A stretch of 62,149 nucleotides of DNA, the filler included, from Dugesia japonica (lineage: Eukaryota): assembly GCA_001938525.1 (NCBI GenBank). It is 6 parts of 6 records of this genome, joined end to end, with 100 filler letters (N's around TTAATTAATTAA, not from the genome) between each part and the next. Parts side by side here need not be neighbours in the genome. Positions count along the whole stretch, not along the records: positions 8,903 to 19,690 come from MQRL01593912.1; 5 more parts are not named here. One strand, written 5' to 3'. Each line of letters begins with the position of its first letter. Position 1 is the first letter of the stretch. The translations under genes and the position numbers were made by a program. This document shows positions 1-62,149 of the stretch, piece by piece. The notes beneath the pieces were generated by a model. That model saw only the letters and a list, made by a program, of their open reading frames with translations. It searched no databases and was not told where the DNA came from.

Positions 1-1349
1 GATTGAAAATGCTTTGTTTAACTTGCATTCATATTGCACTTTGCATGCAATCATAATATTAAACAAAGAACTACGAATGAAAACATGATAATAAACAATA
101 GTAACACAAATGCATCGAATAAATTGAAAAAGACACATACATACATGACAACCATGAGTATATGAACGTAAACGTTCGATAAATTTTCTTAATTTTAATA
201 TGCAACCAATAATTACATTGAACAAAGATAATGTGCTGTCCATCACTGCGGATTATGGAAAACCTACTGAATTTCTTGGAATTCAAATGAAATTTTTCAA
301 AAGACCGATAATATATTCGTTTCAAGTAAAAGTTTTTTATTTATTTTATTNNNNNNNNNNNNNNNNNNNNNNNNNNNNNNNNNNNNNNNNNNNNNNNNNN
401 NNNNNNNNNNNNNNNNNNNNNNNNNNNNNNNNNNNNNNNNNNNNNNNNNNNNNNNNNNNNNNNNNNNNNNNNNNNNNNNNNNNNNNNNNNNNNNNNNNNN
501 NNNNNNNNNNNNNNNNNNNNNNNNNNNNNNNNNNNNNNNNNNNNNNNNNNNNNNNNNNNNNNNNNNNNNNNNNNNNNNNNNNNNNNNNNNNNNNNNNNNN
601 CAACATCAACTCGAATAATAGAAAAGTTACCTCTCCTATTTGGAGAATTCGAGAGTATTATTGAATTTAATAATAAATAAATGTTGTTAATTATATATTT
701 TTTTATTTATTTCCTATAAAACAACCTTATTTTAAATTAATAACTATAAAAAACTTTACTAAAATTTAATTATAAAAAACTTAATTTAACTATAAAAACT
801 TAATTACTTTTCAAATAATTAACTTAAAAATAATAAAAAATTTATNNNNNNNNNNNNNNNNNNNNNNNNNNNNNNNNNNNNNNNNNNNNNNNNNNNNNNN
901 NNNNNNNNNNNNNNNNNNNNNNNNNNNNNNNNNNNNNNNNNNNNNNNNNNNNNNNNNNNNNNNNNNNNNNNNNNNNNNNNNNNNNNNNNNNNNNNNNNNN
1001 NNNNNNNNNNNNNNNNNNNNNNNNNNNNNNNNNNNNTAAAACGCGTTTCTTTCGAAAAAGAATCAGCGCAATAATATCTAAATTAAAATTTTAAATTAAG
1101 AATAAAAAAAAATTTTTTAATTTTACTTTTTTCTTGACCATCCGACTCTGCTGATTTGATGCAGGTCTTTCGGAAAGATTCGACTTGAATTGGATTCATT
1201 TTTTATTTAATAACAACTGATTAAGATGACAAATGTAATGTAATGTAATTTTCTAATTAACAATAATGAACCAATAAAATTCGACAAATAAAAAACAATA
1301 AAAAGATAAGAAAATAAAAGATTAAAAAAAGATTAAAAAAACTTAGAAA

Positions 1350-1751
1350 AAAAATGATGACTCATCCGGATCTAGAAAATAGTTGATCTAAAAATTTTTT
1401 TCTTTGTTTGTTTGGACTCAGAAAAAACTTTGAAAAAATGTATGAGTCATGATCTAGAAAATGTATGAGTCATGTTCTTTGTTCTCGTATCACGATGACT
1501 CATCTGTATGACTCATGGTATTTGTTCTAGTCATCGATGAATCATCGCGATTAGTCATGGTCTTTGTTTCAGCCCTCGATGAGTAAAACAGGATGAGTCA
1601 AACTGATTTAGAAAAACGATGACTCGTCGTTATGAGTCATACTTATGAGTCATCATTTTTGTCCTATCAACTGATGACTCATCTCGATGACTCATGGTCT
1701 TTGTCTCATAAGGGGGGAGGGAGTGATTCAGTGCGCTACTATCTACCTACT
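1350..1751 (-). mobile_element. Polinton/Maverick-like element terminus with subterminal TGA(C/G)TCA array
   Basis: Ends ...GTGCGCTACTATCTACCTACT (reverse complement AGTAGGTAGATAGTAGCGCAC) after a G-run; near-identical motifs at 2080, 22739 and 31234; adjacent to a Polinton penton ORF. Confidence 0.6.
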
Positions 1752-1807
1752 AAAATGGCATGGATATCAAAAACCTACTTGGATATTAGCATCACAGTTA
1801 GTTAATA

Positions 1808-2014
1808 ATGAACAACGTGAATAATTTCTTTACACTTTTACCTAGTAATAGCTGTCCTCTTATTTATCCGAATAATAATGTTAGTAAATTCATCGTTGAG
1901 CTTCAAAATCCGATTTATATGGATGATAGTTGGGAAGTAGCATTGTTGGATTTTACCTTTGTATATCAAACATTTCCATTATATAAAATAAATTATATAA
2001 ATTTGTGTTCTTAA
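1808..2014 (+). pseudogene. Polinton/adintovirus-type minor capsid (penton) protein, N-terminal fragment
   Basis: FFTLLPSNSCPLIYPNNNVSKFIVELQNPIYMDDSWEVALLDFTF matches the Polinton penton N-terminal pattern F(Y)xTLPSNS..YPxN..F...L..PI.L...WEVAL; truncated. Confidence 0.8.
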
Positions 2015-2079
2015 TAAAAGCAAAGAAAAGATAAATGCAACGAAATTAATAGAAGAATGTGATTTAGATGCATCAAGAA

Positions 2080-2400
2080 AGTAGATAGATAGTAGCGCAT
2101 AAGAACAGCACACATTAGGTAACCCCCCGTACCCTTTACGTAATCGGATTATTACATAAGTGTTTTTATATTTTTCTAATGTAAATAGGCGGCAGCACAC
2201 ATTTGTGTGCATTACATAATGTAGTTAATTTTGCCGCGACATTATTACGCAACTGTTTTTTAAATTTCTCTGTGTGTTTAGTTGGGAAAAAATTTTGCAC
2301 ACAAATTATGTCATGAGATTAATTTCATCGGTGAAATTTTACGTAATATGATTAACTGTTTTTTAATTTTTCCAATGTATTTAGTTGGAATTTTGTTTTA
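2080..2400 (+). mobile_element. Polinton-like element left terminus
   Basis: Starts AGTAGATAGATAGTAGCGCA followed by a C-run; TTAC(A/G)TAA repeats follow. Confidence 0.55.
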
Positions 2401-2965
2401 GGTTTTTTAAGCGGCAATATTTTTTAGGCTTTTTAGTTGGAAATTTATTTGGTGAGGTTGAATGAGATCAATTTTTTCAATAAACATTTTCTATTATAAT
2501 TTTAATTTAATCATTTTAACATATACATGAAATGTAAATTATTTTCAAATTACCTTTAAACATTTATTAAAAACATAATTCAATTTACCAATAATATCAT
2601 AGTTTTAATCAAAAACATATTGAAAATTAATCAATTCATCATACTTAATTTATTCAATCAATTATAGGAGATATTTTTAACTAATAATTTCAAATCTTTC
2701 ACAATTATCAATACTTAATAAAGAATTCCTATTGTAAATTAAATTTTAATTAAAGTTTTACGATAAAAATAGAACACAAATTAAAATACACATTATCTAA
2801 TTAAATTAATCAAAATTACAAGTAAAAATATAGAACAGGTTAAATAATTAAATATTTATTAAACAGTACATTTACCACTAGTTAATATTATAAATAGCGA
2901 AGGAAAACTAGTAAATGATAGAAAATGACCTAAAGAGTGAGAAAACCGTTTATAATTAATGATCA

Positions 2966-3180
2966 GTGCACTGCTAGTAGAGTTTCGATGACTGGAATCT
3001 AGTGTACTGCTAGCAGAGTTTCAATAACTGGAATCTAGTGTACTGCTAGCAGAGTTTCGATGACTGAAATCTAGTGCACAGCTATAAGAGTTTTGATGTC
3101 TGAGGACACGTTTACAGTTAGCAGAGTTTTAATGTCTGAAATTTGGTGGTCAGAGCACAGAGCTTTGATAACTGTAGACT
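2966..3180. repeat. 36-bp tandem repeat, ~6 progressively diverging units
   Basis: Units such as GTGTACTGCTAGCAGAGTTTCGATGACTGGAATCTA. Confidence 0.9.
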
Positions 3181-3299
3181 GGTGAAGAGGGTAATTTCAT
3201 CCAAATATATCTAAACAACTACTCAAAATTTATCTTACTGTATAAATTATCGTATTTTTATATTATTCGGGACTCCCAAATTAAGTACTTGTTTTTTCA

Positions 3300-4320
3300 A
3301 TACAACTTTTATCTATACGATTTGATGATTTTAGGTTAATTTATTTGTAATCAGTGTAGAATTCTCTATTAAATAGACTGGTTTTAATTAAATTTGAGAT
3401 ACTTTTTATTTTTAATTAATTATTGAGAAAACTTTTATCTTTTTCAAAGTAATTTGATTTGACAAATTTTTACCGTATATATTCTTGATCAGTAAAACAT
3501 TATCTAATAGTACTTGGATCATTAAATGTGGATGAAAATTATAAAAAATAACTTTTTATTTGTCTCGATTAAGCGTAATCGGGATTTTTAACTATGTTTT
3601 TTCTAGTTTTCTTTGGAAAATTAAGTTTGATGATTTTAGGTGATGATTTTCTTGATCAGTAATCTTTATCAAATAATGTATGTTTTGTTACGATATGAGA
3701 AGAAAATATTTTCAAAAATTGTCTAAAAACCTGGGCTTATCCCATTTTCCTTAATCCCAGACAAGATTTGATGATTTCTAACTAGATCAGTCCTAATCAG
3801 TGTAAAATTTTCAATTGAATAGACTATGTTATAATAAGATTTCAGTTACCCCTTTTAAAATTCATAATTTCCTCCCGGACTCCCAAAATGAAATACATGT
3901 TTTTTCTAAATAACTTTTATTTATAAGATTGAACGAATTTACGTTTAAATATTTGGAATCAGTAAAATTTCCTCTATCGAATAGATACCTTGTTGACCAA
4001 TTCTGAGATACTTTTTTTTATTTTTTCGAAATAGTTACGAAATCCAGAAGGATAGCTGTATATCTTTGTTATGAAGCATTTTCCCCGAGACGATATTTTA
4101 CCTTTGTACAGTCACTTTTTTCTCTTGAGTAAAATAATACCAAATTTTAAACCATATGAGTTATGTACGCAGAGAAAATTGAGCACCAAAATTCAAAATT
4201 TGAGATTTTTCACCGCAAAACCCCATTTAATTCCTCCCGGATAAATTTTGACGATTTTAGATTTACACATTTATTATCAGCGGAAAATTCTCTATCTAAT
4301 AGACATGGTTATTTTATGTA
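3300..4320. repeat. Degenerate ~150-bp repeat array
   Basis: Recurrent GATTTGATGATTTTAG...ATCAGT..AAATT.TCTAT..AATAGAC cores at ~3320, 3455, 3625, 3765, 3927, 4246. Confidence 0.65.
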
Positions 4321-4559
4321 AAAATGAGAAATAATGTTTTCGAAAAATATTTATTTGTGAAAAATAATCACCATCGAATTCTATATCGATCGACTAAAAA
4401 TATTTTCAAAAATTCTCAAAATTTCAGATGTTCACCCAGATTCCCATAAAAATTTGATTTAAAAATTTTAAAAATCTGAAAATTTAAATAAAAATGACTT
4501 AATTTCACNNATTTACCACAAAAGTTTAAAATAATTTTTAAAAACTTGAAAATTTAAAC

Positions 4560-4850
4560 TAATTTATCCTAAACTGACCAACCCGAGGAAATAATTCATC
4601 AAAACTCTTAAAAATTACTCAAACTAACCATTCCCGAGGAAATATTTGACCAAATCACCCAAAAAAAGACCAAATTGTCTAAACATTACCCAAGTTGATT
4701 AATCCCGAGAAAATATTCGAACAAATCATCCAATAATTACTCAAATTAACCATTCCTGTGGAAATATTTGACCAATTCACTCAAAAATTACTTAAACTGA
4801 GCAATCCAGTGAAAATATTGAACCAAATCTCCTAAAAATTACATAAAACC
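4560..4850. repeat. Degenerate ~55-60-bp tandem repeat
   Basis: Repeated AAACT(G/A)ACCA.TCCCGAGGAAATATTT...CAAATCAC.CAAAAATTAC. Confidence 0.7.
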
Positions 4851-5046
4851 GATAAGGGTAAAGTAATCTATTTCATTATATACACATTTACAAACCCTAT
4901 ATAAATATATCATCAAAACCCTAAAAAAATATAATAAATAAGCTAAAACAAAAAGATGAAAAAATAGAAAATAGAGGAAAGAAAAAGAAGAATAAAAGAA
5001 AAATATTATAAATTTGGTGCCAAAAAAATTTTCAAAAAAATAAATA

Positions 5047-6900
5047 CGGGTTACATTGATTGGTTCACCACTTGTGATTATTTTGTGTCTTGTCAGATGT
5101 GTGCGTCCTACAGCTCATTTACTGCCATAAAAGCATCTTCTTTACTTTCAATTATTTTCAATAACCATTGATCATGTTTAATCTTCAAATTATTTAAAGC
5201 TCTTGTCAATTGCTTTTCATTTTTAATTTGTCTCAAAATTTTACTTCAAAATTTTAAATGTAATTTTCTACTTTTTCATTAGTTTTACTGTTCGTACACT
5301 TTTCGTACAAGCCGGTATCCAAAGGTCTTCTGCATATCCAATTCTCCAGTCAGATCTGGTGTCACTTTTTCAGTTACTAAGAAAGTAACCTCTTTGCAAA
5401 GATTCATCAATTATTACTCCAGTTCTAACTTTCCCATTAATTGCAAGTGTAAAATCGTTTACAGACCAAAGTCTTTCATCACTCATTTCTAAATGTACTT
5501 CTCGTAATTTATTAAAACAACTCATAACTTTAATTCGAGCCCCTGTGTCTAAAAGACATTCAACTTTATTTCCCTGAATTGATATCGTAACACTTGGTCT
5601 GCCTTGTAATTTGGGGTAAAAGATCTTTGTTTTCTGTTCTGCTTCAATTTTTCCAACCCATTCATTTTTTCTATCATCCTCAAAATTTTCCCTCTTTAAA
5701 AACTTGTATACTTTTTCTTTAACTCTTCTGATATCATCCCACTTTTCAACCCCTTGAGGATAATTACTAACTTTATTTAGCAAGGGATGGCTCTAACCCA
5801 CTCCTCTACTGGTATAGCGCTGTCTTTTGGATACTGCCTTTCGGAATCACTTTCATATACTTCCTCATATCCATCGTTTATCCATAGTTATCTTTATCTT
5901 TATATGTAATCGCATGAATTTGATTACATTGGTTTCTTGGCCCTTTATTATTCACAAGTTTCTCGGTTGTTCTTATCATTTTAAAATTTGTGTAGCACTC
6001 TTTTATTCTATGTCCACCATTACCACATCTCACTTTTACATCTCACTTTTTGACATAACCTTCTAATATGGCCAACCTTTCTTCAATCAAAACATTTTGC
6101 TGCTTTTTTATTTGGACAATCTTGACTTATATGTCATTTTTTATGACAACTCCAACACTCTTCCACTTTTTTTGTCTGACAATTTGCTTTAGTATGACTG
6201 ATTTTATCACATGACAAACATTCAATATTTTGTTTTATTTTTCTCTGATTCACATTACTATTTACTGAATGATTTACAGGTTTTTTGTAACTCTCGCGTA
6301 TCTTCTAACTGCATCAACTCGATCTCTATTTTTCTCTACTCGATCTATTAATGTCATTGTTTCTTCAATTGCTTGTATATTCTGTCGTTTCTGCAAAGTC
6401 ACTTCTTTTTCAACGTTTGTGTTATCTGAACAATATACTAGCATCTTTGCTACCATTTTTTCTTCAGTAAAATCTTTAATTGTAAATAATCATTTTACTA
6501 AATCTTTTAAATTTTTAAAAGAAAATTGAATCTCTTCATTTTCACGCCTGTAGTAAATCAAATTTTGAAAATCTTTGATTATATCTTTCTCTTTCTCGAA
6601 TGCCATACGTAAGCAAGCCTGAAAACGTTCAACTTTTTTAAACGTCTTTGCATATTCTTCCAACAAATCTTCATCTTACAAACAGTAGTCTAAATGAATA
6701 AATTCATAAATGCAAGGATCTTCATAATATATACTTTTTAAAAACCAGTTGTGTTACCCATAAATTGAATTATTAGTTTTTGAAAGATCAGTTGCTACAG
6801 TATTAAAGCAATTTTACATTTGCACTTGAAATGGAGATTTTAACCATTCACCGTCATCATTAGGTCTTCCGATTCATACATTTTCAAGGTAGCCAAGTAT
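5047..6900 (-). mobile_element. Ty3/Gypsy retrotransposon fragment (gag zinc knuckles + aspartic protease), degenerate
   Basis: Protease motif ECLLDTGA (5370-5783); CX2CX4HX4C knuckles near 6110-6225; closely similar to 19100-19690. Confidence 0.85.
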
Positions 6901-6967
6901 CGGTCTTATTTAAGGCAAAAACAAATAAGTATTACACAATAACACATAATATCCCTAACCTTGAATA

Positions 6968-7223
6968 TTAGGTTGGTAAGAAACTAATTGCGGTTTTTAA
7001 CATATAAAGTAAAAGTAAAAATTTCGGAAAACATAAAGATATTTTATTCAAAATAAGAACAATTACAATCCATACATTTTTCCAAACGCGAAATAAGTTT
7101 ATTTATGCCAAAAGAATAGAAATCTGCTGTCCTGGATTTGTTTATTAAAACAAATGGTTCTTTTAAATAATTACTTTTAAAGTAATATTATATTAAATCA
7201 CAATTGATTTCTTACTAACCTAA
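6968..7223. mobile_element. Tc1/mariner-type MITE
   Basis: TIRs TTAGGTTGGTAAGAAACTAATTG / CAATTGATTTCTTACTAACCTAA, flanked by TA on both sides. Confidence 0.8.
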
Positions 7224-7839
7224 TAGAAAGAACAAATTATAAAGCTGCGCAAAGTTTTATAAAATTCTTGAACTTATGATCTCATGAATATCTTAAGTTG
7301 GAATTCCTCTTGTCGGATTCTATCCCAAATTGATTGTCTGAAATGATAGTAGAATTCGCATTGAAGTGCTTTAAGGAATGCAAAATATTAGTCTTTAAAT
7401 ATTGAAAATTAATATTAAGTTCAAAGTCTTTGATAGGAATGTCTCATGAACTTGTATCGTAAAAGGCACCAATTTACCACAAAAAGTTAGTCCGCACTGA
7501 ACCACACCACAGTTTTTCGATGGTATTGTCTACAATTTTTATCGGATCAAATCAAACTTGNNNNNNNNNNNNNNNNNNNNNNNNNNNNNNNNNNGTTATA
7601 CATTCCTAGTGTTTGTGAGGGGCGTATATAAAAAGTTATTAAATTTTTAAAAACTGAACTACCTCCATTTTGAAAGATATTGTTTCGAAAATATCACCAA
7701 TCTTCCTAAAATTAAAAACTACCTAAACGTCATATAAAAATTTTTTAAAAAAAATAAATGAATTTTAAAAAAAAATAAATAAAAAAATAAATAAAAAAAA
7801 AATTTTAAAAATAAATTTAAAAGAAAAAATTTTCTTAAA

Positions 7840-7983
7840 ATAGTAACTCGCCGGGGGGAGGGGGAGGTGGGTAATGGTTTAGTATGAAAAAAAATTCTGA
7901 AAAAAAATTTCTAAAAATAACTCGACGGGGTAGAGGGGGGGACCTGCTGGTTCAGTGTATTTTGTGCGCTCATATCCCATACT
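7840..7983 (-). mobile_element. Variant Polinton-like terminus with G-rich subterminal region
   Basis: Ends GTGCGCTCATATCCCATACT (rc AGTATGGGATATGAGCGCAC), same layout as the other termini (G-runs, GTGCGCT, ...TACT). Confidence 0.45.
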
Positions 7984-8802
7984 CAGACTAAATTAATTAT
8001 TAGGGGAAATTACAATTACAGACCGGAGAACGCTTTACGAATGCCGCATAACACTATTTTTCATTCTTGTCTTGATTCAAGACTCTTAAAAACCACAAAC
8101 AACTTTGAAAATGCCGCGTAATCTAAGGAATATTTTATTTTATGTAGTTAAGAGAAATTCATTAATATACTTGTTAACTGTAAAAGAGGTTCTTCTTGAT
8201 TATTCTCTGAAATAATGAAATATTACCTCAAATTTTCCGTTATTGTTGTATCTGAACAATCTATAAAATAAAACCCAGTAATTGTTGATTTTCTTGATAT
8301 AGTATTACCTGAATGTTCTCATTTGAAATCACCTAAATTAAGAAGTACACAACCGATATTTTAATTCAGTCAATGAAGAGATAAGTATGAAAAGAGTTCG
8401 GTTGAAATGGAATATAATTCTGTATTCATTTAGCAAATATCCCAAATAAATCTCTACGCCGATTAATATTGAAAACAAAGAAAAATAAATTATTTTTAGA
8501 AAGTGAAAAATTTGTAAATTTCGCTCTAAAAGCTGTAATTATTGAAAAGAATGTTCAAGTCATTCAAAATTATTGTAGACGTCAGTGAAGGAAGATATGG
8601 TCATGTATTTAATGATATAGATTTCAAAATGGGTTTATTAAAAGCTCTGAAAAAGTTCTTCTTTTCAATACAGTTTGAGAAAAAAAATTTTCGAAAAAAA
8701 TAATAATAATTTTATTCAATTGAACTGGTATTCACAGATTATACTTATTTTAAATTAAACTCGAATGCAGATAAAGGATTCTATGTTGCATTTGAATATT
8801 TG

Positions 8803-8902
8803 NNNNNNNNNNNNNNNNNNNNNNNNNNNNNNNNNNNNNNNNNNNNTTAATTAATTAANNNNNNNNNNNNNNNNNNNNNNNNNNNNNNNNNNNNNNNNNN
8901 NN
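8803..8902. other. Artificial scaffold linker
   Basis: 44 N + TTAATTAATTAA (stops in all six frames) + 44 N. Confidence 0.97.
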
Positions 8903-9157
8903 CTAAATAATAATATTTAGTTATCTCAATTCTTATTGGCTGAAATTATTAATTAATAATTATTTCCTCATAGTCTCAACTACAATTCTAATTGTACTCT
9001 AATTTTTGTAATAACTAAATTAAATTTCATTTAGTTAAAAAGTTTATAATTGAACTATAAATAACTGAATATTAATAATTTATTATTAATAAATATGCAA
9101 AAAACGATGGCAAATGTTTAATAAAAAATAATTAACGCTATTTAAAATAAAACTTTA

Positions 9158-9202
9158 TTGTTAAATATTTTGACGGATTAACAACCGTCATCATCAGACA
9201 AA
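9158..9202 (-). ncRNA. Degenerate minimal hammerhead ribozyme of a Penelope pLTR
   Basis: Minus strand TTGT-CTGATGA-T-GACGG-ttgttaat-CCGTC-AAAA(GAAA mutated)-TATTTA-ACAA; downstream of a same-strand Penelope RT fragment. Confidence 0.6.
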
Positions 9203-9365
9203 AATGAAATAAATGAGTTTATTCAGTCTGTATTATTCAAACAAAGATTAATGCGATTATACTGAATATAAGACGGCTATCATTCTTAATTTTTAAAATT
9301 TTTTAACAACTTTTCAATAAAAAATTAATTTATATAATAATATTTCATTACTTTTACCTATAAAA

Positions 9366-9596
9366 TCAAAGATGTTTTTTCAAAATATTTAATACAGAAT
9401 TTGAGATGAAATTAACAAACTCTAAACTGTCCTTACATTCAAAATTAGAATTCATTAATCGTTTCAATTTAGAATTCAAATATATCGCAATCTTATACTG
9501 AGCTGTACAAACCATAAATAAAACTGGTCGCATAGGAACTCTATTTTTATGAACTTTAGGTAAACCATATAGTTTTGCTGCTTTACATTGTAACAA
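9366..9596 (-). pseudogene. Penelope-like element reverse transcriptase fragment
   Basis: LYGLPKVHKNRVPMRPV...AQYKIAIYLNSKLK...KDSLEFV is the typical PLE RT N-terminal motif. Confidence 0.88.
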
Positions 9597-11184
9597 ATGT
9601 TGTCATTTATTATTGATTTATAGATTTATTATTTTCATTAAAAAAATAACATCAAATCACTAACTTATTCAATTAACTACAACCTGAAATTATAGTTATA
9701 CTGCATGTTAACATGTGCAATATGATTCACTAGTGAAATAAATGTGAAAATCGTATTGTGAATAATTAAATTTTTATTTGTGTAAAAATTATATCAATAA
9801 AAATAATTTGTTGTACCAGTGTTGGTACATAGCTTTTAAAAATAATATTTTATTTCATTTTTTTGTAAATTAAGTGAAATCTTTAGAGTCATTTGCGAAT
9901 GATCCTCCACCAAAAATCAATTATGGAGCATCATTAGAACCAATAAGAAAAATGAATTCCAGCGAGCCAGTTATTAAAAAACGAAAAAAAAAAATTAGAG
10001 ANNNNNNNNNNNNNNNNNNNNNNNNNNNNNNNNNNNNNNNNNNNNNNNNNNNNNNNNNNNNNNNNNNNNNNNNNNNNGAACCGTTAAACTATACAAAATC
10101 ATTGGAAAACATATCAAATAGAGTAAAAGAAATTTTTTACTGAATTTTGATTTATGAATATGAAATTATATAGCTGAAACAACTTCCGAACGGGGTAATA
10201 TCAAACAGGCATTCACCAAATCATGATCCATTTCCCATATCAAATAATCAACAATCAGTTTATGAAAATCGAAATTCTGCAATCATGATGAAGTGAGAGA
10301 AAATATTAATTAATTACAATAAAATTCAATTATAATTAAGTATTAACGAAATTCGAAAATCTGAACATGGAAATATTCAGGAAAAAGTTTCAAATAAACA
10401 GATTCAACCTAATTGGTTGACCAATGGAACGTCTCGATTTTGATAAAAAAAAAACGATCGTAAAGTCAAAAATATTGATTAATTCCAAAATCACAACAAT
10501 TAAATTAATCTTTGAACAACTCTTTTTTTGTGCAGTTTATAAAATTTTCTGATTATCAAATTTTATATCGTATATTTAGATTATTTTTCTATTATTGTCA
10601 GTTAATGTGGTATCATTACAAGTAATTAAAACAAAGAAATTGCTTTTTTAAATATTGACTTTTAATTTAATAAAAATGGCACCGACAATTGTATTTAATT
10701 TGGTTGACAACCGTTCGTAGTTATAATGCGTGAATTTGATTATTTTTAATGCACTTCAATGAACATCAACTAAAGAGTACGCTGGCCTTATTATATATTT
10801 ATTGTTAATTAATTAATTGAAATTTATCTTTACTTTTTGAGAATTTAATTGCTAAATTTACGATTATTTCTTACAATGACCATGATTTGTCGATTATTCT
10901 TTATTTCTCAATGGGAGAATATTGGAAATTTATTGTTTTATCAATTAATTTTCGTAATCTTTTTTTTATCATAAATTCATTATCTCAATTAATCTCTTAG
11001 GAAAAGGCGTTAAACTTCTCTTTATTTATTTTTAATGAAATATTCTAAATTTGAGATAAACGTAATATTTCATTTATGTTGAAACAATTAAAGTATTATA
11101 TTCATAACAATTAAAATGTGATCAAATCTAATTAAAGAATTAATTAACTAATAGACTATTAATCCCTTTATTTACTAATTGATG

Positions 11185-11423
11185 CAGTGGCGTAGCGAGG
11201 GATAATATGGATTAATCATGTCCCGAGCGCCAAACGGTCATCAAGCCAAACAAGATTTTCTGCGTCTAAAAAAATTTGAAATTTTTTTTGACAAGGGGTT
11301 TGGTAAAAGTTTGGTAACCACTGCTATATATTATATGACTATATATTTTACGAGTTTTCCGGGGGTGGGGGGCACCGAAATAGTATTGTGTCCTGTGCGC
11401 CAGTTATGCTTGCTACGCCACTA
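11185..11423. mobile_element. hAT-type MITE
   Basis: TIRs CAGTGGCGTAGC / GCTACGCCACTA; 8-bp TSD AATTGATG / AATTGACG. Confidence 0.85.
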
Positions 11424-11949
11424 AATTGACGGATTTCATAATATAATATAGTGCAGAGAATGGGAACCTTTTTATCCTTAAAGGCTACATTTAAATAAGA
11501 CCGTGATGAAGGAGACCGAATTAGTTGATATGTCGACTTATAAATGGAAATTTTATGAAATTATTACTATTTCTGTGTAGTTATACCACTTCAAGTAAAA
11601 ATAATTAAGCAGAAGTATTTTTAAATAAATTTATTATAAAGAAACACAATTGAAAACTAATAAAATTCAATTCAGTGAGATAATTATGCATTAAATCAAA
11701 TATCAATTAATACAGGAGCTAGCTTTTACGGAAGCCTCAGGTTCCCATATCTGATATAATGTTTCGAAATGTAGAATATATTGTCAATCTTAATCTTTGT
11801 AACAATTCGTGGGTCAGAAGTAGTCTCAGGTTTACAGAAATTTCAGTAAAAATAAGAAAAGAAAATATTGAAATATTTTTCATTTATATTAGTTAATATT
11901 TTAAATAAATAATATTACGTAAATATTTTTATGCCTGTTTAACGTTTTT

Positions 11950-13000
11950 GAGCGTATTATTTACATAGCAACTGAGTAATATAAAGTTTATAACGGTATT
12001 ATTTACATAGTAATCGTGTAATATAGGGTTTATTTATATAATTAAGATAAAAAATTATAGTTACCATGTTTTTTATACATAGAAACCGTGTATTATAGAG
12101 TTTATGAGTGTATTANNNNNNNNNNNNNNNNNNNNNNNNNNNNNNNNNNNNNNNNNNNNNNNNNNNNNNNNNNNNNNNNNNNNNNNNNNNNNNNNNNNNN
12201 NNNNNNNNNNNNNNNNNNNNNNNNNNNNNNNNNNNNNNNNNNNNNNNNNNNNNNNAATAAAGATTTATTAGTATAATATTTGTATATTTGCATTGTATTA
12301 TTTACTTAACAACCGTGCAGTATAAGTTTTATGAGTTTATAGGGTTTTTGAGTGTGGAAAATATTTCATATATAACTGCAAATTACTGTATAAATACCTT
12401 ATAAGTAAATATTTATATGTATCTATAAAGCTTTTGAATGTATAGGGTTTATGAGTGTGAAACAGTTTCATATATATGACCTAAAATTATTGTATAAATA
12501 CCTTATATGTAAATATTTTGATGAGTGTATAGAGATTTTGAATGTATATGGTTTATGAGTAGGGAACACTTTCATATATATATATATATATTTGTGTGTT
12601 AAAATTACTGTATAATTACTTTATAAGTAAATATTTTCATGAATATATCGAGATTTTGAGTGTATAGGGCTTATGAGTGTGAAAAACGTCATATATAACT
12701 GAAATTACTATATAAATACCTTATAAGTAAATAGTTTTATAACTGTATTATTTACATAACAATCATGTATTATTTACATAGCAAACGTGTAATATAAGGC
12801 TTATGAAGTTATTTTTACATAGTAACCATGTAATATAGGGTTTATGAGTGCAATATTTGTATATTTAAATTGTATTATTTACTTAGCAACTATGTAATGT
12901 AGGTTTTATGAGTGTATTATTTACATAAAAACCATGTTTTGTTTTCATAGAAACTGTGTAATATAAGGCTTATGAGGGTATTTTTTACATAGAATAATTT
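11950..13000. repeat. Complex tandem repeat array (TATTATTTACATAGCAAC-type short units and ~105-bp units containing GTATAAATACCTTATAAGTAAATATT)
   Basis: Units directly visible; same family recurs at 14264-14365. Confidence 0.85.
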
Positions 13001-13123
13001 GATTATCATTTCTTTATATTGATTTTTTAAAATTTATTAATTTATTACATTTTATATATTTGTTTTAACCAATCAATTAAATTAAATCCATCAAAACACA
13101 ATGTTCTTCTTAATTCATTAATT

Positions 13124-13576
13124 ATGATTACCAATATTAGTTACAGACGTGAAGTGTCGCAAGAACTAACAGAGAAAATGAGCTTTCTTACAGGCAAACC
13201 ATGACCATTTAAACTCAAAAGTGATAAATTTANNNNNNNNNNNNNNNNNNNNNNNNNNNNNNNNNNNNNNNNNNNNNNNNNNNNNNNNAAACCGCATGAT
13301 TTGAACCCTATGATATAAAAGAATTTACAATTACAATCGCTAACAATTGTCGTAAATATATGATTTTCAATAAATTTGTATAAATTAGTAAAAATAGTCA
13401 ACTGTTGGTACGAACCAGAGTTATTTCCTACTCTAAGATTTATAAAATATGACACTTTGAGTTTAAATGTGTTCTCAACAGGGAAACTAGTAATACTAAG
13501 AATTAAAAATTTGTATTTTCAGGGATATATGAATATCATTACTTCAGATTTGTTTAATTTGCTAATAAAAATTTAG
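13124..13576 (+). pseudogene. Compact divergent TATA-binding-protein-like gene (~150 codons, 3 in-frame stops, 56-N gap)
   Basis: One frame from ATG 13124: MITNISYR...LQLQSLTIVVNI*FSINLYKL...WYEPELFPTLRFIKYDTLSLNVFSTGKLVIL; YEPELFP and VFxTGKxV match the TBP core repeat (YEPELFPGL...IFVSGKVV). Confidence 0.8.
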
Positions 13577-13769
13577 ACATTTCGCTACACGGATGCACAA
13601 CATTTACAACTCAAGCACAAAAATATCAATTTAGATATTTAATTTTTAAATAATTAATATATTACGTTGTGGGTTTTGATTTCATATATAATATAATACA
13701 TTTCATTATTATTTCTTGTAATTTTAATAATGAATTCAACAATTATTGAAAATATAATGAAAATGAAAG

Positions 13770-14038
13770 ATGTTTTTGGTAAGAGAGGTTTGATTTTTAT
13801 TAAACTTTTAATTTTATTAGTAAATTTAATTTAGGAATGCTTAAAGGCATTGGAGAAACGCAGGAGGATTGACGAAGAACAATAACCAATGCTCCCCGAC
13901 TCTATTGTAAATCAGTACATAGCACCGGATTTTTGCACACCTGACTGTATCAGGTGTGCAAAGTTTAATCTGATGATTGCCATGGAGAACCATCTACCTG
14001 AATTGATCCAATATAATGACTATTTTTGTTATTATTGA
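13770..14038 (+). pseudogene. Small two-exon gene for an unknown ~70-aa protein with CxxxCxxC
   Basis: ATGTTTTTG|gtaag (13779) ... ttttag (13834)|GAA gives MFL-ECLKALEKRRRIDEEQ*PMLPDSIVNQYIAPDFCTPDCIRCAKFNLM...; AATAAA just after the stop; one in-frame stop. Confidence 0.5.
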
Positions 14039-14384
14039 TAAAAATAATAAATGTATTATTATTCAGTCTTTGATTTATTTATTTAGTTTTTTATTTAGTT
14101 GTTTTTAATAAAATTAACAAGATTTATTACGTAGAGATTTNNNNNNNNNNNNNNNNNNNNNNNNNNNNNNNNNNNNNNNNNNNNNNNNNNNNNNNNNNNN
14201 NNNNNNNNNNNNNNNNNNNNNNNNNNNNNNNNNNNNNNNNNNNNNNNNNNNNNNNNNNNNNNNAAATACTGTATAAATACCTTATAAGTAAATATTTTTA
14301 ATGAATCTATATGGTTTAAGAGTGTATTATTTGCGTAATTACCTTGTATTATTTACATAGAAATTTACATTATAAGATTTAAGA

Positions 14385-15050
14385 TTGGACCAAAGGATGC
14401 CGACATACAGTAGCCGTAAAATTTCATACTTTAATGTATACTGGACACTATTGTAGTTTACTGACACAGTAGCCGTAAAATTTCATACTTTAATGTATAC
14501 TGGACACCCATTGTGGTATACTGGACAATGAATGCCGTCACACGGTAGCTGTGAAATTTCACACTTTAACTGTGACATCTGACGTGTGAATTTTTTACCT
14601 TAATATAAACAGTAAACAATGATAACTAAGGTGTGAAAATTACACATGTGCTGTCAATTTTAACACATTAAATTAAAAATTAATTTTAATATTTTTATTA
14701 TATTTTAACCGGAGGAATTCAATTTTATTGTTTCTTAGTAGACATTTCACAGCAGAGTCATGATCATTCAGAACTTAATGTAAATTATGAATTGTTTTTT
14801 ACTCATCCCATATGCGATTTTCAAATTTACACCTGTAGTGTGATTATCACATATGAAGCGTAACCAGAGATGTGAAAAATCCATACCTTTGCTGTCAATT
14901 CTTTTTCACACTTTAAATTAAACAATTGAATTTTTTTCTTGTTTTTTAATCGCGCGAATTCAAATGTTACTGTTTTTTAGTGAATTATTACACATGAGTC
15001 TGAAACTTCCACACTTTATTATAAACTATGACTTTTACACATCTTGCATG
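14385..15050. repeat. ~60-bp tandem repeats followed by a ~240-bp diverged duplication
   Basis: GTAGCCGTAAAATTTCATACTTTAATGTATACTGGACAC twice plus a degenerate third copy; 14630-14800 resembles 14870-15040. Confidence 0.7.
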
Positions 15051-15449
15051 AAAATTATATAACGAGAAATCCATTATCAAATTATCAACTTTAAAATATA
15101 ATATTAAAAAAATCAATTAATTTAATTAAATATAATTTTTTTACATATAACAAATATCACATAATTCAATGTCTTTACAAATAGAAAATATCGGATAATA
15201 TACTGTCCTTTTCTATCTTCTCTTTCAAGATCGGAAATTCCTTTTTCTAAAAAAATATAGTGAACAAGATTTTATTTAATTCATTAAGATTTTATAATGT
15301 CCATAAGCCATGCTCATNNNNNNNNNNNNNNNNNNNNNNNNNNNNNNNNNNNNNNNNNNNNNNNNNNNNNNNNNNNNNNNNNNNNNNNNNNNNNNNNNNN
15401 NNNNNNNNNNNNNNNNNNNNNNNNNNNNNNNNNNNNNNNNNNNNNNNNN

Positions 15450-18170
15450 TTTTGTTCTTTACCATTTTCTTCATCGTCTTCATTGTATACCTTTAAATAG
15501 TTTTGATGTTGAATAGCAGTTTGCTTCAGATTAACTACTTTTGCTTTCATTGTTGTGGTAGAATCTTCCTTCTTTAAACTATAACATTTTGGTCTTAAAA
15601 ACACCAATTCCATATGGGTTTCTCTTTGGTCTTCATCCTTAAACAATCCGATTTGGTTGGCTACTTCACAATAATATAGTATATGATCTTTTGGATAATT
15701 GCTTGTGTCTAACAAACCATCTAATTTCATTTGTGCCAGGAGCTGGATTTTGTCTACTCCAGTGCAAGCAAAGAAAAATCTGTATGTATCCCCGGCAATG
15801 ATATCTATTTTACATTAAAAACGTTGACAATACATTTCCAGTTCTTGATATTGCAGCTGGTACATTCGCAGTTTACTTAGATCCAGCAACACTTGGCCAA
15901 TATAACTTGGTCGATTCAAGCAAATGTTCTCTTTATCCAGCAACACAGCTGTTAGTCCATCAGCTATATCTAACATCTTTTTAAAATGAACTTTGATAGT
16001 ACAAGTTACAAATTTCTTTTCATTATTACATAATCTAAAATTCATTCGCTTTTTCAAATTTTCCACTGTCTTATCATAAAGCGCACTATTTAAAAGCTTA
16101 TAAAATCCTATTCAAATTTAGTTTTTGATGCAACTCTTCTTGTAGAATTTGCATTGATGTAATTTACAAATATTTTAGGCGGTTTAAATTTCACTATTCT
16201 GTGAACGGTAGTTACACGAGCTCCCAGTTTTATCCTTGCTTGCACTGGAGTAGACAAAATTCAGCTCTTAGCACAAATGAAATTAGATGGTTTGTTAGAC
16301 ACAAGCAATTATCCAAAAGATCATAAACTATATTCTTGTGAAGTAGAATAAGAATATATAGCTTTAACAATTTCCAAAATATACGACATAGTGTTGTTTA
16401 GGCTTATGTGCCAACAGCAGTTTCCTCACTTTTGATCCAGGTGGGCATTTATGTTCCGGAGCTAATAGTAGCGAATCTAATGTAGCATGATTTTCTTTAG
16501 GTATTTCGAGATCAACTTCCAATAAATATCCAACATCAGAATTTTCATTTGCATATAAAATCTGTTGATAAATTTCTTCTACCTTATCTACAAATTCAAA
16601 GTCTTTAAATGCAAGTACTGTGTTAAGGCGCAACCGTATAAATTATTCGCATCTATATAAAGCAGAAAAGTCTTATCATCTGCCCGTACATAATGTCTGT
16701 TTACAAATGTCATTCCACCACGAATTCCGACTTCAAATAATTGATGCATTTTTGCATCCTGGAATAATTCTATTGACCTATCCATTGATTTGAGAGCACT
16801 TGACCAGTTCAATCCTGGTAATGAAACAAATCAAAGCAGCTCCTGCTCATGTTCTTTGAGTGCTTTTTTTCGAATTGTTTAAAATACATCAGCTAATAAA
16901 TAAATGTCTAACTTCATATAGTGCAACATATAGATTATTGCTTTTTGATTTCATCCAAGCTGACTTTGCCATTTCATATTCCTGATTTTATATTTCGGGC
17001 CATTGTTCAGGTAATTATTTTTAATTTGCTAGCATTTGATATAATGTAGCAAATTTTTATGGAAATACTCCTTTACAATGGTGTCCATTTGGAAATTCAG
17101 ACGACATTATCGGCCAACTTTCAAGAGTTGCAGTTAATGATGAGAGTGATATTTTTGTTGTTTGTGCAATCGGTTTGAGGTTCCAATGTTTGAATTTATT
17201 AAATGCATACTTAATAATATGATGTAAATCATAACCTTTGAAGTTATGAAATACAACAGGCACGTCCACCCGAATCTTGCGTAATTTATAACATTCATTG
17301 CATGCTGCTCCTATGAATTTTCCGGAAAGGTGATCATGATCACAAACCAGCGTTTTACCTCTATTCTTACACATGTAACAGTGTGTACTCTTCATAAATT
17401 TTTCTTGTTCTATTGTTGTGATAATCATGTTTTTATTCATATTTTTCTTGTACTAGTGTGCTAATTTATTTTTCACTAACTGCTCTGCAGAAATTCCACC
17501 ATTTAATTCTCGCCAGAAAACGAATAGTATTCACTTGGTTTTCTTGCATCCAGTATTGGTATTAATAGAAATCCGACAGCTATTGGAACATGTTTAACTA
17601 AACCAGTATCATCCAGTATTAGAATTGCTTCTGTATCAGCATATATCACAAATGCTGGTGTCATTCTTTTTCCATAATCCTTGAATTTCAATTCTTTCTC
17701 TTCTAGCATTGTTGTTTTCTCATTTATTTGACTACATAAAGCCATATATTGATTAAATGTAGACTGTGAATAAAATTCATGCAGATATTTTGTGAACCAT
17801 TTTCTCTGCATTCGACATTTTATTGACTGAACATGTAAATTTAACAATCTATTCAAATTTACTACACCTGTATAATGGTAATTCGAAAAATTATATCCAC
17901 ATATAGATTTTTATATAAAATTTCGTTTTTTTAAATCCTCTTTATTGATTTGTTTATTACATTTGAATACAGTTATTGCCAGGTTATTTTGTTTTTCAAA
18001 TTTCGGAATATTGATGAGCTTCGTCGGTATCTTCTACTCATCATATTTTTATTCATTTAAAAAGCATTCATTTATGTGGACGATGACGATTATTCTTGAC
18101 TACATCATATTTTAACCCTGCTAAAATACTGTACATAAAGCATTTATTATCTTTATTCTAAACATTAATG
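15450..18170 (-). pseudogene. polB: Polinton-type protein-primed family B DNA polymerase with endonuclease-VII-like Zn insertion, frameshifted
   Basis: In order: NKDNKCLMYSILA, IYADTE (ExoI), CYMC...DHDHLSGKFIGAACNEC, VFHNFKGYDLH (ExoII), IRGG, YIDANNLYG (motif A), KLLNSALYDKT (B), AGDT (C), IGLFKDE, LRPKCYS. Confidence 0.93.
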
Positions 18171-18689
18171 ATATATATATATATATATATACAGAGAGAC
18201 ATTTTCAATATTATCAATAACATTATATTATCATTATTATTTATTAAAACAATTCAATACAATTTTTAATTATCATTACTTTTTAAATTTTATTCATTAA
18301 CACTGAAAGAGAGACCACTCATTAATATTATCATTATTGTTTCCATGCTTATTACTATTATGATTACTCAGACTATTTTTAATAATTTTATACAAACAAA
18401 TATGATTATTGTTACTATTATTAATTTGTTTCAATGCTTATTAACATATTATTATTATTACTCGAATAATTATAAATAATTTTATAAAATCAAGTAAGAA
18501 TAGAAAGAGTTAAATGAACGCAGATTTATTTAATTGTGAATAAACAATAAGTGAACAAATATTAATCGTCTAGTTTTCATAATCACTCTCAAATTCTATT
18601 TTGTTTTATAATATATATATTACAAATATATTACGAAATATATTAAAAAACCATGATTAGACTACTCAAATGATTAATCCATGTCTGAA

Positions 18690-19690
18690 ATTGCGATGTA
18701 ATTGGTTTCTTCGTCGTCATCATGAAAGTCAGAGCTTAATGATCTGTTCTAAGAGTAAATCTTTTACCGAACAAGTAATGTTTGAAATGCATACAGAAAT
18801 AATAAACAGCCCATAACTCCTTTCGTGTATTGTAGTATCCCTTTTCAAGACTTGTTATTGAGTGTGATCCATTAGCAACAACTATTTCTAGTCCTTCTTT
18901 ATCAGAAAGGCTTGTCTCTTCGTTACTGCATTCAAGTGTCTTAAATCTGAACATATTCTTATGTCTTCTTTTCCTTTTTACAAACACAGATCAATGGGGT
19001 ATTCCATGGAGAGTTGCATTTCCTGGATAATATTATTCTTGAAAAGGATTTGGATATCTTCTTCAATTTTAGACTCAAAGTTTATTAGCTGTCTATACAG
19101 TTTTACATTGATTGGTTCACCACTTGTGATAATTTTGTGCCTTGTCCTACATATGCGTCCTACATCCCATTTATCTGCCATTAAAGCATCTTCTTTACTT
19201 TCAATCATTTTTAATAATCTTTGATCTTCTTTAATCTTCAAAATATTTAAGGCTCTTGTCAATCGCTCTCCTTTTATAATTTTTCTTCCAAATTTCGTTT
19301 CAATATTGCAAATGTAATTTTCGACTTTTTCATTCGTTTTGCTATCGACCTTTCGCATAAGCTGGTATCCAANNNNNNNNNNNNNNNNNNNNNNNNNNNN
19401 NNNNNNNNNNNNNNNNNNNNNNNNNNAACTAAGAAAGTAATCTCTTTGCAAACTTCATCAATTATCACTCCGGTTCTAACTTTCCTAACAATTTCAAGTG
19501 TACTATTATTTGCACAACGCAATCATTCTAACTTTACTTCTCGTAGTTTATTAAAAAAACTCAAAATCATAACTTTAATTCAAGCCCCTGTATCTAATAT
19601 AAATTCAACTTTATTTCCTTGAATTGATACCGTTACACTTGGTCTGCCTTGCAATTTATGGTAAGAAATATTTGTTTTTTTTTCTGATTC
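18690..19690 (-). mobile_element. Ty3/Gypsy fragment (protease, RT start, RNase H) with internal deletion
   Basis: LDTGA; KELWAVYYFCMHFKHYLFGKRFTLRTDH; same family as 5047-6900. Confidence 0.85.
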
Positions 19691-19790
19691 NNNNNNNNNN
19701 NNNNNNNNNNNNNNNNNNNNNNNNNNNNNNNNNNTTAATTAATTAANNNNNNNNNNNNNNNNNNNNNNNNNNNNNNNNNNNNNNNNNNNN
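19691..19790. other. Artificial scaffold linker
   Basis: 44 N + TTAATTAATTAA + 44 N. Confidence 0.97.
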
Positions 19791-21349
19791 ACTATCTCTC
19801 GATTTTATCGTTACATTGTGATCGATTCCGTATCTCTTGCACATTTCTTTAAACTTATTTGGTATAAATTGTCTACCGTGATCAGTAATTATGATCTCTG
19901 GTAGGCCAAACCTACTGATCCACACTTTTTAGACTACGTCTACAATCATTTTTGTTGTTATCTCATTTAATGGTCTGACTTTAAGCCAAGATGTTTCAAG
20001 ATCCAATATCTTCAGAATGAATTGCTTTCTTTCACATTGAGATAGAAATTCGACAATATCAATGTGCATCACTTTGAACCGTCCTAATTCTGAAAGATGT
20101 TTTAATGTGGGATTGCGTATGATGTGTTATTGTTTATTCTCGGATGTCCGATTTTATATTTTATCATACGTAGCGAACTCGAATAAGATCTGTTGTTTTC
20201 TTCGCCCCTGGATGCGCAATGTTGTGCAATCTGTCAAACTCAGTCTTTCTGTTCCGTGTTGGTAGCAAAATTCTGTNCTGTGTTGAATTATCTNTCAAGA
20301 TGCTGTCGATCTCTTATTTTTAGTGGGTAACATTTTCTGAGTGAATCGTCTGATTCTTGTTACTTGATCAATTCATCCTTTGTTATTGGAAATATTTTCG
20401 CTTCAGATAGTTCTCCTGGAATTATAAATAAGAAGTCAGATACGAGTTTTTTGATCCTTTCACGTATTTGAGCTCTAATGAGAATTGGCTGATAAATGCA
20501 ATATAACGCTATTGCCTGATTGTTGGGATTTTTATTGATTAGATATATATTAGTGGTTTGTGATCTTTTAAAATTGTGAGTTCGCTGCTTTCTAAATAAT
20601 GTTTAAAATTCTTGATTGGTAGATAATGGCTAAGAGTTCACGATATATCTGTGTTCTGTCTTGTTTAATTTTCTTAAGAAAAATGTGATAAGAGCAAGTT
20701 TATCGTTGACTATGTGATTCAGACTTGTACCAACTGCGATGTTTGATGCATCCGTTTGTATTATTATCGTTTTTTTGAATCAGGTGGAGTCATAATTGTA
20801 ATTCGATTTAGTGCTGCTTTGATATCTGATAAAGCTTTTTCATGCTCTAATATCCATTGTAGCTTTCTGCGATTATTGTTTGACGATGCTAACAGATTAC
20901 GAAGAGGAGCCATTGTTTCGGAGAGATTTGAGTAATCCATTATGGGAATGTGGCTGCTCCTAAAAATCTTCTTACCGATACGACAGTGGTTGGTGATGGA
21001 CAGTCTATTATCACATTGATAAGAGTTTTGATTGGTTTTACTCTTTGTGAAGATATACTGAATCTAAGAAAATCAACAGACGTCAATCTGAATTTTCTTT
21101 TGGTTTTATTGATTTTTAGATTTCCTCTCGTCAGAATTTCTTTAATAGTTTTTAAATGAATTTCATGGTCGCCGATTGATTTGGAGAGTATGATGATATA
21201 AACATAGCATGTTGCGAAGCTTTCTATGTGGTGAAGAATTGAGTCTATGTATCACTGGAACATTTGTGAGGCATTTCGGAGTCCTAACGGTATCCTTGTA
21301 CATTCAAAAAGACTAAAATGCGTGAAAATCGCTGTTTTTTGAATATCCT

Positions 21350-21512
21350 CTTGATTGTTTTACCATTGCAATTATTGCGAGAATAATTGTTGGACGTAAC
21401 CATTGATCGTTATAAAAAGTCAATTCCTGAAGAAGACAAAGTCTAAAAAAGAATTCTTTTCAAAATCTAAAAAACCAAATTTTGATCGAAGCTTTTATTT
21501 AAAATGAATTTT
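21350..21512 (+). mobile_element. Penelope pLTR-like insertion with hammerhead relic inside Gypsy RT
   Basis: CAATTC-CTGAAGA-AGACAAAGTC... and ATTTTGATCGAAGCTTTTATTT match 36877-36975. Confidence 0.6.
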
Positions 21513-22335
21513 CTGGACTGATGAATCTTCGTAGTAAGCCTTCTCCAGGTGGATTGTCGAAAATATGGAGCTGTTTCCCTAATGATCTAGAAAATTGGAG
21601 ATACGAGGTAATGGATACCGGTCGGGAATGGTAACTGCATTCAGTAGTGGGTAGTCACCGCATGGGTGATAGGTATTATCTTTCTTTCTGACAACAACCA
21701 AGGGAGATTCCCAGGCGTTTGTGCTTCTTCTGATAATTTCTTTTTCTAGAAGCTTGTAGAATTCATGACAAACTGTTTCAAGCATTGTTCCAGCTAGTTG
21801 TCAAGATTTTTGAGATAAAAGTGGTTCCAATTGTCATGATTCGAAGTTCTCGTTTGTGTTGTAGATTATAATTTTGCGCTGCTCTATTGGAATAATCATT
21901 CTTTCGTGATCCTTGTGCTGTGTTGTTGTTGAAAATTCGATTCCCTCGACAGTCTATTATGATGCCATAATGTCTGAAGAAGTCTGGTCCAAATATCGGT
22001 TGATGAACGTCTACGATAAGGAATGTCCACCAATGAATGGAAGTCCAACGATGTTAAATTACAAAGTGCGTTGTTCCCAAGTTGAAAATTTATTACCTCC
22101 AGCTGAAATTAGTTGTTTGGTCGTTCCACATTGATCGGTGTGAAATTGCTTGGCAGGTAGAATACTAACGTCTGCTCATATATCGATTAGAAAATTTATT
22201 ACCTTATTAATTTGCAGGAACAGTGAATATTATAGAGATGAGTTCTGGTTTAGGAGTTATAGGGTTCTCAATCACCAGAATTATTGAGAACCTTTGTCGT
22301 TTCCATGAGTTTTTTTAGAATTCCAATCACTTGGT

Positions 22336-24454
22336 TAGTGCATCCAGTACCGGTAATACCGATACCGGTATACCGGTATTACCGGACTTCTTTCTGGTAC
22401 CGAAATACCGGTATTAGGTTGGCTTAATAATGGTATTTAGGTATTGGATCAAAAAAATATATACAACAGTGCCAAGTATGCTCATTGTGAGATACAATAT
22501 TATTGATTAGTTTGAGTTTTTCAAAATAAATTATTTTTAAGGATTATGATTTTAAATTAGTGTATTAAATGTTTTTTTTAAAAATAATGTTGTTTAAATA
22601 TTAGACATTTTTTGAGTTTTTTTAAAATTTTATTTGTAAATTACTTTCATTAATTATTTTAAGAATTATCTATTTATTTGAATTGATTTTTTGTATTTAT
22701 TTGTAAAATAAGATTTTTATATTGTTAACTTAAATGTTAGTAGGTAGATAGTAGCACAAGGGCACAATTTGGCAATGAGCCAAAATTCGGGCACAATTAT
22801 TTTTAAGCAGTTATCGAGCCCTCTCCTCCCCTCCCCCCGGGACGGCTCGGAAACACATTACGCTTGAGCTGCATTTTTTAATCATGATTTTTGTGATCGA
22901 TTTTTTTTTCTAAGATTTTTTTGATCGGATCAAAATTTTTTTTGATCTGATTAGTTTTTTTATCCTGAAGGTGTGTGTGTGTGTATTTTTAAATTTTAAA
23001 TTTTCTGTGTGTTTGAGTTGTTAAGGTGATTTTTAAAAAGTAGATGTGTTTGTGTGTGTGTAAAAGACTGGAAAAAACGAGGAGGCGTAGCTGGAGATCT
23101 TTGATATAATTTTTTGGGGATTTTGAAGATTTATTTGTTGTTGGACAAAAAATTTATCACAGCGCAAGAATTCACTTTTATTGACAATTCCGATTGAAAT
23201 TCATTCAAATAAATACGTTAACGTTAGTATCTTTGCATTGAAATAGCAAGAATTTAATTTAAGAATAAATATTTTATGTCTAATGGAAAGTTTTATATTA
23301 GTCTATTATCCAGAAACTACCAACATTTCCCAAAAAGTATTCAAAGAGTTCAGCACCTGCGCACGAGTAGAGGGACTGACTGATAATTTGCAGCCGATAA
23401 TCGCTAAGGTTCGCACCGTTGTAAAATTGTTTTGCCGTTCTCAGACAAAAAATGATAAAACACTCCAAATATACACAGTAAACGAATTTGGTAAAGCCCT
23501 TCTCCGAATACTCGACTCCAAAATTCGTTGAAATAGTCTGCACACAATGTTGGAACGTTTCATGAAATTGAAAAATTGTATTTGCAAGTCTTTGATTGAC
23601 CTTGAGTCCAAAATTGAGATAACTGATAAGGAGTTTGACACAATTTCACCTTTTGTATCATGTCTTGCGCCAGTGAAATTGGCCATAGGAGCATTGTGCC
23701 GAAAGGATAAAACATGGTTGTCAGCCGATACAACACTAATGTTCATTGTAAATAACCATGGAGACACGGATAAAACTGTTAAATTGAAAGCTACATTAAT
23801 GCTACGAATAAATGAGCGACAGAGAACTTTTTCTAGTTTGCTGCAATATCTGCACAAAAGTAATCAACGATACTACTATTTGGATCCAGCACTGTCATTT
23901 GAGCACCTTAGAAAATCATCTATTGTAAATGCCAAAGTTTGAATGAATAAGCAATTCAATCAGCGAGCAGGTAAACTTCTTCTTTCGACTAGCGTTTTAT
24001 CTGATAGCGATTTTGTTGACAGTACTGCAAACTTGTCATTGAAAGAAAAGGTTGATGTGGAAATTTTGAATGATAAGAAGTGAAAAAATAAAGGAAGATT
24101 GAACGTTTCGAGAGATTTATCAAAAACAATCCGCGAGGAAATTGTAGTTTTCGAAGAAGGAGGAACTCGTGGAGCATATTTGCGAAATTCCTACGAATAC
24201 TTGAAAACTGTGAAACTGAATGACCTTTGTTTCTTACAGGCATATTTTACAAAGGAGAAAAAAGCGCAAAATGAAAACAAATCCGTAATTTTAATATTTA
24301 ATATTTTTTATTGAATCACTGTAAATTATTACTATTTACTTGAGATATTAATCATGTTTTAATTTTTTAAGTTTCAATACCGGTAATACTGGTATTGAAA
24401 ATTTTCAGTTTCGAAATACCGGTATTAAAAATATAGCCGGTATTGGATGCACTA
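22336..24454 (+). mobile_element. hAT DNA transposon, internally deleted, with transposase remnants (23283-24230)
   Basis: TIRs TAGTGCATCCAGTACCGG / CCGGTATTGGATGCACTA; 8-bp TSD CACTTGGT / CACATGGT; ATACCGGTA subterminal repeats; LILDSKIR*NSLHTMLERF = hAT TRWNS motif. Confidence 0.92.
22739..23100 (+). mobile_element. Polinton-like left terminus nested in the hAT element
   Basis: AGTAGGTAGATAGTAGCAC start, then C-rich run at ~22820; right boundary unknown. Confidence 0.55.
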
Positions 24455-25160
24455 CACATGGTTCACGGTATTTTCTGGCTAATTTTTCATATTTGTAGTG
24501 GCAATAGCAAGTTCCATCTGTTGATATTGCTTTTGTTAGTGCACCCTTTTTAGTTAATTTATCTCATCTCGTAGTTGCTGTACTTCGTTTGAATTTGTTT
24601 GACTCGAGAATAAGTGTACAACTTGTGAAAATTCGATTTGCGCAGGTCTATCAGCCAAGTTATGCCAATGAGCAGTTTTCCTTGGAGACTAGATGAGGAT
24701 TGATATTTTAAGGCATAGCTTTTAACATCATGCTTTTGTCTGCATCTTTGTAATTAGGCTATATCTCTTGGAAGTGTCTGCGTAGTTGTCTAAGAAGATC
24801 TGGCGGGGAATTAGTATTCCAGAGGTTTGAGGAAATACATTTTATCCACATGATATGAGGTCGGTAGTTTGCTGATGCTGATTATAACTTCTCGAAGATC
24901 TGTATATGGTGTTTCGGATTTTGTATCTAACAATTCTTGAAAAGTTGTCAGGACTGCTGACTGTAAGTTGGAGATAAGATGGATGTACTTGAAATCTTCT
25001 TTTGATATTCTTGAAATCCTGAAGATTGCTTTAACTCTATGAAGCAGCTTGATGGGCATTCGAAGTATTGTGGGAATTTCGTAGTTATATGGTTGCCCTC
25101 ATACGAACCGCTTCTGACACTAGTGTTAGGTTCGTGTGGTTTAAAATCCATGAATACAAG

Positions 25161-25378
25161 TAGTACATACAATACCGGCTATATTTTTAATACCGGTATT
25201 TCGAAACTAAAAAATTTCAATACCGGTAATACCGGTATTTAAACTTAAAAAATGAAAACATGATTAATATCTCAAGTAAATAGTAAAAATTTACAGTGAT
25301 TCAATAAACTTCTTTATTTTATATAAAAATTATAGATTTATTTTTTTTCTTTTGTAAAATATGCCTGTAAGAAACCAA
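25161..25378 (-). mobile_element. Second, inverted copy of the right end of the 22336-24454 hAT element
   Basis: Reverse complement of ~24230-24454. Confidence 0.85.
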
Positions 25379-26507
25379 GATAAAATGGCAATATTTGTTA
25401 AAATTCAAATTTCTGATTTCTTATTAAAACATATTATTTAAACAAAATTAATTTGTTTAAAGTATATTTTTGTTAAGTATTTGAATTTGCCATTTTTTAA
25501 AGATTTATTTATTTTTCTGTACGATTTTATTTATAAATGTTGATAAAGTATGGAAATCATCTTCTTTAATTTCTCTTCGATCAAAAAAATAATTATCTAC
25601 ATGATCAAGATAATCATTAGTTGAGTCCGTTGAAAAATAATTTATAATCTGTAAGGTAGGATTTTCTAACCCCTTAAATTTTTTAGACATGATTATAAAT
25701 GTTTTTATTTTATTAATTCTATATTTTAATTAAATTTATTTAAGAATTCCCCTTGAAAATAAATTAACCAATTAAATTAGTTTAAAATGAAAGATGCCAT
25801 TGTTCACTTTCTAAAATAAAAATTTAATGTTAAAATTTCATTATCTTTTTCAACATCAAATTATAATCTAAAAAGAAAACAATTAAAATTTGTATGAAAT
25901 TTCATTAAAGTAATAATCCGAACGATGTCACTGTTCGCTTTCTAAAAGTAAAATATTAATTTTTATGCTAAATTTCATTAACGGTTTTAATAAATTAAAG
26001 CTAACAAATTAATAAATACTCAACTCAACTCGTAAATGTCAACTTATATTTAAAGTTTTTTCAATTAAAAAAAATTACCAAAAGCATTAAATATAAAAAC
26101 TTTGTATTTATATATTAAAATAATCAAAAATATACTAAATATTTTTTAATATCAGATACATAAATCCATATTTATTCTGAAAATATTTATATTCATTGAC
26201 CAAAAATAGAAAAATTGTATTAATGAACCATGAAATTCTTAGGGTCATGTCAAACAATATTCATATAAAACAAACAAACAATATTTTTAATAATTAACAT
26301 TTTCAAATAGGATATCTAAATTAATAATTTTACTATTTCTTTATTTTTTTATCACTAATTTTTTTATTAACATAAATAATTTTTAATATAATTTTGTTAT
26401 ATGCAAATATTTCTGATGAACATTTTCTTTAAAACGGTACACTAAAATTTTAAAAAATGAATAAATTTAGCGTATTTTCACAAGAGCAAATCATCACACG
26501 AGGTCCT

Positions 26508-29500
26508 TGTTAGTTACTGGTAAACTTTCTGAAAAGTCCATTAAAGTCAACAAAATTTTATTTATGACACTTCAAATCTTAAAAAACTATTTTTGAAAGG
26601 ATGAATATTTAAACAAAGTTTAAATATTTTTAAAAAATTCTTTTTAAGCATTTTCTTCAAACTTTAAATTGCAATTTCAATTTTTAATCCTTACACGCCT
26701 CTCGATTAAAAGAAGTTTTTAAGCTTTTCTACGTTCCTTTCTAGCACTTTTCCGTTTACATTTCGTAAACGATATTTTCTCTCAAGGACCTTTTCCTTGA
26801 TCTTGTATGGGCTTGCGTATCTTTTATTGTCTTTTGTTCTAGTTTTATAAATACTTCGTCTCCCACTTGGAATTGTCTTTTTGTAGACGTTATTTCCATC
26901 GACTCTTTGTCATCTCTTTGGCTGTCAAACCATTGTTCTCTGTGAATTCTCCTATCAAATATTAATTCTCCAAGTGATATCCCAAATGTCTTTTGTCTTG
27001 TTGCATTCAACATGTATTCAATCTCCGGTATTCTGTTACTCCAATCCTTTCTTCTATCTTCTACTGTGGCTGCATTAATACAGTCTCCGATTATACGGAA
27101 TTGTGTCTATGATTTCTAGTATTGACTTGAACAATGTACTTCTATATTCATCGATTCCATCAGATTCTTGAAGTTTTTCGATTCAAATTTCTTACCTCTG
27201 TCTACGCGAGCTTCTCTTGGTGCTCCAAATCTCAGAATCCATTTTTCCATTATCACTTTTTTAATTGTCTTATCATCTTGCTTGATTATTGCCATTATGC
27301 TTACATATCAACTGCATTATTCCACATATATATATTCGTCTGTTCACAGTCTCTCGAAAAGGTCCATTATATATCTTTTCAAATGGACAATTTGCGCTTT
27401 ATTTTACTGTTGTCTGTTTTGTTGCCACAGTATTAACTTTATTCTTTTGGCACGTTTCAAACTGTCTTATAACTTCTGTGATTGTCTTATTCAGTTATTC
27501 TATGTCGTAGTTGCTGATTATGTAGCTGATCATTTTCTCTGTTTTTGCATTTAAAAACAATGTATGTATCTATTTTATCATTGATATTCTTTTCTCTTTT
27601 GGAAAACAAATTTTACCGTCAATTGTTTTCACTATATTACTTTCGACTCTATACTTTGAATCTTTTCCTTCTTGAATATCTCGTTTGATTAATTTGATTT
27701 CCTCTATTCCCTCTTGCCATTTACATCGCTTTATCTTTATCATCTGATTTATCTGTCTTGTTTACATGTTCCCAATCTTTGGATATTCATGTTGCATTTG
27801 ATATTGAGTGCACGTTCCGCATTTCATTCTTGAGAACATATCTGCGTTTGTATGTTTCTCGCCTTGTCTATATATTATTTCTATGTCTAAGCTGCTAAGG
27901 TAATTCATCTATGTTTGGAACTGAGGTGTATCGGTTCGTTCGTCTTTTTCAAGTATACGATGGCTTTGTGATCTGTCCTTGTTATGATTTTTTCCATTTA
28001 AATAATGTTTAAAGTGGTTACAGAATTATTAGATTACTAGTAATTCTTTCAGTGGGATACAGTAACACTTCTCATGTGATGTTATTGCATGTGAGGCGTA
28101 ACCAATAACTCTTTCTCTACCATCAACATCATTTTGTGATTCTATTGCGTTGAAGCTGGCGTCAGTATCTAAGATAAATGTCTTCTTTATATCAGGAAAT
28201 CTTAAAATACGTGCTTCTATCAGTGCTTGTTTCATTTCTGCGAAAGCTTTCTCACACCCATCTGATCATATTAGCTTGGTACTGTTGCTTCCACATAATT
28301 CTTCTAGCGCTCTTGATTTCTTCGAATAATTCTTGATGAATCTTCTGTAATAATTGCATATTCCGGGGATGCTTCTCATGCTCTTTATGCATTTGAGTTT
28401 CTAAAAATTCTTGATAGCTTCGATTTTAATTGGATCTGTTAGAATGCCTTCTTTTTCTATTATGTGACCAAGAAATTTCACTTCTCTGCGTAATAGGTGA
28501 CATTTTACTGAATTCGATCGCAGCTCTGCCTTTTGAATCCGCTCTAATACCTGACCCAGAGTTATATAATGCTCTTTTAGTCCTTCTAAGAATATCATTA
28601 TGTCATCCATATACACCATTGNNNNNNNNNNNNNNTCCAATACTTTTGTCATTAGTTCTTGGAATGTTCCTGGGGCTGCTGCTATGCCGAATGGCATTCT
28701 TGTGAAGCAGCATTCACCATTTATTTGTCGAAAAGGCTGTTTTCTTTTGTGACACTTTTTTTAATGGTACCTGGTAATACGCGTTTCCCAAGTCTATGAT
28801 ACTAAAATAATTGGCCCATACAAATTGTCTAATATTTCTTCCACGTTTGGCATCGGGAAGGCCTGTCGTTCCGTAACTGAGTTTAGTTTCCTGAAGTCCA
28901 AGTAAGGTCTCACATCCTTTCTTTCTTTCTTCCAGTCTCATATCAGTGGTGTGTTCCTCTGTGCATTACATTTTTTATAATATTAGAGTCCGCTAAATTT
29001 TTCATTGCCGTATCTATTTTGTCTTCTAGATTCATAGGTTGTCTCCAAGGCTTCGAATTTATTGGATTATCTTTTGTCACTATCTTGGTGTTCCGCCAAC
29101 TTTGTGCATCCGACATCCCAGTTATCTGCCATGAATACTCCTCGATGTTGTACTATTACCTTTTGAGGTTTCTCGTTTCGTTTTGTCATAAAAAGTTTTA
29201 AAGCTCTCTGTTTTCTTTCAGCATCCTCAATTTTACAGCTAAACCTTGCGTCTATGTTGCAGATCCACTGCTCATCTTCACAATCCTTTGTTTTTTTCTT
29301 TAAACGGTATCCAAACTGGCGTTGCATGTCTATTTCTTCAACAGGATTCGGACTTATTTCTTCCACTACAGTGAATTGTACTGTTTTCTTACTGTTTTTC
29401 GATCTCCACTTCAACATATATATTGCCCGCAATGTTCAATTTGCTATTAATTGCACATTTTTACACGTCATCAGTTCCTATCAGCTCTACATTTGTCAGA

Positions 29501-31070
29501 CTCCAAAAAATATTTAGGTTCATCACATTTATCTTGGCACCTGTGTACAAAAGACAGTCTATATATCTTCCTTGAATTTTAACTTCCACACTGGGCATAC
29601 CTTGCATTTTATCATAATTTATTTGTACTTGTTCATTCTCTTCTCATACAATTATTTGGCTATCATCATTTCTTGTTTCTTTCATTATCTTGATATATGT
29701 ATTAAACATATGTCTGTAATCTTTCTTTAAAAACGCATAAACTTTTCTGTATACTCTTTGCTTTTTACTTTCATCTTTTATACTATTAATTAAACTACTT
29801 TTACTATGCATATCGCGATCTGGATTGTTTTTCAGTTGATTGCTCCTATCATCTTGAATTTGGATGGAGCTTGTTTGTTTAGGGTCTCTTCTCTATAGTT
29901 GTTTATCTCTTCTTCGTAATAATAAATATTATCTCCTTTCTTTATGTACTCCTCATCCTCCTCTACTAATGCGTTTACATATTTATTGCCGTCTCTTTTC
30001 CTGAATTCATTATTGGCTGATATCCTCCCACTTTGTTTTGGGAATCTGTTATTATTATCATATCTTCTGTTTGTTTCATCTCTTCGGCTGTATAGTGCTG
30101 TTTCATTTCTTTGCTCGTTATTCTTCTGTCTTCTATAATTAGTCCACACACTTCTTTTCTCCAAATTAGTGTAACATTGTTCTGTATGATGTCCATTTTT
30201 TCCACATCTTGAACATCTAATTTTGTCACATTTTCTTCTTAAATCAATCTTTGATCCTCATACGTAACACGTTTTATTCTTTTATGGACATCTTCTTCTG
30301 ATATGACCTATCTTTTGACATGACCAACATGTAATTTCTCTTTTAGCTTCACTTTGAGTTTGTTTAACTCCTGAAAAATGTTCTTTTGTCATGCCTCTTT
30401 TTACTGCAATGGTGTTATTCTCTACTGTATTTATATTTTCCGTTTCTTTAAGGTCATTCTTTAGGCTAATTTGCCTCCTTTAATTTTTATTTGCATCCTT
30501 TTATCGTGGCAACTATTGAATATTAATTCGTTTCTCATCTCTTCTTTGTCTAGTTTATGTACAAAAAATTTATCGACCAGTGTTAAAATCTGTTTGTTGT
30601 ACACATAAACGTGTTCATCCGTTCTCTTGTATTTTAAAGCTTCCTCCAATTCTTGTATGAGAGTAGTCTTTTTGTGGAACGCTTTCCTAAGTCGGTCCTC
30701 AAAATCTAATAATTCATCTTGGCATTCATATGCTTCTCTTAATTTTCGATCAATTTACACCAATACATTCAAAGTATTTGGTGCAACCATTGATAAACCA
30801 TGCTGGTAAATTAATGAGTGTAGGGCTACTCGAATTAGGTCCATTGAAGCGTTGGTCGCCATGTTAGTTACTGATAAACTTTCTGTAAAGTCCATTAAAG
30901 TCAACAAAATTTTATTTATGACATTTCAAATCTTCAAATCTTAAAAAACTATTTTTTAAAGGCTGAATATTTAAACAAAGCTGTTAAAATATTTTTTAAA
31001 AATTCTTGAAATGTATTTTAGCATTTCTTCTTCAAACTTTAAATTTCAATTTCAATTTTTAATCCATACA
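26508..31070 (-). mobile_element. Full-length but degenerate Ty3/Gypsy retrotransposon
   Basis: LTRs 26508-26695 and 30862-31070 (TG...CA); PBS TGGCGACC; PPT GAGAGGCG; flanks TCCT/TCCC; zinc knuckles, MPFGIAAAPGTFQ, YMDD, ILDTDAS, integrase remnants. Confidence 0.93.
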
Positions 31071-31194
31071 TCCCTCATTATCCGTAAAACTGAAAACCGA
31101 TTAAATTTTGTATTTCGGTGACTTGAATAAGACAACAAAGCCCATCGCTCCAAAACAGCATTTGATATACTTAGAGTCCGAAAACAGCCATTGT

Positions 31195-31234
31195 CATTAA
31201 AAGGGGTGGTACAGTGCGTTACGATCTATCTACT
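31195..31234 (-). mobile_element. Polinton-like terminus
   Basis: GGGGTGG...GTGCGTTACGATCTATCTACT, rc AGTAGATAGATCGTAACGCAC. Confidence 0.5.
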
Positions 31235-31277
31235 TGTTCTCATTTTGAAATTGAAAGTTAAAAATAAATTCAAAAAT

Positions 31278-31377
31278 NNNNNNNNNNNNNNNNNNNNNNN
31301 NNNNNNNNNNNNNNNNNNNNNTTAATTAATTAANNNNNNNNNNNNNNNNNNNNNNNNNNNNNNNNNNNNNNNNNNNN
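31278..31377. other. Artificial scaffold linker
   Basis: 44 N + TTAATTAATTAA + 44 N. Confidence 0.97.
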
Positions 31378-33021
31378 GTTTTGAAATAATAAATGTCACT
31401 ATTAGACTTACTTTCTCGACAATATTTTAATAGGCATGGAAAGTGAATTAAAGTTTTCAGCCAAAAGTGACAATTTATTTTCGAATGAAATGACCACTTC
31501 TAACATCGAAAAAATTGTGTTTCCCTTTCTTTGTAACTTACGATTAAGGTGATTTAGATGAGAAGTAACATCCACCATGAAATAAAATTTCTGTACCCAC
31601 AGATCATTCGTTAGCTTTGCATGATGGACACTCTTCTCTAGAAGAAATGTTTTAATTTCAGTAAACAGTGAAGCGAAACGCTTTAAAACGTTTCCTCTCG
31701 ATAACCAACGAGATCTACATACTCACTCTCTACATCAATTAGAAATTCTTTAAATTGGAGATGGTAAAGAGCTTTAGCTACAATATAATTAAAAATGTCA
31801 ATCACCAATTCCATTTGCAAATTTCTTCAGGAAATGTCTGCTCAAATAATGCTTCTTGATGAATAATACAATAGTAAGTAAGTATCTCGTGATTAATCTT
31901 TTACTTCCAAATAGTGACAAACCCATCGAGACAATTTTTCTAATGAAATTTGATGTTTTTGAAGCATTCAATCACAAATTTTGTTTTATCAACTCCACGC
32001 GTTTGTTCTTTGAGGGGAAATAATCTCAAAAGTTCCTCTTTAGGACCTTTAGTAGAGATAAATCGCACAAAAAGAGAAACTTGAGCTGTGTCATTAATAT
32101 TGCAAGACTTGTCAACTACGATTGATAAAGTGGAAGCCAATTTGAGATCTTCAATTTATTGGTTTGTTATGTTTGCAGACATTTTTACTGTTCTATCTTT
32201 CACTGTTTTAGCACACAAAGTCATCTCTCGATTTTTTAAAAAATGTCTGCTTTATTCTCAAAAAACCTCTTCGGATGTACTTAAAAAACACCTCTTTATA
32301 TAGTCTCCATTCGTATATGGCTTTCCTCTCTGAAAAATTTTTTAACTATAAAACTTGTCATATTAACATTGTTAGAAGATTACACCCAGTGATTAAAAAC
32401 AGAAGTTGATCTTTCTTGTCTTCTCTGGAGTTCTTCGATTGCTTTCTTCTTTTCATCACCAACCGGATATTTGATACTAAATGATTCGTGTTTAATAGTT
32501 AAATGTCTTTCTAAATTAGATTTTTTGTTATGTGGCTTTTTTTCTTGACAAATAAGACAGATCGGAAGACCATTCAAGTTTTGAATAAACGAAAGTTTTT
32601 CTGTCCACTCTACTTTGAATTAACGGTTTTCGTCTTTTTTTTCTTTGTTTTTTAGTAACCATGTTAGGGATTTAAAAAAATATTTACATTCTAAGATAAA
32701 TAAAGCATTAAACCCAATAATAAAACAAAAGTAGACAAGTACATTAAATACCTGTGTAATTTGTAGATGTATAATTATATATATTTAACTTTATTGAATA
32801 GATCACAATCAAACATACAACTAAAAAGAATATAATTTTATGAAGTTAAAATATGTATTTTAATCTTAAAATTTTCATTTTAAAATTTAATTTCACAAAA
32901 AATTTATTTTACCATTGATCTGTGTATTAAACAAATATTTTGAAAAACAATTTTCGTAATTTATTTAAAATTTATTTTCAATTGCATAGATCAAAATGAT
33001 GTTTTTCTTTTTTCATAAATC

Positions 33022-33056
33022 ATTCAATATTTCGGCTATGCCTTCTTCAGGAACTA
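33022..33056 (-). ncRNA. Minimal type I hammerhead ribozyme (Penelope-type)
   Basis: GTTC-CTGAAGA-A-GGC-ata-GCC-GAAA-TATT-GAAT; intact core. Confidence 0.72.
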
Positions 33057-33192
33057 TTGCTCAATTCATTCTGGTTCAATAAATTTAAAATTTAATGTTA
33101 TAGTAAGTTACAAATGAAAATTAATTTTAATCAGATTAATGTAAATTGTGTTTCTATTTAAACATTTATAACCAAAATGGATTGAGCAATAG

Positions 33193-33229
33193 TTGTTCCT
33201 GAAGAAGACATAGCCGAAATATTGAACAA
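33193..33229 (+). ncRNA. Minimal type I hammerhead ribozyme, inverted copy
   Basis: TTGTTC-CTGAAGA-A-GAC-ata-GCC-GAAA-TATT-GAACAA; perfect 6-bp stem I, one stem II mismatch. Confidence 0.72.
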
Positions 33230-33837
33230 TCTAGGAAAAAATAATAAAAATACCTTTCGGTGCGAGTAATTGTGCGAGATAATGAATAAAACAAATGTTT
33301 GAGTGTCTATTCGTGCTATTGTTGCTTTCTAAAAATGTGACCCTTTTTAGGCTTGCGTTTCAAAAATTTTTACTCGTCTCTTACAAGGCAAAATAATATT
33401 CCGTGCATGGACTAAAAAAATTGTAAAAGAGCGGCGGGTTGCCAATCACTGACCTATAACAACAGAATACAGAAATGGGTGACAAGAAACTACTATGAAA
33501 ACGTTCTTTATAAAATTTATGTGTTGAATGAAGAAAGTGGACAACCTTCTTTCAAAATATTTAAATTTATTATTGTATTATAAAACATACGTTTTTCATA
33601 TTGCCGCTTTANAAAATCTTAGAATGTTTAATTTGGCCCTTGACCTAAAAAGACAGTGCTCCCCTGATCTATAGTATTTTTTAAGATTAATTACATTGAC
33701 AAAACATAAACTGTCTTCATATTAAAACCTTTATTCATAGATTAATAGTATATTAATTTTTAATTTTTGTTTAATTTTTATTTGTGAACCACTTTCCAGA
33801 CGACCAATTAAGATAAAAATATTAGCGTTTATTAATA

Positions 33838-34142
33838 ATGATCGCTATAGAACAACTAAATGTATTGGAAAAATATTTGGTATTTAACCATTCAGTAGTG
33901 TCCAGATGTTTACGATTAACGGAGAAAATTTCTTCTTATAATTTTCTATTAAAGCGTAAGAAAATCGACCCAATTTTAAAGTGAATGATAACCGGAGATA
34001 AGAATTGGATAGGATATAATACTATTAAGCGTAAGAAATCATGATGTAATCCAGAAGATTTTTCGTGAACCGTTGCCAAAGTTAGACTACTTCCAAGAAA
34101 GGCAATGTTATGTATTTGGCGGGAATGCAAGGGAATAATTTT
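33838..34142 (+). pseudogene. Mariner transposase fragment
   Basis: ITGDKNWIGYNTIKRKKS and LLPRKAMLCIWRECKGII match mariner TGDEKW / PKKVMLxVWWD motifs. Confidence 0.8.
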
Positions 34143-34582
34143 TTATTTATTATTCATACTTATTATTATTTATAATGTATTTAAAAATTTACGGAAATTA
34201 AATCAAATAAAACTTCAAATGAAAATTTAAATACTTAATAAAATATTCAAAAGTTAACGTTTAAAATAAAATTTAACCTAGAAAATGGAAAAATCNNNNN
34301 NNNNNNNNNNNNNNNNNNNNNNNNNNNNNNNNNNNNNNNNNNNNNNNNNNNNNNNNNNNNNNNNNNNNNNNNNNNNNNNNNNNNNNNNNNNNNNNNNNNN
34401 NNNNNNNNNNNNNNNNNNNNNNNNNNNNNNNNNNNNNNNNNNNNNNNNNNNNNNNNNNNNNNNNNNNNNNNNNNNNNNNNNNNNNNNNNNNNNNNNNNNN
34501 NNNNNNNNNNNNNNNNNNNNNNNNNNNNNNNNNNNNNNNNNNNNNNNNNNNNNNNNNNNNNNNNNNNNNNNNNNNNNNNNNN

Positions 34583-34647
<65 letters not shown>
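34583..34647. repeat. (TTA)n microsatellite at gap edge
   Basis: Directly visible. Confidence 0.95.
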
Positions 34648-34648
<1 letters not shown>

Positions 34649-36876
34649 ATTTTCAAAAAAGCAACGTTAGATTACAGAATTTGTTCCACTCAATTTTTCT
34701 GTAATAAAATATTAATAAGGGCCCAATGAAAATAAATTATGTCATATGTCGTCATCAATGATAGTCTATATTAATTAATAATGACTTTTGTTAATTCACT
34801 GTAAAAATGTAGCCTGGAATCATATTATGTCATAAAAATTCTATCAATTGCAAAAGCAAAATTAAAAAAAAGACTTAAATATTATTTCCCAGCTGAAATA
34901 TTTTCTATTGAAATTTTTGTTTTCAATTTAGTTAATATATAAATTATATTTAATAATAAAATAAATTTTAGAAAAAGTCGACGAACTGATCTATGGTCTA
35001 TCTAGAACATATGGTTGTCGTTTTTTTTTAATCAAAGTTAACGAAAGATATTAAAATGGATAATGAATGATATTTTTGGCGACAAAATCGATATTGATGT
35101 TGTTTTAGTTTTTAATAGACTTTATTGGAAACTATGTCTCTATGACTCAATTTTTGGCGCCACCAACTAAATAACAAACGTAACCATCTGAATTATTAAT
35201 AGTGATGTTTAAATAATTTGGCTACACTGGTTTGCAGGCGACATCAGTTTTCATTTATTTTATTTTTTCAGTACGCATTTGTGGACGGCACTAGTGCGCG
35301 TCTGTCTCAAAATAGCGTCATTCATTAAACAAAGCTCTTTCATTGATTGCTAATTGATGAATTTTCTACTTTTTTTTTCTTTCGTTAGTCAATGTTCAAA
35401 TCGGAAAAATCCTTGATTTGACAATGTAGATTTTTCAAAGAAAACAGGTAGGAAGTTTTTTTCTTCTGATAACCGTCAATTTCAAAATTGGTTCAGAGAA
35501 CAAAACAAAAAACTAATTATTACTAATAAAAGAAGCTTTATTTCATGATTTACTTTTTATGATTTTTTTTTATTAATGTTTTAATTGTGATTATGTTAGG
35601 TTTTACAAAAAAAAATACTTTATTACTGATTTTATTTTCTGCATTAAAATTCTGACCTTTAATTATTATGGTTTTTATGTGTCATTAATAAGGGGTTATC
35701 TATAATTATGTTAACGAAATCTGGGAGGGGATAGAAAAATTTTGACAATTGTTAACAAGATCCGGGAAGGCGTCCAAGATAAATCGACGTCAACAAATTT
35801 TTTAACGATAAATTTAATAAATCAAACAGTTAAAATATTGTTAATGTATGGGAAAGGTAAAAATTGCCTGATAATTATTATTGACAATATTAATTACAAC
35901 AATATTTTTGATGTAAGGTTTAATAATTCATAATTGTTTTGTTGAAATCATTTGACAAAATACTTTTATTTATTTTATTATTAGTTAGCTACTATTTATA
36001 TTGATTGTGATTTGTTTTTAATCTATTATCAACGATTCAAATGTTTAGAATACTTAATTTTTATTGGTTATTTAGCGATTGGCTGAAATAAAATCGTGTA
36101 ATATAAATACATGTGTTGTCATTACAATAAATTCTAAATGCTTTATAATTCTTGACTTAGTTTTTTTGTAAAAACAATTTTTAATTTTTTGTACGGATAT
36201 TATTTAAAAAGACTTATTTGAATAAAATATAATTATTTTCATGGAAGATATTTATAACTTGAAAAAATACAGAAAAACAAACTTTTAATTGACTAGAATT
36301 TAATGTAGTTTTTTTAATGAAATGAAATCTCACAAATGACAGTCAGAATTCTTTAACCGACTTAACAAATAGAATATCATTTTGACCTATTTTGAAGTCT
36401 AATGACAATTAAATAGATCAGTTTTGTCGGATTTTGAAATTCTAAATCAAATCGGGTANGGAATACAAATCTAGGGATCCCGTTCACTATAAAAACTGAT
36501 ACACACATTTGTAATTACCTCGAATGATGTTATAAAATACAAGTTATTTCAAAAAAAAAATTATTAAAATTAAAATAAGTATATGTAAAATGACACATGG
36601 AGTTCAAGGGGTGGGTCCTACCCTTCAAAAGGTGCGATTTTATGATATATTTGGATGATTTTTATGTGATATTTGTTAATTAGTTGTTGTTTTGTAGTTA
36701 TTTGTGTTATTTATTTAGTTAATAGTTGAATATTAGTGTATTTGTTGTAATAATGATGTATTTATGGTGTTTACTAGAGTAATTTATTGTTTTTTTTGTT
36801 AAAAATGAGTGTATTTATGTAATATTAAATTATGTAATTATTATGTGATTTGTTAGCGTTTCTAGTGTTTTCCTGT

Positions 36877-36913
36877 CAATTCCTGACGAAGACAAGGTCA
36901 AAATTTCGAATTG
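36877..36913 (+). ncRNA. Minimal hammerhead relic in a Penelope pLTR-like repeat
   Basis: CAATTC-CTGACGA-A-GAC-aag-GTC-AAAA-TTTC-GAATTG; stems I and II perfect, GAAA mutated to AAAA. Confidence 0.6.
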
Positions 36914-37067
36914 TTCTCAAATTTCAATAAAAAAACAAAAATTTTGATCGAAGCTTTTATTTTAAATGAATTTTATATTTTGTCTATATTTTATTTATAT
37001 TTTTTTAAAATTTTATTTTAAAAATAAAAGTCTAATGATGAAGAATGTTTAAAATGTTAAAATAATT

Positions 37068-38395
37068 CAGGGGTCGGCAATCTCTTGAAATGGCATGCAA
37101 AGCAAATTTTTAAATAGTAAATTGAAATTTATAATTTTTGCAAAACATTGTAATATGTTGGTATTTTTAGAAAATATTATTTTTTTTGAAATTGATTGTC
37201 CTTTATATAATAATATATGTATATGAAAACTTACTGCATAGCAATATGTTAAATTTTTGTGCTTTAAATAATGAAAAATATTTTTATACAAAGAAATAAC
37301 TATTTTATGCAATTAAATTACAACTCAAATGATCAGACATTTCCAAAAACAAACAAAAGGCGATGTGCGAGCTTATAAAGAGAGTTGGAAGGAAGAATAT
37401 GGATTTTTTTTATTTAAAGATAACGCTATATTTGTGTTTTATCGAGAAAGTGTTGTATTTCGCACATAGAGTGTACAAAGACATTTTCGCACAAAACACC
37501 ATAAAAGACTTTTGACTGATTATAAAAAGAGATCATATATCACAAGGGCAATTGACGAACATAAGCAGCAAATAACAGTGTTTCGCCAGACGCTATCTAG
37601 TAAAGATAGAGCCATTGAGTGCAGCTTTATTTTATGTCAGTGTATAGCTGCTAAGGGAAATCCTTTTACTGATGGTGAACACGTAAAAGAAGCTATTTAC
37701 AAATGTGCTGAAATTTTGTTTGATAATTTACAAAACATAGGGATAATTTTATCACGGATTCAAGATATACCCGCATCTGGACGGACAATGGAAAGACTAA
37801 TATCCCAAATGGCACAGGATACATCGTCAAAGCAAAACAATGTGTTGCAAAAGTAACTTCATTCATTGTTGCTCTTGATGAAAATACAGATGTTAATGAT
37901 GTTGAGCGTCTAGCTATAATAGTTAGATATGGCGCTAATAATAATCTTTATGAGGAGTTGTGTTGTCTTTGTTCACTTTCTGGGTTAACTAAAGGTAAGG
38001 ATATTTTTGATAAATTTAAAGAATTTTTTAATAATGCAAAACGCAATATGAATAATATATTTAGCATTACTACGGATGGTGCACTTTTCATGATTGGTAA
38101 AGAAAAAGGATTTGTTAAGCTTTTTGAAAACTTTATTGACATAAAGTTATACGTTTTGTATTATATACCAAAAAAATTTAGTTGCAAAAATTTCTTCACG
38201 GAGCTTAAATTTGGTAATGAATACAGTGATTAAAAAAGTTCATTTGATAGTGTCTCGTTTATCTCTAATGTACAGACAATTTACAAACTCATAAAAAGAA
38301 ATGAGCTACTATTCTGTCCTGTTCGTTGGATTAGTAGAAAGAATGTGTTGAACAGATTTGTCGCATGCATAGAAGAGATTAAAATTTTTTGATCT
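37068..38395 (+). mobile_element. hAT transposon (Buster/SPIN-like), 5' part, degenerate
   Basis: TIR CAGGGGTCGGCAA; KGNPFTDGEHVKE, VALDENTDVND, SITTDGA..MIGKEKG, VRWISR. Confidence 0.88.
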
Positions 38396-39230
38396 AAAGT
38401 CGTTCTTCGTCTGACTCCTGGTTTTTCTTTAAATTCTCTTCAAATGTGTCCTTTTAATCCACATCAAAAACATCGTCTCATCTGATTTTTTCTGCAGTCT
38501 CGACTAATATGTCCTTCTTCTTCACACATCCAGCATCTTAATTGCCTTCTCATTGGACATTATCGACGACTATGGCCCTCTTTATCACATTCCCAACATC
38601 TAAATATATCATTAGACTTTACTCAAATAAGTTGCAGTTTTTATATACACTTTGAGCTGTCTGCTTAAATCTTAACGTTTCTTTTGGACTGCTTTGCACT
38701 ACATTAATTTGTTGTCTTTTATTCTCCAGTTTATCTAACGATCGCAAAGTTTCTTTAATGCCATAAACGTTATTTACTTTACTCAGGAGTACTTCTTCTT
38801 CTGCCCGTCTATTGCCTGCAGAGGGAATCAACATTTTTGCCACCATGCTTTCCTGTGTAAAATTATATGTGAAAATAAGTTATTTACCAGTTCTTCTACT
38901 TTGGCAATATATGTTTCTACATCTTCATGATTTCGTCTGAAATTTAATATTTCTCTGAAATCCCATATAATACTTCTTTCCTTTCCAAATACTATGCGAA
39001 GTCGATCATGGGATCTTTCTGTTTTTTAAATGTTTCAACATTCTTCCCAACTAGTTCTTCTTCTATCAGAAACGTCACCAACCTTCTCCTGATTTTTTAT
39101 TGTTAATTCCTTTGACGCCGAAATACATTTCACACTTGAACATAAACTTTTCTATGTCATCGGGTCTTCTGTAGATATCAGGCATAAGACGGTCCCTAAT
39201 ACTATCTGCAATAACTGCTGCCACCATATT
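38396..39230 (-). mobile_element. Ty3/Gypsy gag fragment with several zinc knuckles
   Basis: CWECDKEGHSRR, CGCEEEGHISRDC; MVAKMLI segment similar to 6274-6456. Confidence 0.8.
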
Positions 39231-39269
39231 AGAAACAAAGCATACGTGTTCATTCAGAAAAGAGTTCGT

Positions 39270-40160
39270 CATCATATAAAATATTTATTATATTTATTTA
39301 AAGAGATGATAGATTCAATGAATATAACAATTTGCTTTTTAAGTCAATATCATCATAATACAAACGGAATAGTAGGGCGGCAATTCAGAACGATCAGAGA
39401 TAACATCAATGCAACATTAAAAAATAAAAAAATAAAAATTGAGCAGATTTAATACCAGAAATTGAATATACACTAAATGCAACAAGACAGAAGAAGTGAT
39501 ATTCGGTATGAAAATACATAGAGAAAGATGATTTAATAATGGAGAAAAAAATAAAGAATCCGGAGAGTTTTCATCAACAAAGAGACATTTTACAAGTTGG
39601 AGACGATACAATAATCAAGGTAGAAAACAGATCAATAGACAAAGAAAGATATACAGGTCCCTTCAAGAGATAAAACAGATTCAATAAAGACGATAACTGC
39701 TGAAGAGTTTAGAAGGCAAGGTTATTGAAAGATGTGTGGAAAAGATCAAAAAGTATTTTAAAGAGAGAGATGTAAGAATTATTCACAGATTTAAATATGT
39801 GGGAAATCTTTCTTTAACTTTTATATATATAATATTAAAATTTATTTTTAAAACATGTATAATAAAATATTCCATAAAATTAAATGGATATTTTTAATTT
39901 ACTTAATGATATTATTAGGTAAAATAATTTTTGAAATTTTTATGTAAATTTAGGTATTTCATCAAATTAAAAAAGTCGATATTTTTAAAATATTTTATAA
40001 ATTTTTATGTAAAGTAGAATATTTATTACTTAATATTTTATTGAAAGATTTCTCAGATTATTTGTTTGAATACTATGAATTATCCTTGAAATAATTTTTA
40101 TTTTAATCAAATACACTTGTAATAATAAATACAATTTATGGAAAGTTGTGAGGTTTTGAA
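39270..40160 (+). mobile_element. Gypsy integrase C-terminus, PPT and start of 3' LTR
   Basis: SQYHHNTNGIVGRQFRTIRD; RYTGPF; GAGAGAGA followed by TGTAAG at ~39770. Confidence 0.7.
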
Positions 40161-40214
40161 TTTANNNNNNNNNNNNNNNNNNNNNNNNNNNNNNNNNNNN
40201 NNNNNNNNNNNNNN

Positions 40215-40271
<57 letters not shown>

Positions 40272-40273
<2 letters not shown>

Positions 40274-41702
40274 TTGGGGGGAAACACCCGGGCGAAGAAA
40301 ATTAAGACCACGGTGGTCATCAAATACAAATTATGGGAAAGGAAGTAAATTACACAAAACGATTAAACGAAGAAGAAAAACCGGTACAACCATCGGATAG
40401 AATGATAAACCCAAAGATTAAATGAACCATATAAAGGAAGCCGATAATAATAAATTCGAACAATCCAACCAACCCGTCAAGTCATCCAATTAAGAAAAAA
40501 TTATCAAATTATTATTTGGATGAATAAGAAAAGTAGTTAACGAACGATTTAATTATCAAGAAATATTAATTAAATTAATTTCAAAAATAAAGTAAAATGA
40601 GGTCAAAATACGTTTTTTGCAAATAACTTTGCTTCGAAACTTCAAAGAACGACGGCACCAAAAAATTCCGGAAGAGAAAAACAAGGGTCATAAAGAATTA
40701 CTAGGAGGAAAAACTTCCCATCATCCGGAAAGGTACTGTAGGGTTTCCAAGATCGAACCAATCAGATACCTAAAAATAAAAATAAAACAAAGAAGGAACC
40801 ATTACATGGCCCTCTAAAAATACCTACCAATCAGAATTTCAAAACTCTACGAAAATTCTGGAATGACAGACCAACACCAATAAAATTCTAGAATTCTAAA
40901 ACAAAAATACCTACCAATGAGAACGGTGCCGGGTTGTATCAGGAAATCCTATAAAAGAACCCGTTTTTAAGCGAACTAACTACTAAAAAATTTTTTAACT
41001 CACTTTTGGTGTATTAACCACTATAAACCACTTTGGTGAATCAAAACAGCTAAGCATAACACAAGGAAGAAATCATAATTGCAGACGCTATCCAACTAAA
41101 TCTAGAAACCATTGAAACCGCTGATTTAGCAAGAAGAAAAACAGGAATCCCAGCAACCGAATAAAAGAATCACGTTTATTAGCGAATTTCATTCCGTTTG
41201 CAGAAAACGAAAATATTTAGAAAGTAAGCATGTGTTGCCTTAGTTGATGTTAAATTTTTATTACAATTTTTGTATATAAACCGTTATAAATAAATCAACA
41301 TTTGAAGTTAATTTTTTAGTTAATTTTCTAGTTAATTTTCTATCATGATTATATATGTATTCAATTTATTTTTAGGTTCAGCTAATTGGGTTTGTATGTT
41401 AAATTAAATAGAATTGCCTGATTCCTCATTATGCACATTTAGTAGACAATTCATATCGCGTTCCTACCGTTTATAGGGGAAATCCCTTTGTATTATCACG
41501 TAAAAATAATCACCAATGAATTGTTGTTTTACATTCTGGACATGATTGTTAATATAAAACAGCCAAACTAATTTTTCGACATTTACTTATAAATGCATAA
41601 AAATTACCACTGAGTCACAAAACCCCACACGCCATTAATCTACACAACTACACATCCGGAATCACCGATCAGCTTGTTTTTACGTTGCTGGGCAACCCAT
41701 AA
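40272..41702 (+). mobile_element. LTR-like sequence (~1.4 kb) inserted after a (TAA)n tract
   Basis: Starts TGTTGGGG, ends CCCATAA followed by PBS-like TGGCGAC (41703); CCAAT boxes ~40827 and ~40914, TATAAAAG ~40950, AATAAA ~41160. Confidence 0.6.
40820..40960 (+). promoter_or_regulatory. Putative Pol II promoter (two CCAAT boxes + TATA box)
   Basis: Duplicated AAAATACCTACCAAT(C/G)AGAA, then TATAAAAG about 35 bp after the second copy. Confidence 0.55.
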
Positions 41703-41749
41703 TGGCGACAAATCAAATTATAAATTCCAAAGAAGAATAACTATATTAA

Positions 41750-41995
41750 CCCTTAGTAGCCTGATTTACGAAAGTGATTTTTTTTAATATTATTGTGTTT
41801 GGTTATGGGTCTAGATGAAGGGAAAAATAGCTAAAAAAAATCACAATATTTATTTGTTTTTTTTTTAATTTCGTTGAAAAGAATATTATACAACAGTAAA
41901 ATACGAATAGCCAACCTGTTAAAAAAAACTAATAGTAATGTGAACATTCGGTTTAAAAGATTGTTATAAAAATTGAAACTCTAGGTTATTAAGGG
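41750..41995. mobile_element. piggyBac-like MITE
   Basis: TTAA|CCCTTAGTAGCCT ... AGGTTATTAAGGG|TTAA. Confidence 0.8.
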
Positions 41996-42231
41996 TTAAA
42001 TTAAGTAATTAATGGGGTTAGTTTCCCTCTATTCTTGTCTGAATTTTTTATTACTAANNNNNNNNNNNNNNNNNNNNNNNNNNNNNNNNNNNNNNNNNNN
42101 NNNNNNNNNNNNNNNNNNNNNNNNNNNNNNNNNNNNNNNNNNNNNNNNNNNNNNNNNNNNNNNNNNNNNNNNNNNNNNNNNNNNNNNNNNNNNNNNNNNN
42201 NNNNNNNNNNNNNNNNNNNNNNNNNNNNNNN

Positions 42232-42281
<50 letters not shown>

Positions 42282-42848
42282 CCACATTATTACTATTAAC
42301 CTTGCTAATATCGTCATCCATTACTATTATATGTATTAAATGAATTACTAGAATTGCCATATTTATAGACAGGTTGATTATTACTATTGTTAGTATTATT
42401 ATCGAGTTATTATTAATTGTTATATATAGTGTTATCGGTACTATCCTTCCTCTGATTATTATTATAAAGGATTATTATTAGTACTGATTGTGCCAATACT
42501 ATTATCAAGATAAATATTAGCATCATTATTATCTATACTATGGTTATTATTACTAGTATTCTTATTGTATTACTATTGTTGTCATTACTAATAATAAAAT
42601 CATTACTTTGTTCATCAGTGATCTGATAATTAATTCGGCTATAATTTGAAGTCATTCTCATTACCATCATTAATACGAGTTATCTTNNNNNNNNNNNNNN
42701 NNNNNNNNNNNNNNNNNNNNNNNNNNNNNNNNNNNNTAATACGAGTTATCTTAGTAATTTAATCGGCTGCGATTAGGGCTCTACTTTTTCAGGGGCTGAA
42801 TCACGAATAGAAAAAAAAATTTGTATAAGTTTTTCTTTTGTTTAGCTC

Positions 42849-43043
42849 ATGCCAAAAGAGTTGTATCATGCTCTATGTTGCATACGGCGGCAACGCCAGG
42901 CTAGTCGTGCCAAACAGTTGCTAGCACACTTTCTCACAAAAGGAAAAATCGAACACCCAGATAAAACAGATCTCTGCTGTTTCGTCGAGAATTTTCCCCT
43001 GGTCGAGAGGGTGGATTTAGACAAGGAGTGCTTCTTTCTTTGA
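42849..43043 (+). CDS. Small unknown protein (cassette ORF 1)
   Basis: Acceptor TTTTCTTTTGTTTAG just before ATG; GC higher than flanks; AATAAA at 43079. Confidence 0.45.
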   Translation: MPKELYHALCCIRRQRQASRAKQLLAHFLTKGKIEHPDKTDLCCFVENFPLVERVDLDKECFFL

Positions 43044-43281
43044 CATTACGGGTATCCGTGTATTTAAATATGCCACAAAATAAAATGTTGTAATCCCTAC
43101 TTTTCNNNNNNNNNNNNNNNNNNNNNNNNNNNNNNNNNNNNNNNNNNNNNNNNNNNNNNNNNNNNNNNNNNNNNNNNNNNNNNNNNNNNNNNNNNNNNNN
43201 NNNNNNNNNNNNNNNNNNNNNNNNNNNNNNNNNNNNNNNNNNNNNNNNNNNNNNNNNNNNNNNNNNNNNNNNNNNNNNNNA

Positions 43282-43509
43282 GTTGTTGAACGCATTCAAG
43301 CTTTTGGTGAACGACAGCGATACCAGACGTGGACGGGCCCAGATCGCACTCTAGTGACCCCATTCAATCACCAACCTCCTACTCCTCTCCCCGCTCCCGC
43401 GGTACAAGCCTTCATAAATAATCTTCTCTGGGGAGTAAGGAAACCCACAGGGGTGGCAGATGTTGAAAATGCACCCCCTAATATTGCCAGTGATAATAAC
43501 ACTCCCTGA
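43282..43509 (+). CDS. Pro-rich unknown protein, 5' end in gap (cassette ORF 2; not in supplied track)
   Basis: Open frame VVERIQAFGERQRYQTW...HQPPTPLPAPAVQAF...NNTP*; AATAAA at 43528. Confidence 0.45.
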   Translation, partial: VVERIQAFGERQRYQTWTGPDRTLVTPFNHQPPTPLPAPAVQAFINNLLWGVRKPTGVADVENAPPNIASDNNTP

Positions 43510-43662
43510 ATTTTTGTCTGTAGTAATAATAAATGCTTAGGCTATTGAATTAATGAATAGTTGTGATTCTTACTACTTAATTAAATGAGAAAAGATTTCG
43601 TTTAGTAATAACCATATTATCAGACCTTGTAGTNNTTGTAATAATTACCATATTCTTTTTAG

Positions 43663-44021
43663 TGCATTCGTCCTTGAACAAATCACAGGCCCCACGTAAA
43701 AAGTTGCGAGAGACCAGTGAAGACATTGACCTCACGTGGGATCTTTATAAACTAGCTAAGAGGCGATGGGAAGCGGAGACCGCTGAGGCCGAGGCTAAGG
43801 TGAAACGCTATAAGCGAAAATGTCTAACTTTTAAAGCGGAGATGGACGCCACCCAGAATCAAGAGAGGGTGTGGAAATCCCAAGTCGAAACTTTCGCCAC
43901 GGTTATTAAATCATACCAAGAACGTGAGAACCAGCTCGTCGAGAACATAGTGAAGTTGCGAGCCACTATTCCATTAGCCCTACTCTTGATTGATAAAGGT
44001 ACTCAGACTAATCGCTCCTGA
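43663..44021 (+). CDS. Coiled-coil protein with basic NLS-like stretch and C-terminal DKGTQT (cassette ORF 3)
   Basis: Intact 119-codon frame after acceptor TTCTTTTTAG|TG; AATAAA at 44051. Confidence 0.6.
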
Positions 44022-44137
44022 GTTATCATATCTACGATTTTGTTGCTTTTAATAAATTATTTAATTTGTATCTTTTCTAATTTGTTTCTCCAATTTCGAA
44101 TTTGAGTCTTGTCAACTTAACTATAATTTTGATTTAG

Positions 44138-44520
44138 TGACACGAATTAATTTTCCCAACAGCATCCGAAGGTGCCATCGCATATTGAGACGTCTTCTTA
44201 CTGAGAGACACTTGAAACGTAAGGCAGATAAGGCTATTTTAAAACATCTGGCCCAACGGGACCAGCTTATAAAGCGATTAGATTTAGTAGTTCGCAAACA
44301 GAACGACTTGGCGATTCAAACCAAAGCCTTAGAGGCCGATAATAGGAAGTTGTTATTTCGAAAAATAGACTTCCTGAAACAATATATCACCGATCTCTCA
44401 CGACAAATAAGCAATCCAACTATAATTCAATGGGACGATAATGACGATATCGCTGCCTTTAACTTTTCGGTAACCGACCCGGATCAGTGGTTAGATCCAG
44501 GGGCACTGGAATTACTATAA
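44138..44520 (+). CDS. Basic/leucine-zipper-like protein with acidic tail (cassette ORF 4)
   Basis: Intact 127-codon frame after acceptor TTTTGATTTAG|TG; AATAAA at 44541. Confidence 0.6.
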
Positions 44521-44698
44521 AAAATTCCTGTTGTCTATGAAATAAAATATATATAATTAATGTCGTACTTCTTTTCTTTTGATGATAATACTAGGGAAAG
44601 AATGGAACCCGAAAATAAAGGTTTATGGGTGGGTACCTTCCATTAAGGGTGAGGTCAACCGCCATAAACTGCAAACCTACCAAAGGGGCGGTAGGTCA

Positions 44699-44775
44699 AA
44701 TTCTTGAAAGGGTTCCCCTGAGGGCTGTTTTTTCCCCAGCCACGTTATTTTTCCACTCAACTCAGGTGGAACCCC

Positions 44776-44779
<4 letters not shown>
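44699..44779. mobile_element. LTR-like terminus; second copy at the window end
   Basis: ...GAAAGGGTTCCCCTGAGG...CAACTCAGGTGGAACCCCAATA is the reverse complement of 62078-62149 (TGTTGGGGTTCCACCTGAGTTG...). Confidence 0.75.

Positions 44780-44848
<69 letters not shown>
44778..44848. repeat. Palindromic (TAA)n(TTA)n microsatellite
   Basis: Directly visible. Confidence 0.9.
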
Positions 44849-44948
44849 NNNNNNNNNNNNNNNNNNNNNNNNNNNNNNNNNNNNNNNNNNNNTTAATTAA
44901 TTAANNNNNNNNNNNNNNNNNNNNNNNNNNNNNNNNNNNNNNNNNNNN
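44849..44948. other. Artificial scaffold linker
   Basis: 44 N + TTAATTAATTAA + 44 N. Confidence 0.97.
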
Positions 44949-45849
44949 TAAGAAGATTTCAATAATTATTTTAATAATAACAAATAGAAGCATTGGTCAA
45001 ATAATTAAAATAATTAATTTAAAATATAATAATAATAATATTAATAATAATAAAAATTATGCTGAGGCATGGACTTGATTTTATTTACTTGAATCTAAGG
45101 ATTAGCCATACCCACTCATAATTTAACCGGTCGTCCTGAAACCGGTCTTCTAAGCAGCGTCGATGACTTTTATCGGAAAAGTGCAGGCGCGTACCGATTT
45201 AGTTTAGGTTCTTGTTCTATGAGCGATAGAAGCTCTTAATCAAACGTAATTCTGTAATTTGTTGCCTTTGAAAAGGAAGGAGAGAAATAACGATATAAAT
45301 ATTTATTGTATTAACTATGACACAGCATACATAAAATAAGTTTCAGTTCAATTGATGAGAATGTGATTTCATTTAACTGTTTCCATTGGAGTGCATATGG
45401 TTTTCTATGATCTTGGATGAGAGCATAATAGCATTATGTATTTATTTGAGAGTATTACATTGTTATCATTTTTCCTAAGAACATTATTCCAATTTTACCT
45501 GAAGAACAGTTTTGATTGTATCATTTACCATCTAGAAGCGTGATCTGACTAAATATACTTTATCCCGTTGAAAGAAAAATAAGATTAAGAAACTTGGTTA
45601 AAAACCATTAAACATAATGAACTTGTTTGAGAGTAAATTGGCATATATGAAAATCTTGGAATACCTCTAAGTTTACTAAGTGTAAAAAATACTTGATTAT
45701 ATCTGAAAATAATCAAACATGTTGAGGACAATGAGCTCATTCAGAGAGATCTGATGATGTTTTAATATCTCTGGCAATATTTTATTATATCAAAGACTAA
45801 CTGAGAATAAGATAACTGAGTCTATTTAGCATTTTTGAGTAAGTTTGTG

Positions 45850-46350
45850 TAGATCTGAGTTCACCTAATCTAATTATCATGTTCAATCATATCTGAACAT
45901 GTGCAAATATATCTGAGCATATTTATCTTGTTTGAGCATATCAGTGCACATTTGAGTTGATTTGAGTAGTTCTTATTTCAGCTGAACTAACGAGCATGTT
46001 TAATCATATCTAAGCATTTGGAAATATATCTGAGCATATGTGTCTTGTTTGAGCATATCGGTGTATAATTGAGAATATTAAAGTTCATGCTCATCCAAGC
46101 TAACAATCCGCATTTTTGTTAGCCTATACTTCAAATATATACCTTCTGGTAAATGTCTGTAGCCTCCATATCGAGATTGACCGCCCATCAATCGTACATA
46201 TACGTAGTAAACTACGTTTTCTACTCATGTTTCGATGCAGCAGTTAGTACTACTCTTACGAGTTTACTACCAACTTAACTACGTTCAACTTTACCGTTAC
46301 ACCGCAGCAATCAGTACTACTATAACGAGCTTACTACCAAGTTAACAGCT
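45850..46350. repeat. Degenerate short repeats (TGAGCATAT units; duplicated GCAGCA...AGTACTAC...ACGAG.TTACTACCAA)
   Basis: 45880-45960 resembles 45995-46075; 46236-46280 resembles 46304-46346. Confidence 0.65.
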
Positions 46351-47249
46351 GCGATGGTGGTAATATTTCGGAAAATAACTTATTTATTGATGATAAATAA
46401 TTTTATATGATTTTTAAAAGTTACTTACATAAATTCATACGATCAGATTTTTGAAAGATAACCCAAACTTAATAGTCTCACTTTCTCTGTTGATGGTAAC
46501 AAATTAATAATTCAATTCAAAAACACACATTCGAAATCATATACACAAGCATTCCTTCTTTTTTAGCTTACTTTTTTAAAGCGAAATACACATAAAAGTC
46601 ATCATTTTCATTTCATTTTTCAATAAACATACATCTACAGATTATTTAGTTTTGTGAAGTGTGTTTGGTTAGTTTTATATTTATTTCTCTTGGAGTGATT
46701 TCTTTATCGATTGTGTAAGAACTGTTTATGCCAATTTATTGGTTAGCATTGATTACATCGGAAAACATTTTTTACTTTCCCGAAATTTCCGGTTTTACGG
46801 GGTTTTAGGATAATATTTCTTTTTTATCCTATATATTAGCTACTATTGAAAATACTTTATTTTTGACTAAGTATTGTTTGATAATTGTATTGTCGTGCAT
46901 GGTTTGACTGAGAAATGGAATGTATGATTGTGTCCTCCTGCTTTCAATTCTCCAAAATAAGATCTTAACAATGATTATTCTTTTGTTGCACAATTACTGA
47001 GAGTCTTTGATTGATAATTTTCCGTCTTTTGCCAACAATTGTTCTTTTATTGCCTACTTTTGTTTTCTTTTGAGTATCTCGTTTTAATTTGTCGAATTAA
47101 TTTCACAGCTAATTCCATTTTATTTTACAAATTGATTTAATTTATCATAAATTCCGCAAGTTCTTTCCGTAATTAATCAACCAGTCTAATAATTTCTTTA
47201 TTATTTGTTTTCTCATAATATAACTTTAATATAAATCAAAATTATCATA

Positions 47250-50200
47250 GTTATGTTTCAAATTACATCCGTAACTCTGGCTTATTGCATTCAATTATTA
47301 ATTTGAATGAAATTTCTGATTTAAATGATAATTGGGCTCTTAAAATCATTTCAAATATTTCATTGAAATCTTATTATAGAAAGAGTTGTCAAGAAAGATT
47401 TTTGAATTTTCAAAAACAACATTTATCTACTGAAATAAATAACTTGAACGGTATAATTTCAAAGGATTATATAATGATTGTCAATGATTTTCTTAAATTA
47501 ATTGAAAAGCGCTACAAAGGAATTTCTATCCAAACAGATATTGTCTATAAATTACGTTAAGCTGTAAATAACTATAAAATATACGATGACAAGGAAACTT
47601 TAAATGTTAATAAAGCTCAGAGATTTGGTTTACTGGATTCTTAGTAATGAATATAATTCTCTACAAATTGGAAAATACTCTTTTAAAATTTCTGAAACAT
47701 CAAAGAAAATCCTTAGACTTAAAATTAGTAAACACTTGAATGGGATAATTGATTACCTAAAAAAATTTTTTGTTGAAAATATCAATGTTGATAAATCTCT
47801 TAACACTACTGTTGTGTTCCAAATTATTCTGCATTTTAACAAAACGATAAACAACAAGACTTGAATTTCAAAAGTTTATTTAGTATTACAAATAGTTAAT
47901 TCAAACAAATGATATTTGTAACGCAACACTGTGCCCCACCATAATTATGGAGTAGTTTAAATATGATTGATTGTTGGCTTCAAGCAATCTACAGAAACAT
48001 TTTTATCTTCGCCATTGATCTTGATTTTCAAGATTTTCATATCTGCACGTCGGTCGATCACTTCGAATGGGTCATCATATTGGTACTGTAAACCTCTCGG
48101 GCTTTCATTTCTTAACCAGTCGTATAATTCAATAGGAAGGAAGGTCTTGTATTTCGGTCTCCTTGGTCGATGTTGATTACCGTTAATTTATTTTTCTTCT
48201 TTTTCTGGTGATAGTTCGTCAAAATGAATGCTGATTTTCAGTTCCCCTGGAATTCGGATCTTTGAACCAAACACCATATGCGCTGTTGAAACTTCATTAT
48301 CTAAAAATATTGAATTACGTAATCCCAGCATTTTCTCGGCCTTAATGCAGTGCACTCTGAGTGCATTTTTTAATGATCTGTAAAATCGCTCAACATTTCC
48401 ATTACATTGTGGATGATATGATGTTGTAGTCCTGTGATCAATACCATTTTTATTATACATTTCTTAAAATGATGATGAGGTAAATTGCTTTCCTTGATCT
48501 GTCATCAGTATTTGGAGACTATCAAATCTGCTGAGCAATTCTCTTTCTAAAGCCGCAATAACATTTCCAGATGTTATCTCACCCAACGGCACTGCTTTAG
48601 TTCACGATGTGTGCCTGTTAGTCATAGTCAATAAATATTTTTTACCCATTGCATTTGGCAAAGGACCCACAATTTCAACATGTAGGACTTTAAATCTTTC
48701 AAAATTTGGTAGTGACCCTAAGGTTGATTTTTTGAGTCTAGATATTTTGGCTTTTTGGCATTTAAGACATTCTCTTGTTCCTCTGTTTATGTCAGATTTC
48801 CTGTTGGGCCATACATATCGTTGTTTGACTATTTTTATAGAGTTATTAGCCCCGGGGTGTGAGAAGTTGTGCAATCTCTGTAATTCTTTAAATCTAAAGC
48901 AACTTGGCAATATTTTTCTTTATAGGCCATTAGATACATCAAACATAACATTGTTGTGGTGTTTTATGATTAGCGAAGATTTTTGTTTTAAGTCTTGAAT
49001 CGATCTGTCGTGTTTTTGTTCATCAATTAAACGTTCTTTGGAAATTTGCAAAATTTTTTGTTCATTGTCATTTTCCGTTATCCTTGACAAAACATCTGCG
49101 ACTACATTATCGCTTCCTTTCAGGTATCGTATTTCAAGTTGGAATTTATTAATGTATTCAATCCACTCCCATTGTTTGTTTGATGGATCTTTCATTGTTT
49201 TCATGTAAGTTAATGGTTTGTGGTCTGTGCGCCATTTGCACTGATAGCCTTCTATTAAATGTTTGAAATGTTTGATTGCTAGATATATTGCTAAAAGTTC
49301 ACGATCAAATGTGGCATACCTCTGTTCTGTCTTGCTCAATTATTTTGATAAGAATGAGATTGGCTGTAACTTACCGTTACTGTCATGATTGAGACTGGCT
49401 CCCACTCCAGTGTTGGATGCATTGGTACATAAAATAAACATTTTGTTAGGATCTGGAAGTATTATCGTTGTTATGTGATACAAGTTGGATTTAGCGCTTT
49501 GAAATGCCATTTCTTGAGTTTCTGTCCATTTGAACATTTTTTTTATTTTTGCTGGCTCTAGCAACTAAATCATGTAAGGAAGCTAAAATATCCGATAAAT
49601 TTGAGATCATCCATTGATAGAATGTTAATCTTCCAATAAATCGTCTCAGAGCTTTTACATTCTGTGATGTCCGCAAGCTTATTATATTCGTTATATTCTC
49701 CGGAATTGGTTGAATACCTTTGATTGAGATTTGAAAACCAAGGAATTTTATTTTTGATTAATAGTACACACATTTTTCATAGTTGATTCTTAGTTTTGCA
49801 TTCATGAGCGTTTCTAAAACCAGTTTTAAATGCTTCTCGTGTTCTTTATCTAATTTTGAGAAAATCAGGATATCCTCAATGTATGATATTGCGTATTCTT
49901 GGTGCTGACTCATCAATTGATCTTTTGAAAGGTTTGAGATGCATTTTTAACCCAATTGGCATTTTTAGGTACTCGTAAAGCCAAAATGGTGTGATTACTG
50001 CAACTTTGTGCTTGTTTTCCGGTTCTCTTTCTATTTGGTGGCATACATTTCAAGATCTATCGATGAAAATATTGTGCTGCATGAAACTTGATTTAAAATA
50101 TCCGATATCTGAGGAATTGGATATCTATCGGGCTTTGTTGCTGCATTGAGTAGTTGATAATCCTTACATGGACGATAAGAGTTATCTTTCTTTTTGACAA

Positions 50201-53194
50201 CAACTATTGGTGAAGCCTATTTACTTGTACTTGGTTTTATCACATCTTGGCACAGAAGCTTATCAAATTTCTCTCTTACTGCTTTGAGAATATTTCTAGA
50301 AATTTGCCTAGCACGTTGAGCTACAGGAAATACAGAAGTGTAGTTGAGTTGGTGTGTAGATATTGTTTCATCATTATTTTCTGTTAGATTACTGAGTTCC
50401 ATGATCTTGCGAGTTTCTTGTGCTATTTCTTCTCTTCTGTGAATTTGGTTTTTGTTGCAATGAACAGTGATTTACATGTGCCCTAAGAAATCAGAGCCTA
50501 ATATTGGTAGACGGACGTCAGCAACTGTGAATGTTTATGTGAATGTTTCATTGAAACCTTTGATCCAAAATGTCAATTTTCATGTTCTAAAAGAGCTGAT
50601 CGGAACGTTATTTGCTGCATTAAATATTTTTGACGGAAGAACTCTGATATTTGCAACTTATGTCTATGAGAAAAGCAAAGTTTTTACTAGAAGTTTCAAA
50701 AGGCACTGTGAATATTGATGTTACCGATTTGAGGTTTGAGATCGCAGCTATCGACATCATTGAGATCCTTCATCTTTTTTTGAAGAAACTTTGCATGGGT
50801 GTTGGCATTTCCTTGCCTTTATTCCGAATCGTCTGTGAAAATAGCATAAATCATCTGAGCTTACTGTCTTGGCTGCTTCAATTGATTTGAGTCGAATCGC
50901 TGACATTTCAGTCTTTAGATCATTGATCATTGATATGATTTCTATGTGGTTGTTTGAGAATTGAAAAATTGGTTGAGCCTCGAAATCAGACTTGACGTTC
51001 GTTAATTGTTCTGCCATAAGTCCCAGATCTTTTATGGATTAGAGTCTTGTAAAGTTAAATGATGCGCTATTGATTTTGGAAGCGATTAAATGAATGCGCA
51101 ACGGAGCATTATATTGTTACTGATATCTGTTTCTCGATCGATCTGTTTGAAATGCCTCGACATTTCCCTTAGAATCTCTGATGGTTGTCGATCACCGTGG
51201 TGCCTTGATTTCTCAAAGATTTGCTGCATGTAGTATGACGTTGATTTTCTTTTGGTTTGAATTATGGCTTCTTTTAAATTGTCATATGCCATTTCAGAGT
51301 TGAAATCCAGGTATTTTTGAAATTTATGGAGAATATTTGATGGGAGATTTGATATTAAATTAAGGAACATTTTTTTATCTTGTGATATTGGATAGCTGAA
51401 AAATGACTTCGATCTGCATAAACCATTTTGAAGGATTTTCAAAATAATTTCGAAACTTGATCGAAACCTGATGGTTTTTGGAGATTTCACTTCTGACACT
51501 AATGTTGTGTTCCAAATTATTCTGGATTTTAACAAAACGATAAAAAGCAAGATTTGAATTTCAAAAGTTTATTTAATATTAAAAATACTTGATTCATACA
51601 AATGATATTTGTAAATTGGAAAATACTCTTTTAAAATTTCTGAAACATCAAAGAAAATCCTTCCACTTGAAATTAGTAAACACTTGAACGGAATAATTGA
51701 TTACCTAAAAATTTCTTTTGTTGAAAATATCAATGTTGATAAATCTCTTAACACTACAAATAAGATCCTCAATAAAAATTCGTTTAATAATAGAACTTTT
51801 AATACAATTTGTGAAACTGAAATGGAACTTGAAATTAATAATGATACTTCTGATAATTTGAATAAAATTAAATTTTGTGCTATTTCCTTAAATAATAGCA
51901 TTGTAAATAAAATTTGTGAAACTGTAATTGATCCTAAAACTAATATCGATTCTTCGGAAATTTTAAATGAAACTAATGAAGCCAAAATTTGTAAAATTTG
52001 TTCAAATTCTGTGAACATTTGTGAAATTGAAATAAATAACTACTCAATTAATTTGTGTCAAACATGTTTAAATAGTCTTTCTCTTAACTCCTCACAGATA
52101 TCAATGCTGAACCAATTGTTTCAACTAGTAAAATCTCAACTCCTATTTCAAAAAATTTACGTTTATCTGTTCAAAAGAAATTAGCATTTGTTAATAAATG
52201 ACGGCAAATATCTGCATCAGTTTGCATCCAAAATTCACTTAATTCTGTGACTGATGCAGAAAGCTCTATCATTGTCAATAATAATGATTGGTTTACTTAT
52301 AATGAAATTGATCTTTATCTCAGTAATCATATTAATAATCCTGTTTTTGCTCATTTGTCACCAACTATTGTCCAAATTTTTGCCTCAGGTTATTCGGAAA
52401 CAATTCTTGATATTCCATCTAGTATTTTTTCGGCTGATATAATTCTCTGTCCACTTAATATTAATTCATCAAACTGGATCTTATTTGTTTATTGGAAATC
52501 AAATATGTCTTCTTTTTATATTGATCTGATTCATCAACTTATAGACAGAAATGAAAACATAACTGCTTCAAATAAAGTTAATAGCGCGCTTAATAAAGTT
52601 TTAATTTCGACATTATTTTTTTGCACAATACAATTAAAAATCTAATTTATCAAAATAACAGTTTTAATTGCGGTCCTTTTACCTGTGCTTACGCTAGATT
52701 TCTTAATGATGGTTTGCAAGACTTCCCGAAAATTTCATTAGTATTATTCGTAATGAAGTTCAAAATAAAATTAAATTTAAACCTGAACAGGATAAAAGTG
52801 GGGGCTTAGTGACTCAAATTATTTTAACCTTAAAAAAGCTACTAGTTAAAGTTTTAAATTAAATCCTTGTCAGAATTGGTTGAATCACAAAAATGAAATT
52901 CCTTGTATTGTTTCTTTTCTTGTGTATTGGTTTCGAGAGTATTCATACATCTATATTTTGCAATGGAAATGACAGTTAATCTTATTGGTTAAAATAAGGA
53001 ACTTATCATTGATAATATAAGTTTTAAGCAATTCAAAAATGTTAATTTCGTTGCTTCTGTTATTCCAAATAATAACTGCTGGTGTTTACTAATTTATTCT
53101 TTAACTTAAAAAAATTAGTAACATGTTTAATTTCAATGATAGGAAAATAACTGATAGTCTATGGGTAATTGGTGAAAATGTTACTTATTATATC
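47250..53194 (+). pseudogene. Long degenerate ORF with Cys motifs and Ulp1/C48 cysteine protease domain(s), split by a Gypsy insertion; probably TE-derived (NeSL/R5-like non-LTR or similar)
   Basis: CKIC...LCQTC; DWFTYNEIDLYL, ILCPLNINSSNWILFVY, QNNSFNCGPFTCAYA = Ulp1 W..D..I / HW / QxNxxDCG pattern; second decayed copy from ~52870. Confidence 0.72.
47810..51613 (-). mobile_element. Near full-length degenerate Ty3/Gypsy element with short LTRs
   Basis: LTRs 47810-47928 (TGTTG...CAACA) and 51503-51613 (truncated); PPT GGTGGGGCACAG; PBS AGTGTCAGAAGTG; gag CYFHRRFGIKARKCQHPC; RH DRELLAIY...TDHKPL; IN HPG...C..CQ, YHPQCNGNVERF. Confidence 0.93.
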
Positions 53195-53294
53195 NNNNNN
53201 NNNNNNNNNNNNNNNNNNNNNNNNNNNNNNNNNNNNNNTTAATTAATTAANNNNNNNNNNNNNNNNNNNNNNNNNNNNNNNNNNNNNNNNNNNN
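53195..53294. other. Artificial scaffold linker
   Basis: 44 N + TTAATTAATTAA + 44 N. Confidence 0.97.
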
Positions 53295-54450
53295 ACAGTA
53301 TTTCCAACAATAATTTTTACTAGTCCATAAAGTGGAAAGGAAATAGCAAGCCTCTACAACCGATAAAGTCGCTAAGGCCAATCATACATAATAAATTAAA
53401 ACGAGTGTCATGAAAGACGAACCAAAACCAACGGGAGGCGAGTCTGTAATCGAATTCCGAGTCAACGGCTCCATTCCGAAGATCTGGATTTTTGGGGATA
53501 CCAGATTAAATTCTTCACGGGGTTTTACTAGGCCCACCATCATATATTAAACATAATACCCACCTACCTAGATAAAACCCCAATATATGTTATTAATCAA
53601 ACTCTGAAATTTTATAAAATGTTGTATCTGATGCTAAAAGTCTTTCAAGTTCTGATTTATTAGGTTGGCTAAAATTAAAATCGTCACATTACTATTTTGT
53701 CATTCAAGATTGATGTTTACTTACCGTTCTAGAGAAATTAAAACAACAGCTCTTACTGTACCTGAATGTAATCCTCATTGGAGTTTTAACATATTTAGTA
53801 AACTAAGAAATCAATTACGGAAAATGATGAATTTTCCAAAGAATTCAGAAATTACACATTTTTTATTTTTCAACTGAAAATGGTGGACCAGATTATATTC
53901 ATCTTTTGATGAATGTCCAACACAAAGTATCTTTCAAGCATTTCATCTGTTAACAACAAACTATAAGGAAATAGAAAGATTAATAGAGATAATCTGTATT
54001 TAGTCACAAATTCATGTGTATAAATGAATTATCTATCTTTCGAATCAGCATAAACGATAAAGACAATCTTTCGAAATTCAATGCTAAAAGATTTCAGTGA
54101 ATTATACCTGGCTTTTAATTAAATGAAATCTCAAATGTCATCAATGGTTAAGTTAAGCAATTATTTTCTCAATAATTGTAATTATAAAATAATAAATCAG
54201 TCAAACTAGAATATAAAACTAAGTGAGATTATTCATAGAATGAAATGCAAGAGGAAAATTATTAGATTTTCTTTTCTAAGCAAAATATCATGATTATTCC
54301 TTTATCTTCCGCGAGCAAAATAATTTTTAAATAATCAGACTTTAAATGATTATTATTAAAAAGATTATTAAAAAGAAGAATAAGAATAATAATCATTATG
54401 ATGGCAATGATACAGATAGAAGGGATAATAATTTTACTGGCATAAGTACT

Positions 54451-54881
54451 CAGAAGCAAAGCTAGTGGGGGCAGGGGCGACAAGTGTCCGAGGACGCCAG
54501 ACCAGGGGGCGCAAAAATGGGGTTTGAAATATTTGTATTGTGTATTTTTTGTATCGTTTTAATATGATATTTATCAAAATTCGTCACTCTCTTGCAGTCA
54601 ACTTTTTGTTATGCACTATCAATCTTATTGTGTGAATTTTATATTGCTAAACCTAGTCTATAGACTACAAATTTCGTAACCTATGACCAGAAACATGTTT
54701 GGATATAGTATTTCGTTTGTATTACTTCTTGCTTGACTAATCACATGTTTCGTCTGCATCAGTTTCTTCTTTAGTCTTTACTTTAGTAGCCGTTACATTG
54801 GATGACTCTTAATTTTTCAGTGGGGGTTGCGCAAAATATGAATCTTGTCCCCGGGCGCCAATTACACTAGCTACGCTTCTG
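54451..54881. mobile_element. hAT-type MITE
   Basis: TIRs CAGAAGCAAAGCTAGTG / CACTAGCTACGCTTCTG; flanks TAAGTACT / GAAGTTCT. Confidence 0.75.
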
Positions 54882-55644
54882 GAAGTTCTAATAATAATTA
54901 CTATTAGATGACTATTAAATCAACACTTTCCATTTCCAAAATTTATTCAATTACAAGACAAACTAAATTTATAATTTGTGTTATCAAACAAACTTTATAA
55001 AATTTATAAATGAGACAGAAATAAAAAAATTAGTTTATTAAAATATTTTATTAATAAAATTTAAAAATATAACAACGATATGATGTAAAGAAAATTAACA
55101 AATAATTTTATATCGAAAAATTAATAATTTCAAAAATATATTATTTATGACAACGAATTATAAATTTTAAATATATACTTCAAATAATAATTTAATAAAA
55201 ATTCGTTTTCTTTAAATAATTTATAAATATAAAATTCCTTTTCTTGAAACATTTGTATACATAAAAATTTAATAATAAAATATTTAATTTATTTGTTTAA
55301 TTTATTAAAATTTTATGAATGAAAATTATAACTGTTTATAAAATGTCAATTCTAAATTTTAAAATTTACTACAAATTATAAAATTAAAATTACATTTTCT
55401 TTAAAAATTAAATTATATAAAATTTTATAATTATTTAACAAAATTTTTAATGATTTAATTAACAATATTCAACAAAAAATTTCAATAAATTCTGACTGAT
55501 TATACAAAAAATTTTAATTCGCATTTAAAAACTATCTTAATAATAATAATGGTGCTAATCACCATAAACAGGGATGGTAATAATAATAATGATATTAATA
55601 ATAATACTAATAGTAGAAACAAAATATTGTAAACAATGAGACTA

Positions 55645-56575
55645 TTAGGGGTACAGATAAATAATGCTGATTTTTTTTAATAACAAAGGAATGGTTATTT
55701 CAAAAGATTAATAAAAAATAATTTATTCAAAGTAATGGCCATTGCTAGCCACACATTTCTCCCGTCTTTCAGTTAATGCATGGATACCGTCCGAAAAGAA
55801 CCTCTCTGGTTTCGAGGAGATCCATCTTTGGACATCTTCGTATATTTTCAAGTGATGCTCAGCAAGTCAATGTGTCATTGATTGGAACGGATGAAAATCT
55901 GAAGGAGCGAGATTATGCTAAATACGGCGGGTAGGTGAATGCTTCAATTTTCATATCTTTTAACATGCTTTTAACTTATTGAGACGTGTGTAGCGTTGCG
56001 CTATCATGGAGCAAAATTACTTCGCTGTTTTTTGACCCATTCTAAACATTTAGCTACTAAAGATCGATTCAGCCGGACTATTTGATTTTGGTAGCGCTCA
56101 GAATTAACGGCTTCACCTGATTTGAGAATCTCATTGAACAACACACCTTTTTTATTCCACCAGACGCAGAGTATTGTTTAATTTCCAAAGTGGTCTGGTC
56201 TTGCAGTCTGCTTTGACGATTTAGCTGAGTTAACCCATGTTTTCGTATGTTTGAGATTTTAAAAAATAAATCTACTTTTCATCTTCAGTCAAAATTCCAT
56301 GGAAAAAAGACTTTCTTTCGTACCGTCGTAACAACATCTCACTGACTACGTTTTGGTTTTTCAATTTTCTTTTATTCAATTGATAAGGCAACCATTTTCC
56401 TTCCTTTAAAATCTTGCCCATATTATGTAATTGGCACATATTGTTTGCTGAGTAACACCTTAGGTTGTGGTATGTTGACTTAAAGACCGGCATTAATCTT
56501 CATCCAATAAAATTTTCTAAATCTTGGTCTTCAAATTTAGAAGTAAAGCCTGGAAGTTGTTTGTCCTTTACACTC
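55645..56575 (-). mobile_element. Mariner transposon, degenerate, with 3' TIR
   Basis: KEGKWLPYQL, GILTEDEK, LCVWWNKKGV, LLHDSA, LAPSDF; TA|TTAGGGGTACAG terminus. Confidence 0.88.
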
Positions 56576-59500
56576 GACAATCTATGTAACAGCACTTTTC
56601 ACCCATATAGAACTTCAAATGGAGATCTCTTAATAGCGCTTTGATATGTTACATTAATTGAAAATTCAATCTTGGGAATGCNTTTATTCCAAGTAAATCT
56701 ATTCTTATCACTATTCATTGAAGTGACTAACGTATCTCTGACTGTTTTAATTGCTCACTCTGCTAGACCGTTGGCTTGATGTTGGTAAGGTGATATAAAT
56801 TCATGTGTAATTCTAAATCTTACACAAAACTCGCTCAGTTACCTTGAAAATTCTACCCGGATCAGATAAGATTGATTTGGTTTTCCAAATCGGTAAATTT
56901 ATTGGTTCTTTATTGCATATGATATTGTTTTTTCATCTTGTTTACTAAGAAGTATTAATCGAACTAATTTGCTAAATCTATCGATAATAACAACCAAGTA
57001 CTTTTGATTAGATTTATACTCAGAAAAGTAGGCCACATCTATTACAATTTGTTCTAGTGGTCAAAATTCCTCTCTTGGTAACAATAGTTCTTTTGTTTGA
57101 CCAGTGTAGACATTTCTTTTAGCACATATTTCAAATTTTTAAATTTTGTGTTCTATTTTTNNNNNNNNNNNAGGCCAGAAAAATATCTGTTGAATATATT
57201 TCACTAACTTCTTACTTCTCAAATGACATAGTTTTTCGTGCAAGAATTTTCTAATTTTGGTGAATGATTTTCTGGTATAACTAGTTTCTTCTCTTGTTCA
57301 TCTTTAATCACAATATTCCCCATTAATTTGAATTTATTTAAACTTTTAAAACATCTACTTTTCTTCACGTCAGTAATAACATTATTAGCCAAGCCTTGTA
57401 ATCATCGTGATATTGATCTTAGTATTCCATATTAGTTTTGCAACTTTTCAATATTTTCGTCATAAAATACATTTTCGTTTAAACTGTTTATAAATCAAAT
57501 TTTCGATTTAGTCTCCTTACCATCATGGTGTTTAGTTAAGCATTGAGTACATAGAGTTTTATTTTTTCTGAAAATCCCGTCAGCGTTACTGTGATCCATT
57601 CCTTTTCGATATTCTAAATCAAAATTAAATCCAGAAAAATTAGCAAACCAAGTCTGAAACTATGGACTAATTAGTTTATTTGTTTTTTTCATATAAGTCA
57701 AAGCTTTATGGTTAGTTCTTATTTTAAACTTTTTCCCAATCAAATAATGCTTAAAATGCATAACGAATTCATGAATAGCCAAAAGTTGTTTTATGGTTAC
57801 ACAATAACCTTTAATTTAAAACTCTCGACGCAAAACATATAACTTTTTCATCACCGTTGTTATCGTTTTGGCTTAGAACAACTCCAATAGCTCCAAAATT
57901 TGCATCAGAATCATTTTTTTGATGGATCAGGAAATGCTAATATTAGTGCTGTAGTTAATTCATACTTTAGCTTTTGGTAAATACTTTCAATTTCCTTGGA
58001 CCACTCGATCAATTTTTCATTTCCTGATATCATTGCATACATTAGTGCAGTAATAGTACCATAATCTTTGATAAATTGACGATAATAATTAGTTAGTCCC
58101 AAAAATGATCCTAATTGCGTAACACAACCTGGGATTGGTGCTTCTGAATTTTTTTTAATTTTATCATCATTTGTTTGAATTCTTTTTTGACTAATTATGT
58201 ACCCCAAAAATTCAATTCATCAGTTCCAAATACATATTTTACTAGATTAACTTTTAATTTTGATGCATTATTTAATTCAAATGCTTTTTCTAATCTTTAA
58301 TTATGTTCATCGACAGTTCTTCCATTAACTAAAATGTCATCTAAATAAACAATTACACCTTTATACAGCATTCTTTTAAAAATCAAATTCATTAAACTCT
58401 GAAAAGTTGCCGGTGCTGTACACAATCCAAACGGCAACCGGTTAAAGTAGAATTGTCCAATTTTAGTACTAAAAGTTGTTTTCATTTGTGAATCTTTGTC
58501 TAATTCAACTTGATAATAAGCCTGTTCTAAGTCTATAGATGAAAAAATAGTTGATCCATTTAAAGTATTCAAAAGTATGTTTATGTCAGGTTCGGGAAAT
58601 GAAATCTTCTCAGTTACTTCATTCAACCGTCGAAAATCCAAACACATTCGGATATAATCATTTTTCTTTGGTAGTATCACTAAAGATAAATTCCATAGGC
58701 TTTTACATGATCGTATAATTTTTGATTCTAACAAATTTTCAATTAATTTATCAACTTTATCTTCTAAATGCATTGGCTGTATTCTTGGATTTTGAGAAAT
58801 CGGAGGTACTTTAGTATTAACATGATGCTTAATCANTGTAGTGATTCCTAAATCAAATTTGGAAGCCATAAAAATCGATCTATATTTTTTAATAAGGTTT
58901 GCAATAAATGGAGTTCTGTCAGCAATACACTTTAATGTCGTCTTAACCCGATCACAATCCGTATATGTTGTATTTACTTCAGAAGAATCAATCAATTTTA
59001 AGTCTGCCAAGAATACTCCCCATAATTTCATCATATCGATTCCACCAAAAAAAACAGGAGAAATACTTTTAACAATAAAAATTTCTTTCATTAAAGGTTT
59101 ATTTTTCGTCAGACATTGATGGGTCTAGGGCAAAGGATTCGTGTAGTTTCTCACTCTAATCCTTGCAGAATAAATGATCTTGCAATTTCTTCAATTTTTA
59201 ATTTCTTTTCAAACACATCTGTAACCATTTTTTAACTCGAATCTCAAAATTTCTGTACTCGACTGTTCTCTGTTTTATTAAAGACAATTCCTTAACTTTA
59301 TGATAAATCGATTTTGTATTTGCAAATGTTTCCATAAACCATTTTTCAACCTTCTCATTAGTAACAGAATCATTTGAACAGGTAAATTCTTCCCATAGCT
59401 GTTTCTCATCACCTCTTAGGAGCATATCTAGCGCAAAAGCAAATTTCATTTGATTAAATGTCGCAAAATCTTTCGAGCGTGTATCAAATCTTCGGCATCT

Positions 59501-59925
59501 TGACTAAGACCATCAAAAAAACTTGGTTTCAGAATCAACAATTCTTGGGTTTTTGAGGCAAATTAAAAAAATTCTTTGCCTTTCTTGGCGTTTCGCTCTT
59601 ATTAACGCATTAATTTCGGCGTGGTTACCAGTAAAAAGACATACCATTAATATTAAGTATTTATTTTTGAATATATATTTTGTATTATTCAAACAAAATT
59701 GTCTGTTTAAACAATTACTTTTTTCTAGCTTTAATAATAAAAATAAATATTCTAAAATACTATCCAAATTATTATCAATAATCAAAGCAATGTAATCATC
59801 TAAAATTATGAAAATATCAGTCATGGATCTAAATCAAAAATTAAATTAGAATACTAAATTGACTTGATATTTTTATCGACAAGTACAATCATTTCTTGTA
59901 ACCAGTACAGTAATCAAACGTTACA
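56576..59925 (-). mobile_element. Ty3/Gypsy element (gag-RT-RH-IN), degenerate; protease largely deleted
   Basis: RT ORF 58297-59091 (RMCLDFRRLN, LPFGLCTAPATFQ, VYLDD); IN PYQHQANGLAE; PBS-like TGGTAACC at 59623-59630; possible LTR ending at 59925. Confidence 0.88.
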
Positions 59926-60144
59926 TTAGAGGAAATTCAACGACCACTTCTCAACTCGTTTATCTGCATTTCAATTTTTCTTACGTAATTTCAGATTAAC
60001 TTTACAGCCGCACTTCAATAATCAGTCACATCTTCATCTTATCTATAACATTTTTTTATATTCAATTTTATAGCATCTTATTTCCTGTCATAGCATTTCA
60101 TTTCAGATCATAGCATATCAAGACATCTTATTTCATGTCATGAC

Positions 60145-60900
60145 AGTAGATGGATACTAGTGCATGGGAACAGTACCTTCTCCCACCGCCGCAAACTGTT
60201 TTGGTGTTTTTTGATTTGTATCATTTTGATTGTACGTTTCGAATATATGAAACAGTTTTTTGAATTCGGGTTGGAACGATCAAATTTTAACTCGGGAAGG
60301 TCGAATTTTGAAAATTTGTTTTTTAAATTTTTTTGTCAAATTTTATCGGATAGTTTCGAATTTGGTAATGATCGTCATAGAATTGAAAGGTAAACATTTT
60401 TTTATAGGGTATTCTATATGAATATGCTTGGTTCTCTGGGAAAAGGTACTAGCGCAGGGAACAGTAGACCTATTTTTTGACATTTCTCAACCTAAATTTA
60501 TCGGATCATTTTGTAAATGGTACTATTTAATTCAGATTAAAATTCTGAACATTGTATATAGTGTTTGCTGTNNNNNNNNNNNNNNNNNNNNNNNNNNNNN
60601 NNNNNNNNNNNNNCATGACCCATCGAGGATGAAAAATTGAACTTTAGAAGTAATAATGACAATCAAACAAATTTGATATGGATCTTCTTAGAATTAAAAA
60701 GTGAATATTTTTGTATAGGGTTTGCTATATAAATATGCTTGGTTCTCTCAGAAAAGGTACTAGCGCACGGGAACATTTGACCTTGTTTTTTAAAATTTCT
60801 CGGCCAAAACTTGTCGTATAATCATGAAAAATATAGCAATCGATTCAGAATATATTTCTGTACTTATTTTTTAGGGTTTGTTGTAGAAATATGTTTTGCT
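60145..60900 (+). mobile_element. Element with Polinton-like terminus and internal ~310-bp repeats
   Basis: Starts AGTAGATGGATACTAGTGCA; TACTAGCGCA.GGGAACA recurs at ~60448 and ~60758. Confidence 0.45.
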
Positions 60901-62077
60901 TAAAAGATAGAAAATAGTCGGGGGCCATGGCGCACCGTGAATAGGAAATTATTATTTCTGGAAATACTTTCACTACATCAATCATTTTGACAATGTTCGT
61001 TTTCTCTTATAATCATAACATATATCGTATTATTTTAACAATATTCATTTTTCATAATGGATGATCTCGTCAGTGGTTATCTGAGCTGTGATGATCATCG
61101 TTGTTAGCAAGCTAGTGAATGACGACCACCACCCCAATCTTCCTTTTATAATTTTAAACATGATCGTTTCATAAATAAAATAAAAAGGTTTACTTTTTCT
61201 TTCTGAATTTTTCCAATATTTCTCAAATAAAATAGCTTTGAATAACTTTGAACAATAAATTAATAAGAGCAAAAATGAATTTTTGTAAGTTTATTTTTAT
61301 GACATTTTAATTGTTTTTTATACCCAGCTGTATCGTCAAGGGGAGGCCACTTCAACTTTTCTGAAAATGCAGTGAATCGTGCTCACCCGATGTGTATTTA
61401 CTGAATTTTGTTTAAATTACTATATGCTGGAACGTCAATGAAACTTGTGATCATTGAAGCGGCACGAATAATTTTTAAGAAGTAATAATATCTTTCAACA
61501 AAAATAATATTTTTGAAAACTTGTTATCAATATATAAATAGGTGTATCATAATTTTTGGTTTTATCCTCATAATTAATAATATTTATNNNNNNNNNNNNN
61601 NNTAATAATATTTATCGCAAAATAATAATAATGTTACATTCCAATTATTTAATTAAGTTATTATACTAATATGAGTTTCCTAATTGTCTTATCACTATTT
61701 TTTATAATATTTTATTAATTATAATATAATGATAATGATTTATTTTGTTCTTCTTTTCTTAAAATTTTTTGTAATTCTAATCAAATCTTTAATATAATTA
61801 TTTGGTTCAATTCTACATTATTATCATAATTATTTTATTATATTTCTACTTTTATATCATGGATAAAATTATAAATAATAATATGTGACATTATCCGATT
61901 CAAGTTTTGATTTCGTTTTAACTTCATCATTTTCTATTTATTATTTCTTTCGTTATTTTCCACCATAATTTATTCGATTAATTTAACCTTGTTTTTTTAT
62001 TTATTTAATCGTTCTTTTTATCTCATGAGCCTCTTAAATTTTTCTAATATTTATTATCTTTATTTGAGCCTTTTCTT

Positions 62078-62149
62078 TGTTGGGGTTCCACCTGAGTTGG
62101 GAAAAGGCGACTGGGGAAAAACAGTCCTCAGGGGAACCCTTTCAAGAAT
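62078..62149. mobile_element. LTR-like terminus, same family as 44699-44779
   Basis: TGTTGGGGTTCCACCTGAGTTG...CCTCAGGGGAACCCTTTCAAGAAT. Confidence 0.75.

Follow-up and report, generated by a model that had tools for sequence, protein, structure and literature searches.

The window analysed here is the whole stretch of 62,149 nucleotides of Dugesia japonica DNA (assembly GCA_001938525.1; six parts joined by filler), and on the part from MQRL01593912.1 it contains a small TBP-like gene facing a broken protein-primed DNA polymerase (pPolB) gene. The locus raises the question of whether a Polinton-type element has brought its own TATA-binding protein (TBP) into this genome, and what such a protein would do. 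An earlier note had proposed an endogenous pPolB virus or transposon lineage encoding its own TBP, and the proposal is supported; relatives of the gene are found inside Polintons/adintoviruses. We consider it rather probable that the locus is a decayed endogenous copy of such a lineage with a TBP of 150 residues (mini-TBP), and that in the intact elements this protein likely binds the motif ATAAAC in front of capsid, packaging and integrase genes and there, by prediction, brings in host TFIIB and RNA polymerase II (Pol II).

The locus in the window

Table 1. Features of the mini-TBP locus and related pieces in the window.
Feature	Position	Strand	Remarks
Second Polinton relic, integrase C-terminus then directly penton N-terminus	1744..1966	+	matches L059
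AT-rich satellite array upstream of TBP	11954..12991		periods 22/42/64/104 bp
Mini-TBP pseudogene, Polinton-borne family	13124..13576	+	three premature stops in 150 codons; 13233-13288 is an N gap
Small broken ORF downstream of TBP	13730..14038	+	Cys cluster, 2 internal stops; depth 6,000-16,000
Second satellite copy, direct orientation, 3' of TBP and small ORF	14264..14370		self-blastn 71-84%
Spacer	14392..15275		59-bp tandem repeat and repeated TGTGAAA-type blocks
Broken protein-primed PolB, EndoVII/HNH-type insert	~18166 to 15276	-	stops, frameshifts, N gap 15318-15449
Inverted duplicate of 15661-15782, inside pPolB	16225..16346		122 nt, 93% complementary

The TBP gene is intronless, carries the TBP core motifs quoted earlier, and matches the Pfam TBP family PF00352 over residues 69–128 of its translation (E 1e-7, 32.1 bits, cut-off 22.9). 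Both it and pPolB are interrupted by stops, as had been noted, those of TBP being at codons 27, 65 and 80 (read as X). It shows 55% identity over 99% to an intact relative, P0002, and in the quick tree it groups with P0002 and P0003 (97, starred) on a long end branch (0.38 versus 0.06–0.16), deviating at 7 of the 26 readable columns that are at least 90% conserved across the family. The 56-N gap inside the gene, which the earlier note does not mention, conceals part of repeat 1, with the register to intact relatives maintained across it, and the shortened first repeat claimed before is therefore established by the intact relatives and not by the window copy alone.

The gene is bracketed by two satellite stretches in direct orientation. 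The 104-bp units of the upstream array contain 3 canonical TATAAATA, and there are 4 of these in 1.0 kb of satellite versus 13 in 58.8 kb, which tandem copying alone could account for. Compared with 64 TBP loci, the satellite gave no clear match, with one 24-nt match only, and the small ORF had no match there or in Pfam.

The polymerase is convergent with the TBP gene as described, at a spacing of 1.7 kb instead of ~1.9 kb because its C-terminus extends beyond the 15318–15449 gap, and its 5' end is truncated at a (TA)n tract. In tblastn it matches pPolBs of the TBP-bearing loci down to E 4e-118, and these relatives score PF03175; the EndoVII-type insert is recognized by PF02945 (E 3e-5). When 50 pPolB ORFs are compared, of which TBP-bearing loci contributed 8, the best matches for all six uninterrupted window segments are L059 and L041. 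The inverted duplicate is a decay mark of the window copy, and contigs omitting it are present in both DNA runs. The second relic, on the TBP strand and 11 kb upstream of TBP, matches L059 in tblastn (penton, E 6e-13; integrase, E 7e-4) and also in tblastx. No MCP, ATPase or protease was found in the window, where the copy is decayed and gapped, and there is no credible pair of terminal inverted repeats within 9000–19500; the ends of the element are probably lost.

Summed contig depth over gap-free TBP bins is 43,000–168,000 in X1 and 73,000–124,000 in X4, versus 1,400–8,100 and 700–4,800 over pPolB, and with the reservation that summed unitig depth is not copy number, the TBP-satellite cassette looks more than 10-fold more abundant than pPolB in this host. 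The downstream satellite is likewise very high (~87,000 in X1, ~76,000 in X4), and the spacer has a pPolB-like, not TBP-like, depth in most bins. Amplification of a non-autonomous cassette of TBP plus satellite, to levels well above those of the polymerase, is probable. With such depths many local copies are probably not beside pPolB, and the window TBP and pPolB may not belong to one copy. The cassette and the pPolB fragment could then have inserted separately, both from one Polinton lineage, and be adjacent by chance or joined by the scaffolder: the N gap 14141–14263 and satellite lie between them, and among the contigs listed none bridges the TBP-to-pPolB stretch. This is a possible but unlikely reading of the locus, given that the depth contrast is no count of copies, that the window pPolB is nearest to TBP-bearing elements, and that the convergent layout recurs in L041, L059 and L060 (spacing 2.3 kb in L060). 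The physical unity of the two pieces is likely.

A TBP gene family in Polintons, under purifying selection

A family search gave 878 proteins at E≤1e-5, a count that includes cellular TBPs, and the median length of 120 aligned family members is 151 aa. The family is under purifying selection; the dN/dS check suggested earlier gave a median of 0.235 across 54 pairs. A core gene (pPolB, ATPase, integrase, protease, MCP or penton) is present in 36 of the 64 TBP loci, and in 18 of the 21 metagenomic ones of 4 kb or more. Loci L010, L034, L041 and L059 each have pPolB, ATPase, integrase, MCP and a penton assigned by position and size only, and a protease was found in six other loci. The expected linkage of relatives to pPolB is thus found, inside pPolB/ATPase/integrase/capsid elements, the local copies in this host being probably often unlinked. 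No family members were found in IMG/VR.

Of the TBP neighbours without an assigned family, the most frequent one folds like a T7 gp2.5/Enc34-type SSB (Z 8.3) and not like a transcription factor. It contains an in-frame GT-AG intron of 43–46 nt in nine of nine loci, counted here toward nuclear Pol II transcription. Pfam detected no viral TFIIB and no RNA polymerase among 93 ORFs of the loci, several neighbours being without family.

The model of P0002 (pLDDT 95.7) shows the full two-lobe TBP saddle; residues 1–149 align with residues 66–240 of yeast TBP (Z 13.4, rmsd 2.7), and a structure search with the model gave TMq 0.68–0.77 for TBP rows. The check by profile and fold thus came out for TBP, with the Pfam match of the window copy and the predicted saddle of the intact relative. 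The N-lobe is ~26 residues shorter than in cellular TBP, with H1 shortened and the regulatory helix H2 absent in the 150-aa clade, where in the P0002 model strand 45–51 leads to strand 66–78 with only a 3-residue turn; a clade of 165–180 aa retains short versions of H1 and H2. The family alignment has gaps at K138 and K145, presumably the lysines of the basic helix H2. The Trp of TBPL1 at the N-lobe Phe position, which we take to correspond to F116, is absent from the family. In PMC7221094 this Trp is described for TBPL1, and the acidic C-lobe stirrup glutamates are given as the TFIIB contact.

Among the yeast DNA-contact positions listed in Table 1 of PMC12529657, F116 (120/120), F190 (119/120), F207 (120/120), N69 and P191 are retained, and V71, F99, V122, T124, N159, V161, L205 and T215 are replaced by mostly near-invariant and mostly polar residues. 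One of the four DNA-kinking Phe is lost, as F99 is Pro in 118 of 120 sequences, and the YEPE stirrup glutamates are kept (E186 117/120, E188 120/120).

A motif restricted to core genes of TBP-bearing elements

The top de novo hexamer of the TBP-bearing loci is ATAAAC, which lies on the sense strand upstream of 56 of 60 core genes and on the antisense strand of one (ATPase 21/21, MCP 8/8, penton 10/10, integrase 9/11, protease 4/5, core 4/5). It is often ~35 nt before the start codon, with a peak at 33–38 nt before the ATG. The background is 5.6%, and the motif precedes 3 of 48 TBP genes, 2 of 15 SSB genes, 14 of 46 ORFs that fell in no cluster, and, in one unknown family, 6 of 9 genes. A poly(A) signal was rejected, the preceding base being A in 2 of 51 sites.

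In control loci without a TBP match ATAAAC precedes 4 of 63 genes (background 4.5%), among them 0 of 12 genes of the same virion-module class. No TBP match was obtained in any of the 75 control loci, which had been chosen by their pPolB or ATPase. In part they are truncated, they were drawn from other collections, and many probably belong to non-animal hosts, so absence of TBP may not hold for each. Direct searching for further Polintons of this kind yielded two distant ATPase loci, with nothing from the MCP and pPolB alignments or from the ATPase alignment in genome contigs; the controls came from a pPolB motif scan. L137, a near-complete Polinton of the same class that is motif-free, had no TBP match in its genome, four viral records having been searched only in part. 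On the ATPase tree TBP and motif co-vary in one (starred) to two independent contrasts, so common descent by itself could account for the link, which the Fisher p of 4e-25 overstates. The occurrence of ATAAAC before core genes of TBP-bearing elements is a new observation. Since the relatives encode both a TBP and a shared motif before capsid and packaging genes, the element likely steers host RNA polymerase with its own factor.

Proposed role and comparison with known systems

In the best model mini-TBP would be a viral late-promoter factor recruiting host Pol II, analogous to ORF24 of herpesviruses. The early genes (mini-TBP and SSB) would be transcribed first in the nucleus by host TBP from ordinary TATA promoters. 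The polar DNA face of mini-TBP might then read YATAAACR, with the 5' half contacted by the C-lobe, which is close to intact, and the 3' half by the altered N-lobe, while the acidic stirrup would recruit host TFIIB and the loss of the N-lobe helix would release the protein from control by TFIIA, TAF1, Brf and Mot1. Of the two roles offered in the earlier note, driving the element's own promoters is now backed by ATAAAC, and competition with host TBP has no evidence of its own. For the broadest form of the model the chances seem to us evenly balanced: a widespread animal Polinton lineage would switch on late transcription with a single protein. This protein, a naturally minimal TBP of 150 aa, would have been reprogrammed to YATAAACR and have lost the host-regulator surface, and would hijack host TFIIB and Pol II, an independent invention of the herpesvirus late-promoter strategy. 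In this host the TBP cassette would also have been amplified well beyond virus copies, so that the genome carries a load of genes for a reprogrammed general transcription factor.

The motif could instead be read by a host factor, mini-TBP acting otherwise. ATAAACA fits the Forkhead consensus, RYAAAYA, and canonical TATA is one step away from TATAAAC, host TBP or TRF2 on a variant TATA box being the other candidate readers; the few independent contrasts also leave room for this. We nevertheless hold it to be rather improbable, as the motif is nearly strictly sense-strand with a core-promoter-like peak, has C as first base at ~40% of sites (21/51), and is at background in elements where no TBP was found, and as a host factor gives no reason why the DNA face of TBP should be rewired in a near-invariant way. 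That mini-TBP is mainly a decoy, which dampens host transcription by tying up host TFIIB or by sitting on host promoters, is more doubtful still: the TFIIB-binding glutamates are retained, the regulatory helix is gone and one kinking Phe is lost, but a decoy has no need for a conserved, altered DNA face and does not explain an element-wide motif. An origin of the gene from host TBP or a TRF paralogue, as a processed pseudogene, is very improbable, although the window copy is intronless and decayed. In the tree, a quick version in which no animal TBP or TRF2 was identifiable and the host's own are absent, 62 family rows lie on one side of a branch (97, starred) and 32 full-length TBPs, among them eukaryotic and archaeal ones, on the other, and the gene thus stays apart from the sampled cellular proteins; L001, the sole giant-virus-like TBP, clusters with the eukaryotic ones. 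The identity to solved cellular TBPs is 18–25%, and the intact relatives are under purifying selection and sited among viral genes.

If mini-TBP acts at late promoters as proposed, the cognate TBP-promoter pair would be a mechanism for timing virion genes in the RNA-polymerase-less Polintons, of which no description was found in the literature searched. Such a pair would argue for Polintons as autonomous nuclear viruses rather than helper-dependent ones, the ATAAAC promoter would be a simple reporter of late-phase activity, and mini-TBP, as a natural compact TBP with altered DNA specificity and without the control surface of the N-lobe, would be a tool for studying how TBP works.

The TBP-bearing loci share with Polintons/Mavericks, that is adintoviruses (Starrett et al. 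2021, PMC8502044; Jeong et al. 2023, PMC10748475), the pPolB with nuclease insert, rve integrase, A32-like ATPase and adenain protease, and likewise the DJR-like MCP, penton, pX/core-like and PLA2 genes. A conserved TBP gene with a dedicated upstream motif is not described in the texts searched. A figure legend in PMC8502044 has a TBP label on MELD viruses with adintovirus-like PolB, and the accessible part of its supplement gave no match to TBP or TATA. Beyond this legend no description of the Polinton TBP family or of the motif was found in the open-access article texts searched.

The herpesvirus vTBPs (KSHV ORF24, EBV BcRF1), which act at TATTWAA late promoters, also belong to nuclear viruses without RNA polymerase, and have in common with mini-TBP the TBP fold, a polar DNA face with V122, V161 and L205 replaced, and a short non-canonical motif before structural genes (PMC12529657). 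ORF24, however, is a multidomain protein of 752 aa with all four Phe and no TFIIB glutamates, binds Pol II directly and requires five partners (PMC12529657), whereas mini-TBP is a bare core of 145–180 aa with three Phe and both glutamates, for which no partner was found. A search of longer proteins gave one match, with canonical TBP motifs; at a median of 151 aa the family is unlike ORF24, BcRF1 and UL87, large multidomain proteins with a Pol II-binding N-terminus and partner vTAs. The likeness would thus be one of working only, and the two origins are probably independent. With cellular TBP, TBPL1/TRF2 and archaeal TBP (PF00352) mini-TBP shares the two-lobe saddle, the YEPE stirrup and three kinking Phe; relative to cellular TBP it differs in the Pro for F99, in eight other DNA-facing positions and in the shorter N-lobe. 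According to Ravarani et al. 2020 (PMC7221094), the TBP homologues of NCLDV and mirusviruses are, like mini-TBP, virus-encoded with a degenerate N-lobe regulatory surface, but they are usually accompanied by a viral TFIIB, unlike the Polinton loci by Pfam, and their stirrup varies (~40% conserved), versus 97–100% conservation in the mini-TBP family.

Polinton loci that carry a TATA-binding protein

The earlier note had proposed a lineage of pPolB (protein-primed family B DNA polymerase) elements encoding its own TATA-binding protein (TBP). That lineage is real: of the 64 TBP-bearing metagenome loci obtained with a family-specific pattern, core Polinton genes are present in 6 of 22 below 2 kb, 12 of 21 at 2–4 kb and 18 of 21 of at least 4 kb. 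The locus genes identified are the rve integrase, adenain, PLA2, the PF03175 pPolB (in 7 of the 64 loci) and a DJR-like MCP, with a weak match to the A32 ATPase. A T7 gp2.5/Enc34-like SSB gene lies upstream of TBP in L003, L022, L023, L035, L041, L057, L062, L065 and L066, and in all nine it is split by a conserved in-frame GT-AG intron of 43–46 nt and spliceosomal type, which points to nuclear transcription by Pol II; in L059 the family member is a single ORF of 189 aa. Accessory genes of TBP-bearing Polintons include a dual-specificity phosphatase, an E2 ubiquitin-conjugating enzyme, RING fingers, an LRR protein and a KilA-N/C2H2 protein.

The existence of a Polinton-borne TBP family is near certain. 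The window protein, read with X at its stops, matches intact relatives of 147–153 aa over the full length with up to 55% identity, and the second half of the frame matches Pfam TBP (E 1e-7), confirming the stop-bearing TBP-like gene described previously. A profile search gave 878 proteins at E<=1e-5, cellular TBPs included, and most of the best 120 of these are ~145–165 aa long. The median dN/dS is 0.235 (54 unsaturated pairs, 43 locus ORFs). The AlphaFold model of P0002, an intact relative, built from a 120-row alignment (pLDDT 95.7), is a full saddle in whose N-lobe H1 is short and H2 missing; it aligns with yeast TBP 66–240 over 149 residues (Z 13.4, rmsd 2.7; Foldseek E 3e-9).

A candidate late promoter and its proposed reader

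Regions upstream of the locus genes were inspected and hexamers then ranked de novo, giving ATAAAC with the consensus YATAAACR. Among 60 dereplicated core genes, 56 have it on the sense strand within 100 nt upstream (antisense 1), often 33–38 nt from the ATG. Of the TBP genes 3 of 48 have it in front, as do 2 of 15 SSB-like genes, against a background of 5.6%; ordinary TATA boxes are found at 23 of the 48 TBP genes. The 75 control loci, picked by ATPase or by a pPolB motif, gave no TBP match, and ATAAAC precedes 4 of their 63 genes (background 4.5%) and none of 12 genes in the five with the same virion-module class. Since the ATPase tree offers only one or two independent contrasts, and many of the control loci are either short or likely to come from non-animal hosts, the link between TBP and motif is a correlation and not established co-evolution.

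Early genes would be expressed by host TBP, and the mini-TBP would bind YATAAACR, bring in host TFIIB and Pol II, evade N-lobe regulators and in this way switch on the virion genes, a reading that we regard as rather probable. That a host factor reads the motif is unlikely, and a decoy role of the mini-TBP is less likely still. The DNA-contact positions of yeast TBP (PMC12529657, Table 1) were mapped via canonical TBP, with letters agreeing at every site. Among 120 family members N69, F116, F190, F207 and P191 are kept, and the replacements are V71 by Asn (117), F99 by Pro (118), V122 by Arg and T124 by Met (120 each), N159 by Ser (118), V161 by Thr/Ser (119), L205 by Asn (120) and T215 by Leu/Met (103). 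The two TFIIB-binding glutamates are retained in 117 and 120 of the 120. No TFIIB was found in 93 scanned ORFs of the 344 called in the loci, the others being mostly short singletons or additional representatives of families already covered by the scan. According to PMC7221094, the N-lobe surface of TBP is common to TFIIA, Mot1, Brf1/2 and TAF1, and the majority of viral TBPs vary at the stirrup and have a TFIIB of their own. KSHV ORF24, as described in PMC12529657, would be the functional analogue of the mini-TBP.

This Polinton lineage, which encodes a reprogrammed TBP and has a candidate late promoter, is real. The accessible portions of PMC10748475, PMC11131425, PMC11296320, PMC11161782, PMC8097293 and 10.64898/2026.10.13.758929 contain no mention of TBP or TATA, and in that of PMC12220804 the one TATA match listed is in an author name.

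Two observations concern other pPolB contigs. In L137 (9977-14203) the Polinton penton gene has grown to 1408 aa through large internal insertions, and this element has no TBP match and no ATAAAC motif. Dozens of pPolB-bearing contigs (L087–L142), mostly Polinton-like, lie within prokaryotic MAGs and are probably eukaryotic or viral contaminants.

Origin and state of the window copy

A quick tree was built from 94 rows, none of them identifiable as an animal TBP or TRF2. On it, 62 family rows fall on one side of a branch (97*) from eukaryotic, archaeal and other full-length TBPs, and the window copy sits on a long end branch inside the most reduced subclade; a host retrocopy as the source of the TBP gene is scarcely credible. 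Eight divergent full-length TBPs of 164–192 aa (P0122, P0126, P0133, P0140, P0150, P0157, P0160 and P0164) group with neither the Polinton, the eukaryotic nor the archaeal TBPs and possibly come from other viruses. For all 6 segments of the window pPolB the nearest counterparts are those of L059 and L041, two TBP-bearing loci in which TBP and pPolB are convergent, so the window pair is of one lineage; that the two pieces are distinct insertions is possible but doubtful. Convergence in the window, as the earlier note had it, stands, and the spacing of ~1.9 kb is corrected to 1.7 kb; in L060 the two genes are 2.3 kb apart.

Coordinates of window features and of accessory genes in TBP-bearing loci
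Feature	Position	Strand	Remarks
TBP frame	13124-13576	+	3 premature stops and a 56-N gap
Broken pPolB	~18166 to 15276	-	EndoVII-type insert
Second Polinton relic	1744-1966	+	integrase end, then directly penton start; upstream cut by GATGACTCA-rich repeat, ~1435-1700
Accessory gene	L057:986-1294		
Accessory gene	L059:12052-12546		
Accessory gene	L014:5020-5478		
Accessory gene	L034:477-1055		
Accessory gene	L060:1918-3330		
Accessory gene	L028:603-1739		

The window copy is dead. The window is AT-rich, with numerous N gaps and, by reading of its ORFs, abundant gypsy-like debris, and has the look of a draft animal assembly; its pPolB contains a 122-nt inverted duplicate specific to this copy. 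The second relic shares its strand with TBP and so may mark the distant end of one interrupted element that includes both. Related gypsy-like fragments (80–84% identical) lie at 5051-5645 and 19103-19690, the latter just past the truncated 5' end of pPolB, and a run of GC-richer coiled-coil-like ORFs at 43281-44520 (+) has no convincing Pfam match.

TBP and a small ORF of no assigned family are flanked by two satellite copies in direct orientation. In two DNA runs from one organism (X1 and X4), summed contig depth, which is inflated by overlapping unitigs and gives no copy number, was 43,000–168,000 and 73,000–124,000 for TBP bins free of gaps, some 87,000 and 76,000 for the satellite, and 1,400–8,100 and 700–4,800 for pPolB. 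Individual listed contigs have depths of 3–42, and none of them spans the TBP-to-pPolB stretch. The direction is nonetheless the same in both runs: a TBP-satellite cassette seems to exceed pPolB more than 10-fold in this host, where the whole satellite-TBP-small ORF-satellite unit (11954-14370) looks strongly amplified. In an oligo-dT RNA run 523 of 13.6 million records matched, mostly from other copies since 380 are less than 90% alike; a second run gave 48 reads. Assuming standard library strandedness, the RNA leans sense for TBP (about 20 against 4–13) and for pPolB (11 of 16 bins), a weak signal at a low level.

Follow-up and report, generated by a model that had tools for sequence, protein, structure and literature searches.

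The window (the whole stretch of 62,149 nt analysed here) is rich in AT and contains many decayed gypsy-like elements. On its plus strand, an element of 4508 nt as assembled (about 4.5 kb) extends from 40272 to 44779, starting with TGTTGGGG and ending with CCCCAATA; it was delimited by its termini, its (TAA)n flanks and the phase of an ATAA duplication. The preliminary description had placed the start of the unit at 42830, whereas the true start was found at 40272, 2.5 kb further upstream. The element contains three internal gaps (42058-42231, 42687-42736 and 43106-43280) as well as two single N. Its left end at 40272 is the inverted partner of its right end at 44779, with one mismatch, and both ends are embedded in a (TAA)n tract, where a 4-bp ATAA duplication was in phase; lengths of 4 and 7 bp matched and those of 3, 5, 6 and 8 bp did not, which carries little weight inside a microsatellite.

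The right terminus of a second, diverged member of the family was identified by blastn and by its fold on the minus strand at 62078..62149, where it is clipped by the end of the window. The terminus had been said to be present again at this position, and it is indeed a related copy (84.6% identity over 78 columns), but it lies on the opposite strand and ends in CCCCAACA, not in CCCCAATA. The element and the 62078 copy display the TG...CA termini with a short inverted repeat that are typical of gypsy-type LTRs, the 40272-44779 copy itself terminating in TA, not CA. No PBS-like TGG was found beyond the terminus of the minus-strand copy. When contigs of one DNA run, maybe the window's own source, were placed on 42737-44790, 3553 of them covered 29 of the 30 bins (407 at 99% identity or more, 1026 at 95-99%, 1688 at 90-95% and 432 below 90%), showing together with the 62078 copy that this is a dispersed multicopy family. 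Contig depth on the last 190 nt was far greater than on the rest of the cassette, and the GC-rich terminal segment at 44600..44779 (plus strand), with a depth far above that of the ORFs, is common to many related elements. Because of this contig placement and the deeper terminal coverage, the cassette is multicopy and its terminus is common to a wider group. A 13-bp stem with one bulge was predicted at about 44710-44774, and the same stem was present in both copies in the window (z of -2.08 and -3.42). Since the bases of an acceptor at 44766 are paired within this predicted stem, that site was not considered further.

The termini and the contigs thus corroborate the multicopy, LTR-like and very long terminal unit proposed previously. 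Neither a PBS, gag-pol nor a PPT was found linked to the element, and the metagenome and viral contigs scanned gave no match. From the termini, the phase of the duplication, the promoter layout described below and the copy number, the 40272-44779 element is likely a solo LTR. Its parent would probably be a large gypsy-like retrotransposon of a planarian host, similar to GLT and Burro in the sense of likeness and not of established membership.

Several other features were observed in the window. A 12-mer, TTAATTAATTAA, located between pairs of 44-N runs at 8847, 19735, 31322, 44893 and 53239, resembles an assembly join marker. The minus strand of 15314-17910 carries decayed frames, which by eye resemble a Polinton-type DNA polymerase B and gave an Endonuclease_7 match, and a 122-nt inverted repeat pair lies inside this Polinton-like stretch (15661-16346). 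A decayed gypsy-like element with RNase H and integrase zinc-finger matches was found at 47665-51757; it is bounded by direct repeats in permuted order, 47665-47809 matching 51613-51757 and 47803-47921 matching 51496-51614. Pieces of reverse transcriptase from other retroelements lie on the minus strand at 28401-28760 and 58297-59124 and, as far as could be seen, have no relation to the cassette. Finally, a MITE-like pair of 149-nt inverted repeats, 94% complementary and 704 nt apart, occupies 24307-25308, and degenerate tandem arrays extend over 2929-3180 (36-nt units) and 11900-14350 (units of roughly 42-118 nt).

Upstream in the 40272-44779 element, a promoter was predicted from the sequence at 40758..40955 (plus strand), with CCAAT boxes at 40758, 40827 and 40914, a fourth CCAAT at 40877 and a TATAAA at 40950; two of these CCAAT boxes are part of a 21-nt direct repeat. 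The CCAAT/TATA signals and several AATAAA, all inside the repeat, are candidates for the promoter and the poly(A) signal expected of an LTR. A non-coding leader exon was predicted at 40975..41223 (plus strand, 5'-end approximate), ending in A immediately before the donor GTAAGC at 41224. The 268 nt from 40956 to 41223 contain no ATG at all (P=0.012 by shuffling), and of the two matching donors that lie between the TATA and ORF1, AAA|GTAAGC at 41224 comes first. The splice-site scan also gave a possible 18-nt micro-exon at 41376..41393 (plus strand; TTTTAG| at its 5' side and |GTATGT at its 3' side), which ends in T, so that it would not complete an ATG. An AATAAA at 41160 precedes the donor of the predicted leader by 64 nt (41160-41230), an arrangement resembling the retroviral suppression of a promoter-proximal poly(A) site by a nearby donor.

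Downstream of the leader, four frames were found on the plus strand. The exon of ORF1 (42846..43084) has its own ATG and encodes a Cys-containing product of 64 aa (42849-43043), with an AATAAA at 43079. ORF2 (43282..43533; frame 43282-43509) is Pro-rich, with 75 aa visible, its start hidden in the 43106-43280 gap and an AATAAA at 43528. The exon of ORF3 (43663..44056; frame 43665-44021, 118 aa) begins at AG|TG, is open in phase 1 and ends with the C-terminal IDKGTQT, followed by an AATAAA at 44051; its product is a predicted coiled coil. The exon of ORF4 (44138..44546; frame 44140-44520, 126 aa) likewise begins at AG|TG in phase 1 and lacks Met; its product is predicted to form a coiled coil at residues 5-91 and bears an acidic tail with IQWDD, and its AATAAA is at 44541. 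The existence of four same-strand frames was therefore confirmed, but 43663 and 44138, previously listed among their positions, are acceptor positions and not start codons.

The GC content of the four ORFs was 0.41-0.51 as compared to 0.22-0.32 in the spacers, in agreement with the GC-rich frames and AT-rich spacers described before; as a control, a GC of at least 0.41 was reached in 2.1% of 1074 windows of 200 nt. The AATAAA noted after each stop was recovered too, starting 36, 19, 30 and 21 nt past the stops of ORF1, ORF2, ORF3 and ORF4, respectively. This signal was present 10-40 nt downstream of all four cassette ORFs as compared to 4 of the 154 other ORFs of at least 60 aa in the window, and of 1243 of 11360 AT-rich positions, giving a joint chance of 0.109^4 = 1.4e-4. 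After base shuffling (5000 shuffles), the frame remained open in 0.12% of cases for ORF3 and 0.04% for ORF4. The corresponding values of 2.3% and 4.0% make ORF1 and the visible part of ORF2 weaker, ORF2 being the weakest of the four frames. A cassette in a multicopy LTR-like element is thus real and non-random.

As proposed earlier, three pyrimidine-AG acceptors could be recognised, T-rich TTTAG sequences preceding 42846, 43663 and 44138, while the 5'-end of ORF2 falls in the gap. The ATG of ORF1 lies three bases inside its exon. ORF4 has no Met and the first Met of ORF3 is residue 60, which means that both need an upstream exon. At the acceptors of ORF3 and ORF4 the sequence is AG|TG, and phase 1 is the one open phase behind each of them (118 and 126 codons); an AG directly past the gap before ORF2 is also in phase 1. 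In the window, TG followed 10 of 182 acceptor-like sites. Since the predicted leader ends in A at 41223 and both acceptors are followed by TG, splicing would form an A|TG start codon. Donor-like sites at 43435, 43924 and 44219 could chain the exons, but about three of them were expected by chance (an estimate) and they were set aside.

In order to evaluate coding constraint, the variants among the DNA-run contigs were classed. Among the 40 of 145 variant sites listed, 26 were inside ORFs and, classed singly, comprised 12 synonymous, 14 non-synonymous and no nonsense changes, against an expected synonymous share of about 28% (p=0.036). By frame, 6 of 9 listed sites were synonymous in ORF3, 4 of 8 in ORF4, 1 of 4 in ORF1 and 1 of 5 in ORF2. 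ORF3 and ORF4 together, a grouping chosen post hoc, had 10 synonymous sites out of 17 (p=0.007); no synonymous excess was seen in the listed variants of ORF1 and ORF2. Two of the 10 listed indel rows were inside an ORF, cancelling each other in one contig, and two single-contig joints delete portions of ORF3. ORF3 and ORF4 look coding by these sequence measures, so the coding capacity suggested previously is backed in these two frames by synonymous excess and openness, but ORF1 and ORF2 do not share the excess.

Single-sequence AlphaFold models, which alone say little, gave one long helix for ORF3 (residues 18-117, mean pLDDT 87.7) and for ORF4 (residues 5-91, mean pLDDT 80.7). Out of six periods tried, hydrophobic periodicity peaked at 3.5 in both, and for this reason the two modelled products are likely coiled coils. 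The IDKGTQT at the C-terminus of ORF3, picked after the fact, fits the LC8-binding pattern [KR]xTQT and is a candidate LC8 motif. The IQWDD in the tail of ORF4, also picked after the fact, is close to the kinesin-light-chain peptide LEWDD of SKIP (PMC6214655), with Q in place of E. Each strict pattern (LC8-type and kinesin-light-chain W-acidic) occurred once in the 14815 aa of window ORFs.

The searches carried out yielded no homologs of the four ORFs. All four were below the curated Pfam cut-offs, with no BIR, MATH, BCL2 or ankyrin match, and compared mutually they showed no detectable paralogy. The large protein searches covered ORF3 and ORF4, with ORF1 and ORF2 searched less deeply. A word-indexed search among sequences of near length retained none of 18 candidates for ORF4 and none of 2 for ORF3. 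The one HMMER match of ORF3 in 1.84 billion representatives was rejected, its score being a sum over a nematode tandem repeat at 25 bits per unit. In the ESM Atlas, ORF4 had no usable match and ORF3 gave generic low-recognition matches; Foldseek against viral structures gave none for ORF4 at E<=0.001, and PDB sequences none for ORF1. Metagenome and viral contig scans for the cassette produced nothing usable, and no Rfam or tRNA match was obtained.

Expression was assessed with three raw RNA runs that shared the species label, of which 1888, 1749 and 1592 million letters were read (about 25%, 25% and 6% of the runs, and about 5.2 billion in total). RNA reads, like the DNA contigs, were placed on 42737-44790, downstream of the leader region (40975-41223). 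The three runs contributed 49, 9 and 3 placed reads, nearly all of them on the terminal motif and with unlike flanks. Depth on 42737-44668 was zero, save for 0.49 in one bin, and no splice joints on the ORFs were listed in the three runs, which counts against expression of the cassette in the sampled RNA. Silencing would explain this absence if it is assumed. The alternative terminal exons suggested in the preliminary description are consistent with the anatomy of the locus, but not one spliced read accompanied them in the three runs. A core of about 40 nt at 44699-44740, spanning the 5' arm of the stem predicted at the terminus, drew nearly all the RNA reads (61 in three runs), coming from family members with differing flanks. 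As these reads derive from other members, related elements are transcribed at a low level.

On balance, we lean towards the four frames being accessory genes, which the promoter of the solo LTR of a large planarian gypsy-like element would drive as alternative last exons, a reading that sequence evidence suggests with modest confidence. Transcription would begin at about 40975-40980, downstream of the CCAAT and TATA boxes, and an ATG-free leader exon ending in A at 41223 would be spliced to one acceptor per message. The A|TG junction at 43663 for ORF3 and at 44138 for ORF4 would make the start codon, while ORF1 would start at its own ATG and the start of ORF2 would lie in the gap. The mRNA would terminate at the AATAAA of the chosen exon, giving one protein per message, and RNA skipping those signals would continue as far as the conserved hairpin at the terminus and, if the element were complete, into gag-pol. 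The products of ORF3 and ORF4 may be coiled-coil adaptors, possibly for microtubule motors, and the host would likely silence the family via PIWI. How a full-length RNA passes four poly(A) signals is left unexplained by this model, and the gaps could conceal another leader or join different copies. A more far-reaching proposal, which we advance tentatively and hold to be rather doubtful, is that in a superfamily of planarian retrotransposons the LTR is a self-contained cassette, in which a single promoter and a single non-coding leader supply several alternative last exons with a splice-made start, so that solo LTRs stay protein-coding, and that the two coiled-coil adaptors, serving opposite microtubule motors (through LC8, a dynein light chain, and through kinesin light chain), move the particles or the RNA of the element.

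The same cassette might instead receive a common N-terminus, through a phase-1 donor, from a shared upstream exon that is coding or located elsewhere, for instance in the 42058-42231 or 42687-42736 gaps. The gaps do conceal sequence, and the phase 1 of ORF3, ORF4 and the AG past the gap before ORF2 suits any phase-1 donor, but such an exon leaves the TG after both acceptors unexplained against a background of 10 in 182. If it were coding, the available choice in 41224-42845 would be three M-started frames of at least 20 codons, short or of low complexity, and we consider this arrangement unlikely. That the unit is self-contained and non-autonomous (LARD/TRIM-like or a DNA element), and not the LTR of an autonomous retrotransposon, appears distinctly unlikely: no internal region is attached to it in the window and short inverted termini suit other classes too, but the TG...CA-type termini, the 4-bp duplication phase, the LTR-like promoter layout and a terminal segment common to many diverged elements speak against it. 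It is very unlikely that the frames are non-functional, either open by chance in a GC-richer LTR or exons of an ordinary host gene. The lack of homologs in our searches, the three RNA runs without expression and the individual weakness of ORF1 and ORF2 are in line with it; chance, however, is opposed by the joint AATAAA placement, the openness odds of ORF3 and ORF4 and the synonymous excess, and host-gene exons by the multicopy nature and element termini of the unit and by each frame having its own stop, unlike internal host exons.

Operons show short AT-rich spacers in which a poly(A) signal is followed by an acceptor, and the cassette spacers look operon-like in this respect. Resolution of an operon-like unit by spliced-leader trans-splicing, as raised in the preliminary description, was nevertheless disfavoured if the host is a flatworm. 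The flatworm spliced leader ends in AUG according to PMC9851317, and such a leader is in frame with ORF1 (65 codons) and with a weak second acceptor of ORF3 at 43689 (110 codons), but the open length in phase 0 is 0 codons from 44138, 13 from 44163 and 4 from 43663. ORF4 could not be made by trans-splicing because phase 0 stops at once at 44138; an in-frame AUG from the leader, or a start codon belonging to the cistron itself, was found for ORF1 but neither for ORF4 nor at the main ORF3 acceptor, which renders this explanation highly improbable.

LTRs are regarded as regulatory DNA, and their solo forms as remnants that do not code for proteins. If alternative last exons are indeed used, any solo LTR of this family could give rise to as many as four proteins in the absence of gag-pol, and a compact switch composed of splice choice and a split start codon would escape ordinary ORF finders. 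The cassette reading also offers a hypothesis, open to testing, on the coding content of the PIWI-silenced GLT-type transcripts that serve as transposon markers in planarians.

Accessory ORFs located in or over the LTR and reached by splicing from the 5' leader are known in retroviruses (MMTV sag, HIV nef and foamy virus bel/bet). Their place is U3, ahead of the promoter, and they depend on a single viral poly(A) site, whereas the four frames of the cassette are downstream of the predicted promoter and have their own AATAAA each. A start codon split across a splice junction occurs in the env of Drosophila gypsy, but this is one internal gene and not a set of alternative last exons within an LTR.

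Among planarian elements, Burro/GYPSM1 are giant gypsy-like LTR elements of more than 30 kb, with a polyprotein of about 5000 aa containing BIR, MATH, BCL2, ankyrin and env-like domains. They would share with the cassette a gypsy-like LTR type and accessory ORFs in an AT-rich genome, but their accessory domains are in the polyprotein or in an upstream internal ORF, and the text consulted in PMC6431247 makes no mention of LTR-internal ORFs. The accessory domain B-IAP of Burro1 was reported to aid host stem cells (PMC13465017, citing Lee et al. 2026). The Ogre elements of dicot plants, whose LTRs measure 1.9-6.5 kb and which carry additional ORFs without a known function, resemble our element in their long LTR and extra ORFs, the latter being located in the internal region, unlike those reported here (PMC6431247). 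ORFs inside planarian LTRs are not described in the portions of the literature consulted, including PMC6431247, PMC8532177, PMC13465017, PMC11410931, PMC10954484, PMC8797187 and PMC13238120, and novelty of the LTR cassette is provisional, as Grohme 2018, Lee 2026, supplements or Repbase may hold a description.

The nearest parallel comes from GLT2 of Schmidtea mediterranea, which is PIWI-silenced and rises on smedwi-2 RNAi; in the available sections of PMC8532177 and PMC10954484 it serves merely as a marker and its ORFs are undescribed. Its probe is 485 nt long in the supplement of PMC8532177, of which the first 400 nt shown there, on the forward-primer strand, were compared by eye. The sequence is not the same as that of the cassette, and the canonical AATAAA is absent from the spacer of this shown part. 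However, the probe has the same layout: an ORF comes to its end, an AT-rich spacer follows, and after TTTAG|TG the sequence stays open in phase 1 for 79 codons, many of them for Glu, Lys or Gln. There is also a weak motif likeness to ORF1 (F/Y-L-T, H-P, C-F) and to ORF3. By analogy, this layout, in a second family, would be the best outside support for a split start codon.
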